DNA of 64,000 nt from an uncultured bacterium (GTDB taxonomy: Bacteria > Verrucomicrobiota > Kiritimatiellia > RFP12 > UBA1067). The notes beneath the pieces are model-generated. The model worked only from the letters and a program-made list of their open reading frames with translations. It did no database searches and was not told the DNA's origin. Both the position numbers and the translations under genes were made by a program. Shown piece after piece: positions 1 through 64,000 of this stretch (the stretch's first letter is position 1; every line of letters starts with the position of its first letter). The stretch covers positions 9,592 through 73,591 of the forward strand of contig CADAKF010000001.1 of the NCBI GenBank assembly GCA_902788415.1, in the 5' to 3' direction.

Positions 1-751
1 AGTCGCGCGTCACGTAGGCGGAGGGCGCGCCGAAATAGCCGCGGCCCTTCTTGAGTTTGCGCGGCGCCGGCATCAGCGCCGGAATCGGCAGGTCCGCCGC
101 GCCGTCGGAGACAGTCGCCCAGAGATTGGACGCCCAGCCGGCCGCCGCCGGAACCGCCGCAACGCCGTCGCAGGGCGCAACAATCTCGTGCACCTCGATC
201 TGGCGACAGCCGTCCGCGACGACGATCCCCTTCGGCACGGGCGTGGTGAAGCGGACGTTCGAGAGGCGTCCCGTGAGGACGCCGTCCGCGATCTCGATGG
301 CGCCCGCCTTCGCGTCGCAGACCTCGAAGTTACTGAAGATGAATCCGTTCACGTTCTTCGCGAGGATCGCCTTCGCGCCGACGAGCGCACCCTTCCTGGA
401 CCCGAGGCCGAGAAGCTCGATGTTCTTGTCGGGCTTGCCGCCCTTCGCGGACGCATTGCTGACAAGCGGACCCTCGAAGCCGGGTGCCGCCACGAGCCGG
501 GCCTCCTTGATGAGCAGCGAGAAGTCGCTCGGAATCTCGATCGTGCGGTCGAGAATCCAGACATTTTCGCCGCGGACCCTATTCTCGGCGGGAATGGTCA
601 TCCGGAAAGCCTTGGTTCGCACGCCTTCGGCGATTGCCTTCGCGATGCGCTCCGAATCGCTTCCGGTAAAGTCGTTCGGCGTGATTACCTTTTCCCCGCC
701 GACGGCGGACAGCGCCGCCGCAAGCGACAGCAGGAGGATTTTATTTTTCAT
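1..751 (-). CDS. Secreted right-handed beta-helix (pectate-lyase-fold) protein, C-terminus beyond window start
   Basis: Own translation of the minus strand from ATG at 749-751 (AAGGAAGG RBS upstream): MKNKILLLSLAAALSAVGGEKV... signal peptide, then repeats like NGFIFSNFEVCDAKAGAIEIADG; no stop before position 1. Absent from the ORF track because it runs off the window edge. Confidence 0.6.
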   Translation of the reverse strand, partial: MKNKILLLSLAAALSAVGGEKVITPNDFTGSDSERIAKAIAEGVRTKAFRMTIPAENRVRGENVWILDRTIEIPSDFSLLIKEARLVAAPGFEGPLVSNASAKGGKPDKNIELLGLGSRKGALVGAKAILAKNVNGFIFSNFEVCDAKAGAIEIADGVLTGRLSNVRFTTPVPKGIVVADGCRQIEVHEIVAPCDGVAAVPAAAGWASNLWATVSDGAADLPIPALMPAPRKLKKGRGYFGAPSAYVTRD

Positions 752-773
752 GTTTCGCCTTCCTTTCGGTTTG

Positions 774-1611
774 TCAAATCGCACGTCCGACCGCGCGGGC
801 GCCCTCGAGCGTGTTCCAGAGAAGCATGGTGATCGTCATCGGACCGACGCCGCCTGGGACGGGCGTGATCGCCGAGGCAACCTGCGCGCACGACTCGAAG
901 TCAGCATCGCCCACGAGCCGGTATCCTCTCGGCTTCGTCGCGTCCGGAACGCGGTTGACGCCCACGTCGATGACGACCGCTCCCTCCTTCAGCATGTCGC
1001 CCGTCACCGTATTCGGACGCCCCGCCGCGACAACGACGACATCCGCCTCCTTCGTGAACTTCGAGATGTCCGGCGTGCCCGTATGGCACAGCGTCACCGT
1101 CGCGTTCGTCTCCTTGCGCGGCGTGCTTGCCGCGGACGTCCATTCCGGAGAACTCGATGAGCTTGATGATCCCGTGCGGCGTGCACGGCAGGAAGCACGG
1201 CTCGCCGATCAGCATTTTCCCGACGTTGATCGGCGTGAAGCCGTCCACGTCCTTCTCCGGCGCAATAGCCCGAATCACCTTCTTCTCGTCAAACCCCTTT
1301 GGAAGCGGCAGTTGCACGAGGATGCCGTGGATGGCGGGATCGGCGTTCAGCGCCGCGATCTTGTCGAGCAATTCGCTCTCGGCGATCGTCGCCGGCATGC
1401 GGATCTCGCGCGAGTACATGCCCGCCTCGGCACAGGCCTTCTCCTTGGCCGTCACATAGCTGACGCTCGCGGGATTATCCCCGACGAGGATAACTGCCAG
1501 CCCCGGCGTCACGCCCTTTTCCGCCTTCAGCGCCGCAACGCCCGCGGCAATTTCGCCGCGCAGGTTCGCCGCGAGCTGCTTTCCGTCGATCAGTTTCGCA
1601 CGCCTCTCCAT
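774..1611 (-). pseudogene. folD: Methylenetetrahydrofolate dehydrogenase/cyclohydrolase FolD, disrupted by an approx 50-bp internal deletion/frameshift
   Basis: N-terminal 164 aa (MERRAKLIDGKQLA...[10 protein letters not shown]) lie in the 901..1692 frame. The C-terminal part ([17 protein letters not shown]...[11 protein letters not shown]) is in a different frame (774..1097 ORF). The GRSNIVGKPMA NAD(P)-binding segment between them is missing around nt 1119-1135. Confidence 0.55.
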
Positions 1612-1613
1612 GC

Positions 1614-3029
1614 TCAGTCCCTTCCCTTTTCGCTTGTTATCTCGTTTTCGCTCCACTCGATGTAGCGCACCTTCTTGTTCTCGACCACGCACCGCGCCTC
1701 GACGACATACTTCATGCCCATCGATTCGCCGATGATCGTCATTGAGAACTTCTCGGCGCCTTCGGACGCCCCGCCCTTCTTGTCCTTCCCGGTCGTGCCG
1801 GACGACGAGCTCGCGGCAGACTCCCCCGGCCAGCGGATGTATTCCTTGAGCTCCTCCGGGACCTTTTCGGCGAAACCGACGTCATCGACGCGCTTTTCCA
1901 GGTCGCTCATGTCCTTGAACGGCCACCAAGTGCGCGTCTCGTCGACATCATCCTCGTCCTCGGGCAAGGTCTTGAGCGCCGTCAGGATCGCCTGAACGAG
2001 ATCGGCACAGTCCTGACTGTCTGATGCGTCGTCCGGATCGTACATGGGACTCAGGATTGTCATCAGGTCCTTCTCGCGCGTCTCGTCATTCAATTCGAGC
2101 TTCAGCCCGCCCGAGACTTTGAAGTTATCCATGATGCCTGTAAGATGGGGATTGCTCTCGTCATCCTTGTCGCCCTTGCCCCGCTTGCTGCTTCCGTCAT
2201 CCCCCTCCGTATTGTCGTAAAGGCGCCCGCCCGTCAGCACGGACGGAAAGTCGCGGAAGCCCCGGACGTAGGACAGCTCCTCCAGCTGCTTGATCGGCCC
2301 GTTCGCCGGGACTCGCCGATCCTTGACCGGAATCTCGTCCTCCTCGTCGCGTTCCTCATACCAGGACTTCTCGGCGCCATCGTCATCCTGCGGGTTGTAG
2401 TCATAGTCCGATCCGGACTCAAAGGGCCCCCGCGAAACGGTGTCGTCTTCGTCACGCCAGTCTTTCCACGACGCCACCAGAAGGTTGATGAGGTTGTGGC
2501 GCTTGCGTCCGGACCTGTCGGCATCCGCCACCTCGACCTCCAGCTCGTCGTCGATTCCGCTGTTGCGCAGAATCGTCTTGAAGATTTCGAATCCCTTCTC
2601 GTCCGTCAGGCTGTTGATGTCAATTTTCGACTTCGCGCTCTCATACTTCAGTTTGACGGTAATGGCCGCGGGGGCGGTGTCGTCCTCCTCGCCTTCCGAC
2701 TCGTCCAGCTGGATCGGGCCGATCGTGCACTTGTGATCGTTCTTGAGGGCATACTTCTCGACCACCCAGCGATCGTCCTCGAAAGCGTCGTCCCATTCCG
2801 GAACCCCGCCCTTAATCTCCGGATCCGGCGCATCCATGTAACCCAGCAGAACGACTTCTCCAAGGACGCGTCCCGAGTCGATGAGACGGCTGACGCGGTT
2901 ACGCTCGCGCACGTAAATGTCGATGCCAGCCTGCTGCCGCGCCTCAAAGGCGAACGAGATGACCATGACGGACAGGATCGCGATGATCCAAAGCGCCATG
3001 ATGAGCACACTGCCGCGCCGCGCCGTCAT
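1614..3029 (-). CDS. gspK: Type II secretion minor pseudopilin GspK-like
   Basis: N-terminus RRGSVLIMALWIIAILSVMVISFA is typical of GspK; acidic low-complexity middle; last gene of the pseudopilin operon. Confidence 0.65.
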   Translation of the reverse strand: MTARRGSVLIMALWIIAILSVMVISFAFEARQQAGIDIYVRERNRVSRLIDSGRVLGEVVLLGYMDAPDPEIKGGVPEWDDAFEDDRWVVEKYALKNDHKCTIGPIQLDESEGEEDDTAPAAITVKLKYESAKSKIDINSLTDEKGFEIFKTILRNSGIDDELEVEVADADRSGRKRHNLINLLVASWKDWRDEDDTVSRGPFESGSDYDYNPQDDDGAEKSWYEERDEEDEIPVKDRRVPANGPIKQLEELSYVRGFRDFPSVLTGGRLYDNTEGDDGSSKRGKGDKDDESNPHLTGIMDNFKVSGGLKLELNDETREKDLMTILSPMYDPDDASDSQDCADLVQAILTALKTLPEDEDDVDETRTWWPFKDMSDLEKRVDDVGFAEKVPEELKEYIRWPGESAASSSSGTTGKDKKGGASEGAEKFSMTIIGESMGMKYVVEARCVVENKKVRYIEWSENEITSEKGRD

Positions 3030-3895
3030 TTCGTCCCTCCGGTCGATCCGCCCTGCGAATGCTCGTAGACAGGGATCTTCACGACGCGCACGATCGTCGT
3101 CTTCTCCTTCTGCGAAAAGAACTCGTCATCGCGTTGCTCCATGAACAGCGTCAGTTCCACGGCATAAGGGAAGCCCTTGTCCTCGAAGGTGTCCTGAACG
3201 GCGTCGGAGTCCTTGTCATAACTTCCCTTCTTGCCGCTCTTATCGTTCGTCTTCGACGGCGGCTCCTTGATCGTCCGGCAACGGAATCCGACCACCCCAT
3301 CCGCGACGAGGGTGGGCTGCGGATAGAGATCGTGCGCATCGTCCTTTTCGGTCGTGTCGGAGGCAATCGAGGGATCGACGAACGCGCGGGCGTAGAGCCC
3401 GGTCTTCTTCACTGGCTCCCGGAACCTGAACCGCTCGAACTTGTCGTCGTCGCCGTCCTCCGTGTCGCCCTCCTCGAGGATCATCACGCGCACGCGATGC
3501 GGCGCATCCGCAATCGCGTTCTCGCTACCGATGAGAGCGCTGCCCTTCTTCGTCCACTCGACGATGTCCGAGTCGCTCGGACGCTCCCCTTCGCGGTCAT
3601 AGGGATCGTAAAACCCGTACTGGTTTCGGTCCTTGCCGTCGCCCGTGCCGCCGCCCTTCGTCGTCTCGGACGATTTGCTCGAAGCGCTTTCGCCCCCCTC
3701 CGGCCAATAGGCGCTCCTGAGGGCGATAATGAGCTGATTGAGCGCATAATCCGTCCGTTGCATCTTGTCGAGGTAGTCCGTCGAGGCTTGCCAGCCGTGC
3801 GCGACGGCCTGGAACGTGAGGACGCTGAGCGTCGTGAGAAGCCCGACGAGCATCGTCGCGAGCAGCATCTCGATCATCGTGAACGCCCTTCTCAC
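3026..3895 (-). CDS. gspJ: Type II secretion pseudopilin GspJ-like
   Basis: Prepilin-like N-terminus (V->M)RRAFTMIEMLLATMLVGLL. The GTG start at 3895 overlaps the gspI stop (GTGA coupling); the longer N-terminal extension in the track is rejected. Confidence 0.6.
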   Translation of the reverse strand: MRRAFTMIEMLLATMLVGLLTTLSVLTFQAVAHGWQASTDYLDKMQRTDYALNQLIIALRSAYWPEGGESASSKSSETTKGGGTGDGKDRNQYGFYDPYDREGERPSDSDIVEWTKKGSALIGSENAIADAPHRVRVMILEEGDTEDGDDDKFERFRFREPVKKTGLYARAFVDPSIASDTTEKDDAHDLYPQPTLVADGVVGFRCRTIKEPPSKTNDKSGKKGSYDKDSDAVQDTFEDKGFPYAVELTLFMEQRDDEFFSQKEKTTIVRVVKIPVYEHSQGGSTGGTK

Positions 3896-4347
3896 GATTC
3901 CGGCTCCTTCCAGAGCACGATGTAGCTCTCCTGCTGCTTCTTGCCGCTGCCGCGTCCGCGTTCGCCCCAGGTGACCGTAATCTTCACGCGAAGAAGGCCG
4001 TTGAAGTGCTTCTTGTCCTCGTCGCTCATGTTCTTGTCGATGAGCTCGCGCTCCCACGTAAACCCGTGGAACTTCTCCTCCTGGCGGTCCGTCATCCGCT
4101 CGTCCGTGAGCATGCTCCAGAGCTCGGACACCTTGACCTCGCCCGTGTCGATGTCGCCCTCGTCCGTCACCGCGTCGAGCGGGTAGGCCATCTCGCCGAG
4201 GTCCATCACCTCTTGCGACGTCTCGAGATCCGGCACGGTCTTCATGAGCTTCTGCGACTGGGACATCGAGACGAGAATGCCAGCAAGCCCCGCGCCGAGA
4301 ATAATCGCCGCGAGCAGAACCTCAAGTAATGTAAATCCTCGTCGCAC
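3892..4347 (-). CDS. gspI: Type II secretion pseudopilin GspI-like
   Basis: MRRGFTLLEVLLAAIILGAG prepilin leader with conserved Glu at +5; 151 aa. Confidence 0.65.
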   Translation of the reverse strand: MRRGFTLLEVLLAAIILGAGLAGILVSMSQSQKLMKTVPDLETSQEVMDLGEMAYPLDAVTDEGDIDTGEVKVSELWSMLTDERMTDRQEEKFHGFTWERELIDKNMSDEDKKHFNGLLRVKITVTWGERGRGSGKKQQESYIVLWKEPES

Positions 4348-4348
4348 C

Positions 4349-4404
4349 TTAGACCTTAGACTTTAGACCTTAAACTTGAAACCTGAAACTTGAAACCTGA
4401 AACT
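4349..4404. repeat. Degenerate heptamer tandem array (AGACCTT/AAACTTG type) in the gspH-gspI spacer
   Basis: ttagaccttagactttagaccttaaacttgaaacctgaaacttgaaacctgaaacta; supplies the AAGG SD of gspI. Confidence 0.7.
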
Positions 4405-5218
4405 AATCTTCTTCCCTCCCGTCTCCGTCAACGACCTTGATCCCGCCGAACTGGTCGATATTCAGCATCAGGCCGTCCTCGGGCTTCTTCCCGTCTGGAT
4501 AAATCCAGATTTTGTGCGGCTCGACAGCGCCATTCGTCTCCCAGACGACGGACACCTCCCCGTCCATGTCGTTCACACTGCCTGATTCAGCCGCGGACCC
4601 AACGCCCTCTTCGGCTTCGGACTTCGCCTTCGACTCGGCTTTCGCCTCCTTGTAGCGACTCTGGAGATAGTCGACGTTCGAGAAGACCGAGATGCGCGAA
4701 CGCGTCTGCACGTCGGTCTCGTCCGTCAGCGCCTCGTCGCCCTTCTTGACGCGGATGCGCATGCCCTTGATGACGCTCGAATCCATCGGCGAGAAGAGGA
4801 TCTCCTCAATCGTCTCGCCGCCGCCGGACGAACCGCTGGATTCGCCCTCGGAGTTGACGGCCTTTGCCTTCGGTGCGAGCTCCTTGTAGTCCATCACGTA
4901 GTAGGGCCGGGGCTCCGGACGATCCGCGTCCGCGTTCATAATCTTAGCCGCGACAACCTCGACCTTAACGCATGTCTCATCGTCGATCTTTTCATTCGAG
5001 TAATTGACGACAACCTGCTGACCCGTGACGAGCGCGACCGAGCGGGCGTGGCGGATCGCCGCGTAGACGTCGCGCGTCGCGCCCTTCACCCGCGCAGCAC
5101 CCTGTCCGGACAGGATGCTGCCGACACCAATCGACACCATCGTCGCCAGGATGGCGCAGATGACCAGAAGCTCGATCAGCGTAAAGGCGCGGCGCACCTT
5201 ATTTCTTCTTCGACTCAA
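4403..5218 (-). CDS. gspH: Type II secretion pseudopilin GspH-like
   Basis: RRAFTLIELLVICAILA prepilin N-terminus; overlaps the gspG end. Confidence 0.6.
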   Translation of the reverse strand: MSRRRNKVRRAFTLIELLVICAILATMVSIGVGSILSGQGAARVKGATRDVYAAIRHARSVALVTGQQVVVNYSNEKIDDETCVKVEVVAAKIMNADADRPEPRPYYVMDYKELAPKAKAVNSEGESSGSSGGGETIEEILFSPMDSSVIKGMRIRVKKGDEALTDETDVQTRSRISVFSNVDYLQSRYKEAKAESKAKSEAEEGVGSAAESGSVNDMDGEVSVVWETNGAVEPHKIWIYPDGKKPEDGLMLNIDQFGGIKVVDGDGREED

Positions 5219-5630
5219 TCTTGTCGGAACGGATGTCGTCTTCCGTGCCGAACTCCGTGTCCGGGCCGGCGGAGATGATGACGAAGCGCTTGCCCTTCAC
5301 CTCGATCTTGTAGTCCGTGTCCCACGGGTCGACAAGCGCGCCTTCACCTCCGTCCAGGGCCGGCTCCTCGTCGCCGTCGGCCTTCACGAGAACCGTGAGG
5401 TCGCTCGGGGGCGTCGCCTTCTTCTTGCTGAGCATCCACGTCGTCACCGCGCCCTTGATGTTGTCCACCGCCGTCTTCGCCGCCGTCTTGCGCGTCGATT
5501 CGATGTGACCCGTCACGTTGGTGACGGCGACCGCACCCAAGATGCCGAGAATGGCGACCACCACGAGAAGTTCCACAAGCGTGAAGCCGCGCTTCATCGA
5601 CTCGACAACCACATTTTCTTCTTTTTTCAT
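5199..5630 (-). CDS. gspG: Major pseudopilin GspG
   Basis: MKRGFTLVELLVVVAILGILGAVAV is the classic GspG/PulG N-terminus (true start may be the second Met at about 5597); GGEGALVDPWDTDY C-terminal region. Confidence 0.8.
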   Translation of the reverse strand: MKKEENVVVESMKRGFTLVELLVVVAILGILGAVAVTNVTGHIESTRKTAAKTAVDNIKGAVTTWMLSKKKATPPSDLTVLVKADGDEEPALDGGEGALVDPWDTDYKIEVKGKRFVIISAGPDTEFGTEDDIRSDKIESKKK

Positions 5631-5677
5631 TTCAGCTTCCTTTCAGGTTGAGGACTTTAGACTTGAGACATAAGACT

Positions 5678-7210
5678 TTAGGCCGCCGCCGTCGCCTGCC
5701 ACCAGGCGAAGCCGCCGAGCGCCAGAAGGACAAGCACGAGAAGTGCGAGCCAGACCTTCGCCATCGGATCCGGTGCGCACTTCGTGAACCCGCGCGCCCG
5801 CTTCATCGAGAAGCGCATCGGACGGTTGATCGCCCAGCCGCAGGCGTTGAGGATTACGCCGAGGTCACGCTTGCGGAGCTTGAACCACGCAAGGATCATG
5901 CTCGGCACTGAGACGATCATCACGAGCGCCACAAGCGCCACGCCAATCTTCCACGCCGGCATCGACGAGATGGCCGCCATGAGCGACGCCGCCGCCGCAC
6001 CGACCATGCCGATGCCGATGCCGATCGCCGCCACCGAACTCGCCATCGCCGCGCCGCCGGCCTGCGTCGACTCCGTGCCCTTCTGGACGGATCCCGTCGC
6101 CTTGGACTGCTTGTCGCTGATGAACTTCTTCACCATGCCCGCGATGCCGTCGCCGATCTTCTTCCACGGCGCCCAGAACGCCTCCTCGAGCGAGACCTGG
6201 TTCTCGACCACCTTGGTGATGACCGCCTCCCAGTCCTTGCCGTCACGGTCGTAGAAGACACCGTTGCGGCCGACGTAAAGCGTCCCCACCTTGCCGGCCG
6301 TCACGACCGCGCAGATGAGGCGCTCCGCCTTCTCGGACGGACGCGAGAGCTTCAAGTAGATGACGCAGCAGTTCGACTTCTCCACGAGCGCAGAATGTGC
6401 CGCCTCGCTGGCGACATGGAAACAAAGGTTCATCTCGCGCGCGTCAATGCGGAGAACGCCGTTCTGGAAAATCGCCGTATCACTCTTGTAGAGGCGGTCC
6501 ATCGTGACGTAGTTCTCGAGAAGCTCGCCGAGATGCAGCTTGTAGCGGAGGAAACGCTCCTCCTCCACGAGATCGTCCTTCGAACCGGGGCTCATCACCG
6601 GCTTCGCCGCAACCCACTCCCGATACTGCGCGAACTTCGCCTTCACGGCCTTCCACTCCATGCGGGAAAGGCAGTCCTTGCCCTCGCCGAGAATCGGTTT
6701 GACGCACTTCTCAGCAAAATCGAGGATCGCCTCAAGGTACTTTGGGTTCAGATGCTCTTTGAGGGGCAACACCTTATCCGGCTCCTCTGTGACGAGCGGC
6801 ATATCCTCTGGAGGCGTAAAGAAGTCATCGACCGTCTTCTCAATCGCTGCAAGCGACGCCTCGGCCGCCGCGGTCGCATCTCCGAGGATAGCGACCTCGG
6901 GCGTCTTGCCTTTTTGCTCCCACTCAGTCCTCGCGGCCTTCTCAAGCTCGGACGGCTCCGCCTTGTCGAGTTCGGCCTGGCGTTTCAGAACATCCGCAAG
7001 TTTCTTCGCGTCCTCCTCGGACGGACGGGCGAGGTCGTCGAGCGAAACACCCTTCGACTTCAAGTACTCGAGGGCTGCCTGAACCTCCGGCGAGCGCACG
7101 CGCCCGTCGCCGTCCGTGTCCATAAGCTGCAATGTCCGAAGGTCAAACCTCACACCCGTCGTCGGACACGCAATTGCATACCACTGCTTCAAATCTTTGC
7201 TAATCGTCAT
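5678..7210 (-). CDS. Hypothetical membrane protein with N-terminal EF-hand-like Ca-binding loop; first gene of the pseudopilin operon
   Basis: DTDGDGRVRSPE matches the 12-residue EF-hand loop (DxDxDG...E); about 380-aa soluble N-domain; 3-4 C-terminal TM helices (IGIGIGMVGAAAASLMAAI..., VALVALVMIVSV..., VWLALLVLVLLALGGF). No recognisable Gsp family. Confidence 0.5.
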   Translation of the reverse strand: MTISKDLKQWYAIACPTTGVRFDLRTLQLMDTDGDGRVRSPEVQAALEYLKSKGVSLDDLARPSEEDAKKLADVLKRQAELDKAEPSELEKAARTEWEQKGKTPEVAILGDATAAAEASLAAIEKTVDDFFTPPEDMPLVTEEPDKVLPLKEHLNPKYLEAILDFAEKCVKPILGEGKDCLSRMEWKAVKAKFAQYREWVAAKPVMSPGSKDDLVEEERFLRYKLHLGELLENYVTMDRLYKSDTAIFQNGVLRIDAREMNLCFHVASEAAHSALVEKSNCCVIYLKLSRPSEKAERLICAVVTAGKVGTLYVGRNGVFYDRDGKDWEAVITKVVENQVSLEEAFWAPWKKIGDGIAGMVKKFISDKQSKATGSVQKGTESTQAGGAAMASSVAAIGIGIGMVGAAAASLMAAISSMPAWKIGVALVALVMIVSVPSMILAWFKLRKRDLGVILNACGWAINRPMRFSMKRARGFTKCAPDPMAKVWLALLVLVLLALGGFAWWQATAAA

Positions 7211-7229
7211 GACAGCTCTTCTGCCTTGT

Positions 7230-7250
7230 GCAATTATGGTAATTATAGCA
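7230..7250 (-). promoter_or_regulatory. Candidate sigma70 promoter of the T2SS pseudopilin operon
   Basis: Minus-strand TTGCTATAATTACCATAATTG (TATAAT -10) about 33 nt upstream of the ATG at 7210; AAGG/GAAGAG RBS. Confidence 0.35.
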
Positions 7251-7368
7251 AATTCAGGCGGAAAACGGATAGAGAATCGGCAAAAGAATCATCGATACGG
7301 CAAACGCCACCGCGCTGAGGGCAAGGCCCGGACGGAAGAAGTCACGGAAACGCCGACGAATCAACCGC

Positions 7369-8274
7369 TTAACTCTCCAGCGTCGCCTGAATCGCCGCGA
7401 GGAGCTCGTGCTTCTCGCCCGGCTGAAGCGTCCGGCCGTCCGGCCAATCGGAGACCGGCTCGACGCAGACAAAGCGCTTCCAGTCATCCGGCGTGTGATC
7501 GTCGACCACATAGGCCGTGTCGGGATTCCACACGACGGTCTTTCCGTTGCCGCTCGAGACGAGCGCGATGGCGCGCTTCAATCCCGCGTCCAGAATCGCG
7601 AACTCGTGCTTGGGCGCCTGCGGCATTGCAAAGATGTGGTCGTACTCCTTTGTGACGGCGATGTCACCCGACTGGACACCCTCGGCGGGCTTCGGCCCCG
7701 ACGCGTCGATGTAGGCGCAGCCGTCAAGCCCGCGCACCGTCGCGCCGTTGCGGTCCCGGAGGAGAAAGTACGGATGAAACCCGCAGCTGAAGCCGAAGGG
7801 CTCCGAACCCGTGTTCGTCGTCGTCAGCTTCAGGTTGAGCTTCATCGACACCGAGACCTTGAGCTCAAGGTCGAAGTCATGCGGCCAAAGCTTCTTCGTC
7901 TCCTCGTCCGACTTGAGTCCCAGCGTCAGCTCGGACATCTCCTCGGAGTACTCCGTGCCACGCACCTCGAACACCATCTTGCGCGCGAAACCGTGCTGCG
8001 GCAGGTCCTTTGAGAAGCGGTTGCCAAACTGCGGCCAGCAGACGGGAATGCCGCAATGCACCCCGTCACCGCGGTTGTAGTCGCGCTTCGCGGGACGGAA
8101 CAGCACCTCGGCATGGCCCGTCGGACGATAGGAGAGCACATTCCCGCCCAAGAGCGAAATCTCCGCCGACCCGTACTTGCTCGCGAGCACCGCAACCGGA
8201 TACCCCGCAAATCCGTCGCGGAAAACAATCCGCCCCGGCGCCCCGAACCTCGCATTCAGCTGTTCACACGTCAT
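7369..8274 (-). CDS. yeaD: Aldose 1-epimerase family, glucose-6-phosphate 1-epimerase (YeaD-like)
   Basis: VLFRPAKRDYNRGDGVHCGIPVCWPQFG, GFARKMVFEV, HPYF motifs typical of D-hexose-6-P mutarotase. Confidence 0.75.
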   Translation of the reverse strand: MTCEQLNARFGAPGRIVFRDGFAGYPVAVLASKYGSAEISLLGGNVLSYRPTGHAEVLFRPAKRDYNRGDGVHCGIPVCWPQFGNRFSKDLPQHGFARKMVFEVRGTEYSEEMSELTLGLKSDEETKKLWPHDFDLELKVSVSMKLNLKLTTTNTGSEPFGFSCGFHPYFLLRDRNGATVRGLDGCAYIDASGPKPAEGVQSGDIAVTKEYDHIFAMPQAPKHEFAILDAGLKRAIALVSSGNGKTVVWNPDTAYVVDDHTPDDWKRFVCVEPVSDWPDGRTLQPGEKHELLAAIQATLES

Positions 8275-8287
8275 CGCCCCAACCTCC

Positions 8288-9925
8288 TCACTTCTTCGTG
8301 AAATACGGCAGGCGCGAGAGCGGCGTCTCGACCTCGACCGTCTTCGGCCCCGTCACCACGCTGCCGTCGTCCGCCGTCCAGGTGCCGGACGGAATGAAGA
8401 CGGTGCGCGTCTTCGCGCCCTTCACGACCTGTGGCGCGACGAGCAGCTTCGAGCCGAGCATGAACTGGTCGGTCAGCCTCTCCGCGCCCTCGCCCGGGAA
8501 CTCGTACTCCATCGCCCGAAGCATCGGCTCGCCCGACTTCGCGGAGTCCTTCGCGACGGAAAGGATGTAGTCCGCGAACTTCATGCGCGTCCACGCCGCG
8601 GCGCGGACCGCCTCCAGGTGCTCGCCCTTCAGCATACGCCAGGGCGCGGCGGAAAACTGCATCATCGGCGCGAGCGCATGCGCCTGGGCGCTGCGGACGA
8701 AGAGCTCGGGGTCGAACGGCATCGGCGCATCGGGCATGAACGCCATCCAGCTGCCGCCGCCGATCATGTCGGGGCAGACGAACGAGTGCCCCATCAACCC
8801 GCAGTTGATCATGTCGGGGACGAGCTGCTGCACGGCCGCCCAGTTGTGGCCCTTGTCGCAGAGCCGCTGCACGAGGGGCTGTCCGCCCATCTTGAAGCAC
8901 GCGCGGTACTCGTTCAACGGAAACTCAAGCCCAATCTTCGCATACGCCTCGCAGAGCTCGCTCGGCGAGGCCGCCCGGTACGTCACGTAAGGCGGCTGAA
9001 ACTCGTCGATGTCGCCGGCGTCCAGCTTGAAGCCGTCCACACCGAAGTCGTCCTGCAGGCGCTTCAGCTCGCGAGCGAACCACGCCGCCCCGAGCGGATG
9101 CGTGAGGTCGAGGATCGCGCTCACGCCGTTCCACCAGGCCGTCGGCTTGGCGAAGCCCTGGCCGTACACCGTCTTCTCCTTGCACATCACGAGGCCGCCC
9201 TTCTCACAGTGCCGGCCGGCGTCGCGCGTGCCGAAGACCATCTCGCGGTAGCCAGGCGAGTCCATCGACACGAACGGACACACCCACAGCATCACCTTGT
9301 AGCCGAGCGAGTGGAGTTCGTCGCACATCGCCTTCGGATCGGAGAACCGCCGCGGATCGAACTGCCAGATGCCGTAGCCGTACTGCCAGGTGTCGTCGAT
9401 CATGATGACGCCGCCCTCGGGGAACCCGTTCGCCTTGATCGCCTTCGCGTAGGCGAGGATGTCCCCCTGGTTCTGATTGTAGGTGAGCTCGATCCAGGTG
9501 TTCCACTGGGGCTTGGCGACAAGCGCGAGGTCGGGCACCTTGCCGCTCGCCGGGAAGTGCTTCTTCGCCGCGGCGAGAAAGGCCGTCCGCAGGTCCTTGC
9601 CCTCAGTCGCAAGAACGATCGGCGCATCGCCCGTAAAGGTCAGGACGCCGTCCGCGAGCGTGCAGGCGAACGCCTTGTCGCTCCAGACCGAACGGCCCTT
9701 CGTGGACACGAGGAGCGGCACCGCCTGGTTCTCGTAGTTCATCTTGCGGATGTCGAAGTCGACCGCACTGGTCTTGAGCCCGTACGGCGCCTTCGTGCCG
9801 TAGACCGTCGCGCCGCCCCACCAGCCTTCGCCCGGCAACACCTTGACCTTTAGTTCCTCGGCTCCCGCCGCCAGCGCCGTCGCCAGCGCAACCGCCGTCA
9901 CAACCCTCATCATTCGCGTCTTCAT
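8288..9925 (-). CDS. Secreted glycoside hydrolase, probably GH31-like (YihQ/alpha-glucosidase fold)
   Basis: Signal peptide MKTRMMRVVTAVALATALAAGA; IMIDDTWQ and FGVDGFKLDAGD resemble GH31 catalytic regions. Confidence 0.5.
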   Translation of the reverse strand: MKTRMMRVVTAVALATALAAGAEELKVKVLPGEGWWGGATVYGTKAPYGLKTSAVDFDIRKMNYENQAVPLLVSTKGRSVWSDKAFACTLADGVLTFTGDAPIVLATEGKDLRTAFLAAAKKHFPASGKVPDLALVAKPQWNTWIELTYNQNQGDILAYAKAIKANGFPEGGVIMIDDTWQYGYGIWQFDPRRFSDPKAMCDELHSLGYKVMLWVCPFVSMDSPGYREMVFGTRDAGRHCEKGGLVMCKEKTVYGQGFAKPTAWWNGVSAILDLTHPLGAAWFARELKRLQDDFGVDGFKLDAGDIDEFQPPYVTYRAASPSELCEAYAKIGLEFPLNEYRACFKMGGQPLVQRLCDKGHNWAAVQQLVPDMINCGLMGHSFVCPDMIGGGSWMAFMPDAPMPFDPELFVRSAQAHALAPMMQFSAAPWRMLKGEHLEAVRAAAWTRMKFADYILSVAKDSAKSGEPMLRAMEYEFPGEGAERLTDQFMLGSKLLVAPQVVKGAKTRTVFIPSGTWTADDGSVVTGPKTVEVETPLSRLPYFTKK

Positions 9926-9952
9926 GCGCTCGATCTTATGCTTTCGTCAAAC

Positions 9953-10029
9953 TGGTGGGACCGGGGAGAATCGAACTCCCAACCTCAAGTTTAGGAAACT
10001 CGCGCTCTGTCCAGTTGAGCTACGATCCC
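9953..10029 (-). tRNA. tRNA-Arg (anticodon CCT)
   Basis: Hand-folded cloverleaf: acceptor GGGATCG/CGGTCCC, D-arm GCTC-AACTGGACA-GAGC, anticodon stem CGAGT/ACTTG with loop TTCCTAA, T-arm GGGAG-TTCGATT-CTCCC, encoded CCA. Confidence 0.85.
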
Positions 10030-10037
10030 AGTTAAAT

Positions 10038-12542
10038 TCATTTCTTCGCCTTCACGCCGAGGTCGCTCAGCTTCATCGAGATGACGCGCGAAACGCCCTT
10101 CTCCTGCTGGCTGACACCATACACGAGGTCGCTGCCGGCGATCGTGTGCTGGTTGTGCGTGATGATCAGGAACTGGCTCTGCCGGAGGAACTCCTTGAGC
10201 TGCTCGACGAAGCGGCCGATGTTGGCGTCGTCGAGCGCAGCGTCAAGCTCGTCCAGCATGCAGAACGGCGCCGGCTTGATCATGAAGATCGAGAAGAGGA
10301 GCGCCACAGCGGTCATCGTGCGCTCGCCGCCCGAGAGAAGTGTCACCGACTGCGGACGCTTGCCCGGAGGACGCGCGATGATGTCGATGCCGCATTCAAG
10401 CGGATCCTCCTCGTTCTCCAGGAGGACGAGACGCGCCTCGCCGCCGCCAAAGAGCCGCGTGAACATCGTCTGAAAGTTCTTGTTCGCCTGCTCGAACGTC
10501 CTGTGAAACATGTTGCCCGACGTGTCGTTCAGATTGCCGATCAGTTCCAGGAGCTGCGCCTTCGCAGCAAGAAGGTCCTCCTCCTGTGCCTTCTCCCTCG
10601 CGTAGCGTTCCTCGAGCTCGCGGCACTCGTCGATCGCGACCATATTCACCGGACCGAGCGCGGCGATCTCCGCCTGCAGCCGGCCGACAGTCCCCTCAAG
10701 CTCCTCCATCGGCGGAACAACACCCTTCTTCCACTCCGGATCGGGCTCGCGCATGACCGCGTCGGCGAAAAGGCCGTACTCGTCCTGCAGGTGCTCGTAG
10801 ACGTTCTGGCGGCGCATCGTCGCCTCGGCGGCCTGCACCTCGAGTTTGCCGCGGAAGTCTTTCGCCTGGTCGAGCTCGGCACGGCGGCCGGCGACCTCCT
10901 GGTCTGCCGCCGCGATGCGCTCGAGCATCTCCGCGCGCTTGCCGCGCTCGGCGTTGATCTCGTCAACGAAACTCGCCGCCTTCGCCTTCAGCTCGTCGAG
11001 CTGTGCAAACAGGTCGCCGGACTCCTCGGTCAGGCGGGCAATCGACTCTTCGTAGCCGCGAATACCCTCTTCGCGCGCAGCGACCGTGCGCTCCAGCTCC
11101 TCGCGGCGGTTCTTCGCGACCTCGTTCTGCTGCCCGACGAACGAAAGCTCCTGCTCCATCTGGCTCACGGCGATGCGCTGCTCGGTAAGCTTCTGGGACG
11201 CCGGAATGTTCTTGAGCTCAACGGCGCGAAGCTCGTCCTCCGCCGCTGTCACGACCGCGAGAAGGTCTTCGCGCTTCATCATCGTCGTCACGGTCGTCCC
11301 GGCCTTCCAGGTTTCGACCGCATCGTTGCGGCTGACCTGCGCGTCATTGACGAGCGTGCCCGTGCGCGTCGTGTCCGCCACCTCGCGGCGCCGCGCGGCG
11401 ACCGCTTCGCGGCGGGCGTCGATCTCCTTCTGAAGCGAATCAAACTCCTCTTCGGCCGCGGCAAGCGACTCCTTCGCGGCAGCCAGCGAGTCGGTCAGGA
11501 GCTGCGTCTTCTGCTCCAGCGACTCGGCCTGCATCTTCACCTCTTCGAGCGCCTGCTTCGAACCGGCGATCTCGGCCGTATCGCGCGCGACATAGCCCTT
11601 GTATTCCTCGACGCGCTGGGCGTTGACGCCGATCACCTCGTTCGCACGGCTGTAGGCGCCTTCGGCGGCCGCCTGCTGCGAGGCGAGCGTCTGGAGGCCC
11701 TCCTCAAGCGCGTGGATTTGCTGATGAAGCTCCTGTGCGGACTGCTCGGCCGCCGTCACAACTTCGGTCGCCTCGGCAATCGCCTTGTCAATCTCGTTGC
11801 GGTTCGTCGCGTTCTGCTCGAGCTCCTGATCGTAGCCGTGAATCTTCTGCTTGGAGACATAGATGTCGAGGCCCTTGAGCTGGTCGCGCAGCTCCTTGTA
11901 CTTCTGCGCCTTGCCGACCTGCCGCTGTAGCGAGCCGATCTGCCGCTTCATCTCGCGGAGAACATCCGCCTCCCGGAGAAGGTTCTGCTCGGTCTGCTCG
12001 ATCTTGCGGAGAGCCTCCTTGCGGTCAGACTTGAACTTGGTGATGCCGGCCGCCTCCTCGAACACGGCGCGGCGGTCTTCGGGCTTCGACGAAAGAATCG
12101 CGTCGATCTGGCCCTGCGCCATCACCGAATAGGACGACGTGCCGATGCCCGTGCCCATGAAGAGGTGCTGGACGTCCTTCAGGCGGCACGCCTGCTTGTT
12201 GATGAAATACTCGCCCGAGCCGTCGCGGTAGACGCGGCGGGTGATCGTCACCTCGTGATAGTCGGTGCCGAGCTCCTTCTCGCAGTCGGCGAAGGTGATC
12301 GAGACCTCCGCGAGGCCGAGGGGCTTGCGGGTGTCGGTGCCGTTGAAGACGACGTCGACAAGCTTGGAGCACCGCAGGGCCGTCGGCTTCTGCTCGCCGA
12401 GGACCCAGCGGATTGCATCGGAAACGTTGGACTTACCGCAGCCGTTCGGCCCGACAATGGCGATGAGACCCGGCTCGAACGTGAGTCGGGTCTTGTCGGC
12501 AAAGCTCTTGAAGCCGATGATATCGAGCTGCTTGAGGTACAT
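10038..12542 (-). CDS. smc: SMC-family chromosome segregation ATPase, unusually short (834 aa) with no recognisable hinge
   Basis: N-terminal Walker A GPNGCGKSN; C-terminal LSGGERTMTAVALLFSIFMIKPAPFCMLDELDAALD signature/Walker B; the central region is continuous coiled-coil-like sequence without a Gly-rich hinge. Confidence 0.75.
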   Translation of the reverse strand: MYLKQLDIIGFKSFADKTRLTFEPGLIAIVGPNGCGKSNVSDAIRWVLGEQKPTALRCSKLVDVVFNGTDTRKPLGLAEVSITFADCEKELGTDYHEVTITRRVYRDGSGEYFINKQACRLKDVQHLFMGTGIGTSSYSVMAQGQIDAILSSKPEDRRAVFEEAAGITKFKSDRKEALRKIEQTEQNLLREADVLREMKRQIGSLQRQVGKAQKYKELRDQLKGLDIYVSKQKIHGYDQELEQNATNRNEIDKAIAEATEVVTAAEQSAQELHQQIHALEEGLQTLASQQAAAEGAYSRANEVIGVNAQRVEEYKGYVARDTAEIAGSKQALEEVKMQAESLEQKTQLLTDSLAAAKESLAAAEEEFDSLQKEIDARREAVAARRREVADTTRTGTLVNDAQVSRNDAVETWKAGTTVTTMMKREDLLAVVTAAEDELRAVELKNIPASQKLTEQRIAVSQMEQELSFVGQQNEVAKNRREELERTVAAREEGIRGYEESIARLTEESGDLFAQLDELKAKAASFVDEINAERGKRAEMLERIAAADQEVAGRRAELDQAKDFRGKLEVQAAEATMRRQNVYEHLQDEYGLFADAVMREPDPEWKKGVVPPMEELEGTVGRLQAEIAALGPVNMVAIDECRELEERYAREKAQEEDLLAAKAQLLELIGNLNDTSGNMFHRTFEQANKNFQTMFTRLFGGGEARLVLLENEEDPLECGIDIIARPPGKRPQSVTLLSGGERTMTAVALLFSIFMIKPAPFCMLDELDAALDDANIGRFVEQLKEFLRQSQFLIITHNQHTIAGSDLVYGVSQQEKGVSRVISMKLSDLGVKAKK

Positions 12543-13306
12543 CAGCCCTCGGCTTCGAGTGCGGCGTCGACCTCGTCGGTCGTCTCCATGTTCGTGTAGA
12601 CGTCCTGCGTGTCTTCGAGGTCCTCGAGCATGTCGACGAGCTTGTTGACAGCCTTCGCGACCACCACGTCGGACACGGGGCTCGTCATGTTCGGGACGAG
12701 GCCGATGTTCGAGTTCTCCTCGTCGATCGCAATGCCCGCCGCCTTGATGGCGTCAGAAACCGCCACGAAATCGTTCGGCTGGCACTTCACGGTGAATCCG
12801 CCGTCCTCGCTGACGACGTCCTCCGCGCCCGCCTCGAGGGCGACTTCCATCACCTTGTCCTCAGAAAGACCGTCCGCCGCCGGAATCATGACCTGGCCGA
12901 GCTTGTCGAAGAGACGCGACGCGCTGCCCGGCTTCGCGAGCTCGACACCGTTCTTCTTGAAGACGTTCGAGACCTCGGCCGCCGCACGGTTCTTGTTGTC
13001 CGTAAGGACGCGCACGACGATCGCGACGGAACCCTTGATCGCCTCGTACTGCGCGTCGACCATTTCGGCCGACTCGAGCTCGCCCGTGCCCTTCTTGATG
13101 GCACGCTCGATGTTGTCGTTCGGCATCTGCGCCGCCTTCGCCTTGGCGATGAGCGTGCGGAGCGTCGGGTTGTTGTCGGGATCACCACCCTTCGCCTTCA
13201 CGACAATGGTGATTTCCTTGCCGAGTTTCGAGAAGATCTTTCCCTTCTTCGCATCCGCCGCGCCTTTCGCGCGCTTGATTGTCGCCCAGTGGCTGTGACC
13301 TGACAT
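12542..13306 (-). CDS. yebC: YebC/PmpR family DNA-binding regulator
   Basis: MSGHSHWATIKRAKGAADAKKGKIFSKLGKEI... is the canonical YebC N-terminus. Confidence 0.9.
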   Translation of the reverse strand: MSGHSHWATIKRAKGAADAKKGKIFSKLGKEITIVVKAKGGDPDNNPTLRTLIAKAKAAQMPNDNIERAIKKGTGELESAEMVDAQYEAIKGSVAIVVRVLTDNKNRAAAEVSNVFKKNGVELAKPGSASRLFDKLGQVMIPAADGLSEDKVMEVALEAGAEDVVSEDGGFTVKCQPNDFVAVSDAIKAAGIAIDEENSNIGLVPNMTSPVSDVVVAKAVNKLVDMLEDLEDTQDVYTNMETTDEVDAALEAEG

Positions 13307-13348
13307 GTGTGCTCCTTAGTTGGTAGTTGGTAGATGGTCGTTGATAGA

Positions 13349-13576
13349 TTAGATCTTGTGGCGGTAGGTGATGCGGCCCTTGCCGAGATCATACGGGGAG
13401 ATTTCGACCGTGACCTTGTCGCCGATCGCAATCTTGATGAAGAACTTCCTCATTTTGCCGGAGATGTGCGCCAGCACCTCGTGCCCGTTCTCGAGCTGCA
13501 CCTTGTACATGGTCGCCGGCAGAACCTTCGTGACGGTTCCCGTGACCTCAATCGCCTGATCTTCTTCTTTTGCCAT
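13349..13576 (-). CDS. infA: Translation initiation factor IF-1
   Basis: [44 protein letters not shown]...; 75 aa S1-like fold. Confidence 0.95.
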
Positions 13577-13592
13577 AATTAGGAATATTGTA

Positions 13593-14354
13593 TCATTTTA
13601 AGCCGCCCGTGGCAACCAGGACACTGACGGCGAAAAGAGCCGCCGTTTCCGCCCTCAGGACCGTCGGGCCAAACGAAGTCGGAACCGCGATCTCAAGAAG
13701 CGCCGCCAACTCGGCCGGCGTGAAATCCCCCTCGGGACCGATGAAGACCGAAAAATTCCGCTGTTCACCTTTACCTCTCACCTTCACCTGTGACGCCACG
13801 GCCTCGGCCAACGGTCGAGCCGGCGGCGTCACCAGCGCGCCGACGAAACAGGTCGTCTCCTTCACCATTTCCAACGCATCCCTGAAGTTGACCGCCTCGA
13901 CGATCTCCGGCAGCCACTTTGCGTCCGACTGCCGCGCCGCGTCCTCGGCAATACGCATCCAGCGCTCGCGCTTCGCCGCGCGCTCCGCCTTGGGAATGCG
14001 GACAATCGTCCGGTCGCTGATGACGGGGACGATGCGCGTGACGCCGAGCTCCGTCGCCTTCTCGACCGTCCAGTCCCAGCGCGACCCCTTCGTCACGCAG
14101 GCGAAGAGGGTCAAGGTTTGAGAGGTTTGAGAGGACTGAAAGGCTTGAGAGGTCGCCAAGAGGGGAGAAGCGGATTCCTTTCCGCTCGCAAGCGAAGCGC
14201 AAAACCTATAAACTCTCCACTTCCCCTTCCCGTCGAAGAGCTCGATCTCCTCGTCGTCTTTGGGACGAAGAACCTTCAGATGCCGCGCCGCGTCCGCCGG
14301 CAGAACCGGCGACGTCTCCTCCAACACATGCGTCTCGACTAAAAGTCTATGCAC
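13593..14354 (-). CDS. rsmE: 16S rRNA (uracil1498-N3)-methyltransferase RsmE, carrying in-frame repeat insertions
   Basis: Conserved PUA N-terminus and C-terminal [16 protein letters not shown]...[10 protein letters not shown]; insertions [14 protein letters not shown]...SQTSQT and [10 protein letters not shown] are encoded by repeat DNA. Confidence 0.8.
14164..14205 (-). repeat. Palindromic mini-element (family C) copy 1, in-frame in rsmE
   Basis: GGAGAAGCGGATTCCTTTCCGCTCGCAAGCGAAGCGCAAAACC; near-identical copies at 22141-22183 and 57336-57362. Confidence 0.8.
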
Positions 14355-14374
14355 CTTCTCCCCCTCTCACCTTC

Positions 14375-15451
14375 TCACCCTCTCACCTTCTCCTCCCCGC
14401 CGTGGTAGACGACGGCGCTGATAAAAGCCGTGAACGGGGCGACGAGAACGAGTCCGAAGCTGCCGACGAGCGTCTTGACGACCTCCGCCGAGACAAGCGT
14501 CGAGTTGATGAAGTCAAGCGGCGCGGTTCCCTGGGCGGCGAAGACCATGAGAAGCGTCAGGTAGCCGCCGGAATAGGCGAGGAGCAGCGTCGTTGTCATC
14601 GTCCCCACGACCGAGCGCCCGACGCGAAGACCGGACAGGAGCAGCTCCCGCCGCGAAAGCCCCGGATTGTGCCGCGCGACCTCCGCGGTTGCGGAGGCGA
14701 TGTCCATCGCCAGATCCATCACCGCACCGGACGACGCCAGGATGACCGCGCCCGTGAAGACGTCCGCAAGGTCGAGATCGACGTAGCCAGAGTAGAGCAG
14801 CGTCTGCACAAACGGCATCGTCGCGCCGTTCACGTGCATCACCGCCGCAAAGAACTCCGCAAGCCCCAGCGACACGACCACGCCGAGCATCGCCCCGAGA
14901 AATGCCGAAATCCCCTTCTTCGTCCGCCCGGCGACGAGGTACATGATGACGGCCGTGAGCACCGAGACGACGGCGAACGACGTCCACCCCGCGGGCCATC
15001 CGGAGAGGCAGAGCGGAATGAGCAGCTTCCACACCGCGAAGCAGCTGAACACGAAGCTGAAGAGCGCCTTCGCGCCCGTCCAACCCCCGAAGGCAACGAG
15101 CAGGAGGGCAAACCCGCCGAACAGAACCGTCATCCAGCCGAGCCGCCAGTGATCGCGGGCGATCAGCGGATCAGGACCGAGAATGACGAGCGCCGTATCG
15201 CCGACGGCGAACTTCTTGTCAAGCTCCAGCTGTGCGCGGATTTCGTTGTGCGCGTCATGGACGCTCCCGTCCGGCAGCCGCACCTTCAGCTTCTGCGTCC
15301 CGAACTCAACGAGGCCGTGGACCTGCAGCCCGGAATCGTCGACCTCGACGACCTCCGCACGGGACGTCTCTCCGCCCTCGTTCGCCAACTTGCGCGGACC
15401 GGGCAGGAACCACATCCCCGCGCACGCCGCCGCCAGCACAATTATCGAAAC
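14375..15451 (-). CDS. YibE/F-family polytopic membrane protein (start uncertain)
   Basis: Multiple TM helices with a Gly-rich YibE/F-like pattern; the C-terminal tail GGEEKVRG is encoded by the 8-nt tandem repeat CTCACCTT; start chosen downstream of the phoA stop. Confidence 0.5.
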   Translation of the reverse strand, partial: VSIIVLAAACAGMWFLPGPRKLANEGGETSRAEVVEVDDSGLQVHGLVEFGTQKLKVRLPDGSVHDAHNEIRAQLELDKKFAVGDTALVILGPDPLIARDHWRLGWMTVLFGGFALLLVAFGGWTGAKALFSFVFSCFAVWKLLIPLCLSGWPAGWTSFAVVSVLTAVIMYLVAGRTKKGISAFLGAMLGVVVSLGLAEFFAAVMHVNGATMPFVQTLLYSGYVDLDLADVFTGAVILASSGAVMDLAMDIASATAEVARHNPGLSRRELLLSGLRVGRSVVGTMTTTLLLAYSGGYLTLLMVFAAQGTAPLDFINSTLVSAEVVKTLVGSFGLVLVAPFTAFISAVVYHGGEEKVRG

Positions 15452-15474
15452 ACCCCTTCTCAATCCCTGATCCC

Positions 15475-16866
15475 TTACCTCACCAGCTCCTTCATGATCT
15501 TCGAGATGTCGGTGTTGTCGAGGAAGCCCGTGAACCGCTCCGCACCTGGGCCGCTGGCTGTCGTCAGCACCGGAAGCGCGGTATGTGCACCGGACGTCCA
15601 GCCGATACCGCATTTGTGGGAGAAGATGTTCTTGACCGCCGTCGGCAAACGCGAGATCTTATTCGCATCATACGTCTCGTCGTCTTTCTTCCCCTCCTTC
15701 GCCATCTTGAGGTCGTGGGCAAAGGCCTCCTCAAGTTCCTTGAGCTCCTCCGAGGTGATCCACATGGGGTTCTTCTTGTCCTTGCCTGTGAAGTCGAAGC
15801 CGAAGTTCTCGGCAAGGAACGACTTCAGGTCGTCAAACGTCGCGGGATGGTTCTTGCCGATGTATTCGCCAATGCAGTCGGACGAACACTTCTGGTTTGC
15901 GAGGCGGTCCATGTAGAACGCATAGCCCGTTCCGGCAAAACCCATCGCCATGCCGCCCGTCTCGTGATCGCCCGTCGTGACGATCAGCGTGTCCGGATGC
16001 GTCTTCTGGTACTCGACCGCCGCGCGCACGGCGTCATCGAGCGCCAGCACCTCGCGAAGGTTCGTCGCCGCGTCATTGGCGTGTCCGGCCCAATCGACCT
16101 TGCCACCCTCGACCATCAGGAAGAAGCCCTTGTCGTTTTCAAGGAGCTCGATGCCCTTCACCGTAAGTTCGGCAAGCGTCGGCACCCCCTTCCACTGCCC
16201 GGCGTCGATCGCAAACGGCAGCGATCCTTCGCACGCCACGTACCAGGCCTTCCCGGCGCCCGGCTTCAGCGCCCTGAACGCCGCAATGTCCTCCTTGACG
16301 AACGTGTAGCCCGCGCCCTTCGCCAGCGCATAGATGTCGCCCTTGTATTCGGCATTCTTCTTGTCGTCATGCCCGTCCAGTCCGCCGCCGGCAAAGTAGT
16401 CGAAGCCGGACGCCAGCAGATCGAGCCCGAGGCCATAGCCCTCGCCGCGGCTCTTGCGGTGGCCGTAGAAGCCGGCCGGCGTCGCGTGATTGATCGTCAC
16501 GGACGTCACGATGCCGACTTTGCGCCCGGACTCCTTCGCCGCCACGGCGGAGGAGTAGATGCGGTTCGTCCCCGCATTGACGCCGATCGCGCCGTTGTAG
16601 GTCTTCTCGCCGCAGGCGATCGCAGTCGCCGCGGCGGCAGAATCCGTGACGAGCGAGCTCGCCGAGCACGTGCGGGTCGTCGCCTGGAACGGCAGTCGGT
16701 TCATGACCAGCTCGGGACGCCCCATCTTGCGGGCGAACTCGTCCGCCGTCATCCGCTGCGGCGTGGACATCCCGTCCCCGATAAAGAGAATAATATTCTT
16801 CGGCGCCGCGGCAGATGCCGCCAGCGTCGTCCCGAGCATCACCCCAAACAAGACACCTCTGACCAT
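15475..16866 (-). CDS. phoA: Alkaline phosphatase (PhoA family), secreted
   Basis: Start MVRGVLFGVMLGTTLAASAAAP preceded by GGGAGG; IILFIGDGMS and DSAAAATA active-site region; TGDHETGG metal ligands. Confidence 0.85.
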   Translation of the reverse strand: MVRGVLFGVMLGTTLAASAAAPKNIILFIGDGMSTPQRMTADEFARKMGRPELVMNRLPFQATTRTCSASSLVTDSAAAATAIACGEKTYNGAIGVNAGTNRIYSSAVAAKESGRKVGIVTSVTINHATPAGFYGHRKSRGEGYGLGLDLLASGFDYFAGGGLDGHDDKKNAEYKGDIYALAKGAGYTFVKEDIAAFRALKPGAGKAWYVACEGSLPFAIDAGQWKGVPTLAELTVKGIELLENDKGFFLMVEGGKVDWAGHANDAATNLREVLALDDAVRAAVEYQKTHPDTLIVTTGDHETGGMAMGFAGTGYAFYMDRLANQKCSSDCIGEYIGKNHPATFDDLKSFLAENFGFDFTGKDKKNPMWITSEELKELEEAFAHDLKMAKEGKKDDETYDANKISRLPTAVKNIFSHKCGIGWTSGAHTALPVLTTASGPGAERFTGFLDNTDISKIMKELVR

Positions 16867-16877
16867 TTGAACCTCCC

Positions 16878-18059
16878 TCATTCCTTTGATGTTACGACGC
16901 GACCGGAGAGATGGTCGTCCTCGACATTCGTGACAACAACCTGTACAAGCGACTTGCGCGGCGCCGATCCCTCCGCCTCGCACCTGAAATACTCCCCCGT
17001 CCAACCGACAGGCTTCTCCTCCGACTCGACAACAACCTCGACGGTGCGCCAGAGAAACTTCTGCGCGAAGGCCTTGCGGCCGTGCTGCACGAGCGACATC
17101 AGCTCGCGCGCGCGCTTCGCGCGCAGGCCGCGCGGAACCTGGTTCGGAAACACGGCCGCCGGCGTCCCCGGACGCGCCGAAAACGGGAAGACGTGCGCAC
17201 GGACGAACGGATAGCGCTTCAGCAGGGATTTCGTCGCCTCGAAATCGAGCTCCCGCTCGTCCGGAAATCCCGCGATGAGATCGCAGCCGAGGCCGAGCAA
17301 CGGCATCAGCCGCGTCGCCGTCCCGACGGTCTCCGACACGTCCTTGGGCCCGTAGGAACGCCGCATCAGGCTCAGAATTCGGCTAGAGCCGGACTGAACG
17401 GTCAGATGCAGGAATCGGCAGACATTCGCGTTCGCCGCCATCGCATGGACCGTCTCGGTCGCGCAGGCGCCCGGTTCGAGAGATCCGAGGCGGATGCGGC
17501 AGCGCCGATCGAGACCGGCGAGAGCAGTCACCAGGTCGGGCAGGCCCTTGCCCTCGGACGCATAAAGCGACAAGTTGCAGCCCGTGACGACAATCTCCCG
17601 ATAGCCCGCGTCGATAAAACGCCGCGCACGGTCGAGAAGGTCCGGAAACGGAACGGACGTCGAGGTACCGCGGAACTGCGGCACAATGCAGAAGCTGCAT
17701 TTGCCCGCACAGCCGTCCTGCACCTTCAGATAGGCCCGCGCCGTGCGGACCGGAACCGCGAGGCCCGCCGGACGCCTGAGATTCAATGCGGGCGACAACT
17801 TCGAAAGGCCAACTCCGCTGCGCTTCAGGCATCCGCAGACGCGAACGGCGACAGTCGGATAATGGCGGTGCAGGTGAGCAATGGTTCTCTCCGACTCCTC
17901 GGCGGCCTTGCGCGTCACGCTGCAGCCCCGGACAATGAACAAGTTCGCGTCCTTGTGGTCGTCCGTCACCTCCCAGCCGTCGGCGATGTAGTCCGCCTCC
18001 ATCTGCAAGGCCTCGGCCTTGTTGAGACGACAGCCGAACGTGATGAAGCAAACTTTCAT
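16878..18059 (-). CDS. Radical SAM methylthiotransferase (MtaB/RimO-like)
   Basis: MKVCFITFGCRLNKAEALQME UPF0004 domain; CAGKCSFC radical-SAM CxxxCxxC motif; ATGA overlap with the upstream gene. Confidence 0.75.
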   Translation of the reverse strand: MKVCFITFGCRLNKAEALQMEADYIADGWEVTDDHKDANLFIVRGCSVTRKAAEESERTIAHLHRHYPTVAVRVCGCLKRSGVGLSKLSPALNLRRPAGLAVPVRTARAYLKVQDGCAGKCSFCIVPQFRGTSTSVPFPDLLDRARRFIDAGYREIVVTGCNLSLYASEGKGLPDLVTALAGLDRRCRIRLGSLEPGACATETVHAMAANANVCRFLHLTVQSGSSRILSLMRRSYGPKDVSETVGTATRLMPLLGLGCDLIAGFPDERELDFEATKSLLKRYPFVRAHVFPFSARPGTPAAVFPNQVPRGLRAKRARELMSLVQHGRKAFAQKFLWRTVEVVVESEEKPVGWTGEYFRCEAEGSAPRKSLVQVVVTNVEDDHLSGRVVTSKE

Positions 18060-18565
18060 GCGGCGGGAATCAGGAACAGGAGAACGAGATTCGTCAGGTT
18101 GAAGAGCCCGTGGTTCAGGATCGCATAGCAGAGGCGGCCGGTCTTCTTGTAGAGCCAGCATTGGGCAAGACCGAAGAAGAAGAGGGCAACAAAAGCCGAG
18201 TCCGGAAACGGCTGGAAAACGTAGTGGGCGGCGGAAAAGAGGACGGATGAGACAACCGCCATCAACCTCGCAAGTGCACGGTTTTTCATCGGAGCGTCGG
18301 AGCATCCGACCAGCCGACCAAGTGCGGAATAGATTCCTTTTCTGAAAATCAGTTCCTCAACGGCCGGGAGGAGGAGGAGAATCTGCACACAGAGGAAGGC
18401 GAACTGCCAGTTCCAGCCAGCAACCCTGCGGACAATCTCGAGGTTCTCCTGGTCCGGCAGCTCGACGCCGACCCACTTGGCGACAACCTGCGTCAGATAG
18501 CAAAGGCCGATGGTCGCAGCTGCGATCACCGGCCAGGCCTTGAGGGTTAGTTTGAGGGAGGACAT
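18056..18565 (-). CDS. CPBP family intramembrane metalloprotease (CAAX protease-like)
   Basis: EELIFRKG, FSAAH and HGLFN motifs; start taken at MSSLKLTLKAW. Confidence 0.7.
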   Translation of the reverse strand: MSSLKLTLKAWPVIAAATIGLCYLTQVVAKWVGVELPDQENLEIVRRVAGWNWQFAFLCVQILLLLPAVEELIFRKGIYSALGRLVGCSDAPMKNRALARLMAVVSSVLFSAAHYVFQPFPDSAFVALFFFGLAQCWLYKKTGRLCYAILNHGLFNLTNLVLLFLIPAA

Positions 18566-18646
18566 AAGACGGAAGAGAGGAGACGCGAGAGGACGTAAGA
18601 CGTGAGACGACTGGCGTAAATGTCTCACGTCTCTCGTCTAAAGTCC

Positions 18647-20458
18647 TTAGCCCTCGGCGCCTTGCCCGACTTCGCTGCCAGTTCCGCGAATCTTCAAGTG
18701 CAATTCCCTTAGCTGCTGCTCGGTCACGTAGTTCGGCGCGTTCATCATGAGGTCCTGGGCCTTCTGGTTCATCGGGAAAGCGATGACCTCGCGGATGTTC
18801 GGCGTATCGGCAAGGAGCATGACCATGCGGTCCACGCCCGGGGCGATGCCGCCGTGCGGCGGAGCGCCGAACTGGAACGCGTTGTAGAGGCAGCCGAACT
18901 TCTGCTGGACGACTTCCTTGGGGTACCCCGCGATCTCGAAGGCCTTCTCCATGATGTCGATGCGATGGTTGCGGATCGCGCCCGAGGAGAGCTCGATGCC
19001 GTTGCAGACGACGTCGTACTGGTAGGCCTCGATGGTGAGGGGCTCCTTCTGCTCAAGCGCCTCGAGCCCGCCCTGCGGCATCGAGAAGGGATTGTGCGAG
19101 AAGATGATCTTTCCTGTCTCGGGATCCTTCTCGTAGAACGGGAAGTCGACGATCCAGCAGAACTTGTAGCAGTTCTTCTCGCAGACGTTGTTCGTCATAT
19201 GGTTGGCGATGTCGGTGCGGACGAGGCCCGACAGGCGGTTGCACTCGTCGACATCGGCCGCCATGAAGAAGAGCGCGTCGCCAGGTTCCATGCCGGCGAG
19301 CTTCTTCATCTCCTCGAGCTGCTCGGGAGAGAGAAACTTCGCGATCGGCCCCTTGAGCTCGCCTTCCTTCGTCCAGGAAATGTAGCCGAGGCCCTTGCCG
19401 CCGTTCTCCTTGACGAACGCCTCGCGCTTGTCGAACCACGTGCGGGCCTCGACGCCGACGATCCCCTTGACCAGCATACCCTTGACGAGGCCGCCCGAAG
19501 TCGCCGTATTCGCGAACGCCTTGAAGTTCGCCTTCGCGAAGAAGTCGTTCATGTCAAACCACTTGAGGGGATTGCGGAGGTCCGGCTTGTCGCTGCCGTA
19601 CGTCATCATCGCGTCGCGGTACTTGATGCGCGGCCACGGCGCGGCATTGCAGGACCAGGTCGAGAACTTCTGGAAGGTCTTCCCGACGACGTCCTCGACG
19701 ACGGCGAAGATCTCGTCCTGCGTCACGTAGCTCATCTCGATGTCAAGCTGGTAGAATTCGCCCGGCGAGCGGTCGGCGCGCGCGGCCTCGTCGCGGAAGC
19801 ACGGCGCAATTTGGAAGTACTTGTCAAAGCCCGAGACCTGCAGGAGCTGCTTGAACATCTGCGGGGCCTGCGGAAGGGCGTAGAACATGCCGCGGTGAAG
19901 ACGGCTCGGGACGAGGTAGTCGCGCGCGCCCTCGGGCGAGCTCGCCGTCAGGATCGGGGTCTGGAACTCGTTGAAGCCCTTCGCCCACATCTGCTCGCGC
20001 AGGAACTTGATCACCTCCGAGCGGAGGATCAGGTTCTTGTGCAACTTCTCGCGGCGAAGGTCGAGGAAGCGATACTTGAGACGCATGTCCTCCGACTCGT
20101 CGGCCTTCTCGTCGGGGATGTAGATCGGCGTCACCTCGGACGCCGACTCCATGACGAGCTCGTTAGCCTCGATTTCGATCTCGCCGGTCGGGAGGTCGGG
20201 ATTGATCGTGTCGGCCGTACGGAGCTTCACCTCTCCCGTGACGGTAATCACCGACTCGAGGTGCGCCTTCTCGACGAGGCCGAAGAACTTGCGCGACGGA
20301 TGGATGACAACCTGCGTGAGACCGTAGTGGTCGCGGAGGTCCACGAAAAGGATTCCGCCGTGGTCGCGAAGACGGAACATCCAGCCAGAAAGACGAACGA
20401 TCTTGCCCGCGTCCGAAGCGCGGAGCTCATTGCACGTATGGGTACGATAAGGATGCAT
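18647..20458 (-). CDS. aspS: Aspartyl-tRNA synthetase
   Basis: [13 protein letters not shown] start; class II aaRS motifs (FRDE, GLDR); GGGAG RBS. Confidence 0.95.
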
Positions 20459-20483
20459 TTTTCTGTTTCTCCCGAATGGGCGT

Positions 20484-20489
20484 ATTATA
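20484..20489 (-). promoter_or_regulatory. Candidate -10 box (TATAAT) of the aspS promoter
   Basis: Minus-strand GATATAATACG about 30 nt upstream of the aspS ATG, immediately after the terminator hairpin. Confidence 0.35.
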
Positions 20490-20491
20490 TC

Positions 20492-20530
20492 ATAAAAAGA
20501 AACGCCCGGACGCAAGATCCGGACGCTTCA
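20492..20530 (-). terminator. Intrinsic terminator downstream of the small basic-protein gene
   Basis: Minus-strand CGUCCGG-(9 nt)-CCGGGCG stem (7 bp, one G-U pair) followed by UUUCUUUUUA. Confidence 0.45.
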
Positions 20531-20554
20531 GTCTGACTAAGAAAGAAATTTTTC

Positions 20555-20710
20555 TTACGCCTCGGGCTTCGTCTTCTTGAGGCCAAGGCCGCGACTTCCT
20601 TCCTTCCACTCCCCACGCTTCTGGAGGAGGTTGACGCGCTCGAAGCGCTTGAGAACGTTCCGCTTCGACGTAATCTTGCCGGAACCCTTAAGAGATGCAT
20701 GCTGACTCAT
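20555..20710 (-). CDS. Small basic protein (51 aa), possibly ribosomal or nucleic-acid-binding; not in the ORF track
   Basis: Own translation: MSQHASLKGSGKITSKRNVLKRFERVNLLQKRGEWKEGSRGLGLKKTKPEA; high GC3; has its own terminator and sits between aspS and ppiC. Confidence 0.4.
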   Translation of the reverse strand: MSQHASLKGSGKITSKRNVLKRFERVNLLQKRGEWKEGSRGLGLKKTKPEA

Positions 20711-20744
20711 TGTCTTCTTTTCCTTTCAACGAGTGCGTAGTATA

Positions 20745-21812
20745 TCATTTCCCGTCCGGCGTTTCAACCGGGGGCAGGAAGCGCTTGTAATTTTCGCTTG
20801 CCTCAATCTTCGCCGCGCGAAGCTGCTTCTGAACGAAATCTTGCATGAATTCGCGCTTGCCAGCATTTTCAAGCTGTTTGACAACATCGTCAAGCGTCGG
20901 AACAAGACGGACTTCGCCACCCTTGATGAGAATGTGGCTCGCCTGAACCTTCTCAGGGGCAGCCGGATTCCCGTCCTTCGCCTCCACAGCCGGAATCTTC
21001 TTTGTCACAAGAAGGAGGTGGTAGCCGAACTGCGTCTTCACTGGCTCGGAGACCTTGCCGACAGGGAGCTCGAACGCCGCCTTCTCGAACTCGGGAACCA
21101 TCTGTCCGCGCGGAAATTCGCCAAGGTCGCCGCCCTTCGCCTTCGACGGGCAGGCGGAGTTCGCCGCCGCAAGCTGCGCGAACTTGTTCGTCACCTCGGC
21201 CGCGGGAAGCTTGTCGAGCTGGGCCTTCAGCTCCTTCAGCTTGGTGAGCGCCTTCGCATCAGCCGCAACCGCCGCCGTATTGTTGGAGACAATCGCGTCG
21301 ATCCGCTTCTGAGCATCGGCCTTGTAGTCCTTCTTCGCCTGCTTTGCCTGCTCGGCCTTCAGCATCTTGTCGATGAGAATGCCATTTTCGAATTCCGCGC
21401 GCGCACGCTCCTCGCCGAGCGGGAACTTCTTGAAGTACTCTTCGACCGACTTCGGCGCATCCGGCATCTTGGCGACGGCCTTGAGGAACTCCTCTTCGCG
21501 CTCCTTGCGGTCCGCGTCCGTCACGGCAAAACCCTGTTCCTTCGCCTTCGCGACAAGCGCATTCTCGACGATGAAGCCCTGCACGACCTGGTTGGCGAAG
21601 CTCTGCTTCGCATACTCGAGCTGCTCCGCCGGGATCTTGCCCTTCTGCGCGTCGACAATCTTCTCGACGTCCGCGTCAATGGCGCTCTGCATCAGCTTCA
21701 CTCCGTTGACGGAGACCGCCATCACGTCCTCCTGCTTCGGCTCCTCGTTCTTGCCGCAGCCGGCAATCATCGCTCCGGCGAGAACCGCCGCTCCAATCGT
21801 CTTTATGTTCAT
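20745..21812 (-). CDS. Parvulin-type peptidyl-prolyl isomerase lipoprotein (PrsA/SurA-like)
   Basis: Lipobox MIAGCG; PpiC domain [41 protein letters not shown]. Confidence 0.8.
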
Positions 21813-21833
21813 GGTCTGCTTTTCCTTATGTGC

Positions 21834-22553
21834 TTATGAAATCATTTTCAAGACCTCTCTCCGCGCAACGGAAAGACTGTCTAGATGGAACTGATAGAAT
21901 ACACCAATTGCCCTCGCCGCGTCAAGGGGGGTCTGCGAGTTTCTTGCGTTTTCAGCACCATCCGCCAAATATTCGGCAACTTCTCGTGAAACGCGAATGC
22001 ATCGACCTTCATTCGCGCCAAACGTCCCGTTTTCAAGCGAAAACGCCGACCAACCGGCAGATTTGTCATAGTTCGCGAAGTCCGGCGCAAGCCCCGACAG
22101 CCGCAAGACCTCCAGTTCGAATCCCAACATTCCCGAGAGTGGAGAAGAGGAATCCTTTCCGCTTGCAAGCGACGCGCAAAAATCTAACCTCCGCGTCAAA
22201 GCTTCATACCACATCTCGCACTCCGAACCCATCGGGGCGAGCTCGGAGACAAGTCGGCGGAAGTATCCCGCAAGCGTAAGCGCGCGGTAGTCGCCGCGCA
22301 GGCCTTCGCGCAGCTCGAGCGGAACACAGTCTCGGAGGGCGTGCAGTTCGCCTTTCGCACGCGCGTAGTAGAGGATTTCGCAGGTATAGTTGAGGTCGTA
22401 CTGTCCGAGGAAGGCGCTTTTCGGGCGAACTGCGCCCTTCACGACCGTGGCGACCTTTCCGGATGGCGTCAGCCAGGAGACGATGTGACTTGTCCGCGAC
22501 CACGGACGCACGTCCAGGCAAACCGCCTCCGCCCGTATCGTCTCTCCCGCCAT
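21834..22553 (-). CDS. recO: DNA repair protein RecO, carrying an in-frame repeat insertion
   Basis: MAGETIRAEAVCLDVRPWSRTSHIVSWLT OB-fold N-terminus; insertion [14 protein letters not shown] from the palindromic element. Confidence 0.7.
   Translation of the reverse strand: MAGETIRAEAVCLDVRPWSRTSHIVSWLTPSGKVATVVKGAVRPKSAFLGQYDLNYTCEILYYARAKGELHALRDCVPLELREGLRGDYRALTLAGYFRRLVSELAPMGSECEMWYEALTRRLDFCASLASGKDSSSPLSGMLGFELEVLRLSGLAPDFANYDKSAGWSAFSLENGTFGANEGRCIRVSREVAEYLADGAENARNSQTPLDAARAIGVFYQFHLDSLSVARREVLKMIS
22141..22183 (-). repeat. Palindromic mini-element (family C) copy 2, in-frame in recO
   Basis: GGAGAAGAGGAATCCTTTCCGCTTGCAAGCGACGCGCAAAAATC; hairpin AAGCGGAA-TCCT-TTCCGCTT plus CGCTTGCAAGCG palindrome. 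Confidence 0.8.
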
Positions 22554-24622
22554 CAGTCGGAATCCGCGACAAGCGCGAGGAACTGCTTGCGAAGAAGCGG
22601 TAGCCGACGGCCCTGACGCTCGAGCGACCACATCACAAACTTCCACTTGCGCCCGAAGTCGTAGCGCGGCAGGACGTCCGGATCAAACGCCTCGAACCGA
22701 TCGCGCATGACACTGAGCTGCCACGCCATGGCATGCGTGCGAAACTCGAAGCCGTCCATGAAGCGTTCGGCGAGCGACGCCCGGGAAACCGCCGGATGCC
22801 GAAGCGCGTAGGCCCGGAGCGCAGCGGCAAAATGCCCGAGATAAAAGCCCGCAATCCGCGCGAGGTTGTCGTCCGTCTCTTCGAGCGACGGCCAGCCGAA
22901 GCTGCCGCGGACCGAGCAGGTCGACACCTTCTTCGGCACGACACGCTCGTTGACGATGTCATATTCGAACTCGTAGATCTCCTTGCCGACGCCGTAAAGC
23001 GGCGTCTTCGTCGCCGGATCGAACTTCTTCATCGCCATGTTCTGCGCCGCCGCATCGCCCATCAGCGCAGCCAGCGCGCGGACAACCTCCGGATCCTCCG
23101 AAGACGCGTCATCGGAATTCCGGAAGTAATTCGCCGGAATCGCCTCCATCGGCTCGCCCTCGCAGCGGCGGCGGATGTAGTGGTCTCCCGCCAGACGTCC
23201 CGCGCCAGGCCGGTGGCGCAACAGCAGATAGAGGTTGCTGAGACCGACCCCCAGCGCCCGCAAGGCGCCGATTCGCGCGAGGACATACGGACCATATCCC
23301 TTCGACCCGCGCGAGAGACGCTTTTCGACGAGCGAATCCTCGAGGGGACGGCGGTTTGTCTTGTAGACGACTTCACGGGTAGCGCCCTTGCCCAGCGGAT
23401 CGGAAGAGTCTTCCGTGCGCAGTTCGTAGACGTTCGCATATTCGATGACCTCGTCCTTTGACATCATGCCGCGCAGGTTTGAGAGCAGGAGCTCCGTCCG
23501 GTCATCCGCGCCAGGATGCAGGACCGGACGTCCGCCGACGAACGTCGCGCCGGGAAGCGCCGTCCGCCGGTCGTCGAACGCCGGAGACGCCCCCTCTCCC
23601 ATGACCGAATAGACTTCGCCCGTAATGCACATGTAGAGCGTCTCGACGAACGGCCGCGACGCCTCGTCAGCCAGCTCGGGACGCGCCAGGAGCGACTTGA
23701 AGTGCGCGGCGATCTCCGCGGTCTTCTGGATGACGCCCAGGTGTCCGGTCCTCCCGCAGACGACGTCCTCCAACAGCGCTTCGACTTCCGGGATGAGCGT
23801 TTCCAGCGCCACGCCGCGCTGCAAGCCGAAGAACTCGATCTCATGATGTCCTCGGTGCTTCGGCATCCGAATGAACGAAGCCGCCTCGCCCTCGTAGACG
23901 CCGGCAAGCTCGCGGAGCCCCGCCAGAAAGGCTTCGAGATCCGTCTCCGCCAGCGTGCAGAAGCGGACGAACTCCGCATAGGAGAGGAAGTGGACTCCGC
24001 ACGCCGAATGATAGTAGGAAAGCTTCGTTCCGATGCGCTTGCGGGAAGCCTCGAGCGCCACGCGCATCTCCTTCTCCGTCCAAGCGAGGGGCTTCACGCG
24101 CCACTCCTCGCCGCGACGCCGGTAGAATTCCAGCGTCTCCACGTTGCGTTCGGCCATGACGACGGCGGCAGGGGAAATCGCGGCCGTCTCCGTCAGCCAG
24201 CCGTCGGCCGCCACAAGATCCGCAGTGGAGATCTCGCGTTGCGAAAGCTCAAGCGTATCGCCGACGACATTAGCGCAGAGGACAGCGTGCGCCATCACGT
24301 CGCCGCGCCGTTGCGCCGGCAGCGCGGACAGCCGCCAGAACCGTCCGTCCAGAAGCGGCATGGCCGCCACTGCATGGTTGCCCGTCGACACCGTCATCAC
24401 GCGTCCCCTCGCCCGGTTGCGCAGCTGACGCTTCTCGACCAGCAGCACGCTCGGACGTTCGCCCAGCCGAGCAGCGACGCCACGCTCGAAGACAAACGTG
24501 TCCGCCCCGATGTCGTAGGCCTCGAAGACCCTCGTCCGCCCCATGAACGCCGCCGAAACCGAAGCCGGACGTTTCACGCCCTGCGCCTTGACCCGGTTCA
24601 GAAGCTGGCGGATGGGAGACAT
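22553..24622 (-). CDS. Hypothetical 689-aa protein of unknown function
   Basis: Long ORF with coding-like GC3; no motif I can name; start overlaps the recO region; lies upstream of the murU-amgK fusion. Confidence 0.5.
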   Translation of the reverse strand: MSPIRQLLNRVKAQGVKRPASVSAAFMGRTRVFEAYDIGADTFVFERGVAARLGERPSVLLVEKRQLRNRARGRVMTVSTGNHAVAAMPLLDGRFWRLSALPAQRRGDVMAHAVLCANVVGDTLELSQREISTADLVAADGWLTETAAISPAAVVMAERNVETLEFYRRRGEEWRVKPLAWTEKEMRVALEASRKRIGTKLSYYHSACGVHFLSYAEFVRFCTLAETDLEAFLAGLRELAGVYEGEAASFIRMPKHRGHHEIEFFGLQRGVALETLIPEVEALLEDVVCGRTGHLGVIQKTAEIAAHFKSLLARPELADEASRPFVETLYMCITGEVYSVMGEGASPAFDDRRTALPGATFVGGRPVLHPGADDRTELLLSNLRGMMSKDEVIEYANVYELRTEDSSDPLGKGATREVVYKTNRRPLEDSLVEKRLSRGSKGYGPYVLARIGALRALGVGLSNLYLLLRHRPGAGRLAGDHYIRRRCEGEPMEAIPANYFRNSDDASSEDPEVVRALAALMGDAAAQNMAMKKFDPATKTPLYGVGKEIYEFEYDIVNERVVPKKVSTCSVRGSFGWPSLEETDDNLARIAGFYLGHFAAALRAYALRHPAVSRASLAERFMDGFEFRTHAMAWQLSVMRDRFEAFDPDVLPRYDFGRKWKFVMWSLERQGRRLPLLRKQFLALVADSD

Positions 24623-24643
24623 GCGAGAGTTAAGGGTTGAGAG

Positions 24644-26338
24644 TTAGGAGTGCCGGTGAGAAAACTTCGCAAGCAGGTCTTCCGCCAAGGCACCGACAGC
24701 CTCGAGGCTTGCCTTGTCCGCCGCATCCAGCAGATTTTGCAATGCCGGAACAACATGCTTCTGGAACTGCGGCTGGCCGACTGACGCCAGACGGCCGTAC
24801 GCGCCAAGGCACTGACAGAGTCGCTGTACGGCCGCCAGTGGCAGAACCTTCTCGAACTCGGGGCGCCCCGCGGTCTTCGCGTAGAGCGCGACGAGCGCAC
24901 GGCGCTGTTCGTCCGTAAACGTCACATAGGGGTCGTAGACGAGCGAGGCGAGATCGTACGCCGCCGGCCCGAGACGCATGCCCTGGAAGTCGATGAACGC
25001 AAGATCGCTTCCCTTCCAGAGGACGTTCGTGGACTGGAAGTCACGGTGGACAAGCGCCTTCGGCTCCTTCTCAAGGATCTCGGCGACGCCCTCGAGTTCT
25101 TTTCGCACCGCAGCCGACATCTCCATCTGGAAGTTGGCGCCGAGACAGTACTTCGCAAACAGGTTCCGCTCCCACTCCCAGGTCTCGTCGTCGAACGGCG
25201 GCAACAGGTCCGCCGGCACATCCGGCTCGGTCCCGAGCGCGTTGAACCAGACGAGCGTCTCGACGACCTTCGCGTAGTCCTCGAGGGACATCTTACGTTC
25301 CGTCCCCGCGTTCGACATCAGCATCGCCTTGACGTCCGGTCGGTCCACCAGGACATCCGGAACGGGAATGCCCTTCGCCTTCAGCCAGCGCGCGTGCCCG
25401 GGATACTTCCCGTTCTCGTCGCGGTTGCCGTCGTCGTAAAGGACCGCAATGCCCTGGTCGCAGCCGAAGAACACGCGCTCGCTGCCGCGCGCGCCGAGGA
25501 ACTTCGGATTCGTCGCGCCAACCGCCTTGAGCTGAGGGATGTCCGCAAACGCATTGTCTTCGCCGTCTCGGTTGAGGTCGATGTAGCGCTGAATCGTCCC
25601 CGCGTCCTCCCAGAGAAGGTCGTCCGCCCGCACCGCCTTGACGAACTTGCCGCCCTCCATCATCGCCTTCTCGTAGGCGGTGACGATGGACGAGAACCCC
25701 TCCGGCTTCACGTACTTCAGAATCTCCGGCTTCAGGATCGCGAACCCACAGTAGGTGAACGTCCCTTCGACGCCTGGATCGGGACTCTTCCAGCAGGTCA
25801 CGAACTTCGACTCGGGTTCGACCTCAATCGTGCGCGGACCCGCCTCCGTCACGAGCGCGACGCCAATGCAGCCGGACGTCTTCAGCCGCGCGAACGGCTT
25901 CTCCAGGTCCGGCACGTTCTCCATCACGATGTCGGAGCTCACAAGATAGAACGGCTCATCGCCGATCCACTCGCGGAGCGGATTAAGGACGCCGCCGTTG
26001 CCGAGGATCTCCGGCTCGTAGCTCACCTTGATGCGCACCTTGTCGCCCGCCGCCTGCGCGGCCTTGCGATACTCGTCCGTCCACACGCGGACCTGTTCGT
26101 GGAGATGATGCGAGTTGACGACGATGTCGTCGACGCCCCGCGCCCGTAGCAACGCGACAATGCGCGCAAGCATCGTCTCGCCCCACACCGGCATCAGCGG
26201 CTTCGGCGTCGCACACGTAAAGGGCCTCAGACGGGTCCCGTGCCCCGCCGCCAGAACGACTGCCTTGCGAATCATCTGTAGACGCTCCGCTGACGCTGCG
26301 TCCGGACACGCGGCTCTTCCAAAAGCAGAGAATACCAT
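24644..26338 (-). CDS. Fused MurNAc/GlcNAc-1-phosphate uridylyltransferase (MurU-like) and anomeric sugar kinase (AmgK-like, APH fold)
   Basis: N-terminus KAVVLAAGHGTRLRPFT is the NTP-transferase G-loop; C-terminus HRDFQSTNVLW...IDFQ is the aminoglycoside-phosphotransferase-like kinase catalytic loop. Confidence 0.7.
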   Translation of the reverse strand: MVFSAFGRAACPDAASAERLQMIRKAVVLAAGHGTRLRPFTCATPKPLMPVWGETMLARIVALLRARGVDDIVVNSHHLHEQVRVWTDEYRKAAQAAGDKVRIKVSYEPEILGNGGVLNPLREWIGDEPFYLVSSDIVMENVPDLEKPFARLKTSGCIGVALVTEAGPRTIEVEPESKFVTCWKSPDPGVEGTFTYCGFAILKPEILKYVKPEGFSSIVTAYEKAMMEGGKFVKAVRADDLLWEDAGTIQRYIDLNRDGEDNAFADIPQLKAVGATNPKFLGARGSERVFFGCDQGIAVLYDDGNRDENGKYPGHARWLKAKGIPVPDVLVDRPDVKAMLMSNAGTERKMSLEDYAKVVETLVWFNALGTEPDVPADLLPPFDDETWEWERNLFAKYCLGANFQMEMSAAVRKELEGVAEILEKEPKALVHRDFQSTNVLWKGSDLAFIDFQGMRLGPAAYDLASLVYDPYVTFTDEQRRALVALYAKTAGRPEFEKVLPLAAVQRLCQCLGAYGRLASVGQPQFQKHVVPALQNLLDAADKASLEAVGALAEDLLAKFSHRHS

Positions 26339-27081
26339 TGGTCACCGATGCCCGAGTTGGAGAAGTGGGCGACACGGTTATTCATGAGGCACTCGTGGTT
26401 GCGCTTCAGTATCTCGTTATCGCTCTTCTTCAGGGCCTCAGTGAGCGTCTTGAACGCCGCGTCCGCCTCGCCCCGCTGCACCTGCATCCAGCTCATCGCC
26501 GCCGCGAGAAGGACATTTCCGTTGTAGCGCACGCGCCCGACGCCCTTTCGATAAACCTTCTCGATGCTCTCGAGCGGTTCGCCCAGCATGTACATCCGCG
26601 CCATCTTGATCGCGGACATCGTCGGGTCGATGCAGAGAGCCTTCGGCATCAGCCGGTCAACGGTCGTAAAGTCCTTGATCATCCACGAGAGCTGCAGCTG
26701 GGCCGTCGCAATCTGCCGGTCCATCATCGGCACCCAGAGGCGGTACTTGCGCAACGTCTCCGTCTGCGCGAGCGCCTCCTTGACGAACACCTTCGTGTCG
26801 GCAAGAATCTCGTTCTGCGCGGCCTGAATCGACCCCGGGGGACGCATCTGCCAGCGCTGCATCTTCTGCTGCAATCGCTTCTGCCCAGCGACGAGAATGC
26901 CCTGCACGGCCTCCATGTCGCGTTTCACCCGCTTCTGCAGGAGAAAGCCGACAACCCCTTGAAACACCCCGAATCCGAGAACGCCCGCAAAGACGCTCCA
27001 GCCGATTCCCCAGTCCCCGGCGAAATACGCCGCGGAAAACGAGCCGCCACCGACGGCCAATGCGATAAACAACGTAATCAT
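26272..27081 (-). CDS. Hypothetical membrane protein (2 N-terminal TM helices)
   Basis: MITLFIALAVGGGSFSAAYFAGDWGIGWSVFAGVLGFGVFQGVVGFLL followed by a soluble domain; unknown family. Confidence 0.45.
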   Translation of the reverse strand: MITLFIALAVGGGSFSAAYFAGDWGIGWSVFAGVLGFGVFQGVVGFLLQKRVKRDMEAVQGILVAGQKRLQQKMQRWQMRPPGSIQAAQNEILADTKVFVKEALAQTETLRKYRLWVPMMDRQIATAQLQLSWMIKDFTTVDRLMPKALCIDPTMSAIKMARMYMLGEPLESIEKVYRKGVGRVRYNGNVLLAAAMSWMQVQRGEADAAFKTLTEALKKSDNEILKRNHECLMNNRVAHFSNSGIGDQWYSLLLEEPRVRTQRQRSVYR

Positions 27082-27099
27082 GCTGAAATTATACCATAA

Positions 27100-29151
27100 T
27101 TATGAACCCCGCGAGAGCAGTTCCCTGAGCCTCGCCTCATCGATGACTTCAGTACCGAGCTTGCGTGCCTTCTCGGTCTTCGTCGCACCCGTGTTCTCGC
27201 CGGCGATGAGATAGCGCGTCTTCGAGGTGACCGCGCTCTGCACGATGCCGCCCGCCGCCTCGATGAGTTTCGCGTATTCGCCGCGGGGCCGTGACAGGGT
27301 TCCCGTGAGGACGCAGCCCATGCCGACCAGCGGTCCCTCGGTCCTCACTTCCGCCGGCTTCTCGGACTTCGGATCAATCCCGAGTTCCGCCATCCGCGCC
27401 AGGAACCGCTTTCCGTACTCGCCCTCGAAGAACCCCAGCACCGCCTTCGCCGCCTCGACCTTGATCTGCAGAATCTGGCGATCCTTGCCCTTCTTCGCAT
27501 CATTCGCGATGACGTTCCGGAGCACCGCCGAATCGACAAGGTCGGACATCTTCCCGTGCTCCGCCGCAATGTCCTTCGCGACGGTCACGCCCACGTTCGG
27601 AATCCCCATCGCAAAGAGCCAGCGATGAAGCGGCAACGATCTCGCCGCCGCAAGCGCGTCCATCACAGTCTGCGCGTTCTTACCGAAGCGGCGCCCCGAA
27701 ATCTCCACGGCGTAGAGGTCAACGACCCGCATCGAAAAGAGGTCAAGCGGATCGGCGACCAGCTTCTGCCCGACGAGCGCGTCCACGACCGTCTCGCCAA
27801 GTGCACGGATGTCGAGCGCGTTGCGCGAGGCGAAATGCTCGATCCGTCGCGAGAGCTGCGCCGGACACGCCGGGTTCACGCACCGCATCGCGACCTCGCC
27901 CTCCGCACGGACAACTTCGCCGCCACAGACGGGACATGTCCGCGGCATTTCGAAAACCTTCTCCTCGCCCGTCCGCTTCTCGGGGATGACCGAATCAATC
28001 GCCGGAATGACGTCCCCCGCCTTCACCAGCCACACGTGGTCACCGACGCGGATGTCCTGCCGTGCGATCTGGTCCGCGTTATGCAGCGTCGCCCGCGCGA
28101 TGACGGACCCCGCAAGTTCCGTTGGCCTCAATTCCGCGACCGGCGTCAGGATCCCCGTTCGTCCCACCTGCACGGTGATTGACTCGACAACCGTCTCCGC
28201 CCGCTCCGGCGCGTACTTGTACGCCCGCGCCCACCTCGGCCCGTGCGCCGTCGTGCCGAGAACATCATAGAACCTGCGCTCGTTGATCTTGATGACCGCG
28301 CCGTCGATCTCGAAACGAAAAGAATGCCGCCGCTCCTGCAGGTCGTCGATCGCCGCAAAGACCTCGTCCATCGTCCCACACGACTTCGACCACGGCGCCA
28401 CCGGAAAGCCCCACGCGCGGAACGCCGCAATCATCTCCGAATGCGAAGCGAACCCGTCGCATCCGACACCGCCCGCGTTGTAGATAACAACATCCAGGGG
28501 ACGCTCCGCCGTCACTCTCGCGTCCTGCTGCTTCAAGGACCCCGCACAGGCATTGCGCGGATTCGCGAACTCCTCCAGCCCCGCGGCAGCCTGCCGCTTG
28601 TTAAGCTCCACGAACCCCTCGCGTGTCATGTACGCCTCACCGCGCACCTCTAGCGTCTTTGGCGCCGTCGGCGGCAGCACCTGGGGAATTGTCTTGATTG
28701 TCCGCGCATTCGCCGTAATGTCATCCCCTACGCGCCCATTCCCGCGCGTCGCCGCCCGGACGAGAATCCCGTTCTCGTAACGGAGCGACAGCGACACACC
28801 GTCGATCTTCGGCTCGACCATGTACGTGAAGCCGTCCGCCTCCTTGCGGACCATCGTGTCGAAGTCGGCGAGCTCCTCCTTCGAGTGCGTCTTGTCGAGG
28901 GACTGCATCGGCGGCTCGTGCGCGACCTTGGCGAAGCCCTCGCTGACGCCGCCCGCGACGTTCCTGACGGGCGAGTCAGCCGTCGCGAACTCGGGATTCT
29001 CCTTCTCGAGCCGGAGAAGCTCCGCCTCCCACATGTCATAGTCGCGATCGCCGACCGTCGGCTGCGCGAGGTCGTAGTAGTCGCGGTTGGCCTTCTCAAT
29101 AAGCCCCCGCAGTTCCGCAATGCGCTTCTCGATCGATGACTTGTCCGTCAT
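27100..29151 (-). CDS. ligA: NAD-dependent DNA ligase
   Basis: KIDGVSLSL adenylation motif (KxDG), four-Cys zinc finger, HhH and BRCT C-terminus. Confidence 0.95.
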   Translation of the reverse strand: MTDKSSIEKRIAELRGLIEKANRDYYDLAQPTVGDRDYDMWEAELLRLEKENPEFATADSPVRNVAGGVSEGFAKVAHEPPMQSLDKTHSKEELADFDTMVRKEADGFTYMVEPKIDGVSLSLRYENGILVRAATRGNGRVGDDITANARTIKTIPQVLPPTAPKTLEVRGEAYMTREGFVELNKRQAAAGLEEFANPRNACAGSLKQQDARVTAERPLDVVIYNAGGVGCDGFASHSEMIAAFRAWGFPVAPWSKSCGTMDEVFAAIDDLQERRHSFRFEIDGAVIKINERRFYDVLGTTAHGPRWARAYKYAPERAETVVESITVQVGRTGILTPVAELRPTELAGSVIARATLHNADQIARQDIRVGDHVWLVKAGDVIPAIDSVIPEKRTGEEKVFEMPRTCPVCGGEVVRAEGEVAMRCVNPACPAQLSRRIEHFASRNALDIRALGETVVDALVGQKLVADPLDLFSMRVVDLYAVEISGRRFGKNAQTVMDALAAARSLPLHRWLFAMGIPNVGVTVAKDIAAEHGKMSDLVDSAVLRNVIANDAKKGKDRQILQIKVEAAKAVLGFFEGEYGKRFLARMAELGIDPKSEKPAEVRTEGPLVGMGCVLTGTLSRPRGEYAKLIEAAGGIVQSAVTSKTRYLIAGENTGATKTEKARKLGTEVIDEARLRELLSRGS

Positions 29152-29837
29152 TCGCCTGCCTTCTTGTAACGAATAGTCCTCTTCTGCGACGCCGCCCCCT
29201 GTCGGCCGGAACCCGAATAGACGGTCTTCTTCGGCTTGCCGATGTTGACGGATTCCGCATGGCGCTTCGTCACTAGGACGGGACGCGTGTAACCCGCCCG
29301 ACTCAGCGTCGCCATCAGGAAGCGCGCCGGACGCAGGTCCTTCACGTCCGGATCCAGGAGAATGTGAATCGTCCGTTCATGCGGAACGTCAAAATCCTCA
29401 AGAATCTCCGGCACATCCTTCGGCTCGACGAACTCGTCGCCGAAAAGGACTCCCTGCGTCGAGACGCGGACGGACGGATGCGCCGCATCCAGTTCAACCG
29501 TGCGCGCCGTCGCGCACCCGCAGCAGTTGAGGAGCAGCATGTAGATGGCCGTACCGGCGACGATGCTCACGAGCGGATTCCGCTTCCAGACCTGCAACGC
29601 GATCGTCACGATTCCCGCAAGGTACGGCCACGGTGTCCGCCACGCGGACCCCGAATAGGAGTAGACGATGAGCCCCGCGATGATAACCGGCGAGATGAAG
29701 CCGCTCGTCCGGTCGATCCACGTCGGAATCCGCCGATCGCGTCCCCCGAACAGGACGAACGGCAGCGCCCTCAGCCCGAAGTTCACCGTGAACCCGACCG
29801 CAATCACGCCAAGCATGTACAAGATCTCATCGCCCAT
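29148..29837 (-). CDS. AzlD-family membrane domain fused to an ExbD/TolR-like C-terminal domain
   Basis: First about 105 aa are AzlD-like (4 short TMs); C-terminus TIHILLDPDVKDLRPARFLMATLSRAGYTRPVLVT resembles the ExbD periplasmic domain; ATGA overlap with ligA. Confidence 0.5.
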   Translation of the reverse strand: MGDEILYMLGVIAVGFTVNFGLRALPFVLFGGRDRRIPTWIDRTSGFISPVIIAGLIVYSYSGSAWRTPWPYLAGIVTIALQVWKRNPLVSIVAGTAIYMLLLNCCGCATARTVELDAAHPSVRVSTQGVLFGDEFVEPKDVPEILEDFDVPHERTIHILLDPDVKDLRPARFLMATLSRAGYTRPVLVTKRHAESVNIGKPKKTVYSGSGRQGAASQKRTIRYKKAGE

Positions 29838-30438
29838 GTGACAGGATCCCCCTCACCTGATCAGTAAGAATGACGATGAACAGCGCGGCCATCGAGAACT
29901 CCATGCCGTTCGTGTAGCGTCGGATTGCCTCCGGATCGACCGTCAACCCGAGAAGACAGACGACACTCGCGCCGACGGTGAGTCCGACAACCCAGTAGGA
30001 GTGGTTGAGAACGGAAAGACACGTGCAATAGCGGAGGTTTCGCCCGGGATCGCGGATGACGCACGAGGCCTCGAGCGCGTAGTTCTCATCCGTCAGCATC
30101 AGGATGAGATAGCACTTGCGCAGGAACGGCACATCCTTCCACCGCTTCAGGAGCGAAAACCCGTAGAGGCAGTAGCGGAAGTTCACCGCGAGCGTCATCA
30201 GCGCAAAAGCGTAAAGCGGCGCCCGCTCGGAGATCGGCTGCACGCCGGCGATGGACATCGTCCCCGTCACCCACAGGGCGGACGACAGGAGCGCCCAGAT
30301 CGGCGCCAGGACGACGTTCCCCTTCGCGGCCAGCAGGACGCCGGCGACGAAACCCATCGTCGAGTAGCCCATCAGCACCGGCAGCGAATCGACAAACGCC
30401 CGGCGAAAGAGAGCGCGGTTCTCCAAGGCGTTTTTCAC
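29827..30438 (-). CDS. azlC: AzlC-family branched-chain amino acid permease
   Basis: Polytopic protein with an AzlC-like sequence pattern, adjacent to the AzlD-like gene. Confidence 0.7.
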   Translation of the reverse strand: MKNALENRALFRRAFVDSLPVLMGYSTMGFVAGVLLAAKGNVVLAPIWALLSSALWVTGTMSIAGVQPISERAPLYAFALMTLAVNFRYCLYGFSLLKRWKDVPFLRKCYLILMLTDENYALEASCVIRDPGRNLRYCTCLSVLNHSYWVVGLTVGASVVCLLGLTVDPEAIRRYTNGMEFSMAALFIVILTDQVRGILSHGR

Positions 30439-30474
30439 AAGAGTGGGAGGTTTTTAGACATGAGACGGAAGACC

Positions 30475-31260
30475 TTAGACGTCAGACCTCGCGAGAAGCA
30501 GTTTCTCGACGCGCGCAGCGTCCTCTGGCGTGTCGACGCCGACCCCCTCGTCCGACGTCTTCACGACCGCGATCTTCGCGCCCATCCAGAGGGCCCTCAG
30601 CTGCTCGAGCTTCTCCGTCTTCTCAAGCGCGCACGGCGGCTCCTTGATGTACCGTTTCAGGAATCCGCCGCGGTACGCGTAGATTCCCAAATGCCTCACG
30701 TACAGTTCCCTGCTGTCGCACGCTTGCTGTTCCCCAAACGGCTCCCGGTCCCGGTCGCACGGAATCGGCGCACGCGAGAAGTAGAGCGCCCGGTCCTCGC
30801 GGTCCAGGACGACTTTCACGACCGTCTTCGCCGCCAGGTCTTCCGCCGTCCTGATCGGCGTCACGGCCGTCGCCATCTCAACGTCGCTCTCGGTGAGCTT
30901 CGCGACGAGTTCGTCGATGAGCTTCGGATCGATGAGCGGCTCGTCGCCCTGGATGTTGACGAGGATGTCATCGTCGCCGAAATCCCCGCCGAAACGGCTC
31001 CGCGCCGCGCAGGCGATGCGGTCCGTCCCGCTCGGCAACTCCGACGGCGTCATCACCGCCACGCCGCCGTGTTCCTCGACGGCCTTGACGATGCGCTCGT
31101 CGTCCGTCGCGACGAACACCTCGTCGAGCGACTTCGCCTTCTTCACCGCCTCGACGACCCATGCGACGAGGGGCTTGCCCGCCAGCATCGCAAGCGGTTT
31201 TCCCGGAAAACGACTCGATCCGAATCGGCTCGGAATGATTCCATACTTCTTCATAGGCAT
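30475..31260 (-). CDS. kdsB: 3-deoxy-manno-octulosonate cytidylyltransferase (CMP-KDO synthetase)
   Basis: MKKYGIIPSRFGSSRFPGKPLA; DRDREPFGE; LGIYAYRGGFLKRY. Confidence 0.9.
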   Translation of the reverse strand: MPMKKYGIIPSRFGSSRFPGKPLAMLAGKPLVAWVVEAVKKAKSLDEVFVATDDERIVKAVEEHGGVAVMTPSELPSGTDRIACAARSRFGGDFGDDDILVNIQGDEPLIDPKLIDELVAKLTESDVEMATAVTPIRTAEDLAAKTVVKVVLDREDRALYFSRAPIPCDRDREPFGEQQACDSRELYVRHLGIYAYRGGFLKRYIKEPPCALEKTEKLEQLRALWMGAKIAVVKTSDEGVGVDTPEDAARVEKLLLARSDV

Positions 31261-31270
31261 ATTATAGCAT

Positions 31271-32149
31271 TTAGCGGTTGAGCAAATAGATTAAACCGAC
31301 GGCCATGCGCTCGAAATACATGACGAACGCGAGGACCGGATGGCGGAGCAACCTCTTCCACTTGCCCCGCTCGACGAAGACGCCGAAAAACCGGTACACG
31401 AGCCCGAACTGCTTCTTGAGCGCCGGGTGCCCCCTCCACTTCGCCTGATACGCCGTCATTGACTTTGAATAGTAGGCCTTCTTCTCCAGCATCCGCTTCA
31501 AGGTCAGCTGCTTCTCGTTGTGAACGAGGTGATTCTTCAGGATTGCACACTTCGCCCCTGTCTCAAGAATGCGGATGTCGAGTTCCCAATCCTCGCCGCC
31601 CGCAATCAGGCTCTCGTCGTATCCGCCCGTCTTCTCCAAGATCGACTTATGGAAAAGGCGCAGCGCATCAATGCACGTCCCATCATAGAACGACCGCTCG
31701 AAGTTCCGCGCCTTCACACGGATCCCGCTCCCCGTACGGATTTCTGGAATCCAGTAGGCGAGAGGACTTGAAACTTTAGATGCCAGATCCGGCCTTCCGT
31801 CGTCCGTCTTCCGCCCAAGGTCCTGCCCCCTCCCCGCAATCCCCAACATCTCCTTGATCGTCTCTTGCGGCAAAATCATGTCCGCATCCAGCACGATTAC
31901 CCACTCCGCCTTCGCCATCTGCCAGCCGAGGTTGCGCTGGGCGCACCGTTCGGGACCCTTGTCGAGCACGGTCGCCCCAAGGTCCGCGGCAATTTTCTTC
32001 GTGTCGTCCGTCGACGCATTGTCGACAACGATGACCTCGACTTCGTCCCGGACCGCATCAAACGCATGGATGCAGTTCGCAATGTTCGCCGCTTCGTTGC
32101 GGGTCGTGATGACGACGGACAGTTTCATCGGGCAATCCCCACTTTCCAC
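31271..32149 (-). CDS. Family 2 glycosyltransferase
   Basis: MKLSVVITTRNEAANIANCI...VIVVDNASTDDT...VIVLDADM (DxD). Confidence 0.75.
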   Translation of the reverse strand: MESGDCPMKLSVVITTRNEAANIANCIHAFDAVRDEVEVIVVDNASTDDTKKIAADLGATVLDKGPERCAQRNLGWQMAKAEWVIVLDADMILPQETIKEMLGIAGRGQDLGRKTDDGRPDLASKVSSPLAYWIPEIRTGSGIRVKARNFERSFYDGTCIDALRLFHKSILEKTGGYDESLIAGGEDWELDIRILETGAKCAILKNHLVHNEKQLTLKRMLEKKAYYSKSMTAYQAKWRGHPALKKQFGLVYRFFGVFVERGKWKRLLRHPVLAFVMYFERMAVGLIYLLNR

Positions 32150-33228
32150 GGCAGCGCGAAATACGCCGCGTCGTTCCGGCCCTCATGCCGCACTTTCCAG
32201 TCCGGCATCGGCAGACAGGCCAGCGTCTGCCAGGCCATTAAGGGCAAAAGCACCTGCAGCGCAATGAGGGCGGCCAGGCGATTGGGCTGGAGCTCAATCC
32301 GCGAGGCCAGCAGGCAGGCGAAGAACAGCGTCGGCAGGAGAAAGGTTGCCTGGTCCGGGACGAAATAGCGGACGAAGAAAAGGAAATTGACGGCCAGAAG
32401 CGCCCAGACCCATCCGGACGCCCGATCCGCCGGCATCTTTCCCTCACGGCGGCTCCACCAGGCGACCGCCACCGGCGCAAAGAAGCTCATCGCCGCCAAC
32501 GCGAAGTTGAAGGAGGTCAGCACAAGATTTGACGGCAGGAATCCCGCGACTTTCGCCCCGTAGTCGCCAACCAGGACATCAGCCGCACCGCGCGTCGCGA
32601 ACGCCCACAGCCAGCCGCACGCGCCAAGTCCCCACAGCGCCGCGAGCGGAACGGACAACGCAAGCTGCCACCCACGCGCACGGCTGAAAAAGACAGCCGC
32701 ATACAAAGGCGCCGCAAGCAGCGCGAAATTGTGCACCTCGAGATGCACCCCGTTCAGCAGGACCAGCGCCGCGAACCAACGCCAGCGTCCGTCCGCAAGA
32801 AACTTCAGCAGCAGCAGCGTCTCAAAGGCCGTAAAGGCCAGGTTCATCGTCTGCACCTCGGCAAGACAGCTGTTCCACCACAGCATGTGCGAAAGCCCGA
32901 AGATGACCGAGAAGCCGAGACAACGCGTGCACAAGAAGAACCCGCCGACCGATAGGGCGCCGAAAAAGGACGACACGAGCGTCACCTGAAACGGCGTCGA
33001 CGCGACGAGACGGCAGAACGCGACGTACAGCGGATGGGCGTTCGAGAAATGCGGACCACAGATCCAGTCTGACCGATCCAGCACCCACGACTGGAATTCG
33101 GCCGAGTCACCCCAGCCAACGCCCCGCTGCGCCGTCAGCGCGTAAAGGACGGAAAAACCGACGACGAGCGCAAGAAACCGCTCAAGCGGACGGCTGCTGG
33201 ACAGGTACTGACGGATCTGCCGGAGCAA
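32125..33228 (-). CDS. Polytopic membrane protein, possibly a DUF2723/PMT-like glycosyltransferase
   Basis: At least 9 predicted TM helices; RGVGWGDSAEFQSW loop; no confident family. Confidence 0.4.
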   Translation of the reverse strand: MLRQIRQYLSSSRPLERFLALVVGFSVLYALTAQRGVGWGDSAEFQSWVLDRSDWICGPHFSNAHPLYVAFCRLVASTPFQVTLVSSFFGALSVGGFFLCTRCLGFSVIFGLSHMLWWNSCLAEVQTMNLAFTAFETLLLLKFLADGRWRWFAALVLLNGVHLEVHNFALLAAPLYAAVFFSRARGWQLALSVPLAALWGLGACGWLWAFATRGAADVLVGDYGAKVAGFLPSNLVLTSFNFALAAMSFFAPVAVAWWSRREGKMPADRASGWVWALLAVNFLFFVRYFVPDQATFLLPTLFFACLLASRIELQPNRLAALIALQVLLPLMAWQTLACLPMPDWKVRHEGRNDAAYFALPWKVGIAR

Positions 33229-34018
33229 TGGTCACTCCTCTCGTCGGGTTCTTCGCTTGAAACTCCCAGGCGAGCGCCTTGTAGGCCTGCGCGCCCTTGG
33301 AGCGCGAATCGAGAAAGACGACCGGAACGCCCATCGACGGCGCCTCGCTGACGCGCACGTTGCGCGGAATCAGCGTTTCGTAGACCTTCTCTCCGAAGTG
33401 GTTGCGAACCTCATTCATCACGTCAGTCGTCAGCTTCGCGGTGGAGTTGACCATCGTGAAAACGATGCCGTTCAGCTCAAGGTTCGGATTGACGCTCTGG
33501 CGAATGCGTTCGATCGAGCCCGTGATGAGGGCAAGTCCGTCCATCGCAAGATACTCAGCCTGAATGGGAATGAGGACCCCGTCCGTCGCCACGAGCGCCG
33601 AGGTCATCACAATGCCGAGGGACGGCGGACAGTCCAGTAGGATGTAGTCGAACGTCCCCGACTCCTTCACCGGCTGAAGCGCGTCCTTGATCATCGTGAG
33701 CCGGTCCTCGCGCGCACCGAACTCCAGCTCGGCCCCGGCGAGATCGACCTCGGACGGAATCACATTCAGGTTGTCCCACTTGGTTGGCTGAATCACATCC
33801 GCAATCGGCTTTTGCCCCGACAGCACCGCGTACATCGAAACGCCCTGTTGCTTCTCAAGCCCCAACCCGAGCGTCGCGTGCGCCTGGGGATCGAGATCCA
33901 CGACAAGCACGGCCCGCTTGCGCGCCGAAAGTGCCGCGGCAAGGTTCACGACGGTGGTGGTCTTTCCCACGCCGCCCTTCTGATTCGCAATCGCAATGAC
34001 CCTGGTCATCCTATTCAT
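33182..34018 (-). CDS. parA: ParA/Soj-family partition ATPase
   Basis: MNRMTRVIAIANQKGGVGKTTT deviant Walker A; no parB adjacent. Confidence 0.85.
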   Translation of the reverse strand: MNRMTRVIAIANQKGGVGKTTTVVNLAAALSARKRAVLVVDLDPQAHATLGLGLEKQQGVSMYAVLSGQKPIADVIQPTKWDNLNVIPSEVDLAGAELEFGAREDRLTMIKDALQPVKESGTFDYILLDCPPSLGIVMTSALVATDGVLIPIQAEYLAMDGLALITGSIERIRQSVNPNLELNGIVFTMVNSTAKLTTDVMNEVRNHFGEKVYETLIPRNVRVSEAPSMGVPVVFLDSRSKGAQAYKALAWEFQAKNPTRGVTIAPADPSVPVQQPSA

Positions 34019-34062
34019 GCCGTCACACCTCTTAATCTCTTTACCGCTTAACCTCTTAACCG

Positions 34063-34593
34063 CTAAAAGAGCTTCCCTCTCTGCTGCAGCTCCTTGATGT
34101 TCCCGCCCGCGCTGCGGTTCACCTCTCTCAACCACAGCTCCACCAGCGCGACATCCCACGGATCGTCCACGCACTGCACAACCGCGGCAAACTTGTCGTT
34201 CGAGGCGATCACCTCGTCCTTCACGCGCTCGGCGACAACCGAGAGACGGTCTGTCACAATCTGCTCGGAGAAGTTGTCGCTTTTGAGACTATAGCCATAT
34301 TGGAGAATTCGAAGGTTCTCTTCGTTCTCCTTCAGGAACTCGAGATAGGCCCGAGCCTCGTCCCCGAAGCCCTCCGTCTCGATGTCCGACACGTGAGGCG
34401 TGATGACAAGCGGCTGATGTGCCTCAAGGCGACCCTCGCGGACGCGCACCTTGCCCGGATGGTCGTCTAGCTCGGAGATGAGGTGATAGTTGACGAGCGT
34501 GCTTCCGAACGTCTCGAGGCGATGGCTGGGTTCCACGAGGAACCTCGCGCTCTTCGCGGCATACCACCGATCAAAATCCGGATTCGAACTCAT
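34063..34593 (-). CDS. Hypothetical protein
   Basis: 176-aa ORF with coding-like composition; no recognisable motif. Confidence 0.4.
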   Translation of the reverse strand: MSSNPDFDRWYAAKSARFLVEPSHRLETFGSTLVNYHLISELDDHPGKVRVREGRLEAHQPLVITPHVSDIETEGFGDEARAYLEFLKENEENLRILQYGYSLKSDNFSEQIVTDRLSVVAERVKDEVIASNDKFAAVVQCVDDPWDVALVELWLREVNRSAGGNIKELQQRGKLF

Positions 34594-34686
34594 GTCTATA
34601 GCTTTTAGCTTTTAGCGTTTAGCGTTTAGCTTTTGGGGGCGCGCTCGTCCATCCCGTCCAGCAAGCTCACCGCTAATCGCCAATAG

Positions 34687-35193
34687 CTAACAGCTTCCCT
34701 TCCCGCAGCACTTCTTGTACTTCTTACCGCTGCCGCACGGACACGGATCGTTCCGTCCGACCTTCGGCTCCTCGCGCACAATCGGCTTCTCGCCGACAAG
34801 CTCGCCGTCCGCAAACTTCCAGCCGTCGTCCTCCTTCACGAAGTTCGAGACCTCGTGATGGTTGCAGAACTCGCCATTGGCCGTATAGAGCGCACGAAAC
34901 TCCACCATGCCCTTCTTGTGACGCTTCGTGCCGCCCTCGGTCTTGACGATCTCAAGCCCGTGCCACTCGGCAGACTCGCTCCACGCCCTTGAGGCCTCCT
35001 CGTCGAATTCCTCCTGCACCGCCCGTGTGGCGCTCGTCTTCAGGAACGCGATGTTGCCGGTCACGTACGAGCTGTACCGCGCGCGCATCAGCGTCTCGGC
35101 GGTCTCCGCCTTCGCCGTCCCAGCGATGATCGGACCGCAGCATTCTCCAAAAGTCTTACCCGACTTACAGGGACAAAGTTCTTCGTTGTTCAT
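34687..35193 (-). CDS. ychJ: YchJ-family protein with N- and C-terminal SEC-C zinc motifs
   Basis: [14 protein letters not shown] at the N-terminus and [14 protein letters not shown] at the C-terminus. Confidence 0.8.
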
Positions 35194-36838
35194 AATGTGC
35201 CTTGTATTTTACCAAAATCATCGACAGTATGAGAAGAGCAAAGGCAATCCCGAGCGGAATATCTCCCAACCAAACATAAACCGTCCACTGTTCACCTTCA
35301 CCTTTCACCTTCACCTTGTCAAACATCGTCCCCTCTTTGTCCACCAGCGGCCTCCCGTTCGGCCCGACCAGCCAGCTCGTCTTGCCGCCCGGCGCAATCG
35401 TCCCCGTGACGCCACTATTGCCGACACGCACCACCGGAAGCCCTGTCTCGATTGCCCGCGCGACCGCCTGCCACGCATGCTGCTCGGCCTCGACCGAGTG
35501 CGAAAACCAGCTGTCATTCGTGATGAAGAACAGAACCTTTGCACCCTTCTTCGCCAGCTCCCTCATTTGCGCCGAATCGGTGTCCTCAAAACAGATCGCC
35601 ACTCCCGCCTCAACGTGCTGTCGTACGCTTGCTGTCTCTCCCCCGATCCTCAGCGTCTTCAGCTCGCCCGCCGTACAGCTCCCGACCGGCGCAAGCTTCT
35701 GCAGCGCCGTAATCCACTTGTCGCCCGGAATGAATTCGCCGAACGGCACAAGATGCACCTTGTCGTAAACGTCTACCCTTGTTGTCGTACGCGTGTCATT
35801 CTCTTCCCCTGAATACAACGCAGCTGAGTTGAAGGTTTTCCCGTCTTCATACCGCGTTCCGCCCGCCAAGAGCGCCGCGCCGCCCGTCTTCTTCGCAACC
35901 CACTCGGCAAACCTCACCGCGCCCTGCTGGTCCACCGGCCCGAACTCGCACATCGCGCTCTCTGGCAAGACGACAAGATCGGGCCTCAGCATCGCCACAT
36001 TGTCCAACAACCTCTCGTAAATCTCAATCGGCCGCTCCTCCTGCGCTTTGAACACGCACGGAAAGTTCCGCTGCACCATCGCCACCTTCAAGCTCGCACC
36101 GTCCTGACAAGGCGCCGGCTCCAGCCGCGCCAAAGCATAAATCCCCCACACCACCCCGAACGCCAGCAATGTCTCAAGTGGCCCAAGACGCTTCAGATTG
36201 GCAAATCCGCTCCGCTCCGGCTTCCAAACCCTTTCGGCGATCCCCGCAATCGTCCCGTTGATGAGAACAACGACCGCCGAACAAAGGTACACGCCGCCAA
36301 GTGCCGCCGGCGCGCCGAACCCGCTGTTGACTGGCACCACCCCCAGCTGGTTCCACGCGAACCCGCCCAGGAACCGGCTCCGCACCAGCTCCAGCCCGCA
36401 CCACAACACCGGCTCGACAATCAAGATTCCCAACAATCTCCATCCATACCGGCCTCTGCGTCTCCGTGTCTCTGTGTTTAAATCGATCCCCTTCGCCCAG
36501 CGCCAATACTTCGCGCTCAGCCATCCGTACGCGGCAAAGTACGCCGCGCAATACGCCGCGAGCGCAAACCACCCCAAGACCACGAGCGGCCAGGGCCCGC
36601 CGTTCTTGACAATTGCCGGCATCCACGACAAGGTCGCAATCCAGTAGAAGACGCCGCTCTGGAACCAGCGCTTCGCGACGATTCCCGCGCTCACCTCGCG
36701 CCGTGAGAGCCACATCAGCGGCGCCAGCGCGAAAAGGCAGTCCATCCGCTCCCCCATCGGCGGATACGCCGCCCACAAGAGGAACCCCGGCAAATACCAG
36801 AGAAACGGCTTGAGCTTCTTATAAAGTTCCGTGAACAT
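35165..36838 (-). CDS. lnt: Apolipoprotein N-acyltransferase, with at least four in-frame repeat insertions
   Basis: N-terminal TM bundle plus CN-hydrolase domain ([10 protein letters not shown]..., VAICFEDTD). Confidence 0.85.
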
Positions 36839-36879
36839 GCCCGTCTGAGGTCTGAATGTCTTTCGTCTCCGCTAAAGTC

Positions 36880-39123
36880 TTACGCCGGATCCCAGCTCAA
36901 GTCCACGCGCGTCGACACCCCTTCCGGCGTTTCAAACGTCCGCGGCGTTTTCTTCGTCGTGACCCAAAGTCCATCCCGCGGAAAGACCGCCAGGTCCTCC
37001 GGCCGTCCCGCCGGCTCGGTGAGCGAAACGAAAAGCGGCGTCGACTGCTGCGTCAGGAACTCGACATCATATCCGCTTTCGGCCAGATACTGCAGGTTCT
37101 CGCGGGTGTTCTCCGGACTCGCCACAAACCTCTTCACACCCATCTCCGAGAGCTCCGCCAGGGCCCGCGAATTAAACGCATAGAGCGTCCAGTCGGCCGT
37201 GATATCCGTGACACCCAGCTCCTTCAGCATCCTCAAGGTCGCGAGATCGCTCGCCTCCCACTTCGAAAACCCCTTGCGCAGCAAGCCCTTCACCGTGACC
37301 CGCAAGCGATTGAATTCCGGTTCGGCGGTATACACAGGCAAAGCCAATCTGAACTTATCCGACCCGCTCGACTCCAGCCCGTCCCTATCCGACCCTATCA
37401 ACACGATAATCTCATCCCACTCGCCTGCCGGAACCTTCTGCCCAGACCGAATCTTAACCCTCCGCAGATGGTCGGATGGTCGGATGCACCGATGCTCCGA
37501 TGATAAATCACCGCCAACGAAGTCATCCGCGATTGCGGAGCCGATTTTCTCGTGTCTCTCCTTCTCCCGCGCCTCGTCGAGCTTTTCAACCAAGTCTCTT
37601 CTCAAGTCGTTCAGCACGCTCATCGGTGCGAACAGTTTCTCCGGATCGACAACACTCACCTTCCTGAGCCGGTAATCGCTCCCACCCAGTTTCGAGAACG
37701 CCTTCTTCACGCCCTCTGCCGTCTTCTCCGGATTCTTCGCAGGCTGCAACTCGCAATCGACGCATGCTTCGACAGCAAAGGGACTCAAGACCTTAGCCGA
37801 AAGACGCGAACCGGAAAGCGACACCTCAATATCCAAACCAATCCCGCCCTCGTAGTCGCTCGGCCTGAAGCTGGGCGTCGGGAACAGGCGCTTGACGGCG
37901 TTCGACATCGAGCAGTAGATCTTCATCCCCGGCTTGAGCGCCCGCTCGACGTCCTCGCTCACCAGCACCTCGACGTCCACGCCCGCGTTCACCTCGAACA
38001 CCGGCCTCCTTGAGATCGCCTGGCGCATCTCGACGATGCCCATGCCGAGATGGCGCCCCTCGTCCGTCATCGCCTCGAACTGCAGTCCATCATGCTTCTC
38101 CAGCCCGCGCGCCGTGTGGAACCGGAGCCAGCGCTGGCCCTCGCGGTCCTTCGTCACCCGCTTCACGACCCCGATTTCGGCACCCAAATGCCCCAAACTC
38201 TCCGAATCGATCACCCCGTCTTGCTGTCGTACGCTTACCGTCTTCCCCCGCCCCTCGAAATACAGCTTCGTCGTCCGCCGCGAGAAAACCGTCTCCAGAT
38301 CACCGATCGTCACCCCGCCTCTGTGTCTCTGTGTCTCTGGGTTTAAAATCTCCCGATAATACCGCGTCACGCTCGCGACATACAGGGCGCTCTTCATCCG
38401 ACCTTCGATCTTCAAACTGGCGACGCCCGCGTCCGCCAGTTTCCGCACGTCCTCCCCAAGACGCAAATCCTTCATCGAAAACGGATAAAGAGAGGTGAAG
38501 GCCGACGCCTGCCGACAACAGTACGGACATTTGCCGCGGTTCCCGCTCCGGCCCTTCTCCATTGCGCCAAACAAGCACAGCCCCGAAATCGAATAGCAGA
38601 GCGCGCCGTGGATGAAGACCTCGAGCTCCATGTCGCCGCAGCGCTTCGCAATCGACGCAATCTCCTCGAGCGACAGCTCCCGTGCGAGCACGACGCGCTT
38701 GAACCCGAGGTCCTTCATCGCGAGGACGCCCTCGAGGTTGTGCGCGACAAGCTGCGTCGACGCATGCAGCTCCAGCCCGGGAAAATGCCTCCGGCAGATC
38801 CGCGCAACGCCAATGTCCTGCACGATCAGCGCATCCGGCCGCACCTCGTCCAATCTCGCCAGCTGCTCAATCGCCGCCTCGATGTTATCCTCGTCGATGA
38901 CCGTATTAAAGGTGACGTAGACCTTCCGACGCCTCTCGCACTGACCGTCCCTATCGCACCTACAATACCTGAGCAGATTCTTGAGGTCCTCGATCCCGAA
39001 GTTGTCCGCAAACGCCCGCGCCGAGAACTCCGTGAGCCCGCAGTAGACGGCATCCGCCCCCGCCTCAAACGCGGCCAGCGCCGTCTCAAAGTTCCCGGCC
39101 GGAGCTAAGAGCTCACAGTCCAT
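36880..39123 (-). CDS. Peptidase U32 family protein (long form), with multiple in-frame repeat insertions
   Basis: MDCELLAPAGNFETALAAFEAGADAVYCGL and ELEVFIHGALCYSISGLC U32 signature regions. Confidence 0.8.
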   Translation of the reverse strand: MDCELLAPAGNFETALAAFEAGADAVYCGLTEFSARAFADNFGIEDLKNLLRYCRCDRDGQCERRRKVYVTFNTVIDEDNIEAAIEQLARLDEVRPDALIVQDIGVARICRRHFPGLELHASTQLVAHNLEGVLAMKDLGFKRVVLARELSLEEIASIAKRCGDMELEVFIHGALCYSISGLCLFGAMEKGRSGNRGKCPYCCRQASAFTSLYPFSMKDLRLGEDVRKLADAGVASLKIEGRMKSALYVASVTRYYREILNPETQRHRGGVTIGDLETVFSRRTTKLYFEGRGKTVSVRQQDGVIDSESLGHLGAEIGVVKRVTKDREGQRWLRFHTARGLEKHDGLQFEAMTDEGRHLGMGIVEMRQAISRRPVFEVNAGVDVEVLVSEDVERALKPGMKIYCSMSNAVKRLFPTPSFRPSDYEGGIGLDIEVSLSGSRLSAKVLSPFAVEACVDCELQPAKNPEKTAEGVKKAFSKLGGSDYRLRKVSVVDPEKLFAPMSVLNDLRRDLVEKLDEAREKERHEKIGSAIADDFVGGDLSSEHRCIRPSDHLRRVKIRSGQKVPAGEWDEIIVLIGSDRDGLESSGSDKFRLALPVYTAEPEFNRLRVTVKGLLRKGFSKWEASDLATLRMLKELGVTDITADWTLYAFNSRALAELSEMGVKRFVASPENTRENLQYLAESGYDVEFLTQQSTPLFVSLTEPAGRPEDLAVFPRDGLWVTTKKTPRTFETPEGVSTRVDLSWDPA

Positions 39124-40378
39124 TGAAATCCAGCGTCGCGAAGTAGTCGTCAAGCGTCTCCGCGCGGCGGATTTCGCGCACCGAACCGTCCTCCTCGAGG
39201 AGAAGCTCGGCGCTGCGGAGCTTGCCGTTGTACTGGAAGCCCATCGCGTGTCCGTGCGCACCCGCGTCGCAGATGACGACGAGATCGCCGCGCTCCAAGA
39301 GCGGCAGCACGCGCCCGATCGCGAACTTGTCGTTGTTCTCGCAGAGGGATCCCGTCACGTCATACGTCGTCGTGTCGCCACAGGTCTCCTTGCCGGGCAC
39401 CACGATCTCGTGGTACGCGCCGTAGAGCGCGGGACGCATCAAGTTCGACATACAGGCGTCAAGCCCCGCGTACAGACGATACGTGTTCTTGATGTGGCGA
39501 ACGCGAGCGACGAGATACCCGTACGGACCCGTAATGCAGCGTCCGCACTCCATGAAGAGCTTCAGCGGCTTGATGCCACGCTCGGCGATGCAGGCCTTGA
39601 ACGCCGCCTCGATGCCCTTTCCGACGTACTCGAGGTCCATCTGCTTCTGGTCCGGCTTGTAGGGAATGCCGATGCCGCCGCCGATGTTGATGAACTCGAA
39701 TTCGATGCCAAGCTGCTGCGAAAGGTCCGCCACGAGATCGAGCAGCATCTTTGCCGTGTCGATAATGTAGTCCGGATCAAGCTCGTTCGACGCAACCATC
39801 GTATGGAGCCCGAACCGCTTCACACCCGCGTCCTTCATCTGCCTGTAGCACTCGAAGAGCTGCTCGCGCGTAAAGCCGTACTTCGCCTCCTCGGGCTTGC
39901 CGATGATGGCGTTGCCGCCCTTCAGCGGACCGGGATTGTACCGACAGCAGAAGATGTGCTCGCCGAGCTCCGCGGCCTGCGGGCACCCCACCGACTCAAG
40001 CATGAACGGCCAGTGCGTGATGTCATCCAAGTTGATGATCGCGCCGAGCTCCCACGCCTTGCGGAACTCCTCCGCCGGTGTGTCGTTCGACGTGAACATG
40101 ATCTTATCGCCGACATTGCCGACCTTCTCGGCGAGGACGAGCTCCGCCATCGACGAGCAGTCACTGCCGAAGTCGAACTCCTTCAGAAGCTTCATCAGGT
40201 GCGGATTCGGCGTCGCCTTCACGGCGAAGTACTCGCGGAAGCCCTTGTTCCACGAAAACGCCTTCTTCAGACGCTTCGCGTTCTCGCGGATCGCCTTCGC
40301 GTCATAGATGTGGAACGGTGTCGGCCACTGCGCTGCAATCTTCTCCAGCTTCGCCTTATCGAACGGAATCTTTCTCAT
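39113..40378 (-). CDS. lysA: PLP-dependent decarboxylase, fold type III (diaminopimelate decarboxylase family)
   Basis: EYFAVKATPNP (PLP-Lys), FINIGGGIGIPY, CENND; start at MRKIPF with GGAG RBS. Confidence 0.8.
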   Translation of the reverse strand: MRKIPFDKAKLEKIAAQWPTPFHIYDAKAIRENAKRLKKAFSWNKGFREYFAVKATPNPHLMKLLKEFDFGSDCSSMAELVLAEKVGNVGDKIMFTSNDTPAEEFRKAWELGAIINLDDITHWPFMLESVGCPQAAELGEHIFCCRYNPGPLKGGNAIIGKPEEAKYGFTREQLFECYRQMKDAGVKRFGLHTMVASNELDPDYIIDTAKMLLDLVADLSQQLGIEFEFINIGGGIGIPYKPDQKQMDLEYVGKGIEAAFKACIAERGIKPLKLFMECGRCITGPYGYLVARVRHIKNTYRLYAGLDACMSNLMRPALYGAYHEIVVPGKETCGDTTTYDVTGSLCENNDKFAIGRVLPLLERGDLVVICDAGAHGHAMGFQYNGKLRSAELLLEEDGSVREIRRAETLDDYFATLDFNGL

Positions 40379-40379
40379 C

Positions 40380-41032
40380 TTAGTGTTCTCCATCTGCTGC
40401 GGGATCAAGGGCCCTGTCGCCCGTCCGCGCCTTGAAATCGTAAAAGCGGTTGCGCCCCTCGCAGCCCGTGACGCCCGCATAGAAGCCCTCGGGCAGGTCG
40501 GGATCCTCGAAGCCGAACTTCACGCCGCCGCACTCGACGGTCATGCGCATCTCGTCCCGTCCCGCGACCTTCGCCATGTTGACCTTGAGCTCGTACTTGC
40601 GCCTCGGCGCGAACGGCGCGCGGGCGAATGCCGCGAGATGCCAGCTGAGCTTGCCGCCCTCGTACGTGTAGTGCCAGACGTTGAGTCCCTCGTTGTAGAG
40701 CACCACCTCGTAGTGTTTCTTGAACGCATGACGCCCCTTGTCGTCGACGTCCAGCTCCGGCGTCAGCACGATGAGTGGCGCCATCAGATGGTCGAAGCTC
40801 ATCGTCGCGGAGACGTCGATCGTGCTGCCGGAGAGCTTCTGCGGATGCACAATGCTCGCATAGACCTCGGTCACGTGCTTCGCATAAAGCTCCTCGTCAC
40901 TCCACGCGGAGTCGCTCGGATTGACGATGCAGTCGTCCAGCTGGACGAATTCGTGCGCATAGTCAAACCGAAGCGACTTGAACTTCAGCCACTCGGACGG
41001 ATTCCACCTGCCGCGCGCAAAACTGACGTCAA

Positions 41033-41036
<4 letters not shown>
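40380..41036 (-). CDS. Hypothetical protein (possible concanavalin-like/DUF1961 fold)
   Basis: 218-aa ORF tightly packed between ileS and lysA. Confidence 0.45.
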
Positions 41037-44221
<3,185 letters not shown>

Positions 44222-44246
44222 ATCCTAATCTACCTTTCAAAAATAG

Positions 44247-44265
44247 TTTTGGTATTATACCAAAA
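44247..44265. promoter_or_regulatory. 19-bp perfect palindrome TTTTGGTATTATACCAAAA containing an extended -10 (TGgTATAAT on the minus strand) upstream of ileS
   Basis: Seen directly in the ileS/tRNA divergent intergenic region; a second TGGTATACT motif at about 44279-44287 faces the tRNA. Confidence 0.4.
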
Positions 44266-44301
44266 AAGCCGCAGAATATGGTATACTACGCCCGTTTTGC
44301 C

Positions 44302-44387
44302 GCCGGGGTGGCACAGTGGTTGACTGCGCCTGATTTGTAATCAGGATCCGCAAGGACGCGTCGGTTCGAATCCGACCCTCGGCTCCA
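44302..44387 (+). tRNA. Atypical tRNA: anticodon UGU (Thr by anticodon) on a class-II scaffold with a long variable arm
   Basis: Hand fold: acceptor GCCGGGG/CCTCGGC; 3-bp D-stem; anticodon stem CCTGA/TCAGG with loop TTTGTAA; 14-nt variable arm ATCC-GCAA-GGACGC; T-arm GTCGG-TTCGAAT-CCGAC; U73; encoded CCA; 86 nt. Confidence 0.6.
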
Positions 44388-44390
44388 GTT

Positions 44391-45224
44391 TCAGCGCTCG
44401 CTGCGGAGCGCGGGATCGAGGCGGTCGCGCAAGACGTCCGCCAGATGGTTGAAGACCAGCACAAGAAGGAAAATCGCCGCGGTCGTGAACGTCATCTCCC
44501 ACCAGACGCCCTGCCAGAGCCGAAGCCGCGCGTTGTTGATCATCACACCCCAGCTCGGCTCGCCCTGCACGCCAATGCCGAGAAACGAGATGAACACCTC
44601 CGTCGAAACGGCGGACGGAAATCGAATCGAGAACTGGATGAGGATGATGTGCGCCACATTCGGCAGAATGTGCCGGAACATGATTCGAAGATGCGAGTAC
44701 CCGAGCATCCGCGCCGCCTGCACATAGGCGCGATCCCTGTGTTTCATCACCTCTGCGCGGATCGTGCGGCATGTCCCGACCCAGGTCGTAAGCCCGATGC
44801 CGAGATAGATACCAAGAAGCCCCTGCCCGACGACAAGCGAAATCGCCAGCACGAAGAGAAGCCCCGGCATCGACGCGACGGTCGCGCAGAGCCAGACAAC
44901 GAGCGAGTCGACCTTGCCGCCGAAATAGCCACCCAAAAGTCCGAGAAACACCCCGAGCGGAATCGCGATGAGCGAGGTGACGATGCCGACGTGAAACGCG
45001 ATGCGCGTTCCCTGCACAAGCCGGAGCGCCACGTCCCGCCCGAGGTTGTCCGTCCCGCACCAGTGCGCCGCGGACGGCGGCTCGTAGCGATTCGTCGCAT
45101 CGACGACATTGTACGTCGGCGTGACGTCCTGGAACTTCGCGATGCGGTACTGCACCTCGCCAAACGCCGCCGCGGCGGCATACGCCGCCAGCACAATGAG
45201 GCAGATCTTTGTCGACAGCTTCAC
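44391..45224 (-). CDS. ABC transporter permease, Opp/Dpp 'C' subunit family
   Basis: N-terminal TM plus WCGTDNLGRD motif and EAA-like loop; no cognate ATPase or SBP gene in the window. Confidence 0.8.
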   Translation of the reverse strand: MKLSTKICLIVLAAYAAAAAFGEVQYRIAKFQDVTPTYNVVDATNRYEPPSAAHWCGTDNLGRDVALRLVQGTRIAFHVGIVTSLIAIPLGVFLGLLGGYFGGKVDSLVVWLCATVASMPGLLFVLAISLVVGQGLLGIYLGIGLTTWVGTCRTIRAEVMKHRDRAYVQAARMLGYSHLRIMFRHILPNVAHIILIQFSIRFPSAVSTEVFISFLGIGVQGEPSWGVMINNARLRLWQGVWWEMTFTTAAIFLLVLVFNHLADVLRDRLDPALRSER

Positions 45225-45227
45225 GTC

Positions 45228-46928
45228 TTACGTGTAGCGCAAGACCTCGTCAACGGTCGTATAGCCGTCAAGAATCGAGCGGATTCCGTCCTCGCGCATC
45301 GTGCGCATGCCGAGCTCGCGGGCCTTTTCGCGGATGATGAGCGTCGGCGCACGGTTGTTGACGAGCTCCCGGAGGGGCGACGACATGCGAAGGTACTCAA
45401 AGACGCCCTTGCGGCCCTTATAGCCCGTCCCATTGCAGGTCTTGCAGCCCTTGCCAAAGTAGAACGGACGCCCGCCGATCTGGTCGCGCGTCATCTCGAT
45501 GCGCTCCAGGGTCTCGTCGTCCGGCTCGTACGCCTGCTTGCATTCCTTGCAGCAGGTGCGGACGAGTCGCTGCCCGAGCACACCCTCGAGCGTCGAGGCG
45601 AGCAGATAGGGCGCGACGTTCATGTCCACGAGACGCATCACCGCGCCGGCGGCGTCGTTCGTGTGCAGGGTCGAGAAGACGAAGTGACCCGTCAGGGCCG
45701 CCTGGACAGCGATCTCGGCCGTCTCGAGGTCGCGGATCTCGCCGATCATCATGACGTCGGGGTCCTGACGCAGGAACGCGCGCAGCACCTTCGCGAAGGT
45801 ATTGCCCGCGTGTGCGTCGATCGGCACCTGGACGATGCCGTCCACGTTGTACTCGACCGGCTCCTCGGCGGTCAGGAGCTTCGTGTCGATCTGGTTGATG
45901 CGGCGGAGAACCGAGTAGAGCGTCGTTGTCTTGCCGGAGCCGGTCGGCCCCGTCACGATGAAGATGCCGTTCGGCTTCTCGATGTCCATCGTGATCTGCT
46001 CATAGACATCCTCCGGAAGCCCCACGTTCTCGAGATCGAGCGACGTCGTCGTCTGGTCGAGGATTCGCATGACGACCGACTCGCCGTGCGCCGTCGGCAG
46101 ACAGCTGACGCGAAGGTCGACCGGACGCCCCGCCACGGTGAGCGCGATGCGGCCGTCCTGCGGCACGCGGCGCTCGGCGATGTTGAGGTTTGAGAGGATC
46201 TTGATGCGCGAGATGATCGCGGGCGCCATCTTCACATCCGGCGCCTTCATCTCGTAGAGCGCGCCGTCGACGCGGTAGCGGATCTTGAAGTCATGCTCGA
46301 ACGGCTCAACGTGAATGTCAGCCGCGTGGTCGACGACGCCCTGGTAGAGGACGAGGTTCACAAACTTGACGACGGCAGACGAGTTCGCCGCGCTCTCCAT
46401 GTTGGCGATGTCGTTCGCGTTCGCGCCGACCGCCAGCGTCTCGTCGTCGGACATCCCCTCGCCGAGGGACTTGATCATGTCCGCGACGGACTCGTTCGAG
46501 TCGCCGTAGTACTGGGCGATGCGGTCCATCACGTCCTTCTCGCGGGCGAAGACAAACCGCACCTCCTTCGAGAGCGTGAACAGCATCTCGTCCGAGATGC
46601 GCGGATCGACGAGGTCGAACGTCGCAAGCGTCACGGACGAGTCGTCCGCCGCCACGGGAAAGACGTTGTACATGCGGGCCGTCGAGGCGGGAATCGCCTC
46701 GGTGACCTCGGACTCGATCGTCATCGCGCCGAGATCGATCGCCTCCGCGTCCTGATAGGCGGCCATCGCCGCAAGGAGCGAATCCTCATCGAGGACGCCG
46801 GAGTCAATGATCTGCCGGCGGACGGACTTGTTCTCGGTCTTGGCGAGCTCGGCGATGTCCTTCGCGCCGGCCTCGTCAACGTATCCGTTCTGTATCAGGA
46901 TTTGAAGTATTTGATCCATGGCAACCAC
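45228..46928 (-). CDS. GspE/PilB-family secretion ATPase (paralog 2)
   Basis: N1 domain, Walker A VTGPTGSGKTTTLYSVL, Asp/His boxes, tetracysteine CKECK...CKTCNGTGYKGRKG. Confidence 0.85.
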   Translation of the reverse strand: MVAMDQILQILIQNGYVDEAGAKDIAELAKTENKSVRRQIIDSGVLDEDSLLAAMAAYQDAEAIDLGAMTIESEVTEAIPASTARMYNVFPVAADDSSVTLATFDLVDPRISDEMLFTLSKEVRFVFAREKDVMDRIAQYYGDSNESVADMIKSLGEGMSDDETLAVGANANDIANMESAANSSAVVKFVNLVLYQGVVDHAADIHVEPFEHDFKIRYRVDGALYEMKAPDVKMAPAIISRIKILSNLNIAERRVPQDGRIALTVAGRPVDLRVSCLPTAHGESVVMRILDQTTTSLDLENVGLPEDVYEQITMDIEKPNGIFIVTGPTGSGKTTTLYSVLRRINQIDTKLLTAEEPVEYNVDGIVQVPIDAHAGNTFAKVLRAFLRQDPDVMMIGEIRDLETAEIAVQAALTGHFVFSTLHTNDAAGAVMRLVDMNVAPYLLASTLEGVLGQRLVRTCCKECKQAYEPDDETLERIEMTRDQIGGRPFYFGKGCKTCNGTGYKGRKGVFEYLRMSSPLRELVNNRAPTLIIREKARELGMRTMREDGIRSILDGYTTVDEVLRYT

Positions 46929-46959
46929 GACTAAACGCGAATCGCGAACAGCTAACAGC

Positions 46960-48087
46960 TTAACTGCCGTACCCCTCTTCCTTCAGCTTCTGGACGACGG
47001 ATTCAGGATCCTGCGACTTCGTGATGAGCTCCTCGTAGGAAATGAGCCCCTGCTTGTAGAGGTTGGAGAGCGACGTATCGAGCGTGAACATGCCGTACTT
47101 CGCACCGGTCTGCAGGTCGGACTTGATCATGTTCGTCTTGTTGTCGCGGATGCGCGAGCAGATCGCGTCCGTGCGCGTCATGATCTCGAACGCCGCGACA
47201 CGCCCGTGCACCTCGCCGTTCGCGTCGAGCTTCGGCAGGAGAATCTGCGAGATGACGGCCTGCAGGCCCGCCGCGAGCTGCGTGCGGATCTGCGCCTGCT
47301 GGTTCATCGGGAACGCGTCGACGATACGGTCGATCGTCTCCGCGGAGCCGGTCGTGTGCAGGGTGCCGAAAACGAGGTGTCCCGTTTCGGCCGCGGTAAT
47401 GGCCGCCGCGATCGTCTCGAGGTCGCGCATTTCGCCGACGAGAATCACGTCCGGGTCCTGGCGGAGCGCGCGGCGGATCGCCTCGGCGAAGCTCGGGACG
47501 TCGTCACCGACCTCGCGCTGTGTGACGATGGACTTCTTCGACTCGTGGTAGAATTCGATCGGGTCCTCAATCGTGATGATGTGGACGCTGCGCTCCTGGT
47601 TGATGACGTCGATCATCGAGGCGAGCGTCGTCGACTTACCGGACCCCGTCGGGCCCGTGACGAGGATCAGCCCGCGCGGCTTGAAGAGAAGCTCGCGGAC
47701 CGTGTTCGGCAGACCGATCTGCTCGAGCGTCAGGAGCCCCGAGGGAATCTGGCGGAGGACGGCGCCGTAGCGCTTCCTCTCCTTGAAGACGGACACACGG
47801 AAGCGCGTGCCGTCCGGGTGCGCGAGCGCAAAGTCCGCGCCACCGTTCGTCTCGAGCTCCTTCATGAGCTTCTCGATGTCGGGCTTGCGCTTGGGATCGT
47901 TCTCGGCGATGCCGTTCACGAACTCGGTGACGAGCGCCTGGCTCTCGTCGTCGTTCATCGGCTCCTCCGCAAGCGGCAGAAGCTCGCCGTGCACGCGCAA
48001 CAGCGGCGGCATGCGCGCGCGGATGTGGAGGTCGCTGCCCCCTTCGTCGATGATCGCCTGCAACAGCTCGTCTTTGTGGAATTGCAT
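46960..48087 (-). CDS. pilT: Twitching-motility/retraction ATPase PilT
   Basis: MQFHKDELLQAIIDEGGSDLHI..., Walker A LVTGPTGSGKST, AIRRALRQDPDVILVGEMRD; start at M114 of the track ORF, overlapping the upstream stop (TGATG). Confidence 0.9.
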   Translation of the reverse strand: MQFHKDELLQAIIDEGGSDLHIRARMPPLLRVHGELLPLAEEPMNDDESQALVTEFVNGIAENDPKRKPDIEKLMKELETNGGADFALAHPDGTRFRVSVFKERKRYGAVLRQIPSGLLTLEQIGLPNTVRELLFKPRGLILVTGPTGSGKSTTLASMIDVINQERSVHIITIEDPIEFYHESKKSIVTQREVGDDVPSFAEAIRRALRQDPDVILVGEMRDLETIAAAITAAETGHLVFGTLHTTGSAETIDRIVDAFPMNQQAQIRTQLAAGLQAVISQILLPKLDANGEVHGRVAAFEIMTRTDAICSRIRDNKTNMIKSDLQTGAKYGMFTLDTSLSNLYKQGLISYEELITKSQDPESVVQKLKEEGYGS

Positions 48088-49766
48088 CAGTTCGCGTCTC
48101 CCATGGTGACTCTCAGGACCTCGGCGAGGGACGTCATCCCGCTCGCCACCTTCAGCATGCCGTCTTCGCGCAGCGTCCGCATGCCCATCTCGCGGGCACG
48201 CTGCCGGAGCAAGGTCGCCGGCGCGTGGTCGAAGATGAGCCGCTGGATCGTATCGTCGACCTTGAAGATCTCGAAGATGCCCTTCCGGCCCTTGTAGCCG
48301 GTCTTGCCGCACCGGTCGCAGCCCGCGCCGTGGTACATCGTGTCGGGCACGGTCGCGTTCGTCCCGCTCGCAAGGCCCGTCAGCATCCTGATCTCGCGCT
48401 CGGTCGGCGTGTAGCTCGTCTTGCACGTCTCGCAGATGGCGCGCACGAGACGCTGGGCCATCGCCGCGCGGAGCGCGGAGGCCACGAGGAATGGTTTGAC
48501 GCCGATGTCGAGGAGTCGCGTGACGGCGGACGGCGCATCGTTCGTGTGCAGCGTCGAGAAGACGAGGTGGCCCGTGAGGGCCGCCTCCATCGCGATGTCG
48601 GCCGTCTCCGCGTCGCGGATCTCGCCGATCATCACAATGTTCGGGGCCTGGCGCAGGATCGAGCGGAGCGCCGCCGAGAAGTCGAGGCCGACGTCCTTGT
48701 TGACCTGCACCTGGTTGATGCCGCTCATCTGGTATTCGACCGGATCCTCGACCGTGATGAGCTTCTTGTCGGGCGTGTTAATCTGACCAAGACAGGCATA
48801 GAGCGTCGTCGTCTTGCCCGAACCGGTCGGCCCCGTCACGAGCACCACGCCGTCGGGGAGCTTGATGAGCTTTTCGAACGTCGTCTGGTCGTCGGAGAGA
48901 AAGCCAAGCTGCGGCAGGCCGAGCGAAAGGTTCGACTTGTCAAGGATTCGCATGACGATCGACTCGCCGTGATTCGTCGGCACCGACGAGACGCGCAGGT
49001 CGAGATCGCGCCCGCCGACCGTAATCTGGATGCGGCCGTCCTGCGGAATGCGCTTCTCGGAGATCTTCATCTTCGACATGATCTTGAAGCGCGAGAGAAT
49101 CGCGCCCTGCAGACGCTTCGGCGGCGAGTCCATCTTGCGGAGCGCGCCGTCGATGCGGTAGCGGACGCGAAACTCCTTCTCCATCGGCTCGATGTGGATG
49201 TCGGACGCCTTCATCTTGATCGCCGTGGTGATGATCATGTTGGCGAGCTTGATGACCGCGCCGTCGTCGCCCACGGCGGCGGCGTCGCCCAGACCCTCCT
49301 CGTCGCGCGTCGAGACGGTGGACTCCTCCTCGGACGGATAGAGCTTCGCCATCGCGGCCTTCACCTCGGCGAGAGGCGACAGGACCGTCTGGACGTCTTT
49401 CCCGGAAAGGACATAGCGGAGCGAGTCAACCGCGTCATAGCCCATCGGATCGATGAGCGCCACCGTAACGGAGCTCTCGTCCGCCACGACCGGGACGACG
49501 CCGTACTTCTTGGCGATATCAGCCGAAATCGCCTTCGCCGCCTCCTCGTTGATGGCAGAGGCATCGAGATGGCAGTACTTGAGGCCGAACTGGTCGGCAA
49601 TCGTGCCAAGAACCGTGTCCTCGTCCAGTGCGCCGCCCGCCACCAGGACGTCGAGCGTCGTCTCGTTCTCCGCCTTCATCGAAGACGCGGCGGTCTGAAC
49701 CTGCTCCGCGGTCAGATACCCGCGCTCGGTCAGAAGCTGAAGGACATACTCGTCGTTACTTGTCAT
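48087..49766 (-). CDS. GspE/PilB-family secretion/pilus-assembly ATPase (paralog 1)
   Basis: Walker A VTGPTGSGKTTTLYACL; tetracysteine CETCK...CDRCGKTGYKGRKG; GSPII N-domain. Confidence 0.85.
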   Translation of the reverse strand: MTSNDEYVLQLLTERGYLTAEQVQTAASSMKAENETTLDVLVAGGALDEDTVLGTIADQFGLKYCHLDASAINEEAAKAISADIAKKYGVVPVVADESSVTVALIDPMGYDAVDSLRYVLSGKDVQTVLSPLAEVKAAMAKLYPSEEESTVSTRDEEGLGDAAAVGDDGAVIKLANMIITTAIKMKASDIHIEPMEKEFRVRYRIDGALRKMDSPPKRLQGAILSRFKIMSKMKISEKRIPQDGRIQITVGGRDLDLRVSSVPTNHGESIVMRILDKSNLSLGLPQLGFLSDDQTTFEKLIKLPDGVVLVTGPTGSGKTTTLYACLGQINTPDKKLITVEDPVEYQMSGINQVQVNKDVGLDFSAALRSILRQAPNIVMIGEIRDAETADIAMEAALTGHLVFSTLHTNDAPSAVTRLLDIGVKPFLVASALRAAMAQRLVRAICETCKTSYTPTEREIRMLTGLASGTNATVPDTMYHGAGCDRCGKTGYKGRKGIFEIFKVDDTIQRLIFDHAPATLLRQRAREMGMRTLREDGMLKVASGMTSLAEVLRVTMGDAN

Positions 49767-49809
49767 TTCCTATCTCGGTATGATATCAAAACGGGACTCG
49801 TCTCGCAAC

Positions 49810-51144
49810 TCAACTCCGAGTCCGCGCCTTGAGGAAAACCCTGAGCGGTGCGCCCTCCAGGCCAAAGCGGGCGCGGATGTTCTTTTCGAGAAAGGCGAGA
49901 TAGGCCGGGGTCACGAGCTTCGGATCGTTCACGAAAAGGCGGATTGTCTGCGGATTCGTCGAGACCTGCAGCCCGTAGTAGACCTTGAGCCGCCTGCCCT
50001 TCACCATCGGCGCAAGCGTCTTCTTCGTGGCCGTCACGAGGACGCGGTTCAGCATGCCGGTCGGCAGCTTCTCGGACGCACTCGCCGCCGCACGGTCGAT
50101 CGCCTCGACGGTCTTGCGGACGTTGTACCCCGACTTGTTCGAGCAGAAGACAACCGGCGCGAAGTTAAGGAACGGCATCATCGCCCGCAAGGCCGGCAGC
50201 GCCTTCGTCTCGGTGATGCCGTCCTCCTGCGCGAGGTCCCACTTCTGGCAGAGAATGACGCAGGCCTTCTTGGCGTCGAGGATCTTCCCCGCGATGCGCT
50301 TGTCCTGCAGGGTCGGGCCCATCTTCGCGTCCAGCAGCAGGAGGACAACGTCCGCCTCGGCAATCGCCTGCTCGGAGCGGAACAGCGAGAAATTGTCCAC
50401 ACTCGTCTTCGACATCTTCGTGTGCGGCTTCATGCCCGCCGTGTCGACGAGCATGTAGTGCCGCGCCTCGGGACCGGACCCGATCGCGAACGGCACCTCG
50501 ACCGCATCTCGCGTCGTCCCCGCAATCTCGCTCACAATGACGCGCGGCGCATTGAGAAGCCGGTTCACATACGAGCTCTTGCCGACGTTCGGACGCCCGA
50601 CAATCGCAACCCTGAGGGGTCGCTTCGCCGTCTCGCTCTCTACGGCCGGCGGCAGTCTCGCGACGACGTCCTTGAGGAGCGCCTCGACGCCGCGCCCGTG
50701 CTCGGCGCTCGTCGCGAAGACGGGAAGCCCGAAACGCTCGAATTCCGCCGCGCGCCAGTCGTCGTCCGCCGTGTCGCACTTGTTCGCCGCAATGACGCAG
50801 GGGACTCCGGACTCGCGCACACGCTTGATGACTTCCGAGTCGAGCGGCGTGACGCCCTCGCGCGTGTCGACGACAATGACGCAGACGGCCGAATCCTCGA
50901 CCGCGAGCGCGGCCTGGCTCTTCGTCTCGTCGTCGAGCGGATCCTTGGTGACGCGCCGGTCGAACGCGATGCCGCCCGTGTCGACGAGCATCACCTTGCG
51001 GCCGAGGACGTCCACCTCGCGCGTCACGCGGTCGCGCGTCACGCCTGGCTGGTCGAAAACGATCGCCACGCGCTTCTTCGCAATGCGGTTAAAGAGTGCG
51101 CTCTTGCCCGTATTCGGGCGACCAACCAGAGAGACGACGTTCAT
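49810..51144 (-). CDS. der: Ribosome-associated GTPase Der (EngA)
   Basis: Two GTPase domains (GRPNTGKSALFN; GRPNVGKSSYVN) plus KH-like C-terminus. Confidence 0.95.
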   Translation of the reverse strand: MNVVSLVGRPNTGKSALFNRIAKKRVAIVFDQPGVTRDRVTREVDVLGRKVMLVDTGGIAFDRRVTKDPLDDETKSQAALAVEDSAVCVIVVDTREGVTPLDSEVIKRVRESGVPCVIAANKCDTADDDWRAAEFERFGLPVFATSAEHGRGVEALLKDVVARLPPAVESETAKRPLRVAIVGRPNVGKSSYVNRLLNAPRVIVSEIAGTTRDAVEVPFAIGSGPEARHYMLVDTAGMKPHTKMSKTSVDNFSLFRSEQAIAEADVVLLLLDAKMGPTLQDKRIAGKILDAKKACVILCQKWDLAQEDGITETKALPALRAMMPFLNFAPVVFCSNKSGYNVRKTVEAIDRAAASASEKLPTGMLNRVLVTATKKTLAPMVKGRRLKVYYGLQVSTNPQTIRLFVNDPKLVTPAYLAFLEKNIRARFGLEGAPLRVFLKARTRS

Positions 51145-51154
51145 CGCGCGGTCA

Positions 51155-51298
51155 GGCCTCCGGGTCCAGAAGCTGCCCGAGGGTGTACTTGCGGGTGATC
51201 GGCAGATTGTGCCAGACGACCCCCGTCGACACCGACTGCGAAAACGGCGCTTTCGACGGCGCCGACCCGAACGGATCAGACAGCTTGAACATGTTCAT
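51155..51298 (-). CDS. Possible small ORF (47 aa) upstream of der; not in the track
   Basis: MNMFKLSDPFGSAPSKAPFSQSVSTGVVWHNLPITRKYTLGQLLDPEA; high GC3; preceded by TTGATATAAT; may instead be an untranslated leader. Confidence 0.25.
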
Positions 51299-51321
51299 AA
51301 TTGCCAGATATTATATCAAAA

Positions 51322-52527
51322 TCAGCCGCCCGTATGCGGAATCGGCTTCCAGGTCTTCGTCGGCCGGACAAGCGCATAAAGAACCGCCGCGGACTGGATC
51401 AGGGAGAAGATTGGGAACGAGAGGACCGCCCGCGCGCGCGGCATCCGCTTGTCCGGCGACAGCGCCACCGAGGCAATTGCCGTGAACCAGCCCATCGCGA
51501 AGACAAAGCCAATGACGCCAAAGAACATGTTGAACGCATGCGGGTCGATCGGGCCGTAGCACATCCGGACGACAAACGCGACGATGTTGAAGAGGAGGAT
51601 GAACGAGACGGACATGCCCGTCAGGATCGCAAAGAAACTGTCGAAGAGCCGAATGGAGGGACGGTGGACAACCGCCGTCGCCCACGGCCAGAAGTACGAT
51701 CGCGCGACCTGCCAGCCTCCGGTCGCCCAGCGCCGCAGCTGCCGCCACATGTACTGGACCGCCTCTGGCTGCTCGTCCGCATAATCCGCCTCGGGAATGT
51801 AGGCGACGCGACCGCCGCGAAGGTTCGTGAGCACCGTGAACTCGACGTCCTCCACCATCGTATGCGTCTTCCAGCCCTCCAGACCGAGCGCGGAGACGAG
51901 AAACGCAAACCCCGTGCCCGTAAGCTTTCCCGAAAGCCCGAGATTCGTGCGCACCCGGTTCGAAAGCTCGTTCATCATGTCCCAGTAGACCGTGTACCAG
52001 CCAGAGATCAGACCCGCCTGCGCATTGGAGGAGCACCGACGGCCCGTAACGACCGTCTCGCCATCCTGCAAGGCGTCGTTCATCGCGTCGAACCAGCCGT
52101 CGGACGCGATGTTGTCCGCGTCGAAAACCGCAATTGCATCGTACTTTCCGGAGGCGACGATGCGCTCGATGCCCCACGCAAGGACATCGCCCTTGCCGGC
52201 GCTCGGCGTCTTCTTCTCCCAGACGAGAGCCCCCGCCTCATGAGCCCGCGTCACGGTCGCATCCGTGCAGTTGTCCGCCAGCACAACGATGTCGCGGCAC
52301 TCCGCCGGATATCTGCTCATGAGGACGCTTTTAACCGGCAGCTTGATGACGGACTCCTCGTTGCGCGCGCACACGAGAACGGCGAACTTCAGCTTCCGCT
52401 CGGCATGCGGATGGTGCTTCGCAGGCTTGATGAGGCCGAGGAGGACGACGAACGTCGACCAGAAGAAGACGATGGACAGTCCAAGGCAAATGATGTCAAG
52501 GATGAACGACAGCATCGCGCTCGTCAT
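51322..52527 (-). CDS. Membrane-bound family 2 glycosyltransferase
   Basis: N-terminal TM, VLVCARNEE, DxD (FDADN), QxxRW-like RRWATGGWQ, C-terminal TMs. Confidence 0.7.
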   Translation of the reverse strand: MTSAMLSFILDIICLGLSIVFFWSTFVVLLGLIKPAKHHPHAERKLKFAVLVCARNEESVIKLPVKSVLMSRYPAECRDIVVLADNCTDATVTRAHEAGALVWEKKTPSAGKGDVLAWGIERIVASGKYDAIAVFDADNIASDGWFDAMNDALQDGETVVTGRRCSSNAQAGLISGWYTVYWDMMNELSNRVRTNLGLSGKLTGTGFAFLVSALGLEGWKTHTMVEDVEFTVLTNLRGGRVAYIPEADYADEQPEAVQYMWRQLRRWATGGWQVARSYFWPWATAVVHRPSIRLFDSFFAILTGMSVSFILLFNIVAFVVRMCYGPIDPHAFNMFFGVIGFVFAMGWFTAIASVALSPDKRMPRARAVLSFPIFSLIQSAAVLYALVRPTKTWKPIPHTGG

Positions 52528-53338
52528 CGCGCCACCTCCTGTGCATCCAAAGGTACTGCTCGGGATACTCCCTGATTGCCTTCTCGAGCCGGTCGTTCAG
52601 GACCTGTACCGCCCAGTTGCGGTCCGTGTCGGACGCAAAGACAATCGGCTCGTCGCCGACGAGACGATAGCGGTACGGCGCAACGCGCACGAACGAGCCG
52701 ACTACGACCGGCAGCCCCGTGCGGATCGCCAAGCGCGCCGCGCTCGTCACCGTCGGCGCGGGACGGCCGAAGAACTTGACGCAAGCCCCCTTGTGCGCAT
52801 ACTGATCCATCAGAATCGTCATCGCCGCACGTTCGCGCCGCCACTGCTCGAGAATCCCCTTCGTGATTCCGGCGTTTTTGCTAATTACGGTGACAGGGCC
52901 GCGGAAATGGTACTTCTTCATCCAGTTCTGGAGGATCTTCGAGTCCATCACGCGCGCAATGGCGATCATCGGACGCACCAGCGACAGGATGTTCGTCGCG
53001 ACTTCCCAGCAGCCGTGATGGCCCGAGACGAGCAGGATTGGCGTCTCCGGCGACTCCAACAGCGTCTTCACGAGCTGCGGATTCGCAACGCCAAGATCAA
53101 GGTGATCGCGCCAGTTTTCCTTCGTGATGACGCCCGGCGCCGCCAGCGCTTCGCACATGTGACCGGCGAAATGGCAAAACGCCGTCTTCGCGATTCGGCG
53201 CGCCCCCTTCTCGTCAGCCGCAATCCCGGCGCGCAGGATGTTCTCGACCGAAATTCTCCGCCTCTTCGTGAAAAACGGCCAGAACAATGCCGCAAAGCCA
53301 CAGCCAAACCCATAAGCGTGTCTCTGCACAAAGTTCAT
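52496..53338 (-). CDS. Lipid A biosynthesis (Kdo2-lipid IVA) late acyltransferase, LpxL/HtrB family
   Basis: LVSGHHGCWEV HX4E acyltransferase motif; family-typical length and N-terminal anchor. Confidence 0.7.
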   Translation of the reverse strand: MNFVQRHAYGFGCGFAALFWPFFTKRRRISVENILRAGIAADEKGARRIAKTAFCHFAGHMCEALAAPGVITKENWRDHLDLGVANPQLVKTLLESPETPILLVSGHHGCWEVATNILSLVRPMIAIARVMDSKILQNWMKKYHFRGPVTVISKNAGITKGILEQWRRERAAMTILMDQYAHKGACVKFFGRPAPTVTSAARLAIRTGLPVVVGSFVRVAPYRYRLVGDEPIVFASDTDRNWAVQVLNDRLEKAIREYPEQYLWMHRRWRDDERDAVVHP

Positions 53339-53365
53339 CGCGTGGAAGACGGTAAGATCTTAGAC

Positions 53366-54706
53366 TTAGACCTTAAACCTTATGGTCGCCGCGCGACCGT
53401 GGCCATCGAGCCCCTCGACCGCAGCGAACGCCTCGATCGTCGACCGGGTTTCGCGGAGATCCCCTTCCGTGAAGGCGACGAAGCTGTGACGGCGGCGGAA
53501 GTCGTCCGGCGTGAGGCCGTTGAACATGTTCGCGGCGCCGCCCGTCGGCAGCACGTGACTCGGACCCGCCACGAAGTCGCCGGCCGACTCGGGCGTCCAC
53601 GCGCCCGCGAAGACCGCGCCCGCGGACCGCACGCCCTTCATCACCTTCAGCGCGTCCTTCGTCATGATCTCGAAGTGCTCCGGCGCGAAGCGGTTGACGA
53701 CCTCGAGGCCGTCCTTCACACTCTTCGCGACAACGATGAGAATTCCGTCGCGGTCGATGACGCGGTTGACGAGCGCCTTGCGCGACAAGGTCTCCGTCTG
53801 GTGCAGGACCTCGGCGCGGATCCTCTCCGCGAGCTTCGCCGACGTGCAGACGCAAAGCGACTTCTCCCAGCCGCTGCCGTGCTCGGCCTGACTGAGGAGA
53901 TCCGCCGCAATCCAGCGGACGTCGACCGATCCGTCCGTCAGCACCGCGATTTCGCTCGGACCCGCCACCTGGTCGATGGCGACATAACCGTAGACCTGGC
54001 GCTTCGCCGCGGTCACGAAGGCGTTGCCCGGCCCCGCAATCTTCTGAACCTTGCGGCAGGTCTTCGTCCCGAACGCCATCATGCCGATCGCCTGGATGCC
54101 GCCGACGCGGTAGATCTCCGTCGCCCCCGCGAGCTTCAGCGCATAGAGGAGGACGGGGTTGACCTTCCCGTCCTTCCCCGCCGGCGTGCAGGCAACAATC
54201 TCCTTTACGCCCGCCGCCTTCGCCAGAGTCACCGTCATCACCGACGTCGACGCGAGCGGCGCCGTGCCGCCCGGAATGTAGACGCCAACGCGGTCCATCG
54301 GCGAGAAGAACTCGCCCGCGGACCCGCCGCGCGGAGTCTTCATCGACCAGTCCTTGCGGAGCGACGCCTTCGAGAACCTAAGAACGCGCGCATGCGCGTC
54401 CCTGACCGCCCGGACGATCCCGGGAGCGATTCCCGCGGACGATACCTTCGACAGATTGACCTTCAGCTGCGACGCCCGCGCCGCCTTGAAGCCCTCGAAT
54501 TTCGCAACAGCCCCGAGAACCGCCGCGTCACCGTCCCTCCGAATGTCCGCCAGCACCGCGGCCGCGGCCTTCTCGGCCTCCTCCGGAAACGCCGGACGCG
54601 CGTTGAACGCCCCGATGCGCCGATCCCCCGCCCTTACAATCTTTATCATGACAGTTTCTTCTGCTTGTCCACCAGCTTGGCACCCATCATGCACTTGACC
54701 GTACAC
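53366..54706 (-). CDS. hisD: Histidinol dehydrogenase
   Basis: Family-conserved regions incl. AGPSEIAV and HVLPTGG. The track start overlaps fabZ by about 60 nt; the true start is more likely the internal MIKIVRAG. Confidence 0.9.
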   Translation of the reverse strand: MYGQVHDGCQAGGQAEETVMIKIVRAGDRRIGAFNARPAFPEEAEKAAAAVLADIRRDGDAAVLGAVAKFEGFKAARASQLKVNLSKVSSAGIAPGIVRAVRDAHARVLRFSKASLRKDWSMKTPRGGSAGEFFSPMDRVGVYIPGGTAPLASTSVMTVTLAKAAGVKEIVACTPAGKDGKVNPVLLYALKLAGATEIYRVGGIQAIGMMAFGTKTCRKVQKIAGPGNAFVTAAKRQVYGYVAIDQVAGPSEIAVLTDGSVDVRWIAADLLSQAEHGSGWEKSLCVCTSAKLAERIRAEVLHQTETLSRKALVNRVIDRDGILIVVAKSVKDGLEVVNRFAPEHFEIMTKDALKVMKGVRSAGAVFAGAWTPESAGDFVAGPSHVLPTGGAANMFNGLTPDDFRRRHSFVAFTEGDLRETRSTIEAFAAVEGLDGHGRAATIRFKV

Positions 54707-55143
54707 TCAGCCGCCGGCTCGCCCTTCTCATTCGGCTCACCGTTCAAATAGCCCTTCACCGCGTAAACTCCGAGCGGCGCGCGCTCGCGGATGGTCTTCA
54801 CAACCGTCACGAGCCTGTCGCCCGGGCGAAACGGCTGCCGGAACCGAGCGCCGTCAACCGATGCAAGGGCGAAGGCAATCTGCTCGCCGATGACATTCCT
54901 CGCGACAACAGATGCCCCCGCGACCTGCGCCATTGCCTCGACAAGGATGACGCCGGGGACGACCGGAAAGTCACCGAAGTGCCCCCTGAAAAAGTCGTTT
55001 TTCTCCCACGTGAACGTATACTCACCAAGCGACCCCGTTTCGTCGGCGCTCACAAGACGATCCACAAACAGGAACGGCGGACGATGAGGCAGCAACGCCT
55101 CGCCGCTCAAATTGAACTCCATCTTGAACTTCGGTAATTCCAT
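54646..55143 (-). CDS. fabZ: 3-hydroxyacyl-ACP dehydratase
   Basis: LPHRPPFLFVD...GHFGDFPVVPGVILVEAMAQ hotdog motifs. Confidence 0.9.
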   Translation of the reverse strand: MELPKFKMEFNLSGEALLPHRPPFLFVDRLVSADETGSLGEYTFTWEKNDFFRGHFGDFPVVPGVILVEAMAQVAGASVVARNVIGEQIAFALASVDGARFRQPFRPGDRLVTVVKTIRERAPLGVYAVKGYLNGEPNEKGEPAAECTVKCMMGAKLVDKQKKLS

Positions 55144-55195
55144 ATGCTTTTAGCTGTTAGTGGCTGTCACCTTCAATTTCACTAAACGCTAATAG

Positions 55196-56488
55196 CTAAC
55201 CGCTAATCGCTTTCTTCAAGACCAATATTCCGTTGTGCCCACCGAAACCGAGCGAGCTCGAGAGCGCCACGCGGATCTCGCGCTGCACGCCGACGTTCGG
55301 CGTGTAGTTGAGGTCGAGCGGAACCTCGCCCTTCGTCGCGTCGACCTCGAGGTCGGGATTCTCGTAGTTGATCGTCGGCGGGACGAACCCCTCCTTGATC
55401 GCCAGCGCCGTAATCGCGGCCTCGATTGCGCCCGCCGCGCCAAGCGCGTGCCCGTGCATCGACTTGGTGGACGAGATGTTGATCTTCTTCGCGCCCTCCT
55501 CGCCGAACACCTGCTTGAACGCCTTCGTCTCCATCTGATCGTTGAGCTGAGTCGAGGTGCCGTGCGCGTTGATGTAATCGACCGTCGACTTGTCCGTCAC
55601 CCCGGCGTCCTTCAGTGCGATCTCGATCGCCTTCACCGCGCCGACGCCGGACGGATCGGGCGCCGTGATGTGATAGGCGTCTGACGTCGCACCATAGCCC
55701 GCGAGCTCCGCGTAGACCTTCGCGCCGCGTGCCGTCGCATGCTCCTCGGATTCGAGAATCAGCACCGCAGCACCCTCGCCGACGACAAAGCCGTCGCGAT
55801 CGGCGTTGAACGGACGGCAGGCCCTCTCGGGCGTATCATTGAACTTCGTCGCAAGGGCTCTCTCCTTCATGAAGCCGCCGACCACGAATTCCGTCACGCA
55901 GGCCTCAGCTCCTCCGGCGACCACGACGTCCGCCCGCCCGGCGCGAATCATGTCCAGCGCCACGCCAAGCGCATCCGTCGAACTCGCACACGCCGTGACG
56001 ACGACCTGCGCAGGCCCCTTCGCCCCCAGCGCGATGGACACGTTCCCGGCCGCCTCGTTCGGAATGAGTTCGGGAACGGCAAGCGGCGAAAGCCGGTCCG
56101 GCCCCTTGTCGAAAAGCGTCTTGTAGTTTTCGCCCGTCACCTCGATGCCGCCGATGCCGACGCCGAAAATCGTCGCGACCCGATCCATATCGGGCTTCTG
56201 CTCGTCCGTAAACCCGGCATCCCGCCACGCCTCCACGGCCGCCGTGACGGCAAACTGCGAAAAGCGCGCCATATGCCGCGCGGCCTTCTTGTCCAGCAAC
56301 CCCGAGCCGATGGCATACGCCTCAAAATCCTTGACCTCGCCAGCAACCTGACTTGTGCAGCGCGAAGCGTCAAACTGCGTAATCTTCCCGATGCCGGGCT
56401 TCCCTGCCTTGATGCTCTCCCACGCCGCCGCCTTGCCGTTGCCGTTTGCGCACAGCATCCCGATACCAGTAATCACAACCTTCTTCAT
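55196..56488 (-). CDS. fabF: 3-oxoacyl-ACP synthase II
   Basis: MKKVVITGIGMLCANG...; active-site Cys in ACASS; HGTSTQLND; GHALGAAGA. Confidence 0.95.
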   Translation of the reverse strand: MKKVVITGIGMLCANGNGKAAAWESIKAGKPGIGKITQFDASRCTSQVAGEVKDFEAYAIGSGLLDKKAARHMARFSQFAVTAAVEAWRDAGFTDEQKPDMDRVATIFGVGIGGIEVTGENYKTLFDKGPDRLSPLAVPELIPNEAAGNVSIALGAKGPAQVVVTACASSTDALGVALDMIRAGRADVVVAGGAEACVTEFVVGGFMKERALATKFNDTPERACRPFNADRDGFVVGEGAAVLILESEEHATARGAKVYAELAGYGATSDAYHITAPDPSGVGAVKAIEIALKDAGVTDKSTVDYINAHGTSTQLNDQMETKAFKQVFGEEGAKKINISSTKSMHGHALGAAGAIEAAITALAIKEGFVPPTINYENPDLEVDATKGEVPLDLNYTPNVGVQREIRVALSSSLGFGGHNGILVLKKAISG

Positions 56489-56537
56489 CCTTGCCTCCTG
56501 AAGCTTGGAACTTGAAAACCTTTTAATTATACCAAAT

Positions 56538-57263
56538 TTAGGCGAAGCCGAGAACGTCCCGCATGGTGTAAACGCCAGGCCTCTGCCCCTTCGCCCACTT
56601 GAGCGCCTTAAGCGCCCCCGCCGCGAATGCCTCGCGACCCTGCGCCTTGTGCGTCAACTCCACGCGCTCGACATCACCCGCGAACATGACGGTATGGTCC
56701 CCAACGACCGAACCGCCGCGAAGCGCATGGATTGCGATCTCTCCGACCGGACGCTCCCCGATGTCGCCCCTCCTGCCATAGGTGAACTCGTCCTTGACGC
56801 CGCGACCCGCCGCGGCGGACTTCGCCAGCATCAAGGCCGTGCCGCTCGGCGCGTCCTTCTTGTGCCTGTGGTGCATCTCCGTGACTTCGATGTCGTATTC
56901 GGGCCCGAGCACCTGCGCCGTCTTCTTCACGAGCTCGAGGAGCAGATTGACGCCCAGCGAATAGTTGCCGCTCTGCACGATCGGGATTTTCTTCGCCGCG
57001 GCGTCGACGACCTTCTGCTCGTCCGCCGTGAGGCCCGTTGTCCCGATGACGTACGCAAGCCCCTTTGCCGCGGCCTTCTCGACCGACGCCGGCACCGCAA
57101 CATGATAGGAGAAGTCAATGACGCCCTCCACGTCGTCCGCCCAGGCCTTGTCGTAGCCTTCGGCGACGTCCACCTTCGAGACGACCTCGAGGTCCGTGCC
57201 CTCGGCGAGCGCACACAGCATCTTCCCCATGCGCCCCGCGGCGCCCACAATTGCTATCTTCAT
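56538..57263 (-). CDS. dapB: 4-hydroxy-tetrahydrodipicolinate reductase
   Basis: MKIAIVGAAGRMGK; EMHHRHKKDAPSGTA. Confidence 0.9.
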   Translation of the reverse strand: MKIAIVGAAGRMGKMLCALAEGTDLEVVSKVDVAEGYDKAWADDVEGVIDFSYHVAVPASVEKAAAKGLAYVIGTTGLTADEQKVVDAAAKKIPIVQSGNYSLGVNLLLELVKKTAQVLGPEYDIEVTEMHHRHKKDAPSGTALMLAKSAAAGRGVKDEFTYGRRGDIGERPVGEIAIHALRGGSVVGDHTVMFAGDVERVELTHKAQGREAFAAGALKALKWAKGQRPGVYTMRDVLGFA

Positions 57264-58507
57264 ATCAGTTCTCCTATTAAGATTTGCGGATGCGCCTCGG
57301 TAATCCTCACTTGGACCAAGCCCCCGGGACACAGTGGAGAAGCGGAATCCTTTCCGCTTCCGTTACAATCCCACACCACAATCCTGTTTCCGCCGTCACG
57401 CCCGGACCACCGCGCCTTGTTGCGCTTCGACGGACCCTCCACCATCACCTCGCGCACCGTCCCGACGAGCCGGTCGTTACGCGCCTGACCGCGGCGCTCC
57501 TGGTCCGCGAGCAGCACCTGGTCGCGGCGCTCCTTCTCCGCCTTGGTCACGTCGTCCGGCAACGCTGCGCTACGCGTGCCCGGACGCGGCGAATACTTGA
57601 AGATGAAGGCATTGTCAAACCCTGCCTCGTCCATCAGCATGCGGGTCTGTTCAAAATCCTCTTCGGTCTCGCCCGGATAGCCGACGATCACGTCCGTCGT
57701 CACCGAGAACTCCGGATCAAACGCATGCAGCTTCGCGACGGCCGCGAGATACTCCGCCCGCGTGTAGCGCCGTCCCATTTCCTTGAGGACGCGGTCGCTC
57801 CCCGACTGCACCGGAAGGTGCAGGTGGCGGCAGACCTTCGGACAATCCCGGTACACGGCCACAAGCTCGTCCGTGCAGCCGCCCGGATGCGCGCTCGTGA
57901 AGCGGATTCGCTCAATGCCGTCGATCTCCTGGATGCGCCGGAGCAACTGAGGAAATCCCCTGTAGCGAAGGACGCTCTGGCCAAGCAGCGTCACCTCCTT
58001 CACACCGCGCTCCGCAAGGCATTCGACCTCGCGCACGATGTCATCCGCCGGACGCGAATACTCGTGTCCCCGCACCGTCGGCACGATGCAGTAGCTGCAG
58101 CAGTTGTCGCAGCCCGTCATCACCGTCACAAAGGCCTGAAAGGCGGTTCCTGCATGCGCGGAAAGAGGGTCTCCGCCCTTGATGTAGGGAATCTTGAGAA
58201 GCTCGCCAGGCGCAACCGCGAACGCCAGCCGCGGAAGCTTCTTGAAAAGCTCCGGACCGAGCCGCTTCACCGCACAGCCCATCATGCCGGTGATCTTGCC
58301 GTCCGCAATCAGGTTCCCCGCCTTGCCGATCGCCTTCTCCTCCGCCTTCTGCCGCACGGTGCAGCTGTTGACGATGACAAGCTCGGCCTCTTTCTCGCTC
58401 GCCGCCTTCTCATGCCCGGCTTCAATCAGCAGCGCCTCGACCGCTTCCGAGTCGCGGACGTTCATCTGGCAGCCGTAGGTATGGATCAGGAATTTCATCT
58501 TGCACAA
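57260..58507 (-). CDS. miaB: tRNA methylthiotransferase MiaB (radical SAM MTTase with TRAM domain), carrying an in-frame repeat insertion
   Basis: MKFLIHTYGCQMN; CDNCCSYC radical-SAM motif; TRAM C-terminus; insertion NGSGKDSASPL from the palindromic element. Confidence 0.85.
   Translation of the reverse strand: MCKMKFLIHTYGCQMNVRDSEAVEALLIEAGHEKAASEKEAELVIVNSCTVRQKAEEKAIGKAGNLIADGKITGMMGCAVKRLGPELFKKLPRLAFAVAPGELLKIPYIKGGDPLSAHAGTAFQAFVTVMTGCDNCCSYCIVPTVRGHEYSRPADDIVREVECLAERGVKEVTLLGQSVLRYRGFPQLLRRIQEIDGIERIRFTSAHPGGCTDELVAVYRDCPKVCRHLHLPVQSGSDRVLKEMGRRYTRAEYLAAVAKLHAFDPEFSVTTDVIVGYPGETEEDFEQTRMLMDEAGFDNAFIFKYSPRPGTRSAALPDDVTKAEKERRDQVLLADQERRGQARNDRLVGTVREVMVEGPSKRNKARWSGRDGGNRIVVWDCNGSGKDSASPLCPGGLVQVRITEAHPQILIGELI
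57336..57362 (-). repeat. Palindromic mini-element (family C) copy 3 (truncated), in-frame in miaB
   Basis: GGAGAAGCGGAATCCTTTCCGCTTCCG. Confidence 0.75.
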
Positions 58508-58906
58508 TCAGGGTTTCATGAACAGGGGATGGATCTGCGCATTCTGGTCGAACGAGTACGTTCCGCGGGCTCCGGCGTCCTTCCCGATTCGCGCCAGCAG
58601 ATAATCCGAGAAGTCCGCCTTGCCGTCCCGATAGTCGCCAAGCGCGCCGCGCACGAGGTCGCGGTGCTCGATCTCCAGGTTATCTATGCCAAGGATCGTC
58701 GTCAGGACTTCGACAAGCTTGTCCTTGGACTGCCGGTAGCCGCGCCCCAAGACCCAGAGCGTTTCGCACAGCGCAATGCAGCTGATGAAGCCCTTATTGC
58801 CACGGGTGATCTCCTTCTCGAAAATGCGCGTCGCCGCTTTCGCCTGAATCGGATCGTCCTGGACGATGTAGCGGACAACGACGTTCGTATCCAGCGCAAC
58901 CATCAA
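58508..58906 (-). CDS. vapC: PIN-domain toxin VapC
   Basis: MMVALDTNVVVRY... with acidic residues at D6, E48 and D97-like positions; 4-nt overlap with the upstream antitoxin. Confidence 0.8.
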   Translation of the reverse strand: MMVALDTNVVVRYIVQDDPIQAKAATRIFEKEITRGNKGFISCIALCETLWVLGRGYRQSKDKLVEVLTTILGIDNLEIEHRDLVRGALGDYRDGKADFSDYLLARIGKDAGARGTYSFDQNAQIHPLFMKP

Positions 58907-59133
58907 TGCGCCCCCTCGTAGATCGCCGCATTCATCTCGTCAACCGTCAGGGCGCGCTTCGGCTTCGCCACGAGGGACTTCAACGCCCGGACGGGCGTCT
59001 TCTTGACGACCAGCTGAACGCGGTCCGGCTCGTACACGACAAAGTCAAGCTCGTCGCCGGTCTTCCAGTTCAGCAACGTCCGAATGGCCATCGGAATCGT
59101 AATCTGTCCCTTAGCCGAGATTGTCGAAACCAT
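58903..59133 (-). CDS. vapB: AbrB/SpoVT-type antitoxin (VapB/MazE-like)
   Basis: MVSTISAKGQITIPMAIRTLLNWKTGDEL swapped-hairpin beta-barrel motif. Confidence 0.75.
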   Translation of the reverse strand: MVSTISAKGQITIPMAIRTLLNWKTGDELDFVVYEPDRVQLVVKKTPVRALKSLVAKPKRALTVDEMNAAIYEGAH

Positions 59134-59204
59134 AAGCTTGTTCCTTACTTCTTTTTCCTACTTGGCCGTATGATAGCAAATTCTTACCGAGGAGTAAAGC
59201 GCGG

Positions 59205-61004
59205 CTATCCCAAATTCCAACCGAATACGCCGATCGCATCCGCAACGGCGGAAAGGTAGTTGGCCTCGTCGTCCGTGACGACCCGGTCCTCGGAGACGAC
59301 CGCCTTGAGCGTTGCGAGATATTCCTGCTTGATGACGAGCGACAGCGAACGGAGCGCGTCGAGGTCGGCGAACAGGCGACGGACGCTCTCAAGGGGCGCC
59401 GGACGCTCCGGCCAGCCGGGGAAGAAGACCGCCAGCCTCCTCCGCGCAAGTTCATAGGCCGCATCGCCGTTGGCGCCATACGCGGCGACCGTCGAGACCA
59501 CTTCCGCCGCGGGTTGAGTCAGATAGGCCGGCTTCCTCACCGGCGGCGGAGCGGACGCCCGCAGGCGGCGGCGCACCGCGCAGAGGAGCATGAACCCGAA
59601 CGAGCCGACCTCGCCTCCGTCCTTCGCCGCCGTCTCGATGCGATCCGCCCAGGCGGCGATCTCCGACTCCGTTCCCTGCTGGCGCAACGTCGCCACCGCC
59701 TTGTACGCAACGATCCGTCTCTCCTTCGCGGACATCTCCCCCGACCACTCCGCCGGCGCCACGCCTTGGGCGAGTCCGCACAGCACCGCTCCCGACCCCG
59801 CCGACGTGCGCAGCCGCGCCATCAATTCAGGCGGAATCCGGACGGACTGCGGACTAAAGAGCGCCTCCACGCTCTTCGCCTTGCAGTACTCCTCGTGATT
59901 GCGCTTGACCTGCGCCTCGCGATCCTTCCGAACACAGGCCAAGCGCTCGCGAAACCGTCCGTCGTTCGCCGACAGGCCTAACCGCGACAGCCGCGCCACG
60001 CGGTCGGCAACCGGCGGATGCATGTCGGCGCGCCCCCAGTCCTCCCCGATGAAGAACATGTGGCAGACGTTGGCGACGGATCCGCTGCGGTTCGTCCAGC
60101 CCGCATGCTTCAGAAGTCGCGAAAACCGGAGCGCGTCCGCCAGCCCCTCCGGATTGCGCGTGAACTGCACGGCCGCGGCGTCCGCCAGGAACTCCCGCTC
60201 GCGCGAGACCGCCCCCTGGAGGATGCGCGCGAAGAAGACGCCGCCGAGTCCGATCAGCCACAGCGCCGCGCCGGTGACGACATAGACGAGCACCAGCAAG
60301 CCGAAAGCAGATCCGCCCCCCTTTGTCGAACCACCGCGGCATCCGCCCCAGTGAAACGAGCGAGAATCCTCGTCGTCCTCGATCCGAAAGAGCCCGCCGA
60401 ACGGACGGAGCATCGTCCGCCCAAGCGTACTGATGCCGCTCAAGCCCTCGACCAGCGCCACCAGACGCGAGTTGAGGCGCATGTCGCCGTTCAGGATGTG
60501 TCCGAACTCGTGGGCGACGACGCCCTGCAGCTCGTCCCGCGTCAGGTAGCGGAGCGCGCCCGCCGTGACGCAAACCGCCGCATCCCCTTCGCCGAAGCCC
60601 GCGGCAAGGGCGTTGACGCCCCGGTCGTCGTCCTGCACCCAGACGGACGGCAGGTCCACGCCGGAGGCGATGGACATCTCCTCGACGACATTGAGGAGCA
60701 CCTGTTCGTCCTGCCGTCGCGCCGACCGTGCGCCGACGCGGCGCATCAGCGCCTTGCCGGAGCTGATGCGCGAATACGCGACAAGCGCGCTCAAAACGAC
60801 GATGGCGGCCGCGAGCGGATACGCCACGGCCGCCGACTCGGCCGCCGGCGCCAGGTGGCTGCTAAATGCCAGCCAAGTGAAGCGAATCGCCCAGGAGAGA
60901 ATCCATCCGGTGATCGCCGCGACCGGCAGCAGAAACACAACGGCGGCGACCGTCAGCGCCGCCGACTTCTTGCGCGCCGCCTCCTGCTGTGCAAGGAAGT
61001 CCAT
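59205..61004 (-). CDS. M48-family (HtpX-like) zinc metallopeptidase with a long C-terminal domain
   Basis: VVAHEFGHILNGD (HExxH) between TM helices; about 300-aa C-terminal extension. Confidence 0.75.
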   Translation of the reverse strand: MDFLAQQEAARKKSAALTVAAVVFLLPVAAITGWILSWAIRFTWLAFSSHLAPAAESAAVAYPLAAAIVVLSALVAYSRISSGKALMRRVGARSARRQDEQVLLNVVEEMSIASGVDLPSVWVQDDDRGVNALAAGFGEGDAAVCVTAGALRYLTRDELQGVVAHEFGHILNGDMRLNSRLVALVEGLSGISTLGRTMLRPFGGLFRIEDDEDSRSFHWGGCRGGSTKGGGSAFGLLVLVYVVTGAALWLIGLGGVFFARILQGAVSREREFLADAAAVQFTRNPEGLADALRFSRLLKHAGWTNRSGSVANVCHMFFIGEDWGRADMHPPVADRVARLSRLGLSANDGRFRERLACVRKDREAQVKRNHEEYCKAKSVEALFSPQSVRIPPELMARLRTSAGSGAVLCGLAQGVAPAEWSGEMSAKERRIVAYKAVATLRQQGTESEIAAWADRIETAAKDGGEVGSFGFMLLCAVRRRLRASAPPPVRKPAYLTQPAAEVVSTVAAYGANGDAAYELARRRLAVFFPGWPERPAPLESVRRLFADLDALRSLSLVIKQEYLATLKAVVSEDRVVTDDEANYLSAVADAIGVFGWNLG

Positions 61005-61005
61005 C

Positions 61006-61608
61006 TCAGAACTTCACCTGCGGAGCCGTGCGCTCGGCCTCGGACTGCGTCGCCTCGAGCAGCGACGCGGGCGCGAAGTTGAAGCACCCCGCAACCAGCG
61101 ACGAGGGGAACACCTCACGCTTCACGTTATAGGCCATCACCTCATCGTTGTAGTGCTGACGCGCAAAGGCGATGCGGTTTTCGGTCGAGGCGAGCTCTTC
61201 GCTCACGCGGGACATCTGACCATCCGCCTTCAAGTCGGGATACCGCTCGGCGACCGCCATCAGCCGCGAAAGGACGCCGGCGAGCCCGGTCTCCGCCTGC
61301 GCGAACGCGCGCATCGCCGTCGCGTCACCCGGCATCTTCGCGAGCGCCTCCGCCGCACCGGCCGCCTGGTTGCGCGCGGCAATCACCGCCTCCAGCGTCT
61401 CGCGCTCGTGTTTGAGGTAGCCCTTCGCCGTCTCGACGAGATTCGGAATGAGGTCATACCGCCGCTTGAGTTGCACGTCAATCTGCGCGTAGGCGTTCTT
61501 GTACCTGTTACGCAGCACCACGAGTCCGTTGTAGAGCCCGATGCCCCACAAAACAAGCAACACGACAACGCCGATAACAACACCAAGTGTAACGAGAACC
61601 GCCATCAT
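61006..61608 (-). CDS. lemA: LemA-family protein
   Basis: Single N-terminal TM plus YNGLVVLRNRYKNAYAQIDVQLKRRYDLIPNLVETAKGY LemA signature. Confidence 0.85.
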   Translation of the reverse strand: MMAVLVTLGVVIGVVVLLVLWGIGLYNGLVVLRNRYKNAYAQIDVQLKRRYDLIPNLVETAKGYLKHERETLEAVIAARNQAAGAAEALAKMPGDATAMRAFAQAETGLAGVLSRLMAVAERYPDLKADGQMSRVSEELASTENRIAFARQHYNDEVMAYNVKREVFPSSLVAGCFNFAPASLLEATQSEAERTAPQVKF

Positions 61609-61637
61609 CTTTTTATCTCCTTGTCGATCATATTATA

Positions 61638-62864
61638 TCACGCCTTTTTCTTGAGCACCACGAGCGTCTCGAACCGCGCCGTGCGCGGGAACATGTTGAA
61701 CCAGCGAACGGACTCGATGTCGTATCCGCGGCAAATCGTCTTGAGGTCCCTGACCAGCGTCGCCGGATCGCAGCTGACGTAGAAGATGCGCGGCGCCTTC
61801 GACTCCGCAAGCCACATCGGCACGTTCGACTCCATCCCGTCCCGCGGCGGATCGACGATCACCGTCGTATGTCCGTTGACGGAGATGCGCCTCAGGTTCT
61901 GTCCGACCCGTTCCGCCCAGAACTTCGCATTCGCAAACTTCTGCGCCGCGGCATTTCTTTTCGCGAAGTCGATGGCCTGACGCCCCGACTCGATGCCAGT
62001 CAGTTTCGGCGGATTGCAGCAGAGCCCGAACACGCCAACGCCGCAGTAGAGGTCGACGATCTCCGGCGCGTCCTTCGCGCCCTTCTCGTACTCGGCGACA
62101 ACCGTCTTCACGAGCTCCTCGCCGACCTCGGGATTCACCTGGTAGAAGCCGTCGGCGGGAACCTCGAAGTCCCTGCCGCACGTCGTCTCCTTGAGGACAA
62201 GCCCCTTCGGCGCATCGCCAACCCACCACTTGACGCCCGTCTTCGCCGTCCAGCGCACGGTCACGTTGCCCTTGCGTTCGGTGTCGCGGCGGACTGCCTC
62301 CGGCCCGGTCGTCAGGAGCGTCAGTACGGCCTTGCGGATCTCACCGAGCTTCGCGTTGATCTCGGGACGCGCCAGCGGATCCGACTCAACATCGACAATC
62401 TCATGGCTCGGCTCCGTCCGATACCCGATCGCCCACTTGCCCTTCTGCTTCGCAAAGTGATAAACGACCTTGTTGCGGTAGTTAAGCGGTTGAGCGGTTA
62501 AGCGGTTAATCGGTTGAGTCGTTTGCGGGATGACCAGCCTCGCGCGTTCAAAGAACTCGCGCAGCTGCTGCTCCTTCGCCTCGCACTCGCCCTTGTAGCT
62601 GAGATCGGCGTAGACCATCCCGGGAACCCTGATCCCTGATCCCTGACCCCTGATCCCTATCGTCGGATCGTCCATGCGATCCGGCGACTTCTCGACGACT
62701 TCAACGAGCCGCGCCTTGACGAAGTGCTTCTTCTCCTCGACGATCTCGGCCCGCACCTGTTCGCCGGCCCAGGCGCCGGGCACGAAGACGACGCGCCCGT
62801 CGCCGAGACGGCCGAGGCCGTCCCCGCCGTAGACGTTCTTCGCGATGTAGACGGTCGAGATCAT
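61638..62864 (-). CDS. rlmD: 23S rRNA (uracil-5)-methyltransferase RlmD/RumA family, with in-frame repeat insertions
   Basis: TRAM N-terminus; VDLYCGVGVFG SAM motif; TVIVDPPRDG; insertions TTQPINRLTAQPLN and GIRGQGSGIRVPG are encoded by tandem repeats. Confidence 0.8.
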   Translation of the reverse strand: MISTVYIAKNVYGGDGLGRLGDGRVVFVPGAWAGEQVRAEIVEEKKHFVKARLVEVVEKSPDRMDDPTIGIRGQGSGIRVPGMVYADLSYKGECEAKEQQLREFFERARLVIPQTTQPINRLTAQPLNYRNKVVYHFAKQKGKWAIGYRTEPSHEIVDVESDPLARPEINAKLGEIRKAVLTLLTTGPEAVRRDTERKGNVTVRWTAKTGVKWWVGDAPKGLVLKETTCGRDFEVPADGFYQVNPEVGEELVKTVVAEYEKGAKDAPEIVDLYCGVGVFGLCCNPPKLTGIESGRQAIDFAKRNAAAQKFANAKFWAERVGQNLRRISVNGHTTVIVDPPRDGMESNVPMWLAESKAPRIFYVSCDPATLVRDLKTICRGYDIESVRWFNMFPRTARFETLVVLKKKA

Positions 62865-64000
62865 TTCACGAACTTCACGACGAAGCCGCCGCCCTTCGCC
62901 ATGCGAAAGACAATCTTCTCGCCGGCCTTGACGGACTTGCCCTTCTCATGGACGTAATGCGTCGGCGCGGAATCCGAGTCCGCCGCGTCGCGGAAGACCT
63001 CCGCCGTCCAGTTTCCGGAACCAAGGAAGGATGTGTCAAGCGTGAACTCGCGCGCCTCGCTCGCGTTGAGCGCCGCCGCGTACCACGCGCCGTCCTTCGC
63101 CTTGCGCGCGACCGCGGCGAACTTGCGCGGACACCCGCCGAGGCCGACCGTGTCGGCCCAGACGACCGGCGTCGCCGCCATGAACGCGAAGCACTCCATG
63201 TTCTTCTCGTAGTTGGTCGGGCTGTCGCTCAGCATCTGGAGCGGCGCCTCGTAGGCGACCATCATCGCCATCTGGTGGCAGCGCGTGCCCTCCGAGCCGG
63301 GGTTGATCCAGGGATTGAAGTCCGCCGTCTTTTTCGGATACTTCCCGACCGGATAATTCACCATCGCGCCCGGCGTGTAGTCCATCGGACCGGCCGTCTG
63401 GCGTCCGAAGAACGCCGCGACGTCGTTCGCCATGAAGTCATAGGCGCCGCCGAACCACTTCATCTGCTCGAGGCCGTGTATGCCCTCGTAGTTGAGGACG
63501 TTCGGATAGGCGCGGCTCATGCCGGTCGGACGGTGCGCGCCGTGGTAGTCGATGACCATGCGGTTGCGCGCGCAGGCGTCCGCGAACTTCCAGAGGAAGC
63601 GCTCGACCTCCGCGTCGCCGCGGTCCATGAAGTCCACCTTGAAGCCCTTCGCGCCGAGCTTGGCGAAGTGCGAGGCGACCCGCTCCTCGTCCCCGACGAC
63701 CTGCGCCCACGCCATCCAGAGGATGATGCCGACGCCCTTCTTGTTCGCATAGTCGATGAGATGCGGCACGTCCACCCGCGGATGGAACTTCCAGATGTTC
63801 AGCTTCTCGCTCCAGCCCTCGTCGAAGATGACGTACTCGACGCCGGTCTTCGCCGCGAAATCGATAAAACGCTCGTAGGTCTTCGTCGTGCAGCCCTTCT
63901 CCTCGCCCAGGTTGTCGAAAGCGTTCCACCAGTCCCACGCGACCTTGCCCGGCTTCACCCACGAGAAGTCGTACTTCGCCTGCGGCGCGGAGAGCGCCTG
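62861..64000 (-). CDS. Glycoside hydrolase, GH97-like, N-terminus probably beyond the window end
   Basis: GFKVDFMDRGD and DYHGAHRPTG resemble the GH97 catalytic region; 365 aa is the C-terminal half of a typical GH97; ATGA overlap with rlmD. Confidence 0.5.
   Translation of the reverse strand, partial: QALSAPQAKYDFSWVKPGKVAWDWWNAFDNLGEEKGCTTKTYERFIDFAAKTGVEYVIFDEGWSEKLNIWKFHPRVDVPHLIDYANKKGVGIILWMAWAQVVGDEERVASHFAKLGAKGFKVDFMDRGDAEVERFLWKFADACARNRMVIDYHGAHRPTGMSRAYPNVLNYEGIHGLEQMKWFGGAYDFMANDVAAFFGRQTAGPMDYTPGAMVNYPVGKYPKKTADFNPWINPGSEGTRCHQMAMMVAYEAPLQMLSDSPTNYEKNMECFAFMAATPVVWADTVGLGGCPRKFAAVARKAKDGAWYAAALNASEAREFTLDTSFLGSGNWTAEVFRDAADSDSAPTHYVHEKGKSVKAGEKIVFRMAKGGGFVVKFVK

Follow-up and report, generated by a model that had tools for sequence, protein, structure and literature searches.

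In-frame copies of a hairpin-free 23-nt repeat family in essential genes of rumen and gut Kiritimatiellae and an associated Y1-DprA gene

Results

Four essential genes host five copies of one repeat

The window analysed here is a 64-kb stretch of DNA from a rumen/gut Kiritimatiellae bacterium, in which four essential genes host five in-frame copies of a 23-base repeat family, designated family A. All four genes lie on the minus strand: kdsB (30475-31260), lnt (35165-36838), which harbors two copies, a U32 peptidase gene (36880-39261), and ileS (41033-44221). The family-A unit is GACAGCAAG-CGTAC-GACAGCAAG, 22-23 nt long and sharply bounded; it spans a 14-nt period 1.64 times and is flanked by weakly G-rich sequence, and its profile consensus is nggngnGACAGCAAGCGTACrACAGCAAGg. 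The original prediction had described five copies of a 9-nt direct repeat flanking GTACG and followed by a C-run; this arrangement is real, and all five copies were confirmed by a motif search and an independent nhmmer profile. Allowing up to three mismatches to the 23-mer, the motif search yielded four window matches where none were expected (+ strand; 30709, 35614, 38220, and 41588), and the fifth copy is decayed (core 35778-35800). The nhmmer profile, built on 166 copies from other genomes with the window copies left out, matched the window exactly five times (E values are given with each copy below), the sixth-best match having E = 2, and the significant similarity of the copies is thus borne out. 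The searches report all five matches on the + strand, antisense to the minus-strand host genes; the copies share a single orientation, on the coding strand, and are tabulated as minus-strand features. Their density is about 1 per 13 kb (5 in 64 kb), and they crowd into a 10.9-kb part of a single run of co-directional genes (p ~0.004, post hoc). Chromosome sites of the parS, Ter, matS or iteron type were considered for this clustering and rejected, since the sites are empty or otherwise occupied in close relatives.

The ileS copy (41588..41615, minus strand; E = 2e-8) encodes GGQQAYDSK and comprises a core at 41588-41610 followed by a C-run; the core has no mismatches to the originally described pattern CTTGCTGTCGTACGCTTGnTGTC and differs once from the majority 23-mer, at a variable position. 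Copy 1 of lnt (loop site 2; 35606..35647, minus strand; E = 7.7e-7) is a 42-nt block encoding 14 residues, in which CGCCTCAA is followed by the 23-mer core (35614-35636, one mismatch) and then by TCTCCCCCGAT. The decayed copy 2 of the same gene (loop site 1; 35768..35812, minus strand; E = 1.3e-3) codes for 15 residues, and its core at 35778-35800 reads CTTGTTGTCGTACGCGTGTCATT. The kdsB copy (30709..30735, minus strand; E = 3.5e-5), GGGGAACAGCAAGCGTGCGACAGCAGG on the coding strand, encodes GEQQACDSR and has three mismatches to the 23-mer within its core (30709-30731), plus a C-run, while the core of the U32 copy (38218..38254, minus strand; E = 5.2e-5), which encodes GKTVSVRQQD, has two mismatches (38220-38242) and is likewise followed by a C-run. 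The positions predicted for lnt copy 2 (35776-35810) and the U32 copy (38218-38254) agree with ours to within 2 nt, and the peptides read from the copies are those originally given. Three reading frames are used: the first is shared by ileS (GGQQAYDSKK) and kdsB (GEQQACDSRE), the second by lnt copy 1 and the U32 gene (GKTVSVRQQD), and the third is used by lnt copy 2 alone, in agreement with the body of the original prediction, which counted three frames, and not with its title, which counted two. The window copies are 0-6 mismatches from the consensus and are partly common to sister lineages, and therefore were probably inherited and are not very recent insertions.

Orthologous sites are empty or occupied by other repeats

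Empty orthologs were found for all five sites, at 72-93% protein identity, so that the encoded peptides are not conserved in orthologs and, the copies being significantly similar, neither outcome named as refuting the original prediction was observed; the net gains range from +18 to +36 nt, every net length change is a multiple of 3, and the host ORFs are intact despite the inserts. At lnt site 2, the empty allele (P0072/L052) reads CTG AGG / GAT TTC / GGT, and 6 nt are replaced by 42 nt in the window (net +36), with no target-site duplication at the junction relative to this allele. At lnt site 1, the empty allele is S-TNSISI, 21 nt are replaced by 45 nt (net +24), and the orthologous site of P0017/L054 carries the canonical GAC AGC AAG CGT ACG ACA GCA AG (DDSKRTTAR). 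Three syntenic IleS orthologs with 91-92% amino acid identity are empty (KIAGGDVKGLED--LIEDELNVK), the site being filled in the window and in L058 (net +24 nt). The U32 copy is also common to the window and L058 and is absent in three syntenic orthologs (L059, L060, and L061; 81-84% amino acid identity; net +24 nt). The kdsB gene is non-syntenic in four related contigs and was compared via protein orthologs: among 120 of them, the empty loop EPDLASGLYV is both the commonest and the shortest, close orthologs carry the canonical EPFGEQQAYDSKELYV (net +18 nt), and the loop also houses other repeat families. Comparison with solved structures showed that the insert stretches of both KdsB and IleS are gapped and variable.

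Empty sites were also found for further genes, including a KduI-like gene and phage genes. Overall, the copy is absent in 49 of 207 orthologous comparisons, with flanks that are 90-95% identical in some of them. Unrelated short repeat families fill the same loops in other lineages: family B replaces family A in a prophage that is ~98% identical, and family C is found at the same site in the KduI-like gene. In ~105 Lnt orthologs (67-85% identity), more than 70 different occupant sequences are found at single loop sites, and site 2 alone has 83 distinct sequences, tandem double family-A copies included. Turnover of loop occupants is very fast, and several unrelated families compete for the same sites.

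The junctions are usually messy, with a few loop codons replaced (lnt, ileS, the U32 gene, and the KduI-like gene), and a search of the junctions of these genes for a consistent target sequence or duplication was negative. Some empty sites contain word-like microhomology (GGGGAC...AAG in ileS, GACGACAAG in a phage gene), and others, such as lnt site 2, do not. Insertion of a 14-nt unit 3' of a word-like target would be a speculative explanation, which covers the 14-nt-period arrays and, among the empty sites, only two. An apparent remnant of an inverted partner beside the ileS copy more plausibly reflects homology with the empty allele.

Family A is restricted to rumen and gut Kiritimatiellae and related genomes

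Among representative genomes of 185,579 species, the exact 21-mer was found at 51 loci, all of them in rumen/gut metagenome-assembled genomes of Kiritimatiellae, 'Lentisphaerae' or 'Verrucomicrobia', and a scan of viral contigs for the same 21-mer gave no matches. Family A is also present in Mu-like prophages of rumen/gut Kiritimatiellae. A total of 172 copies with sharp boundaries were identified in 413 kb of fetched related sequence, and 109 of them (~63%) lie inside called genes, as do all five in the window; the gene calls come from a crude codon-usage caller, which makes the counts of coding and intergenic copies approximate. Singlets are the commonest arrangement class (59 of the 109 copies in coding sequences and 26 of the 63 intergenic ones), and an insert typically consists of one 23-nt singlet and lengthens the protein by 6-12 residues. 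An inverted partner lies no more than 110 nt away from about 38% of the copies, and from none of the five in the window. The occurrence in many species, together with presence/absence differences where the flanks are 90-95% identical, supports the mobile nature originally proposed; the family is shown to spread by copy-and-paste in the genomes of rumen/gut Kiritimatiellae and their Mu-like prophages.

Window singlets do not fold above shuffled sequence (z = -0.57 to +0.73), and the monomer has neither a hairpin nor terminal inverted repeats. In inverted doublets, by contrast, the unit folds into long hairpins (-38.5 kcal/mol, z = -13.9, at L041:2320-2395; -24.1 kcal/mol, z = -6.4, at L013:2340-2415). 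An Rfam scan of the window returned two tRNAs only, and the motif matched no RNA family. A hairpin, terminator or riboswitch reading was ruled out because singlets are structureless. A sigma-70 promoter was likewise rejected, as inspection by eye revealed no sensibly spaced -35/-10 pair in the 23-mer and the copies lie mid-gene.

Tolerance and orientation of the copies

The 23-mer is free of stop codons in all six frames, which extends the stop-free consensus anticipated from the window. Mean Kyte-Doolittle hydropathy of the encoded peptides is -1.0 to -2.1 in the sense frames and +1.4 to +2.4 in the antisense frames. The persistence of copies in surface loops can be attributed to three properties: the unit is stop-free in every frame, its three sense-strand frames give short hydrophilic peptides, and only events with net changes in multiples of 3 nt survive. 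The view of a stop-free mobile element tolerated in all frames within housekeeping genes is thereby supported. Copies in coding sequences are oriented in sense in 89 cases and in antisense in 20, and those between co-directional genes in intergenic DNA show the same tendency (31 sense, 10 antisense). The GACAGCAAG strand coincides with the G-rich strand in 84 cases versus 24 (p = 5e-9), GC skew and gene orientation being confounded in these strand-bias counts. The orientation bias has a protein-level explanation plus a strand-level one.

A Y1-DprA gene is embedded among the repeats

In six of the 51 loci selected by motif alone (L028, L031, L039, L041, L010, and L017, the last two with partial gene copies), one and the same gene is flanked and interrupted by family-A copies. 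The layout recurred in at least four, and probably six, further contigs chosen only for the gene: it is the same in three contigs fetched for the enzyme (L055-L057), and, of those from a metagenome scan for the gene, L063 has family-A words upstream, inside, and downstream of it, and L062 and L064 show part of the arrangement with A-like words. In this layout, copies in one direction are followed by an inverted copy immediately ahead of the ATG, and then by further copies that occupy the interdomain linker and the 3' end. Repeat variants track the enzyme lineage, with CGTAC changed to CGCAC or RCCAC. The enzyme gene is absent from the 64-kb window, and the layout is known from related genomes.

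When the family-A-associated enzyme alone was the query, sequence searches of Pfam and PDB returned nothing, and its identity was reached only via fold searches and a profile search that bridged to distant relatives. The 50 distant relatives tested all match the NCBIfam model REP_Tyr_transpos (best E = 1.7e-16), and 25 of the 50 match Pfam Y1_Tnp; the family-A-associated enzyme covers nearly the whole NCBIfam profile NF047646 with 21.8 bits, relative to a cut-off of 80. In AlphaFold models of moderate confidence (mean pLDDT 62-63), the N-terminal domain matches IS200/IS608/ISDra2 TnpA and the E. coli RAYT structure 4er8 (TnpAREP) in the top 29 hits (E = 9e-6 to 7e-4), and the C-terminal domain matches DprA (E = 2.4e-5). 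The whole-protein model gave only a weak Y1 match at rank 43, and a model of the N-terminal domain alone was needed. These matches support a predicted gene product in which an HUH/Y1 transposase fold is fused to a DprA-like single-strand-DNA-binding domain, a fusion that appears to be undescribed. The motifs MPDHFHG and Y-x3-N are invariant among the enzyme sequences, which implies that the nuclease activity matters. Of 80 loci encoding relatives of the enzyme, 37 have a word of their own at least three times in or beside the gene; in the subset with full flanks, 17 of 30 have their own repeated word, versus 6 of 30 control regions.

Discussion

The window copies are likely to be singlets of a lineage-wide, non-autonomous family that is mobilised in trans by its cognate Y1-DprA enzyme. 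That this enzyme mobilises family A is inferred from association, namely from the location of its gene in a REPtron-like layout amid its repeats. Family-A copies enter surface loops of ordinary genes or take the place of a few loop codons there. The enzyme, probably encoded by a single-copy gene, would be a single-strand DNA transposase of the IS200/RAYT type, in which the DprA-like domain may serve to protect the excised strand or to anneal it. The strand bias would be accounted for if the enzyme acted on single-stranded DNA at the replication fork. Hairpins are the recognition signal of classical Y1 and RAYT enzymes, and the hairpin-free monomer, which is commonest as a singlet, counts against mobilisation by this enzyme. 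The messy junctions are explained by repair or annealing no less well than by classical peel-and-paste.

A more tentative extension, which we regard as possible but doubtful, is that Y1-DprA enzymes define an unrecognised REP-like branch characterized by a unit that can be a hairpin-free direct repeat with a period of 13-18 nt, DprA-aided pasting into single-stranded DNA, and loop rewriting. Strand protection, annealing or RecA loading would then take the place of hairpin-guided cleavage, and many such families together might keep altering surface loops in the housekeeping proteins of rumen Kiritimatiellae.

At shared orthologous sites, the 23-mer is ~93% identical versus ~72% for the flanks, a difference affected by the way the loci were selected. 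This conservation could also be expected if the 23-mer were a selected cis-element, i.e., a DNA or RNA site for a host factor, possibly a domesticated Y1-DprA protein; genic copies would then be a by-product of needing many oriented sites, although spread would still require copying. The intergenic orientation bias (31 to 10), several copies located 1-50 nt upstream of a ribosome-binding site and ATG, and the clustering of the window copies in 10.9 kb are in line with such a role, as is the prevailing view of RAYTs as domesticated genes present in single copy (PMC5581495). Nevertheless, we consider it unlikely: the same loops are empty or filled with unrelated families in close relatives, which makes a position-specific function improbable, the structureless monomer has no Rfam match, and copies decay by point mutation (e.g., 35778 and 30709 in the window).

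The replacement junctions without target duplication, the microhomology at some empty sites (ileS and the phage gene), and the swap of families at one site between near-identical prophages raise a further alternative, in which short single-stranded copies, whether made by some nuclease or acquired from outside the cell, are patched in by RecA- or DprA-assisted annealing at microhomology. Such spread would be a form of biased gene conversion or uptake-sequence-like drive, with the Y1 domain at most supporting, and the DprA-like domain of the enzyme, a fold that loads RecA on incoming single-stranded DNA, is compatible with it. However, an uptake sequence would be expected at a higher density than the ~1 per 13 kb of the window, family A has a strong preference for one orientation, some empty sites lack microhomology (lnt site 2), the Y1 catalytic motifs are invariant, and tandem arrays and inverted doublets around the gene are the classical REPtron signature; we therefore hold spread by recombination to be decidedly improbable. 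Finally, similarity arising in place by slippage or mutation bias, or as an assembly or adapter artefact with nothing copied, is extremely improbable and effectively already refuted, since, despite the internally repetitive unit (14-nt period) and the many other loop occupants that resemble cryptic simple sequence, e.g., (GGAAGAC)n, identical 21-23-mers occur in unrelated genes, three frames, intergenic DNA, many species, and independent assemblies with zero chance matches expected, and in-frame copies at orthologous positions with point differences rule out adapters.

If mobilisation in trans by the Y1-DprA enzyme is correct, REP/RAYT biology reaches the PVC group with a new Y1 plus DprA-like architecture, and a hairpin-less repeat challenges the model of recognition by hairpin plus tag. 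Family A would then be selfish DNA residing mainly inside essential genes, with a hydrophilic design, stop-free in six frames, that lowers the cost of insertion. Loops of Lnt, KdsB, IleS, the U32 peptidase, and the KduI-like protein would accept almost any insert of 6-50 residues, which may be of use in protein engineering, and under the more tentative branch reading this would amount to a natural, high-rate in-frame 'loop cassette' mutagenesis of essential proteins. In rumen datasets, such repeats would break metagenome assemblies and inflate apparent protein diversity, and they could serve as fine-scale strain markers and as links between prophages and hosts. The hypothesis would lend itself to direct testing by means of oligonucleotides and a small recombinant protein.

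Comparison with known systems

Family A differs from MITEs in having neither terminal inverted repeats nor target-site duplications. It resembles the uptake sequences DUS of Neisseria and USS of Pasteurellaceae, which are also short, bounded, lineage-specific words found in several frames and in inverted pairs and have a DprA connection. However, uptake sequences are 9-12 nt long, occur about once per kb, and show neither tandem arrays nor an arrangement around a transposase gene, whereas family A has a 23-nt unit, is roughly ten times rarer in the window, and is strongly oriented. With IS200/IS605 elements and their miniature derivatives (PATEs), the family-A enzyme shares its catalytic fold, and the family shares the expected single-strand mechanism and the replication strand bias. 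Unlike in these elements, the enzyme gene does not itself form a multi-copy mobile unit that has subterminal hairpins; it was seen without any tnpB partner, and an IS end is much larger than the repeat.

The basic phenomenon of in-frame insertion is already known from Rickettsia palindromic elements (RPE), reportedly described by Ogata et al. in 2000, and from intragenic REPs. Like family A, both are selfish in-frame inserts in housekeeping genes, including tRNA synthetase genes, that are tolerated in loops and translated into an extra peptide; they are palindromic, however, and family A is not. RPE-1 is ~100-150 bp long and specific to Rickettsia, in contrast to the 23-nt unit of Kiritimatiellae. 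Intragenic REPs have been described in Opitutus terrae, which belongs to the same PVC superphylum as the hosts of family A, and in other species (Di Nocera et al. 2013, PMC3733652). Over half of the reported inserts are dimers or groups adding 20-30 residues (PMC3733652), compared with the 6-12 residues added by a single family-A singlet.

A close resemblance links family A to REP/REPIN-RAYT systems, which likewise comprise a short repeat (20-40 nt) that is lineage-restricted and present in many copies per genome, direct and inverted copies around a probably single-copy HUH/Y1 gene (the REPtron), inverted doublets (REPINs) that make long hairpins, variants that track the enzyme lineage, and apparently vertical inheritance. 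Repeats inserted in frame within the transposase gene are known from RAYT subclass 2.4 (PMC6006769) and are common to that subclass and the family-A system. On the other hand, family A differs from REPs in its direct-repeat monomer without a stem-loop, its consensus without a GTAG or CGTC tag, and the location of ~63% of its copies in genes and not in extragenic DNA, and its enzyme scores below the cut-off of the curated RAYT model and has a DprA-like C-terminal domain found in none of the published subclasses. Family A and its associated gene thus represent a REP/RAYT-like system that is unusual in its hairpin-free monomer, its mostly genic copies, and its enzyme fusion.

Five copies of family A in housekeeping genes

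Five copies of family A, a 23-nt mini-repeat, had been predicted in the window from the sequence alone. A search with CTTGCTGTCGTACGCTTGNTGTC, allowing up to three mismatches, returned four matches (at 30709, 35614, 38220 and 41588) against zero expected from shuffled sequences. A profile HMM trained on 166 copies from other genomes, with the window left out, independently recovered exactly five (E = 2e-8, 7.7e-7, 3.5e-5, 5.2e-5 and 1.3e-3; next best match, E = 2), bearing out both the predicted number and the significant similarity of the copies. One copy in lnt, the fifth, is more decayed than the other four and has its core at 35778-35800. All five lie on the plus strand and their host genes on the minus strand: kdsB (30475-31260), the U32 peptidase gene (36880-39261) and ileS (41033-44221) harbor one copy each, and lnt (35165-36838) harbors two.

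Read on the coding strand, family A is (G-run)GACARCAAG-CGTAC-GACAGCAAG. The three reading frames of the original prediction hold: one frame encodes QQAYDSK in ileS and QQACDSR in kdsB, a second encodes TASVRQH in lnt and TVSVRQQ in the U32 gene, and the third is used by the second lnt copy, whose NDTRTTT is a decayed DSKRTTA. A script-based check showed all six frames to be free of stop codons, and the surviving copies are in frame. The five copies are confined to 10.9 kb (30709-41615, one long co-directional gene run), leaving the remaining 53 kb free of them (post hoc p ~0.004), a clustering that may reflect local hopping or regional tolerance. Local clustering of family-A copies is also seen in related loci.

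Filled and empty sites in orthologous loops

Comparison with orthologs showed that family A is a copy-and-paste repeat family, gained and lost at orthologous sites. In about 105 Lnt orthologs (67-85% identical), the flanks of the element sites are almost invariant, while site 1 is empty in many (Y-STNSISI-YDKV) and site 2 in four (LR-DF-GVAICF); in other orthologs DDSKRTTAR and ETASVRQQ, the canonical peptides of family A, are present. At the DNA level, 21 nt were replaced by 45 nt at site 1 (net +24) and 6 nt by 42 nt at site 2 (net +36), and the decayed lnt copy of the window is a point-mutated orthologue of a canonical copy. The ileS and U32 elements (net +24 nt each) are missing in three syntenic relatives (91-92% and 81-84% amino acid identity, respectively) and present in a fourth. 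In KdsB, the loop EPDLASGLYV is the commonest and shortest among 120 orthologs, and EPFGEQQAYDSKELYV occupies this loop in close relatives (net +18 nt). In a KduI-like gene, four species have an empty loop, one has family A there (+27 nt), and a further one has another mini-element, family C. Altogether, the copy was lacking in 49 of 207 orthologous comparisons, with flanks 90-95% identical in some. Turnover of the family is fast.

No target-site duplication was found at any junction examined; a few host codons are replaced at the junctions, and word-like microhomology is present in two empty sites. The KdsB and IleS elements fall in stretches already gapped and variable relative to the solved structures, and this, together with the empty orthologous sites, shows that the peptides are not conserved. 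The central claim of the original prediction, a mobile mini-element that is free of stop codons and that housekeeping genes tolerate, is supported, and we hold it highly probable that the window copies are members of a copy-and-paste family inserted into loops. Why many families use the same loops is most simply explained by selection for permissive loops; a preference for certain targets is possible.

Single Lnt loop sites hold 72-83 distinct sequences among proteins 67-85% identical, some expanded to 50 residues. The variable sites follow window Lnt residues 343, 394 and 510, and also ~122 and ~240 (orthologs P0017-P0120), and their occupants include the repeat families TSNRLQST, GVESNRVELGSGRV, GRAQLDHLDC, STSDLDLNL, EQSNNRTI and (GGAAGAC)n, which encodes GRRKTEDR. 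The KdsB loop between DRDR and RHLGIY (orthologs P0297-P0416) contains FQTSQTS, STFNLQPS and STSTSNLD, which also occur in Lnt loops and are therefore genome-wide families too.

Other repeats in the window and related loci

Family C, GTGAAGGTGAAAGGTGAAGGTGAACARTGGACG (35291-35317, minus strand, in lnt), is probably the first family of the original prediction and, unlike family A, has stop codons in two frames. Its sequence also occurs in the KduI-like gene of locus L041, in the exact loop filled by family A in locus L039. Family B, GACGGCTCGCCGGGGACGGCTCGCC(CCACC), has a period of 14 nt, contains no stop codon in six frames and does not occur in the window. At two sites in a ParB-like gene of Mu-like prophages, with ~98% identity around the sites, family A (L033:3338-3360 and 3766-3788) is replaced by family B (L034:6547 and 6124).

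Two further dispersed repeats of the window are putatively intergenic: CCAAGAGGGGAGAAGCGGATTCCTTTCCGCTYGCAAGCGA... (14156-14204, 22133-22181 and 57328-57376) and the heptamer-like CTAAACGCTAATCGC..AGCTAACAGCTT (34666-34703, 46931-46968 and 55182-55219). Tandem repeats of short units, with a period of 7/14 or 8/16 nt (4349-4404, 14352-14392, 62481-62507 and 62634-62658; units TTAGACC/TTAGACT, AAACTTG/AAACCTG, CCCTGAT/CCCTGAC and GTTAAGCG/GTTGAGCG), have a periodicity like that within the mini-element families. The stretches 45517-46325 and 48400-49208 (D1, D3 and D15), 2,883 nt apart and 70-75% identical over several hundred nt, look like tandem paralogous ATPase or ABC-type genes unrelated to family A; a third partial copy (D9, 47623-47674) has a Walker-A-like GxxGxGKT coding motif.

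Distribution and strand bias of family A

The exact 21-mer was found in 51 loci among representative genomes of 185,579 species, all of them MAGs from rumen or gut with the label Kiritimatiellae, Lentisphaerae, Verrucomicrobia or 'RUG', and was not found in a viral contig collection. These loci and the window contain 172 copies at up to four mismatches, arranged as singlets, as tandem arrays (period 14, 27, 32 or 33 nt) or as inverted doublets with spacers of ~13-60 nt. Core positions are 92-100% conserved, except for three R/Y sites, and the flanks are weakly G-rich. The inverted doublets fold into very stable hairpins (z = -6 to -14); folding of singlets gave no hairpin.

As assigned by a simple codon-usage gene caller, 109 of the 172 copies lie in CDS (89 sense and 20 antisense, with all three sense frames used) and 63 are intergenic. 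Peptides from the three sense frames are hydrophilic (mean Kyte-Doolittle -1.0 to -2.1) and those from the three antisense frames hydrophobic or cysteine-rich (+1.4 to +2.4), so protein-level filtering explains part of the 89:20 bias; the antisense frame encoding LLSYACC was never found in use among the 109 CDS copies. Such filtering explains only part, because intergenic copies between co-directional genes are biased as well (31 vs 10). The GACAGCAAG strand is the locally G-rich strand in 84 vs 24 cases (p = 5e-9). The strand bias fits strand-specific insertion into single-stranded DNA, although GC skew and gene strand are confounded in these short contigs.

A candidate Y1-DprA transposase

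In four loci (L041, L039, L031 and L028), one ORF is flanked and interrupted by family-A copies: tandem copies upstream, one ending 6 nt before the ATG, doublets in the interdomain linker, and further copies at the 3' end. An HMM search detected this gene in six of the 51 motif-selected loci and did not find it in the window; by our own estimate, which assumes a genome of ~3.5 Mb, the chance of a given single-copy gene falling in an 8-kb locus is ~0.2%.

The protein has the invariant motifs MPDHFHG (HUH) and Y-x3-N. Searched alone, it had no match in Pfam and a weak, nearly full-length match to the NCBIfam model 'REP-associated tyrosine transposase' (E = 1.4e-4; 21.8 bits, cut-off 80). When 1.84 billion representative proteins were searched with a profile, 5,997 relatives were found at E <= 1e-3, of which 851 reached E <= 1e-10; the RAYT model was matched by 50 of 50 distant relatives (best E = 1.7e-16) and Pfam Y1_Tnp by 25 of 50, and their profile matched the ISDra2 and IS200 TnpA structures (E ~3e-4) and DprA (E = 0.004). 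The N-terminal domain was modelled with AlphaFold (core pLDDT ~80-93, mean 62), and the top 29 PDB matches of this model were the TnpA proteins of IS200, IS608 and ISDra2 and the RAYT of E. coli (4er8, E = 1.5e-5). The C-terminal domain model (pLDDT 77-95) matched DprA (E = 2.4e-5).

Three contigs fetched solely for encoding enzyme relatives have the same gene-plus-repeat layout with lineage-specific repeat variants. In L055 (enzyme identity 48%), AACAGCAAGCGTACAACAGCAAG occurs three times just upstream of the gene, and both the interior and the 3' end of the gene have an 18+18-nt palindrome made from this word; the variants are GACAACAAGCGCACGACAACAAG in L056 (67%) and GACAACAAGRCCACRACARCAAG, with a period of 30 nt, in L057 (64%). 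In a metagenome scan, some 11-mer occurred at least three times in or beside the enzyme gene in 37 of 80 loci, with words differing by lineage; for the full-flank subset the figure was 17 of 30, vs 6 of 30 control regions of the same loci and 1 of 31 window tiles. Some words are small hairpins with a tail, in classical REP style, and others hairpin-free direct repeats with a period of 13-18 nt.

In the metagenome loci L062-L141, which encode Y1-DprA relatives, each enzyme lineage tends to have its own cognate repeat in and around the gene, often in frame inside it at ~+340 and ~+600. Examples are the palindromic ATCGCCGATAA, CAATACTTGAC beside a hairpin in 82-nt arrays, and GCCGGCATTCC plus a C-run, with a period of 13-15 nt. 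This suggests that rumen and gut bacteria have a large group of REPtron-like systems, most of them not yet described.

The association of family A with the Y1-DprA gene is physical, evolutionary and conserved, and it is likely that this transposase mobilises family A. By analogy with IS200/IS605 TnpA and RAYT enzymes, the Y1 domain would cut and join single-stranded copies, and the DprA-like domain would bind the strand. Copies may insert at the replication fork, and the strand bias would follow from this.

Comparison with known systems

The RPEs of Rickettsia, attributed to Ogata et al. in 2000, are reportedly the classical case of selfish DNA in coding genes; they are palindromic and longer than family A. 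The basic phenomenon is already known. In-frame intragenic REPs have been reported, with the highest counts in Opitutus terrae (PVC group) and Rickettsia conorii and with tRNA synthetase genes among the hosts (PMC3733652), as have REPs in frame within RAYT genes and Y1 subclasses bearing large C-terminal domains (PMC6006769). A DH[FL]H enzyme that combines a Y-x3-NP motif with a DprA-like tail is absent from the published table of subclasses, and the literature searched contained no mention of DprA together with RAYT or TnpAREP. For specialists, the interest would lie in the new architecture of the enzyme, in a repeat unit that has no hairpin and lives mainly inside genes, and in how extraordinarily varied the occupants of one loop site can be; each of these points can be tested directly.

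The closest system is REP/REPIN-RAYT, which family A resembles in layout and enzyme fold. However, family A lacks three defining features of REPs, namely a palindromic monomer, a GTAG or CGTC tag and an extragenic location, and is therefore not filed as a REP in the strict sense, although it works like one.

Follow-up and report, generated by a model that had tools for sequence, protein, structure and literature searches.

The window, that is, the whole 64-kb stretch of DNA that was analysed, which homologues assign to Kiritimatiellae, contains two neighbouring minus-strand genes, an intact lnt and a gene for a U32-family peptidase, within which lie two short and nearly identical stretches of DNA (Table 1). 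The open frame of the peptidase gene extends to position 39261, whereas its homologues begin at 39126; the protein is 100% identical over 747 aa to P0121, whose cluster comprises 72 member sequences. The two host proteins are unrelated, as the earlier note on this DNA had stated, since their Pfam families differ (LNT_N and CN_hydrolase in one, Peptidase_U32 and DUF3656 in the other).

Table 1. Genes and repeat arms at the locus (feature, coordinates in the window, strand, evidence or description).
lnt, apolipoprotein N-acyltransferase, 557 aa, intact	35165..36838	-	Pfam LNT_N 2.2e-21, CN_hydrolase 6e-20; PDB Lnt matches 4.5e-22
Solo repeat arm in lnt	36452..36482	-	TTTAAAC-ACAGAGAC-ACGGAGAC-GCAGAGGC; in-frame; insert relative to orthologues; interhelical coil
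U32-family peptidase with DUF3656, 748 aa if counted from the homologues' start	36880..39126	-	Peptidase_U32 2e-68, DUF3656 1.1e-17
Solo repeat arm in U32 peptidase gene	38317..38347	-	TTTAAAC-CCAGAGAC-ACAGAGAC-ACAGAGGC, translated LNPETQRHRG; site variable or absent in orthologues

The segment common to the two genes is 31 nt long, 28 of them identical in an ungapped alignment, and in the pairwise alignment the similarity ends at each edge, the flanks being unrelated and unalignable. The earlier note had reported this likeness with an optional CTCTGG within it and with both copies coding in frame on the minus strand; the segment is real and its limits are refined here, the optional hexamer proves unneeded, and both copies do lie on the minus (coding) strand in the same reading frame. 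The plus-strand consensus is GCCTCTG[C/T]GTCTC[C/T]GTGTCTCTG[T/G]GTTTAAA, the lnt copy reading GCCTCTGCGTCTCCGTGTCTCTGTGTTTAAA and the U32 copy GCCTCTGTGTCTCTGTGTCTCTGGGTTTAAA. On the coding strand both copies have one architecture, TTTAAAC followed by three 8-nt units (RCRGAGRC), which compare between the copies as (A/C)CAGAGAC, AC(G/A)GAGAC and (G/A)CAGAGGC; Tandem Repeats Finder detects a period of 8 at both copies with the unit CTCTGTGT, in 3.0 and 2.6 copies. The lnt copy corresponds to Lnt residues 117-130, and the U32 copy is translated as ILNPETQRHRGG. In the real window, pairs of 31-mers with at most three mismatches fall on five diagonals, whereas 20 triplet-shuffled windows yielded no such pair; the five diagonals are the lnt/U32 pair, two paralogous ATPase genes, a 49-nt family (D16, two diagonals) and a pair of TTCACC arrays. 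Dinucleotide shuffles likewise gave no match. The window holds only these two copies, 1865 nt apart in the same orientation; neither has an inverted partner arm within the 64 kb, so that both are solo arms, and no local fold was detected at either (z = -0.65 and +1.38). TTTAAAC is a classic slippery heptamer. Programmed -1 frameshifting was nevertheless rejected: the frame of the heptamer is right in lnt and the U32 gene, but a downstream structure is missing, the frame differs in an Lgt copy from another genome, and most copies of the repeat are non-coding. As a separate observation, the window contains more than 12 tandem arrays of 7-9-nt period with various units, many of them abutting stop or start codons.

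The proposal of the earlier note that the likeness is repeat-derived and not homologous is corroborated by the orthologues. Among 120 Lnt and 120 U32 homologues that were aligned (67-99% identical), the segment is absent or replaced in many. The Lnt site, between W-x-W-A-(K/R) and Y-x-x-R-L-L-G, holds only 3-5 residues in 24 homologues; others carry inserts of the present type (G[IVM]DLNTE[TA]QRH...) or its close variant DDHAETQRRRG, and the remaining homologues carry further, unrelated inserts (NSNTQNLQNSNTS, FSGNRTIEQSNNS, DLAAKRAQRGRKG, PHSPHFPHFPHFPH and others). The U32 site, between Y-Y-R-x-I-L and V-T-x-x-D-L-E-T-V-F, has the short form DNARTR and the long forms N[PT]E[TA]QRHRGG, EAHAETQRRRGG, TGTTENAKVAKR, DSNRELSTAADRRRR, EKCSNVRMLECSNRH, GEREQGTGNREQVR and more. 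Insert-less alleles read WAKC-GTYGRR in Lnt and ILDNARTRVT in the peptidase, and at the DNA level six syntenic loci reveal the inserts at both sites to be short tandem arrays or small palindromes. Both sites are indel hot spots, a point that goes beyond the earlier note. Because related Kiritimatiellae lack the segment or carry other arrays at exactly these two sites, it is to be regarded as inserted DNA and not as a sign of homology; and because the composite of anchor and units also occurs outside genes and, in Lgt, in another frame, the similarity resides in the DNA and not in a protein motif.

The structural setting of the two inserts is that of loops. The Lnt insert lies in a coil between predicted helices 83-116 and 131-157, in a model of low confidence (mean pLDDT 55) from which, for that reason, only secondary-structure boundaries were used, and the U32 insert (261-271) lies in a coil after helix 247-261 (model mean pLDDT 73). 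The LNT_N profile, of 159 positions, is stretched over 178 Lnt residues, and the HMMER alignment of Lnt to E. coli Lnt begins right after the insert. The insert is kept in at least 16 near-identical metagenome proteins from separate ENA and Logan assemblies; among 16 near-identical strain variants, its 14 residues include 4 variable ones, compared with 22 among the other 543 (odds ratio 9.5, p = 0.003), which is consistent with weak constraint. A diversity-generating retroelement or hypermutation cassette was also considered and rejected, since no reverse transcriptase or template repeat lies nearby and the modest variation fits relaxed constraint. The variation among orthologues, the loop position and the strain variability lead us to regard the segment as repeat DNA in permissive loops. 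Conservation of the U32 arm (NTE[AT]QRHRGG) extends over many species, so that this arm may not be strictly neutral.

Neither a target-site duplication nor a clean boundary between empty and filled alleles was found at either site. At the U32 site TTTAAAC overlaps conserved Ile-Leu codons and the net gain relative to the 'empty' allele is 12 nt, so that this copy looks, judging by the aligned alleles, more like a replacement than a simple insertion. The insert types are scattered over the neighbour-joining tree of Lnt, with 44 parsimony changes for 7 states, a figure from which no count of events is claimed because poor resolution or recombination may have affected the tree. The occurrence of different repeat types at the same two sites would not be predicted by random insertion; it requires a hot spot, exchange among lineages by recombination, or arrays that turn over in situ. 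In one orthologous locus (L006), both host sites carry one alternative combination of anchor and unit, TCAC-GCAGAGAC, and the P0047/P0172 pair, taken as one genome, probably has the same alternative variant at both sites. Such cases aside, orthologous U32 arms are more alike than the U32 and Lnt arms of one genome, and the types at the two sites combine freely. General concerted evolution of the two sites was accordingly rejected, and homogenisation between them can be occasional at most.

The repeat is by no means confined to this locus. The pattern TTTAAACNCAGAGRCNCRGAGRC, scanned against 596 Gb of genomes in which each prokaryotic species has one representative, returned at least 119 stretches against about 2 expected by chance on our own arithmetic, an over-representation of more than 50-fold. 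The matches listed come from Kiritimatiellia, Verrucomicrobiota, Chlamydiota, Planctomycetota, Bacteroidota, Acidobacteriota, Chloroflexota, Cyanobacteria and some Proteobacteria; Undibacterium, Caulobacteraceae and Phocaeicola coprophilus are also among the genomes with matches, as are the isolates Chthoniobacter flavus Ellin428 and Bacteroides gallinarum DSM 18171. Among the matches listed, copies are mostly intergenic, and 48 of 132 have an inverted partner at most 150 nt away, about 40% being an arm of a perfect hairpin. The other 84 are solo, as are both window copies, which otherwise have the features of an arm: at least two tandem 8-9-nt units of the form C-R-C-R-R-A-G-R (three units each) and, at the distal end of the array, one of the outer anchors TTTAAAC, TTAAC, CTCAC or TTCACC (TTTAAAC in both). 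With a more general array pattern, 62 inverted pairs were found at a spacing of less than 300 nt, which in 59 of them was below 200 nt. The complete form, not recognised in the earlier note any more than the spread of the family over many phyla, is an inverted pair of arms that makes a hairpin or flanks a gene of the GxxExxY family. Typically it reads TTTAAAC(ACAGAGRC)3, an A/T-rich loop and the inverted copy; one example forms a perfect 29-bp stem (-52.3 kcal/mol, z = -12.7). Rfam gave no match at gathering score in eight hairpin-bearing loci. Viral sequences contained one match in 2.9 million contigs, on which ground a phage origin of the repeat was rejected.

The repeat is also associated with one protein family. 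When the open reading frames within 3 kb of the 119 listed loci were compared all against all, the sole family to recur across phyla was that of a small GxxExxY protein (TIGR04256 'GxxExxY protein', 7e-38; Pfam PDDEXK_3, PF13366, 1e-36), and no recurrent transposase-like family was found. The gene, of about 125 codons, encodes a predicted member of the PD-(D/E)XK nuclease superfamily. In four loci (L047, from a rumen Kiritimatiellae MAG, L057, L090 and L114) the gene is bracketed exactly by an arm and its inverted copy, and in a fifth (L069) it adjoins one arm. Since it was the repeat itself that had led to these loci, a reverse test was run on 80 metagenome loci fetched by GxxExxY protein similarity alone, 69 of which had both flanks; the 200 nt upstream were aligned to the reverse complement of the 200 nt downstream, with controls shifted by 900 nt. 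The median inverted-repeat score was 36 at the 69 GxxExxY loci and 16 in the shifted controls, and scores of at least 40 were reached by 29 of the 69 loci against 0 of 82 controls (control maximum 26). The arms at these loci are arrays of CGCAGAGR, CGCAAAGR, CACAAAGR, CGCGAAGR or CGCCAAGR, with outer anchors that include TTTAAAC, TTAAC, CTCAC and TTCACC, and their polarity is nearly uniform, the purine-rich arm preceding the gene and the inverted arm following it in 23 loci, with 1 clean case of the reverse. The anchor TTTAAAC is found at GxxExxY arms in L047 and L166, and the TCAC anchor of L006 matches the arms of L169, L172 and L193. Since GxxExxY arms share these types, the L006 variant and the TGTTENAKVAKR and DLAAKRAQRGRKG inserts (CGCAAAG units) can be placed in the same family. 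The link is one seen in other genomes; neither the 64-kb window nor any of the seven orthologous loci L001-L007 contains a GxxExxY gene. The GxxExxY protein has no match among PADLOC defence models and none in the PDB by sequence. PDDEXK_3 is catalogued as 'function unknown', and its mixed clades suggest many transfers (PMC3424549).

Copies within genes are also found in other genomes. A PrmC copy encodes LNTETQRRRGG, read in the frame that lnt and the U32 gene also use, and the Lgt copy encodes FKHRDTEARRG in a different one; in a Chlamydiae MAG an arm is translated in frame in the DnaX linker, and the CTP synthase gene of one rumen MAG is translated through a complete hairpin with both arms. 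In all coding copies the purine-rich strand is the sense strand, the orientation that yields hydrophilic peptides, and this single orientation fits a filtering of random events by selection.

We propose that both segments belong, as solo arms tolerated in frame, to a dispersed repeat family of a REP/MITE-like, nuclease-associated kind, a reading to which we give a probability of roughly 70%. The main rival, which we consider rather unlikely, is that of a selected cis-element, in which arms and hairpins would act as terminators, RNase III stems, mRNA stabilisers or Shine-Dalgarno-like sites, and the coding copies would serve as functional signals inside the genes, causing pausing, for instance, or letting ribosomes load internally. 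It would account well for the intergenic position of complete hairpins, often at gene ends, for the GAGG, GGAG or AAGG motifs held by the units, and for the third copy found at the orthologous locus L007, where a solo arm fills the gap between the stop codon of a fabH-like gene and the start of acpP, with AGAGG 6 nt before the ATG. The abutment of many other short window arrays on stop or start codons can be read in the same way, as can the restriction of changes at variable unit positions to A/G, which would keep G-U pairing and was in part imposed by the search pattern. However, the window copies are partnerless and unfolded, orthologues lack arms or carry unrelated arrays at the same spot, the eight hairpin-bearing loci had no Rfam match, and the perfect 29-bp stem is much longer than that of a typical intrinsic terminator; the link to GxxExxY genes would moreover be left unexplained.

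It could also be surmised that an 8-nt unit arose in each loop independently by microsatellite-like slippage, the likeness being convergent. The abundance of 7-9-nt-period arrays with various units in the window (more than 12) and the variation of array length by whole units among orthologues (FSGNRTIEQSNNS against ...IEQSEQSNNS, for example) speak for such a process, but the two copies share, besides the unit, a 7-nt non-repeat anchor, TTTAAAC, and a closing GAGGC; L006 has another anchor and unit combination in common at its two sites, shuffled windows give no such pair, and in other phyla the composite is found at least 119 times where about 2 would be expected, all of which makes independent slippage improbable. 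Still less probable is a selected peptide module, LNTE(T/A)QRHRGG, acting for instance as a positively charged cytoplasmic loop, with the DNA likeness secondary. The good conservation of the U32 peptide across species, the common frame of 3 of the 4 Kiritimatiellae coding copies and the position of an Arg-rich peptide between predicted Lnt membrane helices are as such a module would have it; most copies are however non-coding, the Lgt copy uses another frame, many orthologues have no peptide or unrelated ones, and no part of Lnt varies more than the insert between near-identical strains. As to an artefact of sequencing or assembly, short tandem repeats are prone to mis-assembly and could give chimeric low-complexity sequence, but the presence of the Lnt insert in the separately assembled proteins described above, the 72 members of the P0121 cluster, the intact frame of both genes and the occurrence of the family in isolate genomes make this explanation scarcely credible.

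The reading as solo arms of a dispersed repeat builds on the repeat nature of the segments, their status as inserts, their loop position, the spread of the family across phyla and its association with GxxExxY genes. In this reading, an arm consists of an A/T-rich or TCAC-type outer anchor (here TTTAAAC) and 3-4 tandem, purine-rich C-R-C-R-R-A-G-R units of 8-9 nt; the complete form is an inverted pair of arms, usually a perfect intergenic hairpin of about 29 bp, and in the gene-carrying form the pair brackets a GxxExxY gene (TIGR04256/PDDEXK_3). In the Kiritimatiellae lineage, single arms would have lodged in two housekeeping genes in a stop-free frame encoding a hydrophilic, Arg-rich peptide, and it is this frame, together with the length tolerance of the loop positions, that would allow them to persist as translated passenger loops inherited with the gene. 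It can be hypothesised that the family spreads as selfish DNA and that the putative GxxExxY nuclease mobilises it or acts as a homing enzyme; on the model of RAYT/REPIN and IS/MITE pairs, the gene cassette may be the autonomous form and the hairpins and solo arms its derivatives. The PD-(D/E)XK protein would then act on the iterated arms or on their hairpin or cruciform, and solo arms might result from partial copying, with repair templated from another copy, or from the decay of complete elements. More tentatively, and at somewhat less than even odds, GxxExxY genes and tandem-octamer inverted repeats may together constitute an undescribed, multi-phylum class of selfish element that exists as cassette, gene-less hairpins and solo arms, whose protein would recognise the arms or the hairpin/cruciform and drive copying into new sites, including loops of essential genes, and which would thereby be a recurrent source of protein length variation.

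To our knowledge, it is mainly from Rickettsia that there is good documentation of selfish DNA being translated as part of essential proteins. The present case would extend such behaviour to a PVC lineage, free-living or of the gut, and to a much smaller unit, one shared by very distant phyla. The link to GxxExxY proteins would give a large and widespread family of 'function unknown' a testable function. The repeat would further explain an annotation nuisance, namely the spurious ORFs and odd peptides such as TETQRHRG, NAETQRRRG and LCVSVSL met in many genomes, and the variation in orthologue length that repeat DNA produces at fixed loops matters for alignment, phylogeny and gene calling in MAGs. 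A search of the accessible literature (sequence strings, GxxExxY, PF13366/TIGR04256, STRR, Kiritimatiellae tandem repeats) found no published description of the repeat family, and the wider family and its GxxExxY partner appear to be undescribed in the available literature.

Several known systems offer points of comparison. The original report on Rickettsia palindromic elements (RPEs) is said to be that of Ogata et al. in 2000. These are selfish repeats inserted in frame in protein-coding genes (PMC10969869). The repeat described here shares with them the occurrence of short repeat DNA in frame in unrelated housekeeping genes, the resulting extra peptide that is compatible with the fold, and presence or absence among orthologues. 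RPEs are however whole palindromes of about 100-150 bp with no associated gene, restricted to Rickettsia, whereas the window copies are 31-nt, non-palindromic solo arms of tandem octamers in Kiritimatiellae, from a family that is multi-phylum and linked to a PD-(D/E)XK gene; the likeness to RPEs is thus one of behaviour only. In cyanobacteria, STRR heptamer arrays and small dispersed repeats have reportedly been described by Mazel (1990) and Elhai (2008). They resemble the present family in their intergenic arrays of 7-9-nt period and in very small elements that sometimes lie inside genes, but STRR have other unit sequences, are lineage-specific, and have no described anchor, inverted pair or nuclease gene.

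The architecture of the family recalls other systems. The RAYT enzymes are of the HUH/Y1 (IS200-like) type, and REP sequences, extragenic by definition, are genus-specific. As in REP/REPIN-RAYT systems, dispersed short palindromes outnumber a single small enzyme gene flanked by the repeats, and intergenic hairpin doublets are found; unlike in those systems, the flanked gene is a GxxExxY PD-(D/E)XK gene and nearly the same arm sequence occurs across phyla, and with copies inside genes and no transposase-like family near the listed loci the repeat falls outside this class. The intervening sequences (IVS) of 23S rRNA in Leptospira and Coxiella, with an 'S23p'/four-helix-bundle ORF (PF05635), are removed from the RNA by RNase III. 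They too present an ORF of about 120 codons bracketed by inverted repeats able to pair and tolerated inside an essential gene, but the window copies are single arms that are kept in the mRNA and translated, and the ORF family is PDDEXK_3 and not PF05635. As with prokaryotic MITEs (PMC10969869), hairpin derivatives far outnumber the gene-carrying form with the same terminal inverted repeats; unlike MITEs, the family lacks target-site duplications, demonstrated transposition and a transposase from any known IS family, and its arms are internally tandem-repetitive. Differing in size, sequence, host range and enzyme, the repeat is a member of none of these classes, and resembles RPEs in its behaviour and REPIN/RAYT or the ORF-bearing rRNA IVS in its architecture.

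In the rumen MAG RUG10619, a complete two-arm hairpin of the main family, which combines a TTTAAAC anchor with tandem 8-nt units, is read through in the CTP synthase gene (locus L032, about 730-830; …TQRHRDTESNTKHLCASVPLCLK…), where it lies within the Pfam GATase match, directly before the conserved ILVPGGFG motif. In Undibacterium spp. (loci L025, L078, L087 and L091), the anchor is also iterated, as 8-nt units (CTTTAAAC)n followed by (ACAGAGAC)n, and these blocks form long multi-block hairpin arms. That such arms are built from iterated anchor and unit blocks suggests that the main-family element is composed entirely of 8-nt modules. At L007, one of the loci orthologous to the window, a solo CAGAGAC arm (ATCGATTTTTAACACAGAGACACGGAGACACAGAGG, 11347-11363) takes up the entire spacer that separates a fabH-like gene from acpP, ends 6 nt before the acpP ATG and has in common with the window's lnt copy an extra upstream ATCGATTT. 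The AGAGG of this arm may act as the ribosome-binding site for acpP.

The window contains a second repeat family, consisting of two 47-nt copies that are complementary at 87%, with a TTT(A/T)TC anchor followed by 8-nt units CATCGGAG / CATCCGAC. Its copy in the U32 peptidase gene falls in a further hypervariable loop of low pLDDT, distinct from the site of the main-family arm. Two further tandem arrays, both in frame, are located in a TRAM/uracil-5-methyltransferase-like ORF (61638..62864), the first being the inverted counterpart of the array immediately upstream of parA. The TTCACC hexamer array of lnt is nearly identical to another, 21.5 kb away.

Repeats and paralogous genes in the window
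Feature	Position	Context	Unit	Peptide
Second family	37461-37507	in frame, U32 gene		SSEHRCIRPSDHLRR
Second family	18282-18328	intergenic, between MiaB-like and AspS genes
Array 1	62481-62515	methyltransferase-like gene	GTTAAGCG	TTQPINRLTAQPLN
Array 2	62627-62658	methyltransferase-like gene	CCCTGAT	GIRGQGSGIRV
Hexamer array	35291-35317	close to lnt C-terminus	TTCACC	KVKVKGEGE
Hexamer array	13764-13789		TTCACC
7-9-nt array	4346-4404
7-9-nt array	5648-5678
7-9-nt array	13317-13347
7-9-nt array	14114-14153
7-9-nt array	14352-14393
7-9-nt array	18619-18652
7-9-nt array	34027-34064 (34024-34067 as inverted counterpart of Array 1)	upstream of parA
7-9-nt array	34599-34634
7-9-nt array	55182-55211
49-nt repeat	14156-14204	intergenic
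49-nt repeat	22133-22181	intergenic
49-nt repeat	57328-57376	intergenic
ATPase	45517-46325
ATPase	48400-49208
ATPase, partial	47596-47682

The two ATPase paralogues, spaced by 2883 nt and sharing 70-75% DNA identity, are accompanied by a third, partial relative; this set looks like an ordinary gene family, and the paralogues are probably secretion or pilus ATPases. The 49-nt repeats (65-88% identity) display a small hairpin (AAGCGGAatcctttCCGCTT), then GCAAGCGA(A/C)GCGCAAAA. Many tandem arrays of diverse sequence, with a period of 7-9 nt and 3-5 units, are found immediately 3' of stop codons or shortly 5' of start codons of minus-strand genes, and their A/T content is higher than that of the genome (62% GC). 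They resemble the STRR arrays, the short tandem heptamer arrays of cyanobacteria.

Follow-up and report, generated by a model that had tools for sequence, protein, structure and literature searches.

[quoted passage not shown] Bacterial tRNA-Ser, tRNA-Tyr and tRNA-Leu have a 3-bp D stem and a stem-loop between the anticodon and T arms, and the D loop of the Ser and Tyr types follows the layout A14 G15 Y G18 G19 U U G A. Canonical tRNA-Thr(UGU), exemplified by E. coli thrU, is a class-I molecule with a 4-bp D stem, a D arm of the form GCUCAGU-GGUAGAGC, a 5-nt variable loop and a canonical T arm; it presents its anticodon in a YUUGUAA loop with A37, carries G1-C72 and C2-G71 in the acceptor stem, and reads ACA as threonine. 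Class-II shape combined with an anticodon foreign to Leu, Ser and Tyr is known from the nematode nev-tRNAs, which are eukaryotic and were reported under a title announcing an alternative genetic code for leucine (PMC3333845), and from the bacterial allo-tRNAs, predicted serine acceptors or suppressors whose acceptor/T branches are 8/4 or 9/3 (PMC5389517). No class-II tRNA-Thr from bacteria or phages was described in the literature searched, although absence there is no proof. In sequence records, a tRNA-Thr(UGU) of 87 nt occurs in about 99 T5-like phage genomes (GenBank; Demerecviridae), and most of the annotated records label it "tRNA-Thr". It has a 7/5 branch, its D stem is 3 bp long with a D loop of 9 nt (AxxGGUUGA), and its variable region of 14-15 nt contains a tetraloop hairpin.

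Here we describe a bacterial gene with these same features, found in a window of 64,000 nucleotides (the whole stretch of DNA analysed) from an uncultured bacterium. Judged from sequence comparison, it is quite probable that the gene encodes a functional tRNA-Thr(UGU) on a class-II-like body, that the product is charged by ThrRS and reads ACA as threonine, that its extra arm is under selection, and that it belongs to a family represented in both bacteria and phages. It shares with the tRNA-Thr(UGU) of Salmonella phage 5 the entire anticodon arm and 74% of its sequence overall. The phage gene stands in a tRNA array and has A73, the acceptor strand GCUGGGU and the arm GGA-GUAA-UCC, whereas the gene described here is chromosomal and solitary, lies beside the gene for isoleucyl-tRNA synthetase (IleRS) and has U73.

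The gene is 86 nt long, occupies positions 44302-44387 of the plus strand and encodes its own CCA. An earlier note on this DNA had recognized a class-II (Leu/Ser-like) shape combined with a UGU (Thr) anticodon, and ARAGORN, Rfam and direct reading of the sequence agree with that description. ARAGORN called tRNA-Thr(tgt) at exactly this interval, with the same anticodon. The Rfam tRNA model RF00005 aligned over its full length (1-71) with 58.1 bits (E 5.9e-10), exceeding the gathering threshold of 29 bits, and placed the nine or so surplus nucleotides as an insertion in the variable region. The acceptor 5' strand GCCGGGG (44302-44308) pairs with the 3' strand CCUCGGC (44377-44383), which supplies C72, G71 and the U of the single G-U pair in a helix of 7 bp. 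The bases U8 and G9, read from the sequence, connect this helix to the D arm GCA(C)-AGUGGUUGA-(C)UGC (44311-44327), in which G10-C25, C11-G24 and A12-U23 form a 3-bp stem, C13 and C22 are mismatched, and a Ser/Tyr-type loop of 9 nt includes G18 and G19. The loop becomes 11 nt, the length given in the earlier note, once positions 13 and 22 are counted. The anticodon arm CCUGA-UUUGUAA-UCAGG (44329-44345) presents UGU at 44336-44338 followed by A37. It is succeeded by a 14-nt variable region, A-UCC-GCAA-GGA-CGC (44346-44359, its last base being C48), which contains a hairpin with a stem at 44347-44349 and 44354-44356 and a GNRA loop at 44350-44353; the minimum-free-energy fold of the gene retains this hairpin. 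A canonical T arm, GUCGG-UUCGAAU-CCGAC (44360-44376), a 7/5 acceptor/T branch, the discriminator U73 (44384) and the encoded CCA (44385-44387) complete the cloverleaf. The remaining anatomical claims, namely the 86-nt length, the 3-bp D stem, the U discriminator, the 14-nt variable arm TCC-GCAA-GGA with its GNRA loop and the anticodon stem CCTGA/TCAGG closing the loop UUUGUAA, were likewise confirmed from the sequence.

Compared with canonical tRNA-Thr(UGU), the tRNA has the same anticodon loop and A37, the same first two acceptor pairs and a canonical T arm. In contrast with class-I architecture (a 4-5-nt variable loop and a 4-bp D stem), its variable region measures 14 nt and forms a hairpin, its D stem has 3 bp, and its D loop follows the layout of tRNA-Ser and tRNA-Tyr. 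The class-I shape is habitual in tRNA-Thr and is no known determinant for ThrRS. The 7/5 branch also differs from the allo-tRNA or tRNA-Sec-like branches (8/4, 9/3 or 8/5). In length, the extra arm is short like that of tRNA-Tyr and falls much below that of tRNA-Ser.

The gene is situated between IleRS (41033-44221, minus strand), from which it diverges, and an ABC-transporter permease (44391-45224, minus strand), with which it converges. These neighbours are housekeeping genes, and no phage-like genes flank the tRNA in the window. An identical copy of the IleRS occurs on two ENA metagenome contigs, and its nearest named relative, at 91%, is that of Candidatus Colisoma equi (Kiritimatiellia, PVC group). 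Upstream of the tRNA, a simple scan for σ70 −35/−10 consensus pairs found no promoter pair. The extended −10-like box TGGTATACT that the earlier note had placed about 14 nt upstream is present at 44279-44287 of the plus strand, exactly 14 nt before the gene, and constitutes a putative promoter. Of the listed related loci, 17 include upstream sequence, and each of them has a TG-n-TATA(C/A)T box about 13-16 nt before the gene, also where the flanks bear no relation to each other.

Conservation was assessed by a pattern scan in which each GTDB species was represented by one genome, together with assemblies; counts of the family on genome contigs are lower bounds and its taxonomic spread is incomplete. 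A body identical to that of the window's tRNA was found in at least 18 related gut Kiritimatiellia loci, representing about 18 species-level genomes and several genomic contexts. Variation among these loci is confined to the hairpin loop (GCAA, UUCG or CUCG) and to one base 3' of the hairpin; the tetraloop is UUCG in one locus (L003) and CUCG in another (L090), the hairpin stem being unchanged. Two relatives with about 90% IleRS identity have the tRNA at the same position, and in one of them it differs solely by the swap of GCAA for UUCG and by the one base 3' of the hairpin. Genomes sharing the identical body have IleRS proteins only 78-90% identical to that of the window. Considering that an 83-nt RNA gene has stayed invariant while the adjoining protein diverged to this extent, strong purifying selection is indicated. 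The encoded CCA is missing in 5 of the 18 listed related loci, and thus can be supplied by the CCA-adding enzyme.

These observations bear on the proposal, the third of three options in the earlier note, that the gene is degenerate. An architecture unusual for its anticodon, the C13/C22 mismatch and the rarity of ACA (51 of the window's 951 Thr-box codons, or about 5%, as against 70% for ACG) could be taken as signs of a decaying or non-functional gene, or of an annotation artefact. Yet every helix is perfect, and neither the T loop nor G18 G19 departs from the canonical form. Between species the flanks have diverged but the sequence stays invariant, the related loci keep the promoter box along with the body, and compensatory changes are seen across phyla. 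We therefore reject degeneration, which we regard as almost certainly wrong.

Placement beside IleRS is confined to close relatives. When metagenome contigs were scanned by IleRS alignment, none of 80 loci (47-81% identity) had a tRNA-Thr adjoining IleRS, which restricts the adjacency to the closest clade. At 69-81% IleRS identity, relatives have no tRNA at the IleRS-side position, and no form transitional between class I and class II was seen among the 80 loci. The same scan also brought up an ordinary tRNA-Ser(UGA) of the Kiritimatiellia type. Within the Kiritimatiellia-clade loci examined, neither a second UGU tRNA nor any other tRNA-Thr (GGU or CGU) was found.

The same layout recurs outside the Kiritimatiellia. 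Among the matches listed, about 40 loci belong to Eremiobacterota/Vulcanimicrobiota, with an acceptor that is mostly GCCGACG and U73, and about 11 to Acetobacteraceae and other Alphaproteobacteria, with the acceptor GCUGGGG and A73. The window's tRNA has the traits that typify this family: a GCY acceptor, a D arm of the form UG-GC..AxxGG(U/C)..A..GC with a 3-bp stem, a YUUGUAA anticodon loop, a variable region of at least 11 nt and a canonical T arm. It is 73-83% identical to family members and 63-67% identical to tRNA-Ser, tRNA-Tyr and class-I tRNA-Thr, although part of the similarity among family members was imposed by the search pattern itself. Individual values were 82% for a viral locus (L208), its nearest non-Kiritimatiellia relative among the matches listed, 78% for Eremiobacterota and 76% for Acetobacteraceae, compared with 63% for Kiritimatiellia-type tRNA-Ser, 65% for tRNA-Tyr and 65-67% for class-I tRNA-Thr. 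Between the long-arm tRNAs of phage 5 and of Acetobacteraceae, identity is 83%.

Nineteen distinct 83-nt homologues, which align without gaps, were examined for covariation. Standard pairs were found in 437 of 437 cells (100%), and both sides change in 14 of the 23 pairs; none of 500 shuffled controls matched the observed pairing and covariation, and slid registers came nowhere near. Covariation extends to all five helices, including the variable hairpin, in which all three pairs covary across phyla (CG/UA, CG/UA/GC and CG/GC/AU). All five pairs of the anticodon stem covary as well, and D-stem pair 12:23 occurs as AU, GC and UA. The 7-bp acceptor and the 5-bp T stem are fully paired in every homologue. 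Four acceptor pairs are invariant and three (pairs 3, 5 and 6) have changed on both sides; G1-C72, C2-G71 and G4-C69 are among those that never vary. On this comparative evidence, the extra arm is a selected structural helix rather than junk.

The second option of the earlier note combined a tRNA-Thr with the insertion of a mini-repeat into its variable region. Its first half, the threonine identity, is supported below, while the mini-repeat origin found no support. The 12-mer searched for has only two one-mismatch look-alikes elsewhere in the window, where 0.49 matches would be expected by chance; moreover, the arm is accompanied by a D arm of the Ser/Tyr type, and the design covaries and is present in phages and in other phyla. 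An origin of the hairpin as a genomic mini-repeat was accordingly rejected, look-alikes in the window being few and the arm being common to several phyla.

Threonine identity resides in acceptor-stem pairs and the anticodon, and in bacterial tRNA-Ser G1-C72/G2-C71 is conserved and G73 contributes (PMC9976931). The window's tRNA carries the Thr-type marks G1-C72, C2-G71, G35, U36 and A37. Unlike tRNA-Ser, it has C2-G71 in place of G2-C71, U73 in place of G73, and an arm of just 3 bp. A73 is a major identity element for LeuRS and TyrRS, and the U73 found in this lineage is therefore a further argument against both enzymes; in addition, the D loop AGUGGUUGA is not the Leu-type AAUUGGUAGA, and the Thr anticodon UGU lacks the G34 U35 of tRNA-Tyr.

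The origin of the acceptor could be compared in Eremiobacterota only, because no other tRNA-Thr was found in the Kiritimatiellia loci examined. In 13 Eremiobacterota genomes, the acceptor of the long-arm tRNA is 75-76% identical to that of the genome's own class-I tRNA-Thr(GGU), with the same discriminator in 13 of 13, versus 38-40% to the tRNA-Tyr acceptor, with the same discriminator in none of 13. The D and T arms show the opposite relation, being 74% and 85% identical to those of the neighbouring tRNA-Tyr versus 63% and 57% to those of class-I tRNA-Thr(GGU). The long-arm gene is found 0.1-5 kb from the Tyr-Gly(UCC)(-Thr(GGU)) cluster in the Eremiobacterota loci that have one, and in one of these loci (L026) it is co-directional with tRNA-Tyr and 73 nt away; no class-I UGU gene was seen beside the cluster in those loci. 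We take this neighbourhood to be the place that thrU occupies in the thrU-tyrU-glyT-thrT arrangement of E. coli.

The shape of the molecule raises a different possibility, that SerRS, drawn by the extra arm, charges the tRNA wholly or partly, so that ACA would mean serine or a mixture of threonine and serine. Such charging is suggested by the class-II architecture with its Ser/Tyr-type D loop, and a long arm together with G73 or U73 is regarded as SerRS-compatible, as U73 is in the allo-tRNAs (Mukai et al., PMC5389517). Genuine Ser-bodied tRNAs with a UGU anticodon also exist elsewhere, at L055 and, beside the parent tRNA-Ser(UGA), at L086. Opposed to this are C2-G71, where bacterial tRNA-Ser has the conserved G2-C71, and the Eremiobacterota acceptor, which follows the lineage's own tRNA-Thr. 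Furthermore, a relative with 78% IleRS identity has an ordinary tRNA-Ser(UGA) (GGAGGGU..G73) with an 18-nt variable region, in which a stem of about 6 bp can be read, versus the 3-bp arm here. The presence of that ordinary gene indicates that the UGU gene is not a mutated replacement of tRNA-Ser(UGA).

The two readings make different statements about the meaning of ACA, which was examined by comparing homologous proteins and their codons. An alignment of LigA with 150 diverse representatives (38-62% identity) placed the ACA codon of residue 151, in an RTI motif, in a column where 148 diverse homologues have 91% Thr and 0% Ser. At another of the four LigA ACA codons the column is variable and rich in Ser (51% S, 8% T), and the remaining two were uninformative. 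As the LigA columns by themselves were too few, a codon-pair test on orthologues was added. When the orthologues of eight related loci were aligned by codon, 45 of the 66 partners of ACA were Thr codons and 3 were Ser codons. The 45 Thr partners comprise ACG (19), ACC (14), ACA (10) and ACT (2), and the profile of ACA resembles those of ACG, ACC and ACT; in the same alignments the control codon TCA is matched by Ser codons at 47 of 65 positions. Residue 604 of IleRS, also encoded by ACA, is an invariant Thr among Kiritimatiellia orthologues and Thr also stands opposite it in each of the three PDB IleRS alignments listed, which are annotated as cytoplasmic-type IleRS.

By these comparisons, ACA is a threonine codon in this clade, a statement about the meaning of the codon and not about which tRNA reads it. 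Serine at ACA is consequently rejected as the main reading, and with it the first option of the earlier note, a Ser-derived tRNA charged by SerRS: the marks of tRNA-Ser are missing and ACA behaves as a Thr codon, both in its exchanges and at Thr-invariant sites. A UGU anticodon with a modified U34 would read ACG too. Given that ACG makes up 70% of the Thr codons here, charging with serine would be very costly. Low-level Thr/Ser ambiguity at ACA may be compatible with these tests. Whether whole or partial, serylation is in our estimation very unlikely. Since the acceptor and the meaning of the codon agree with the anticodon, the tRNA, for all its likeness in shape to the nev-tRNAs and allo-tRNAs, implies no recoding.

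The phage members of the family provide functional information and are also what keeps mischarging under consideration. The record of the Salmonella phage 5 gene (AJ604531.1) notes that the codon recognized is ACA and that a CUA anticodon turns the tRNA into an effective amber suppressor, which shows that the long-arm scaffold undergoes processing and charging and is put to use by E. coli ribosomes. Phage T5 (NC_005859) has a 75-nt class-I tRNA-Thr(UGU) in the orthologous slot, where the 5' flank is identical to that of phage 5 and the gene unrelated, and the note in its record states that this tRNA is not convertible to a suppressor. Given that the CUA form works on the phage 5 body and not on that of T5, the long-arm body can be charged without a Thr anticodon, possibly by another synthetase. 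Charging independent of the anticodon is what the SerRS reading would have, and it is mainly because of this contrast between the two records that the reading is kept alive at the low probability given above.

When the same pattern was applied to IMG/VR, at least 120 stretches were obtained, and viral family counts are likewise lower bounds. At least 119 loci hold a long-arm tRNA-Thr(UGU) whose variable region is 11-18 nt long, and in about half of them a hairpin of at least 3 bp is possible. Most of the loci belong to tRNA arrays, the median among the matches listed being 9 tRNAs per locus, and in at least 5 phage loci long and short forms occur together.

This abundance in phages suggests an alternative origin and role, in which the window's gene would be an accessory, horizontally acquired copy, ultimately phage-derived, that serves as a back-up against toxins and defence nucleases aimed at tRNA-Thr while a canonical class-I tRNA-Thr(UGU) is kept elsewhere in the genome. 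The predominance of tRNA arrays among the viral loci, the coexistence of both forms in some of them, the viral nearest relative at 82% and the 83% identity between phage 5 and Acetobacteraceae all fit such an account, as does the absence of the tRNA from this spot in relatives at 69-81% IleRS identity. Targets for a back-up are also at hand, for tRNA-Thr is a documented target of PARIS AriB, HepS, FaRel2 and a T6SS toxin. On the other side, an identical sequence is fixed in about 18 species-level genomes and in several contexts, its neighbours are IleRS and other housekeeping genes with no phage genes adjoining, and no second UGU tRNA appeared in the clade loci examined. The Eremiobacterota gene, for its part, lies in the neighbourhood of thrU, and no class-I UGU gene was seen close by. 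We consider an accessory copy unlikely.

On the preferred reading, that of a functional tRNA-Thr(UGU) charged by ThrRS, the gene would be transcribed from its own extended −10 promoter, and the transcript would be trimmed by RNase P and 3' processing. According to established ThrRS identity rules, ThrRS would then charge the tRNA through G1-C72, C2-G71, G35 and U36. The charged tRNA would decode ACA as threonine, the meaning that the comparative codon analysis assigns to it, and probably ACG and ACU as well through wobble at a modified U34. The gene itself would be one member of a long-arm tRNA-Thr(UGU) family distributed over the chromosomes of Kiritimatiellia, Eremiobacterota and Acetobacteraceae and over phage tRNA arrays, including those of T5-like phages. 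As its members have long been annotated as plain tRNA-Thr in public records, we rate it an under-described structural variant of tRNA-Thr, not a new system.

ThrRS is a class II synthetase, usually described as approaching its tRNA from the side of the variable loop. For the preferred reading to hold, ThrRS must tolerate an extra helix, and SerRS, LeuRS and TyrRS would have to be kept off by other marks; body plans of tRNAs could then be exchanged without a change of code. For annotation, the lesson is that a class-II shape with a Thr anticodon is not in itself evidence of recoding. The scaffold would also offer tRNA engineering a natural, orthogonal-looking body, of which the phage 5 CUA derivative is already on record as an efficient amber suppressor.

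Because tRNA-Thr is a documented toxin target and phages carry the family in abundance, it is attractive to suppose that the scaffold is protective and has spread horizontally. In the full form of this hypothesis, the long-arm tRNA-Thr(UGU) would be a mobile, phage-spread and "armoured" version of an essential tRNA that has replaced canonical thrU in gut Kiritimatiellia, Eremiobacterota and Acetobacteraceae. Its hairpin, which projects next to the 3' strand of the anticodon stem, and its remodelled D arm could shield it from nucleases that attack the anticodon stem or loop and from other toxins directed at tRNA-Thr, without loss of acceptance by ThrRS, EF-Tu and the ribosome. We advance this idea as a speculation with a low chance of being right. 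If true, it would add a fourth class-II isoacceptor family in bacteria, and, tRNA-Thr being so often the target of anti-phage and inter-bacterial toxins, the scaffold would provide a testable route to nuclease-resistant tRNAs.

A published experiment with a phage tRNA was considered in this connection. The tRNA-Thr(UGU) of T5 rescues cells from PARIS/AriB toxicity (PMC12409363). T5's own gene is the 75-nt class-I form, so the rescue does not concern the long-arm form, and it was dropped as evidence for the scaffold. The cut that AriB makes in host tRNA-Thr(UGU) lies between positions 40 and 41, a site adjoining the point where the extra arm emerges.

A single orthologous slot in T5-like phages, with an identical upstream flank, is occupied either by a class-I tRNA-Thr(UGU) of 75 nt, as in phage T5 (L327, NC_005859, 4668-4742), or by an unrelated long-arm tRNA-Thr(UGU) of 87 nt, as in Salmonella phage 5 (L325, AJ604531.1, 601-687). 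When phage 5 is compared with T5, changing the anticodon to CUA yields an amber suppressor in the long-arm form only, according to the GenBank notes.

Other loci hold further tRNAs with long arms or exchanged bodies. In two Gemmatimonadaceae MAGs, the GGU (Thr) anticodon is carried by a long-arm tRNA (L014, 1510-1597; L070, 4532-4616) that has a GCC-type acceptor and a Leu-type D loop (AACUGGUAA/G); class-II-like Thr tRNAs therefore extend beyond the UGU isoacceptor. In a Betaproteobacteria MAG (WRNU01000160.1; L017, 268-1608), 15 tRNA genes are arrayed within 1.4 kb and body plans are swapped: several tRNA-Leu are short (75-78 nt), and the long forms are tRNA-Ile(UAU) of 91 nt and tRNA-Thr(UGU) of 86 nt. 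The arrangement is similar to that of mobile mycobacterial tRNA arrays, in which a short-loop tRNA-Leu has been noted (PMC6582537). Leu-like bodies bearing a YUUGUAA anticodon loop, and hence a Thr anticodon, were found in a Limibaculum MAG (L038, 6175-6261), a member of the Paceibacterota (L053, 3747-3833) and a member of the Saccharibacteria (L106, 1202-1288). These tRNAs carry A73 and the D loop AAUUGGUAG / AACUGGUAC, and could be either Leu tRNAs placed in the wrong register or real oddities. The archaeal matches to the long-arm tRNA-Thr(UGU) search pattern (Methanothrix, Bathyarchaeia and Woesearchaeota; among those listed, L006, L012, L027, L036, L039, L057-L061 and other loci) are tRNA-Thr genes whose extra length lies directly 3' of the anticodon loop, and which ARAGORN in bacterial mode wrongly called Tyr or '???'. 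We take them to be intron-containing and without kinship to the bacterial long-arm family.

The earlier note had raised the possibility that the tRNA of the window derives from tRNA-Ser(UGA) by a change of anticodon, is charged by SerRS and reads ACA as Ser. True tRNA-Ser bodies with a UGU (Thr) anticodon were observed at two of the loci compared. In a Nitriliruptoraceae MAG (L086, JBKGZF010000084.1), a normal tRNA-Ser(UGA) at 5852-5940 is followed after ~530 nt by a near-duplicate with anticodon UGU (6472-6560), in which the first pair is damaged; the tRNA of Rhodobacteraceae UBA10424 (L055, 4159-4248) reads GGAGGCG..G73-CCA and has an 18-nt variable region. Both fit the proposed derivation, though in organisms other than that of the window. 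In the window, the sole datum leaning towards Ser at ACA is codon 154 of LigA (27100-29151, minus strand), an ACA whose column is 51% Ser and 8% Thr among 148 diverse homologues; this column varies (S/G/A/T) and was therefore read as uninformative on the meaning of ACA.

Another extended -10-like box, TGGTATAAT (44254-44262, minus strand), precedes the start codon of IleRS by ~33 nt and is kept as ggtattatacc in relatives where IleRS still adjoins the tRNA. Together with the tRNA's own -10-like box (44279-44287, plus strand), it forms a putative divergent promoter pair. The IleRS itself (41033-44221, minus strand) is of the eukaryote-like type. Its best solved relatives, with scores of up to 959 bits, bear the annotation cytoplasmic IleRS; a lineage-specific insertion in the window's enzyme, at approximately residues 210-250, is unaligned with them.
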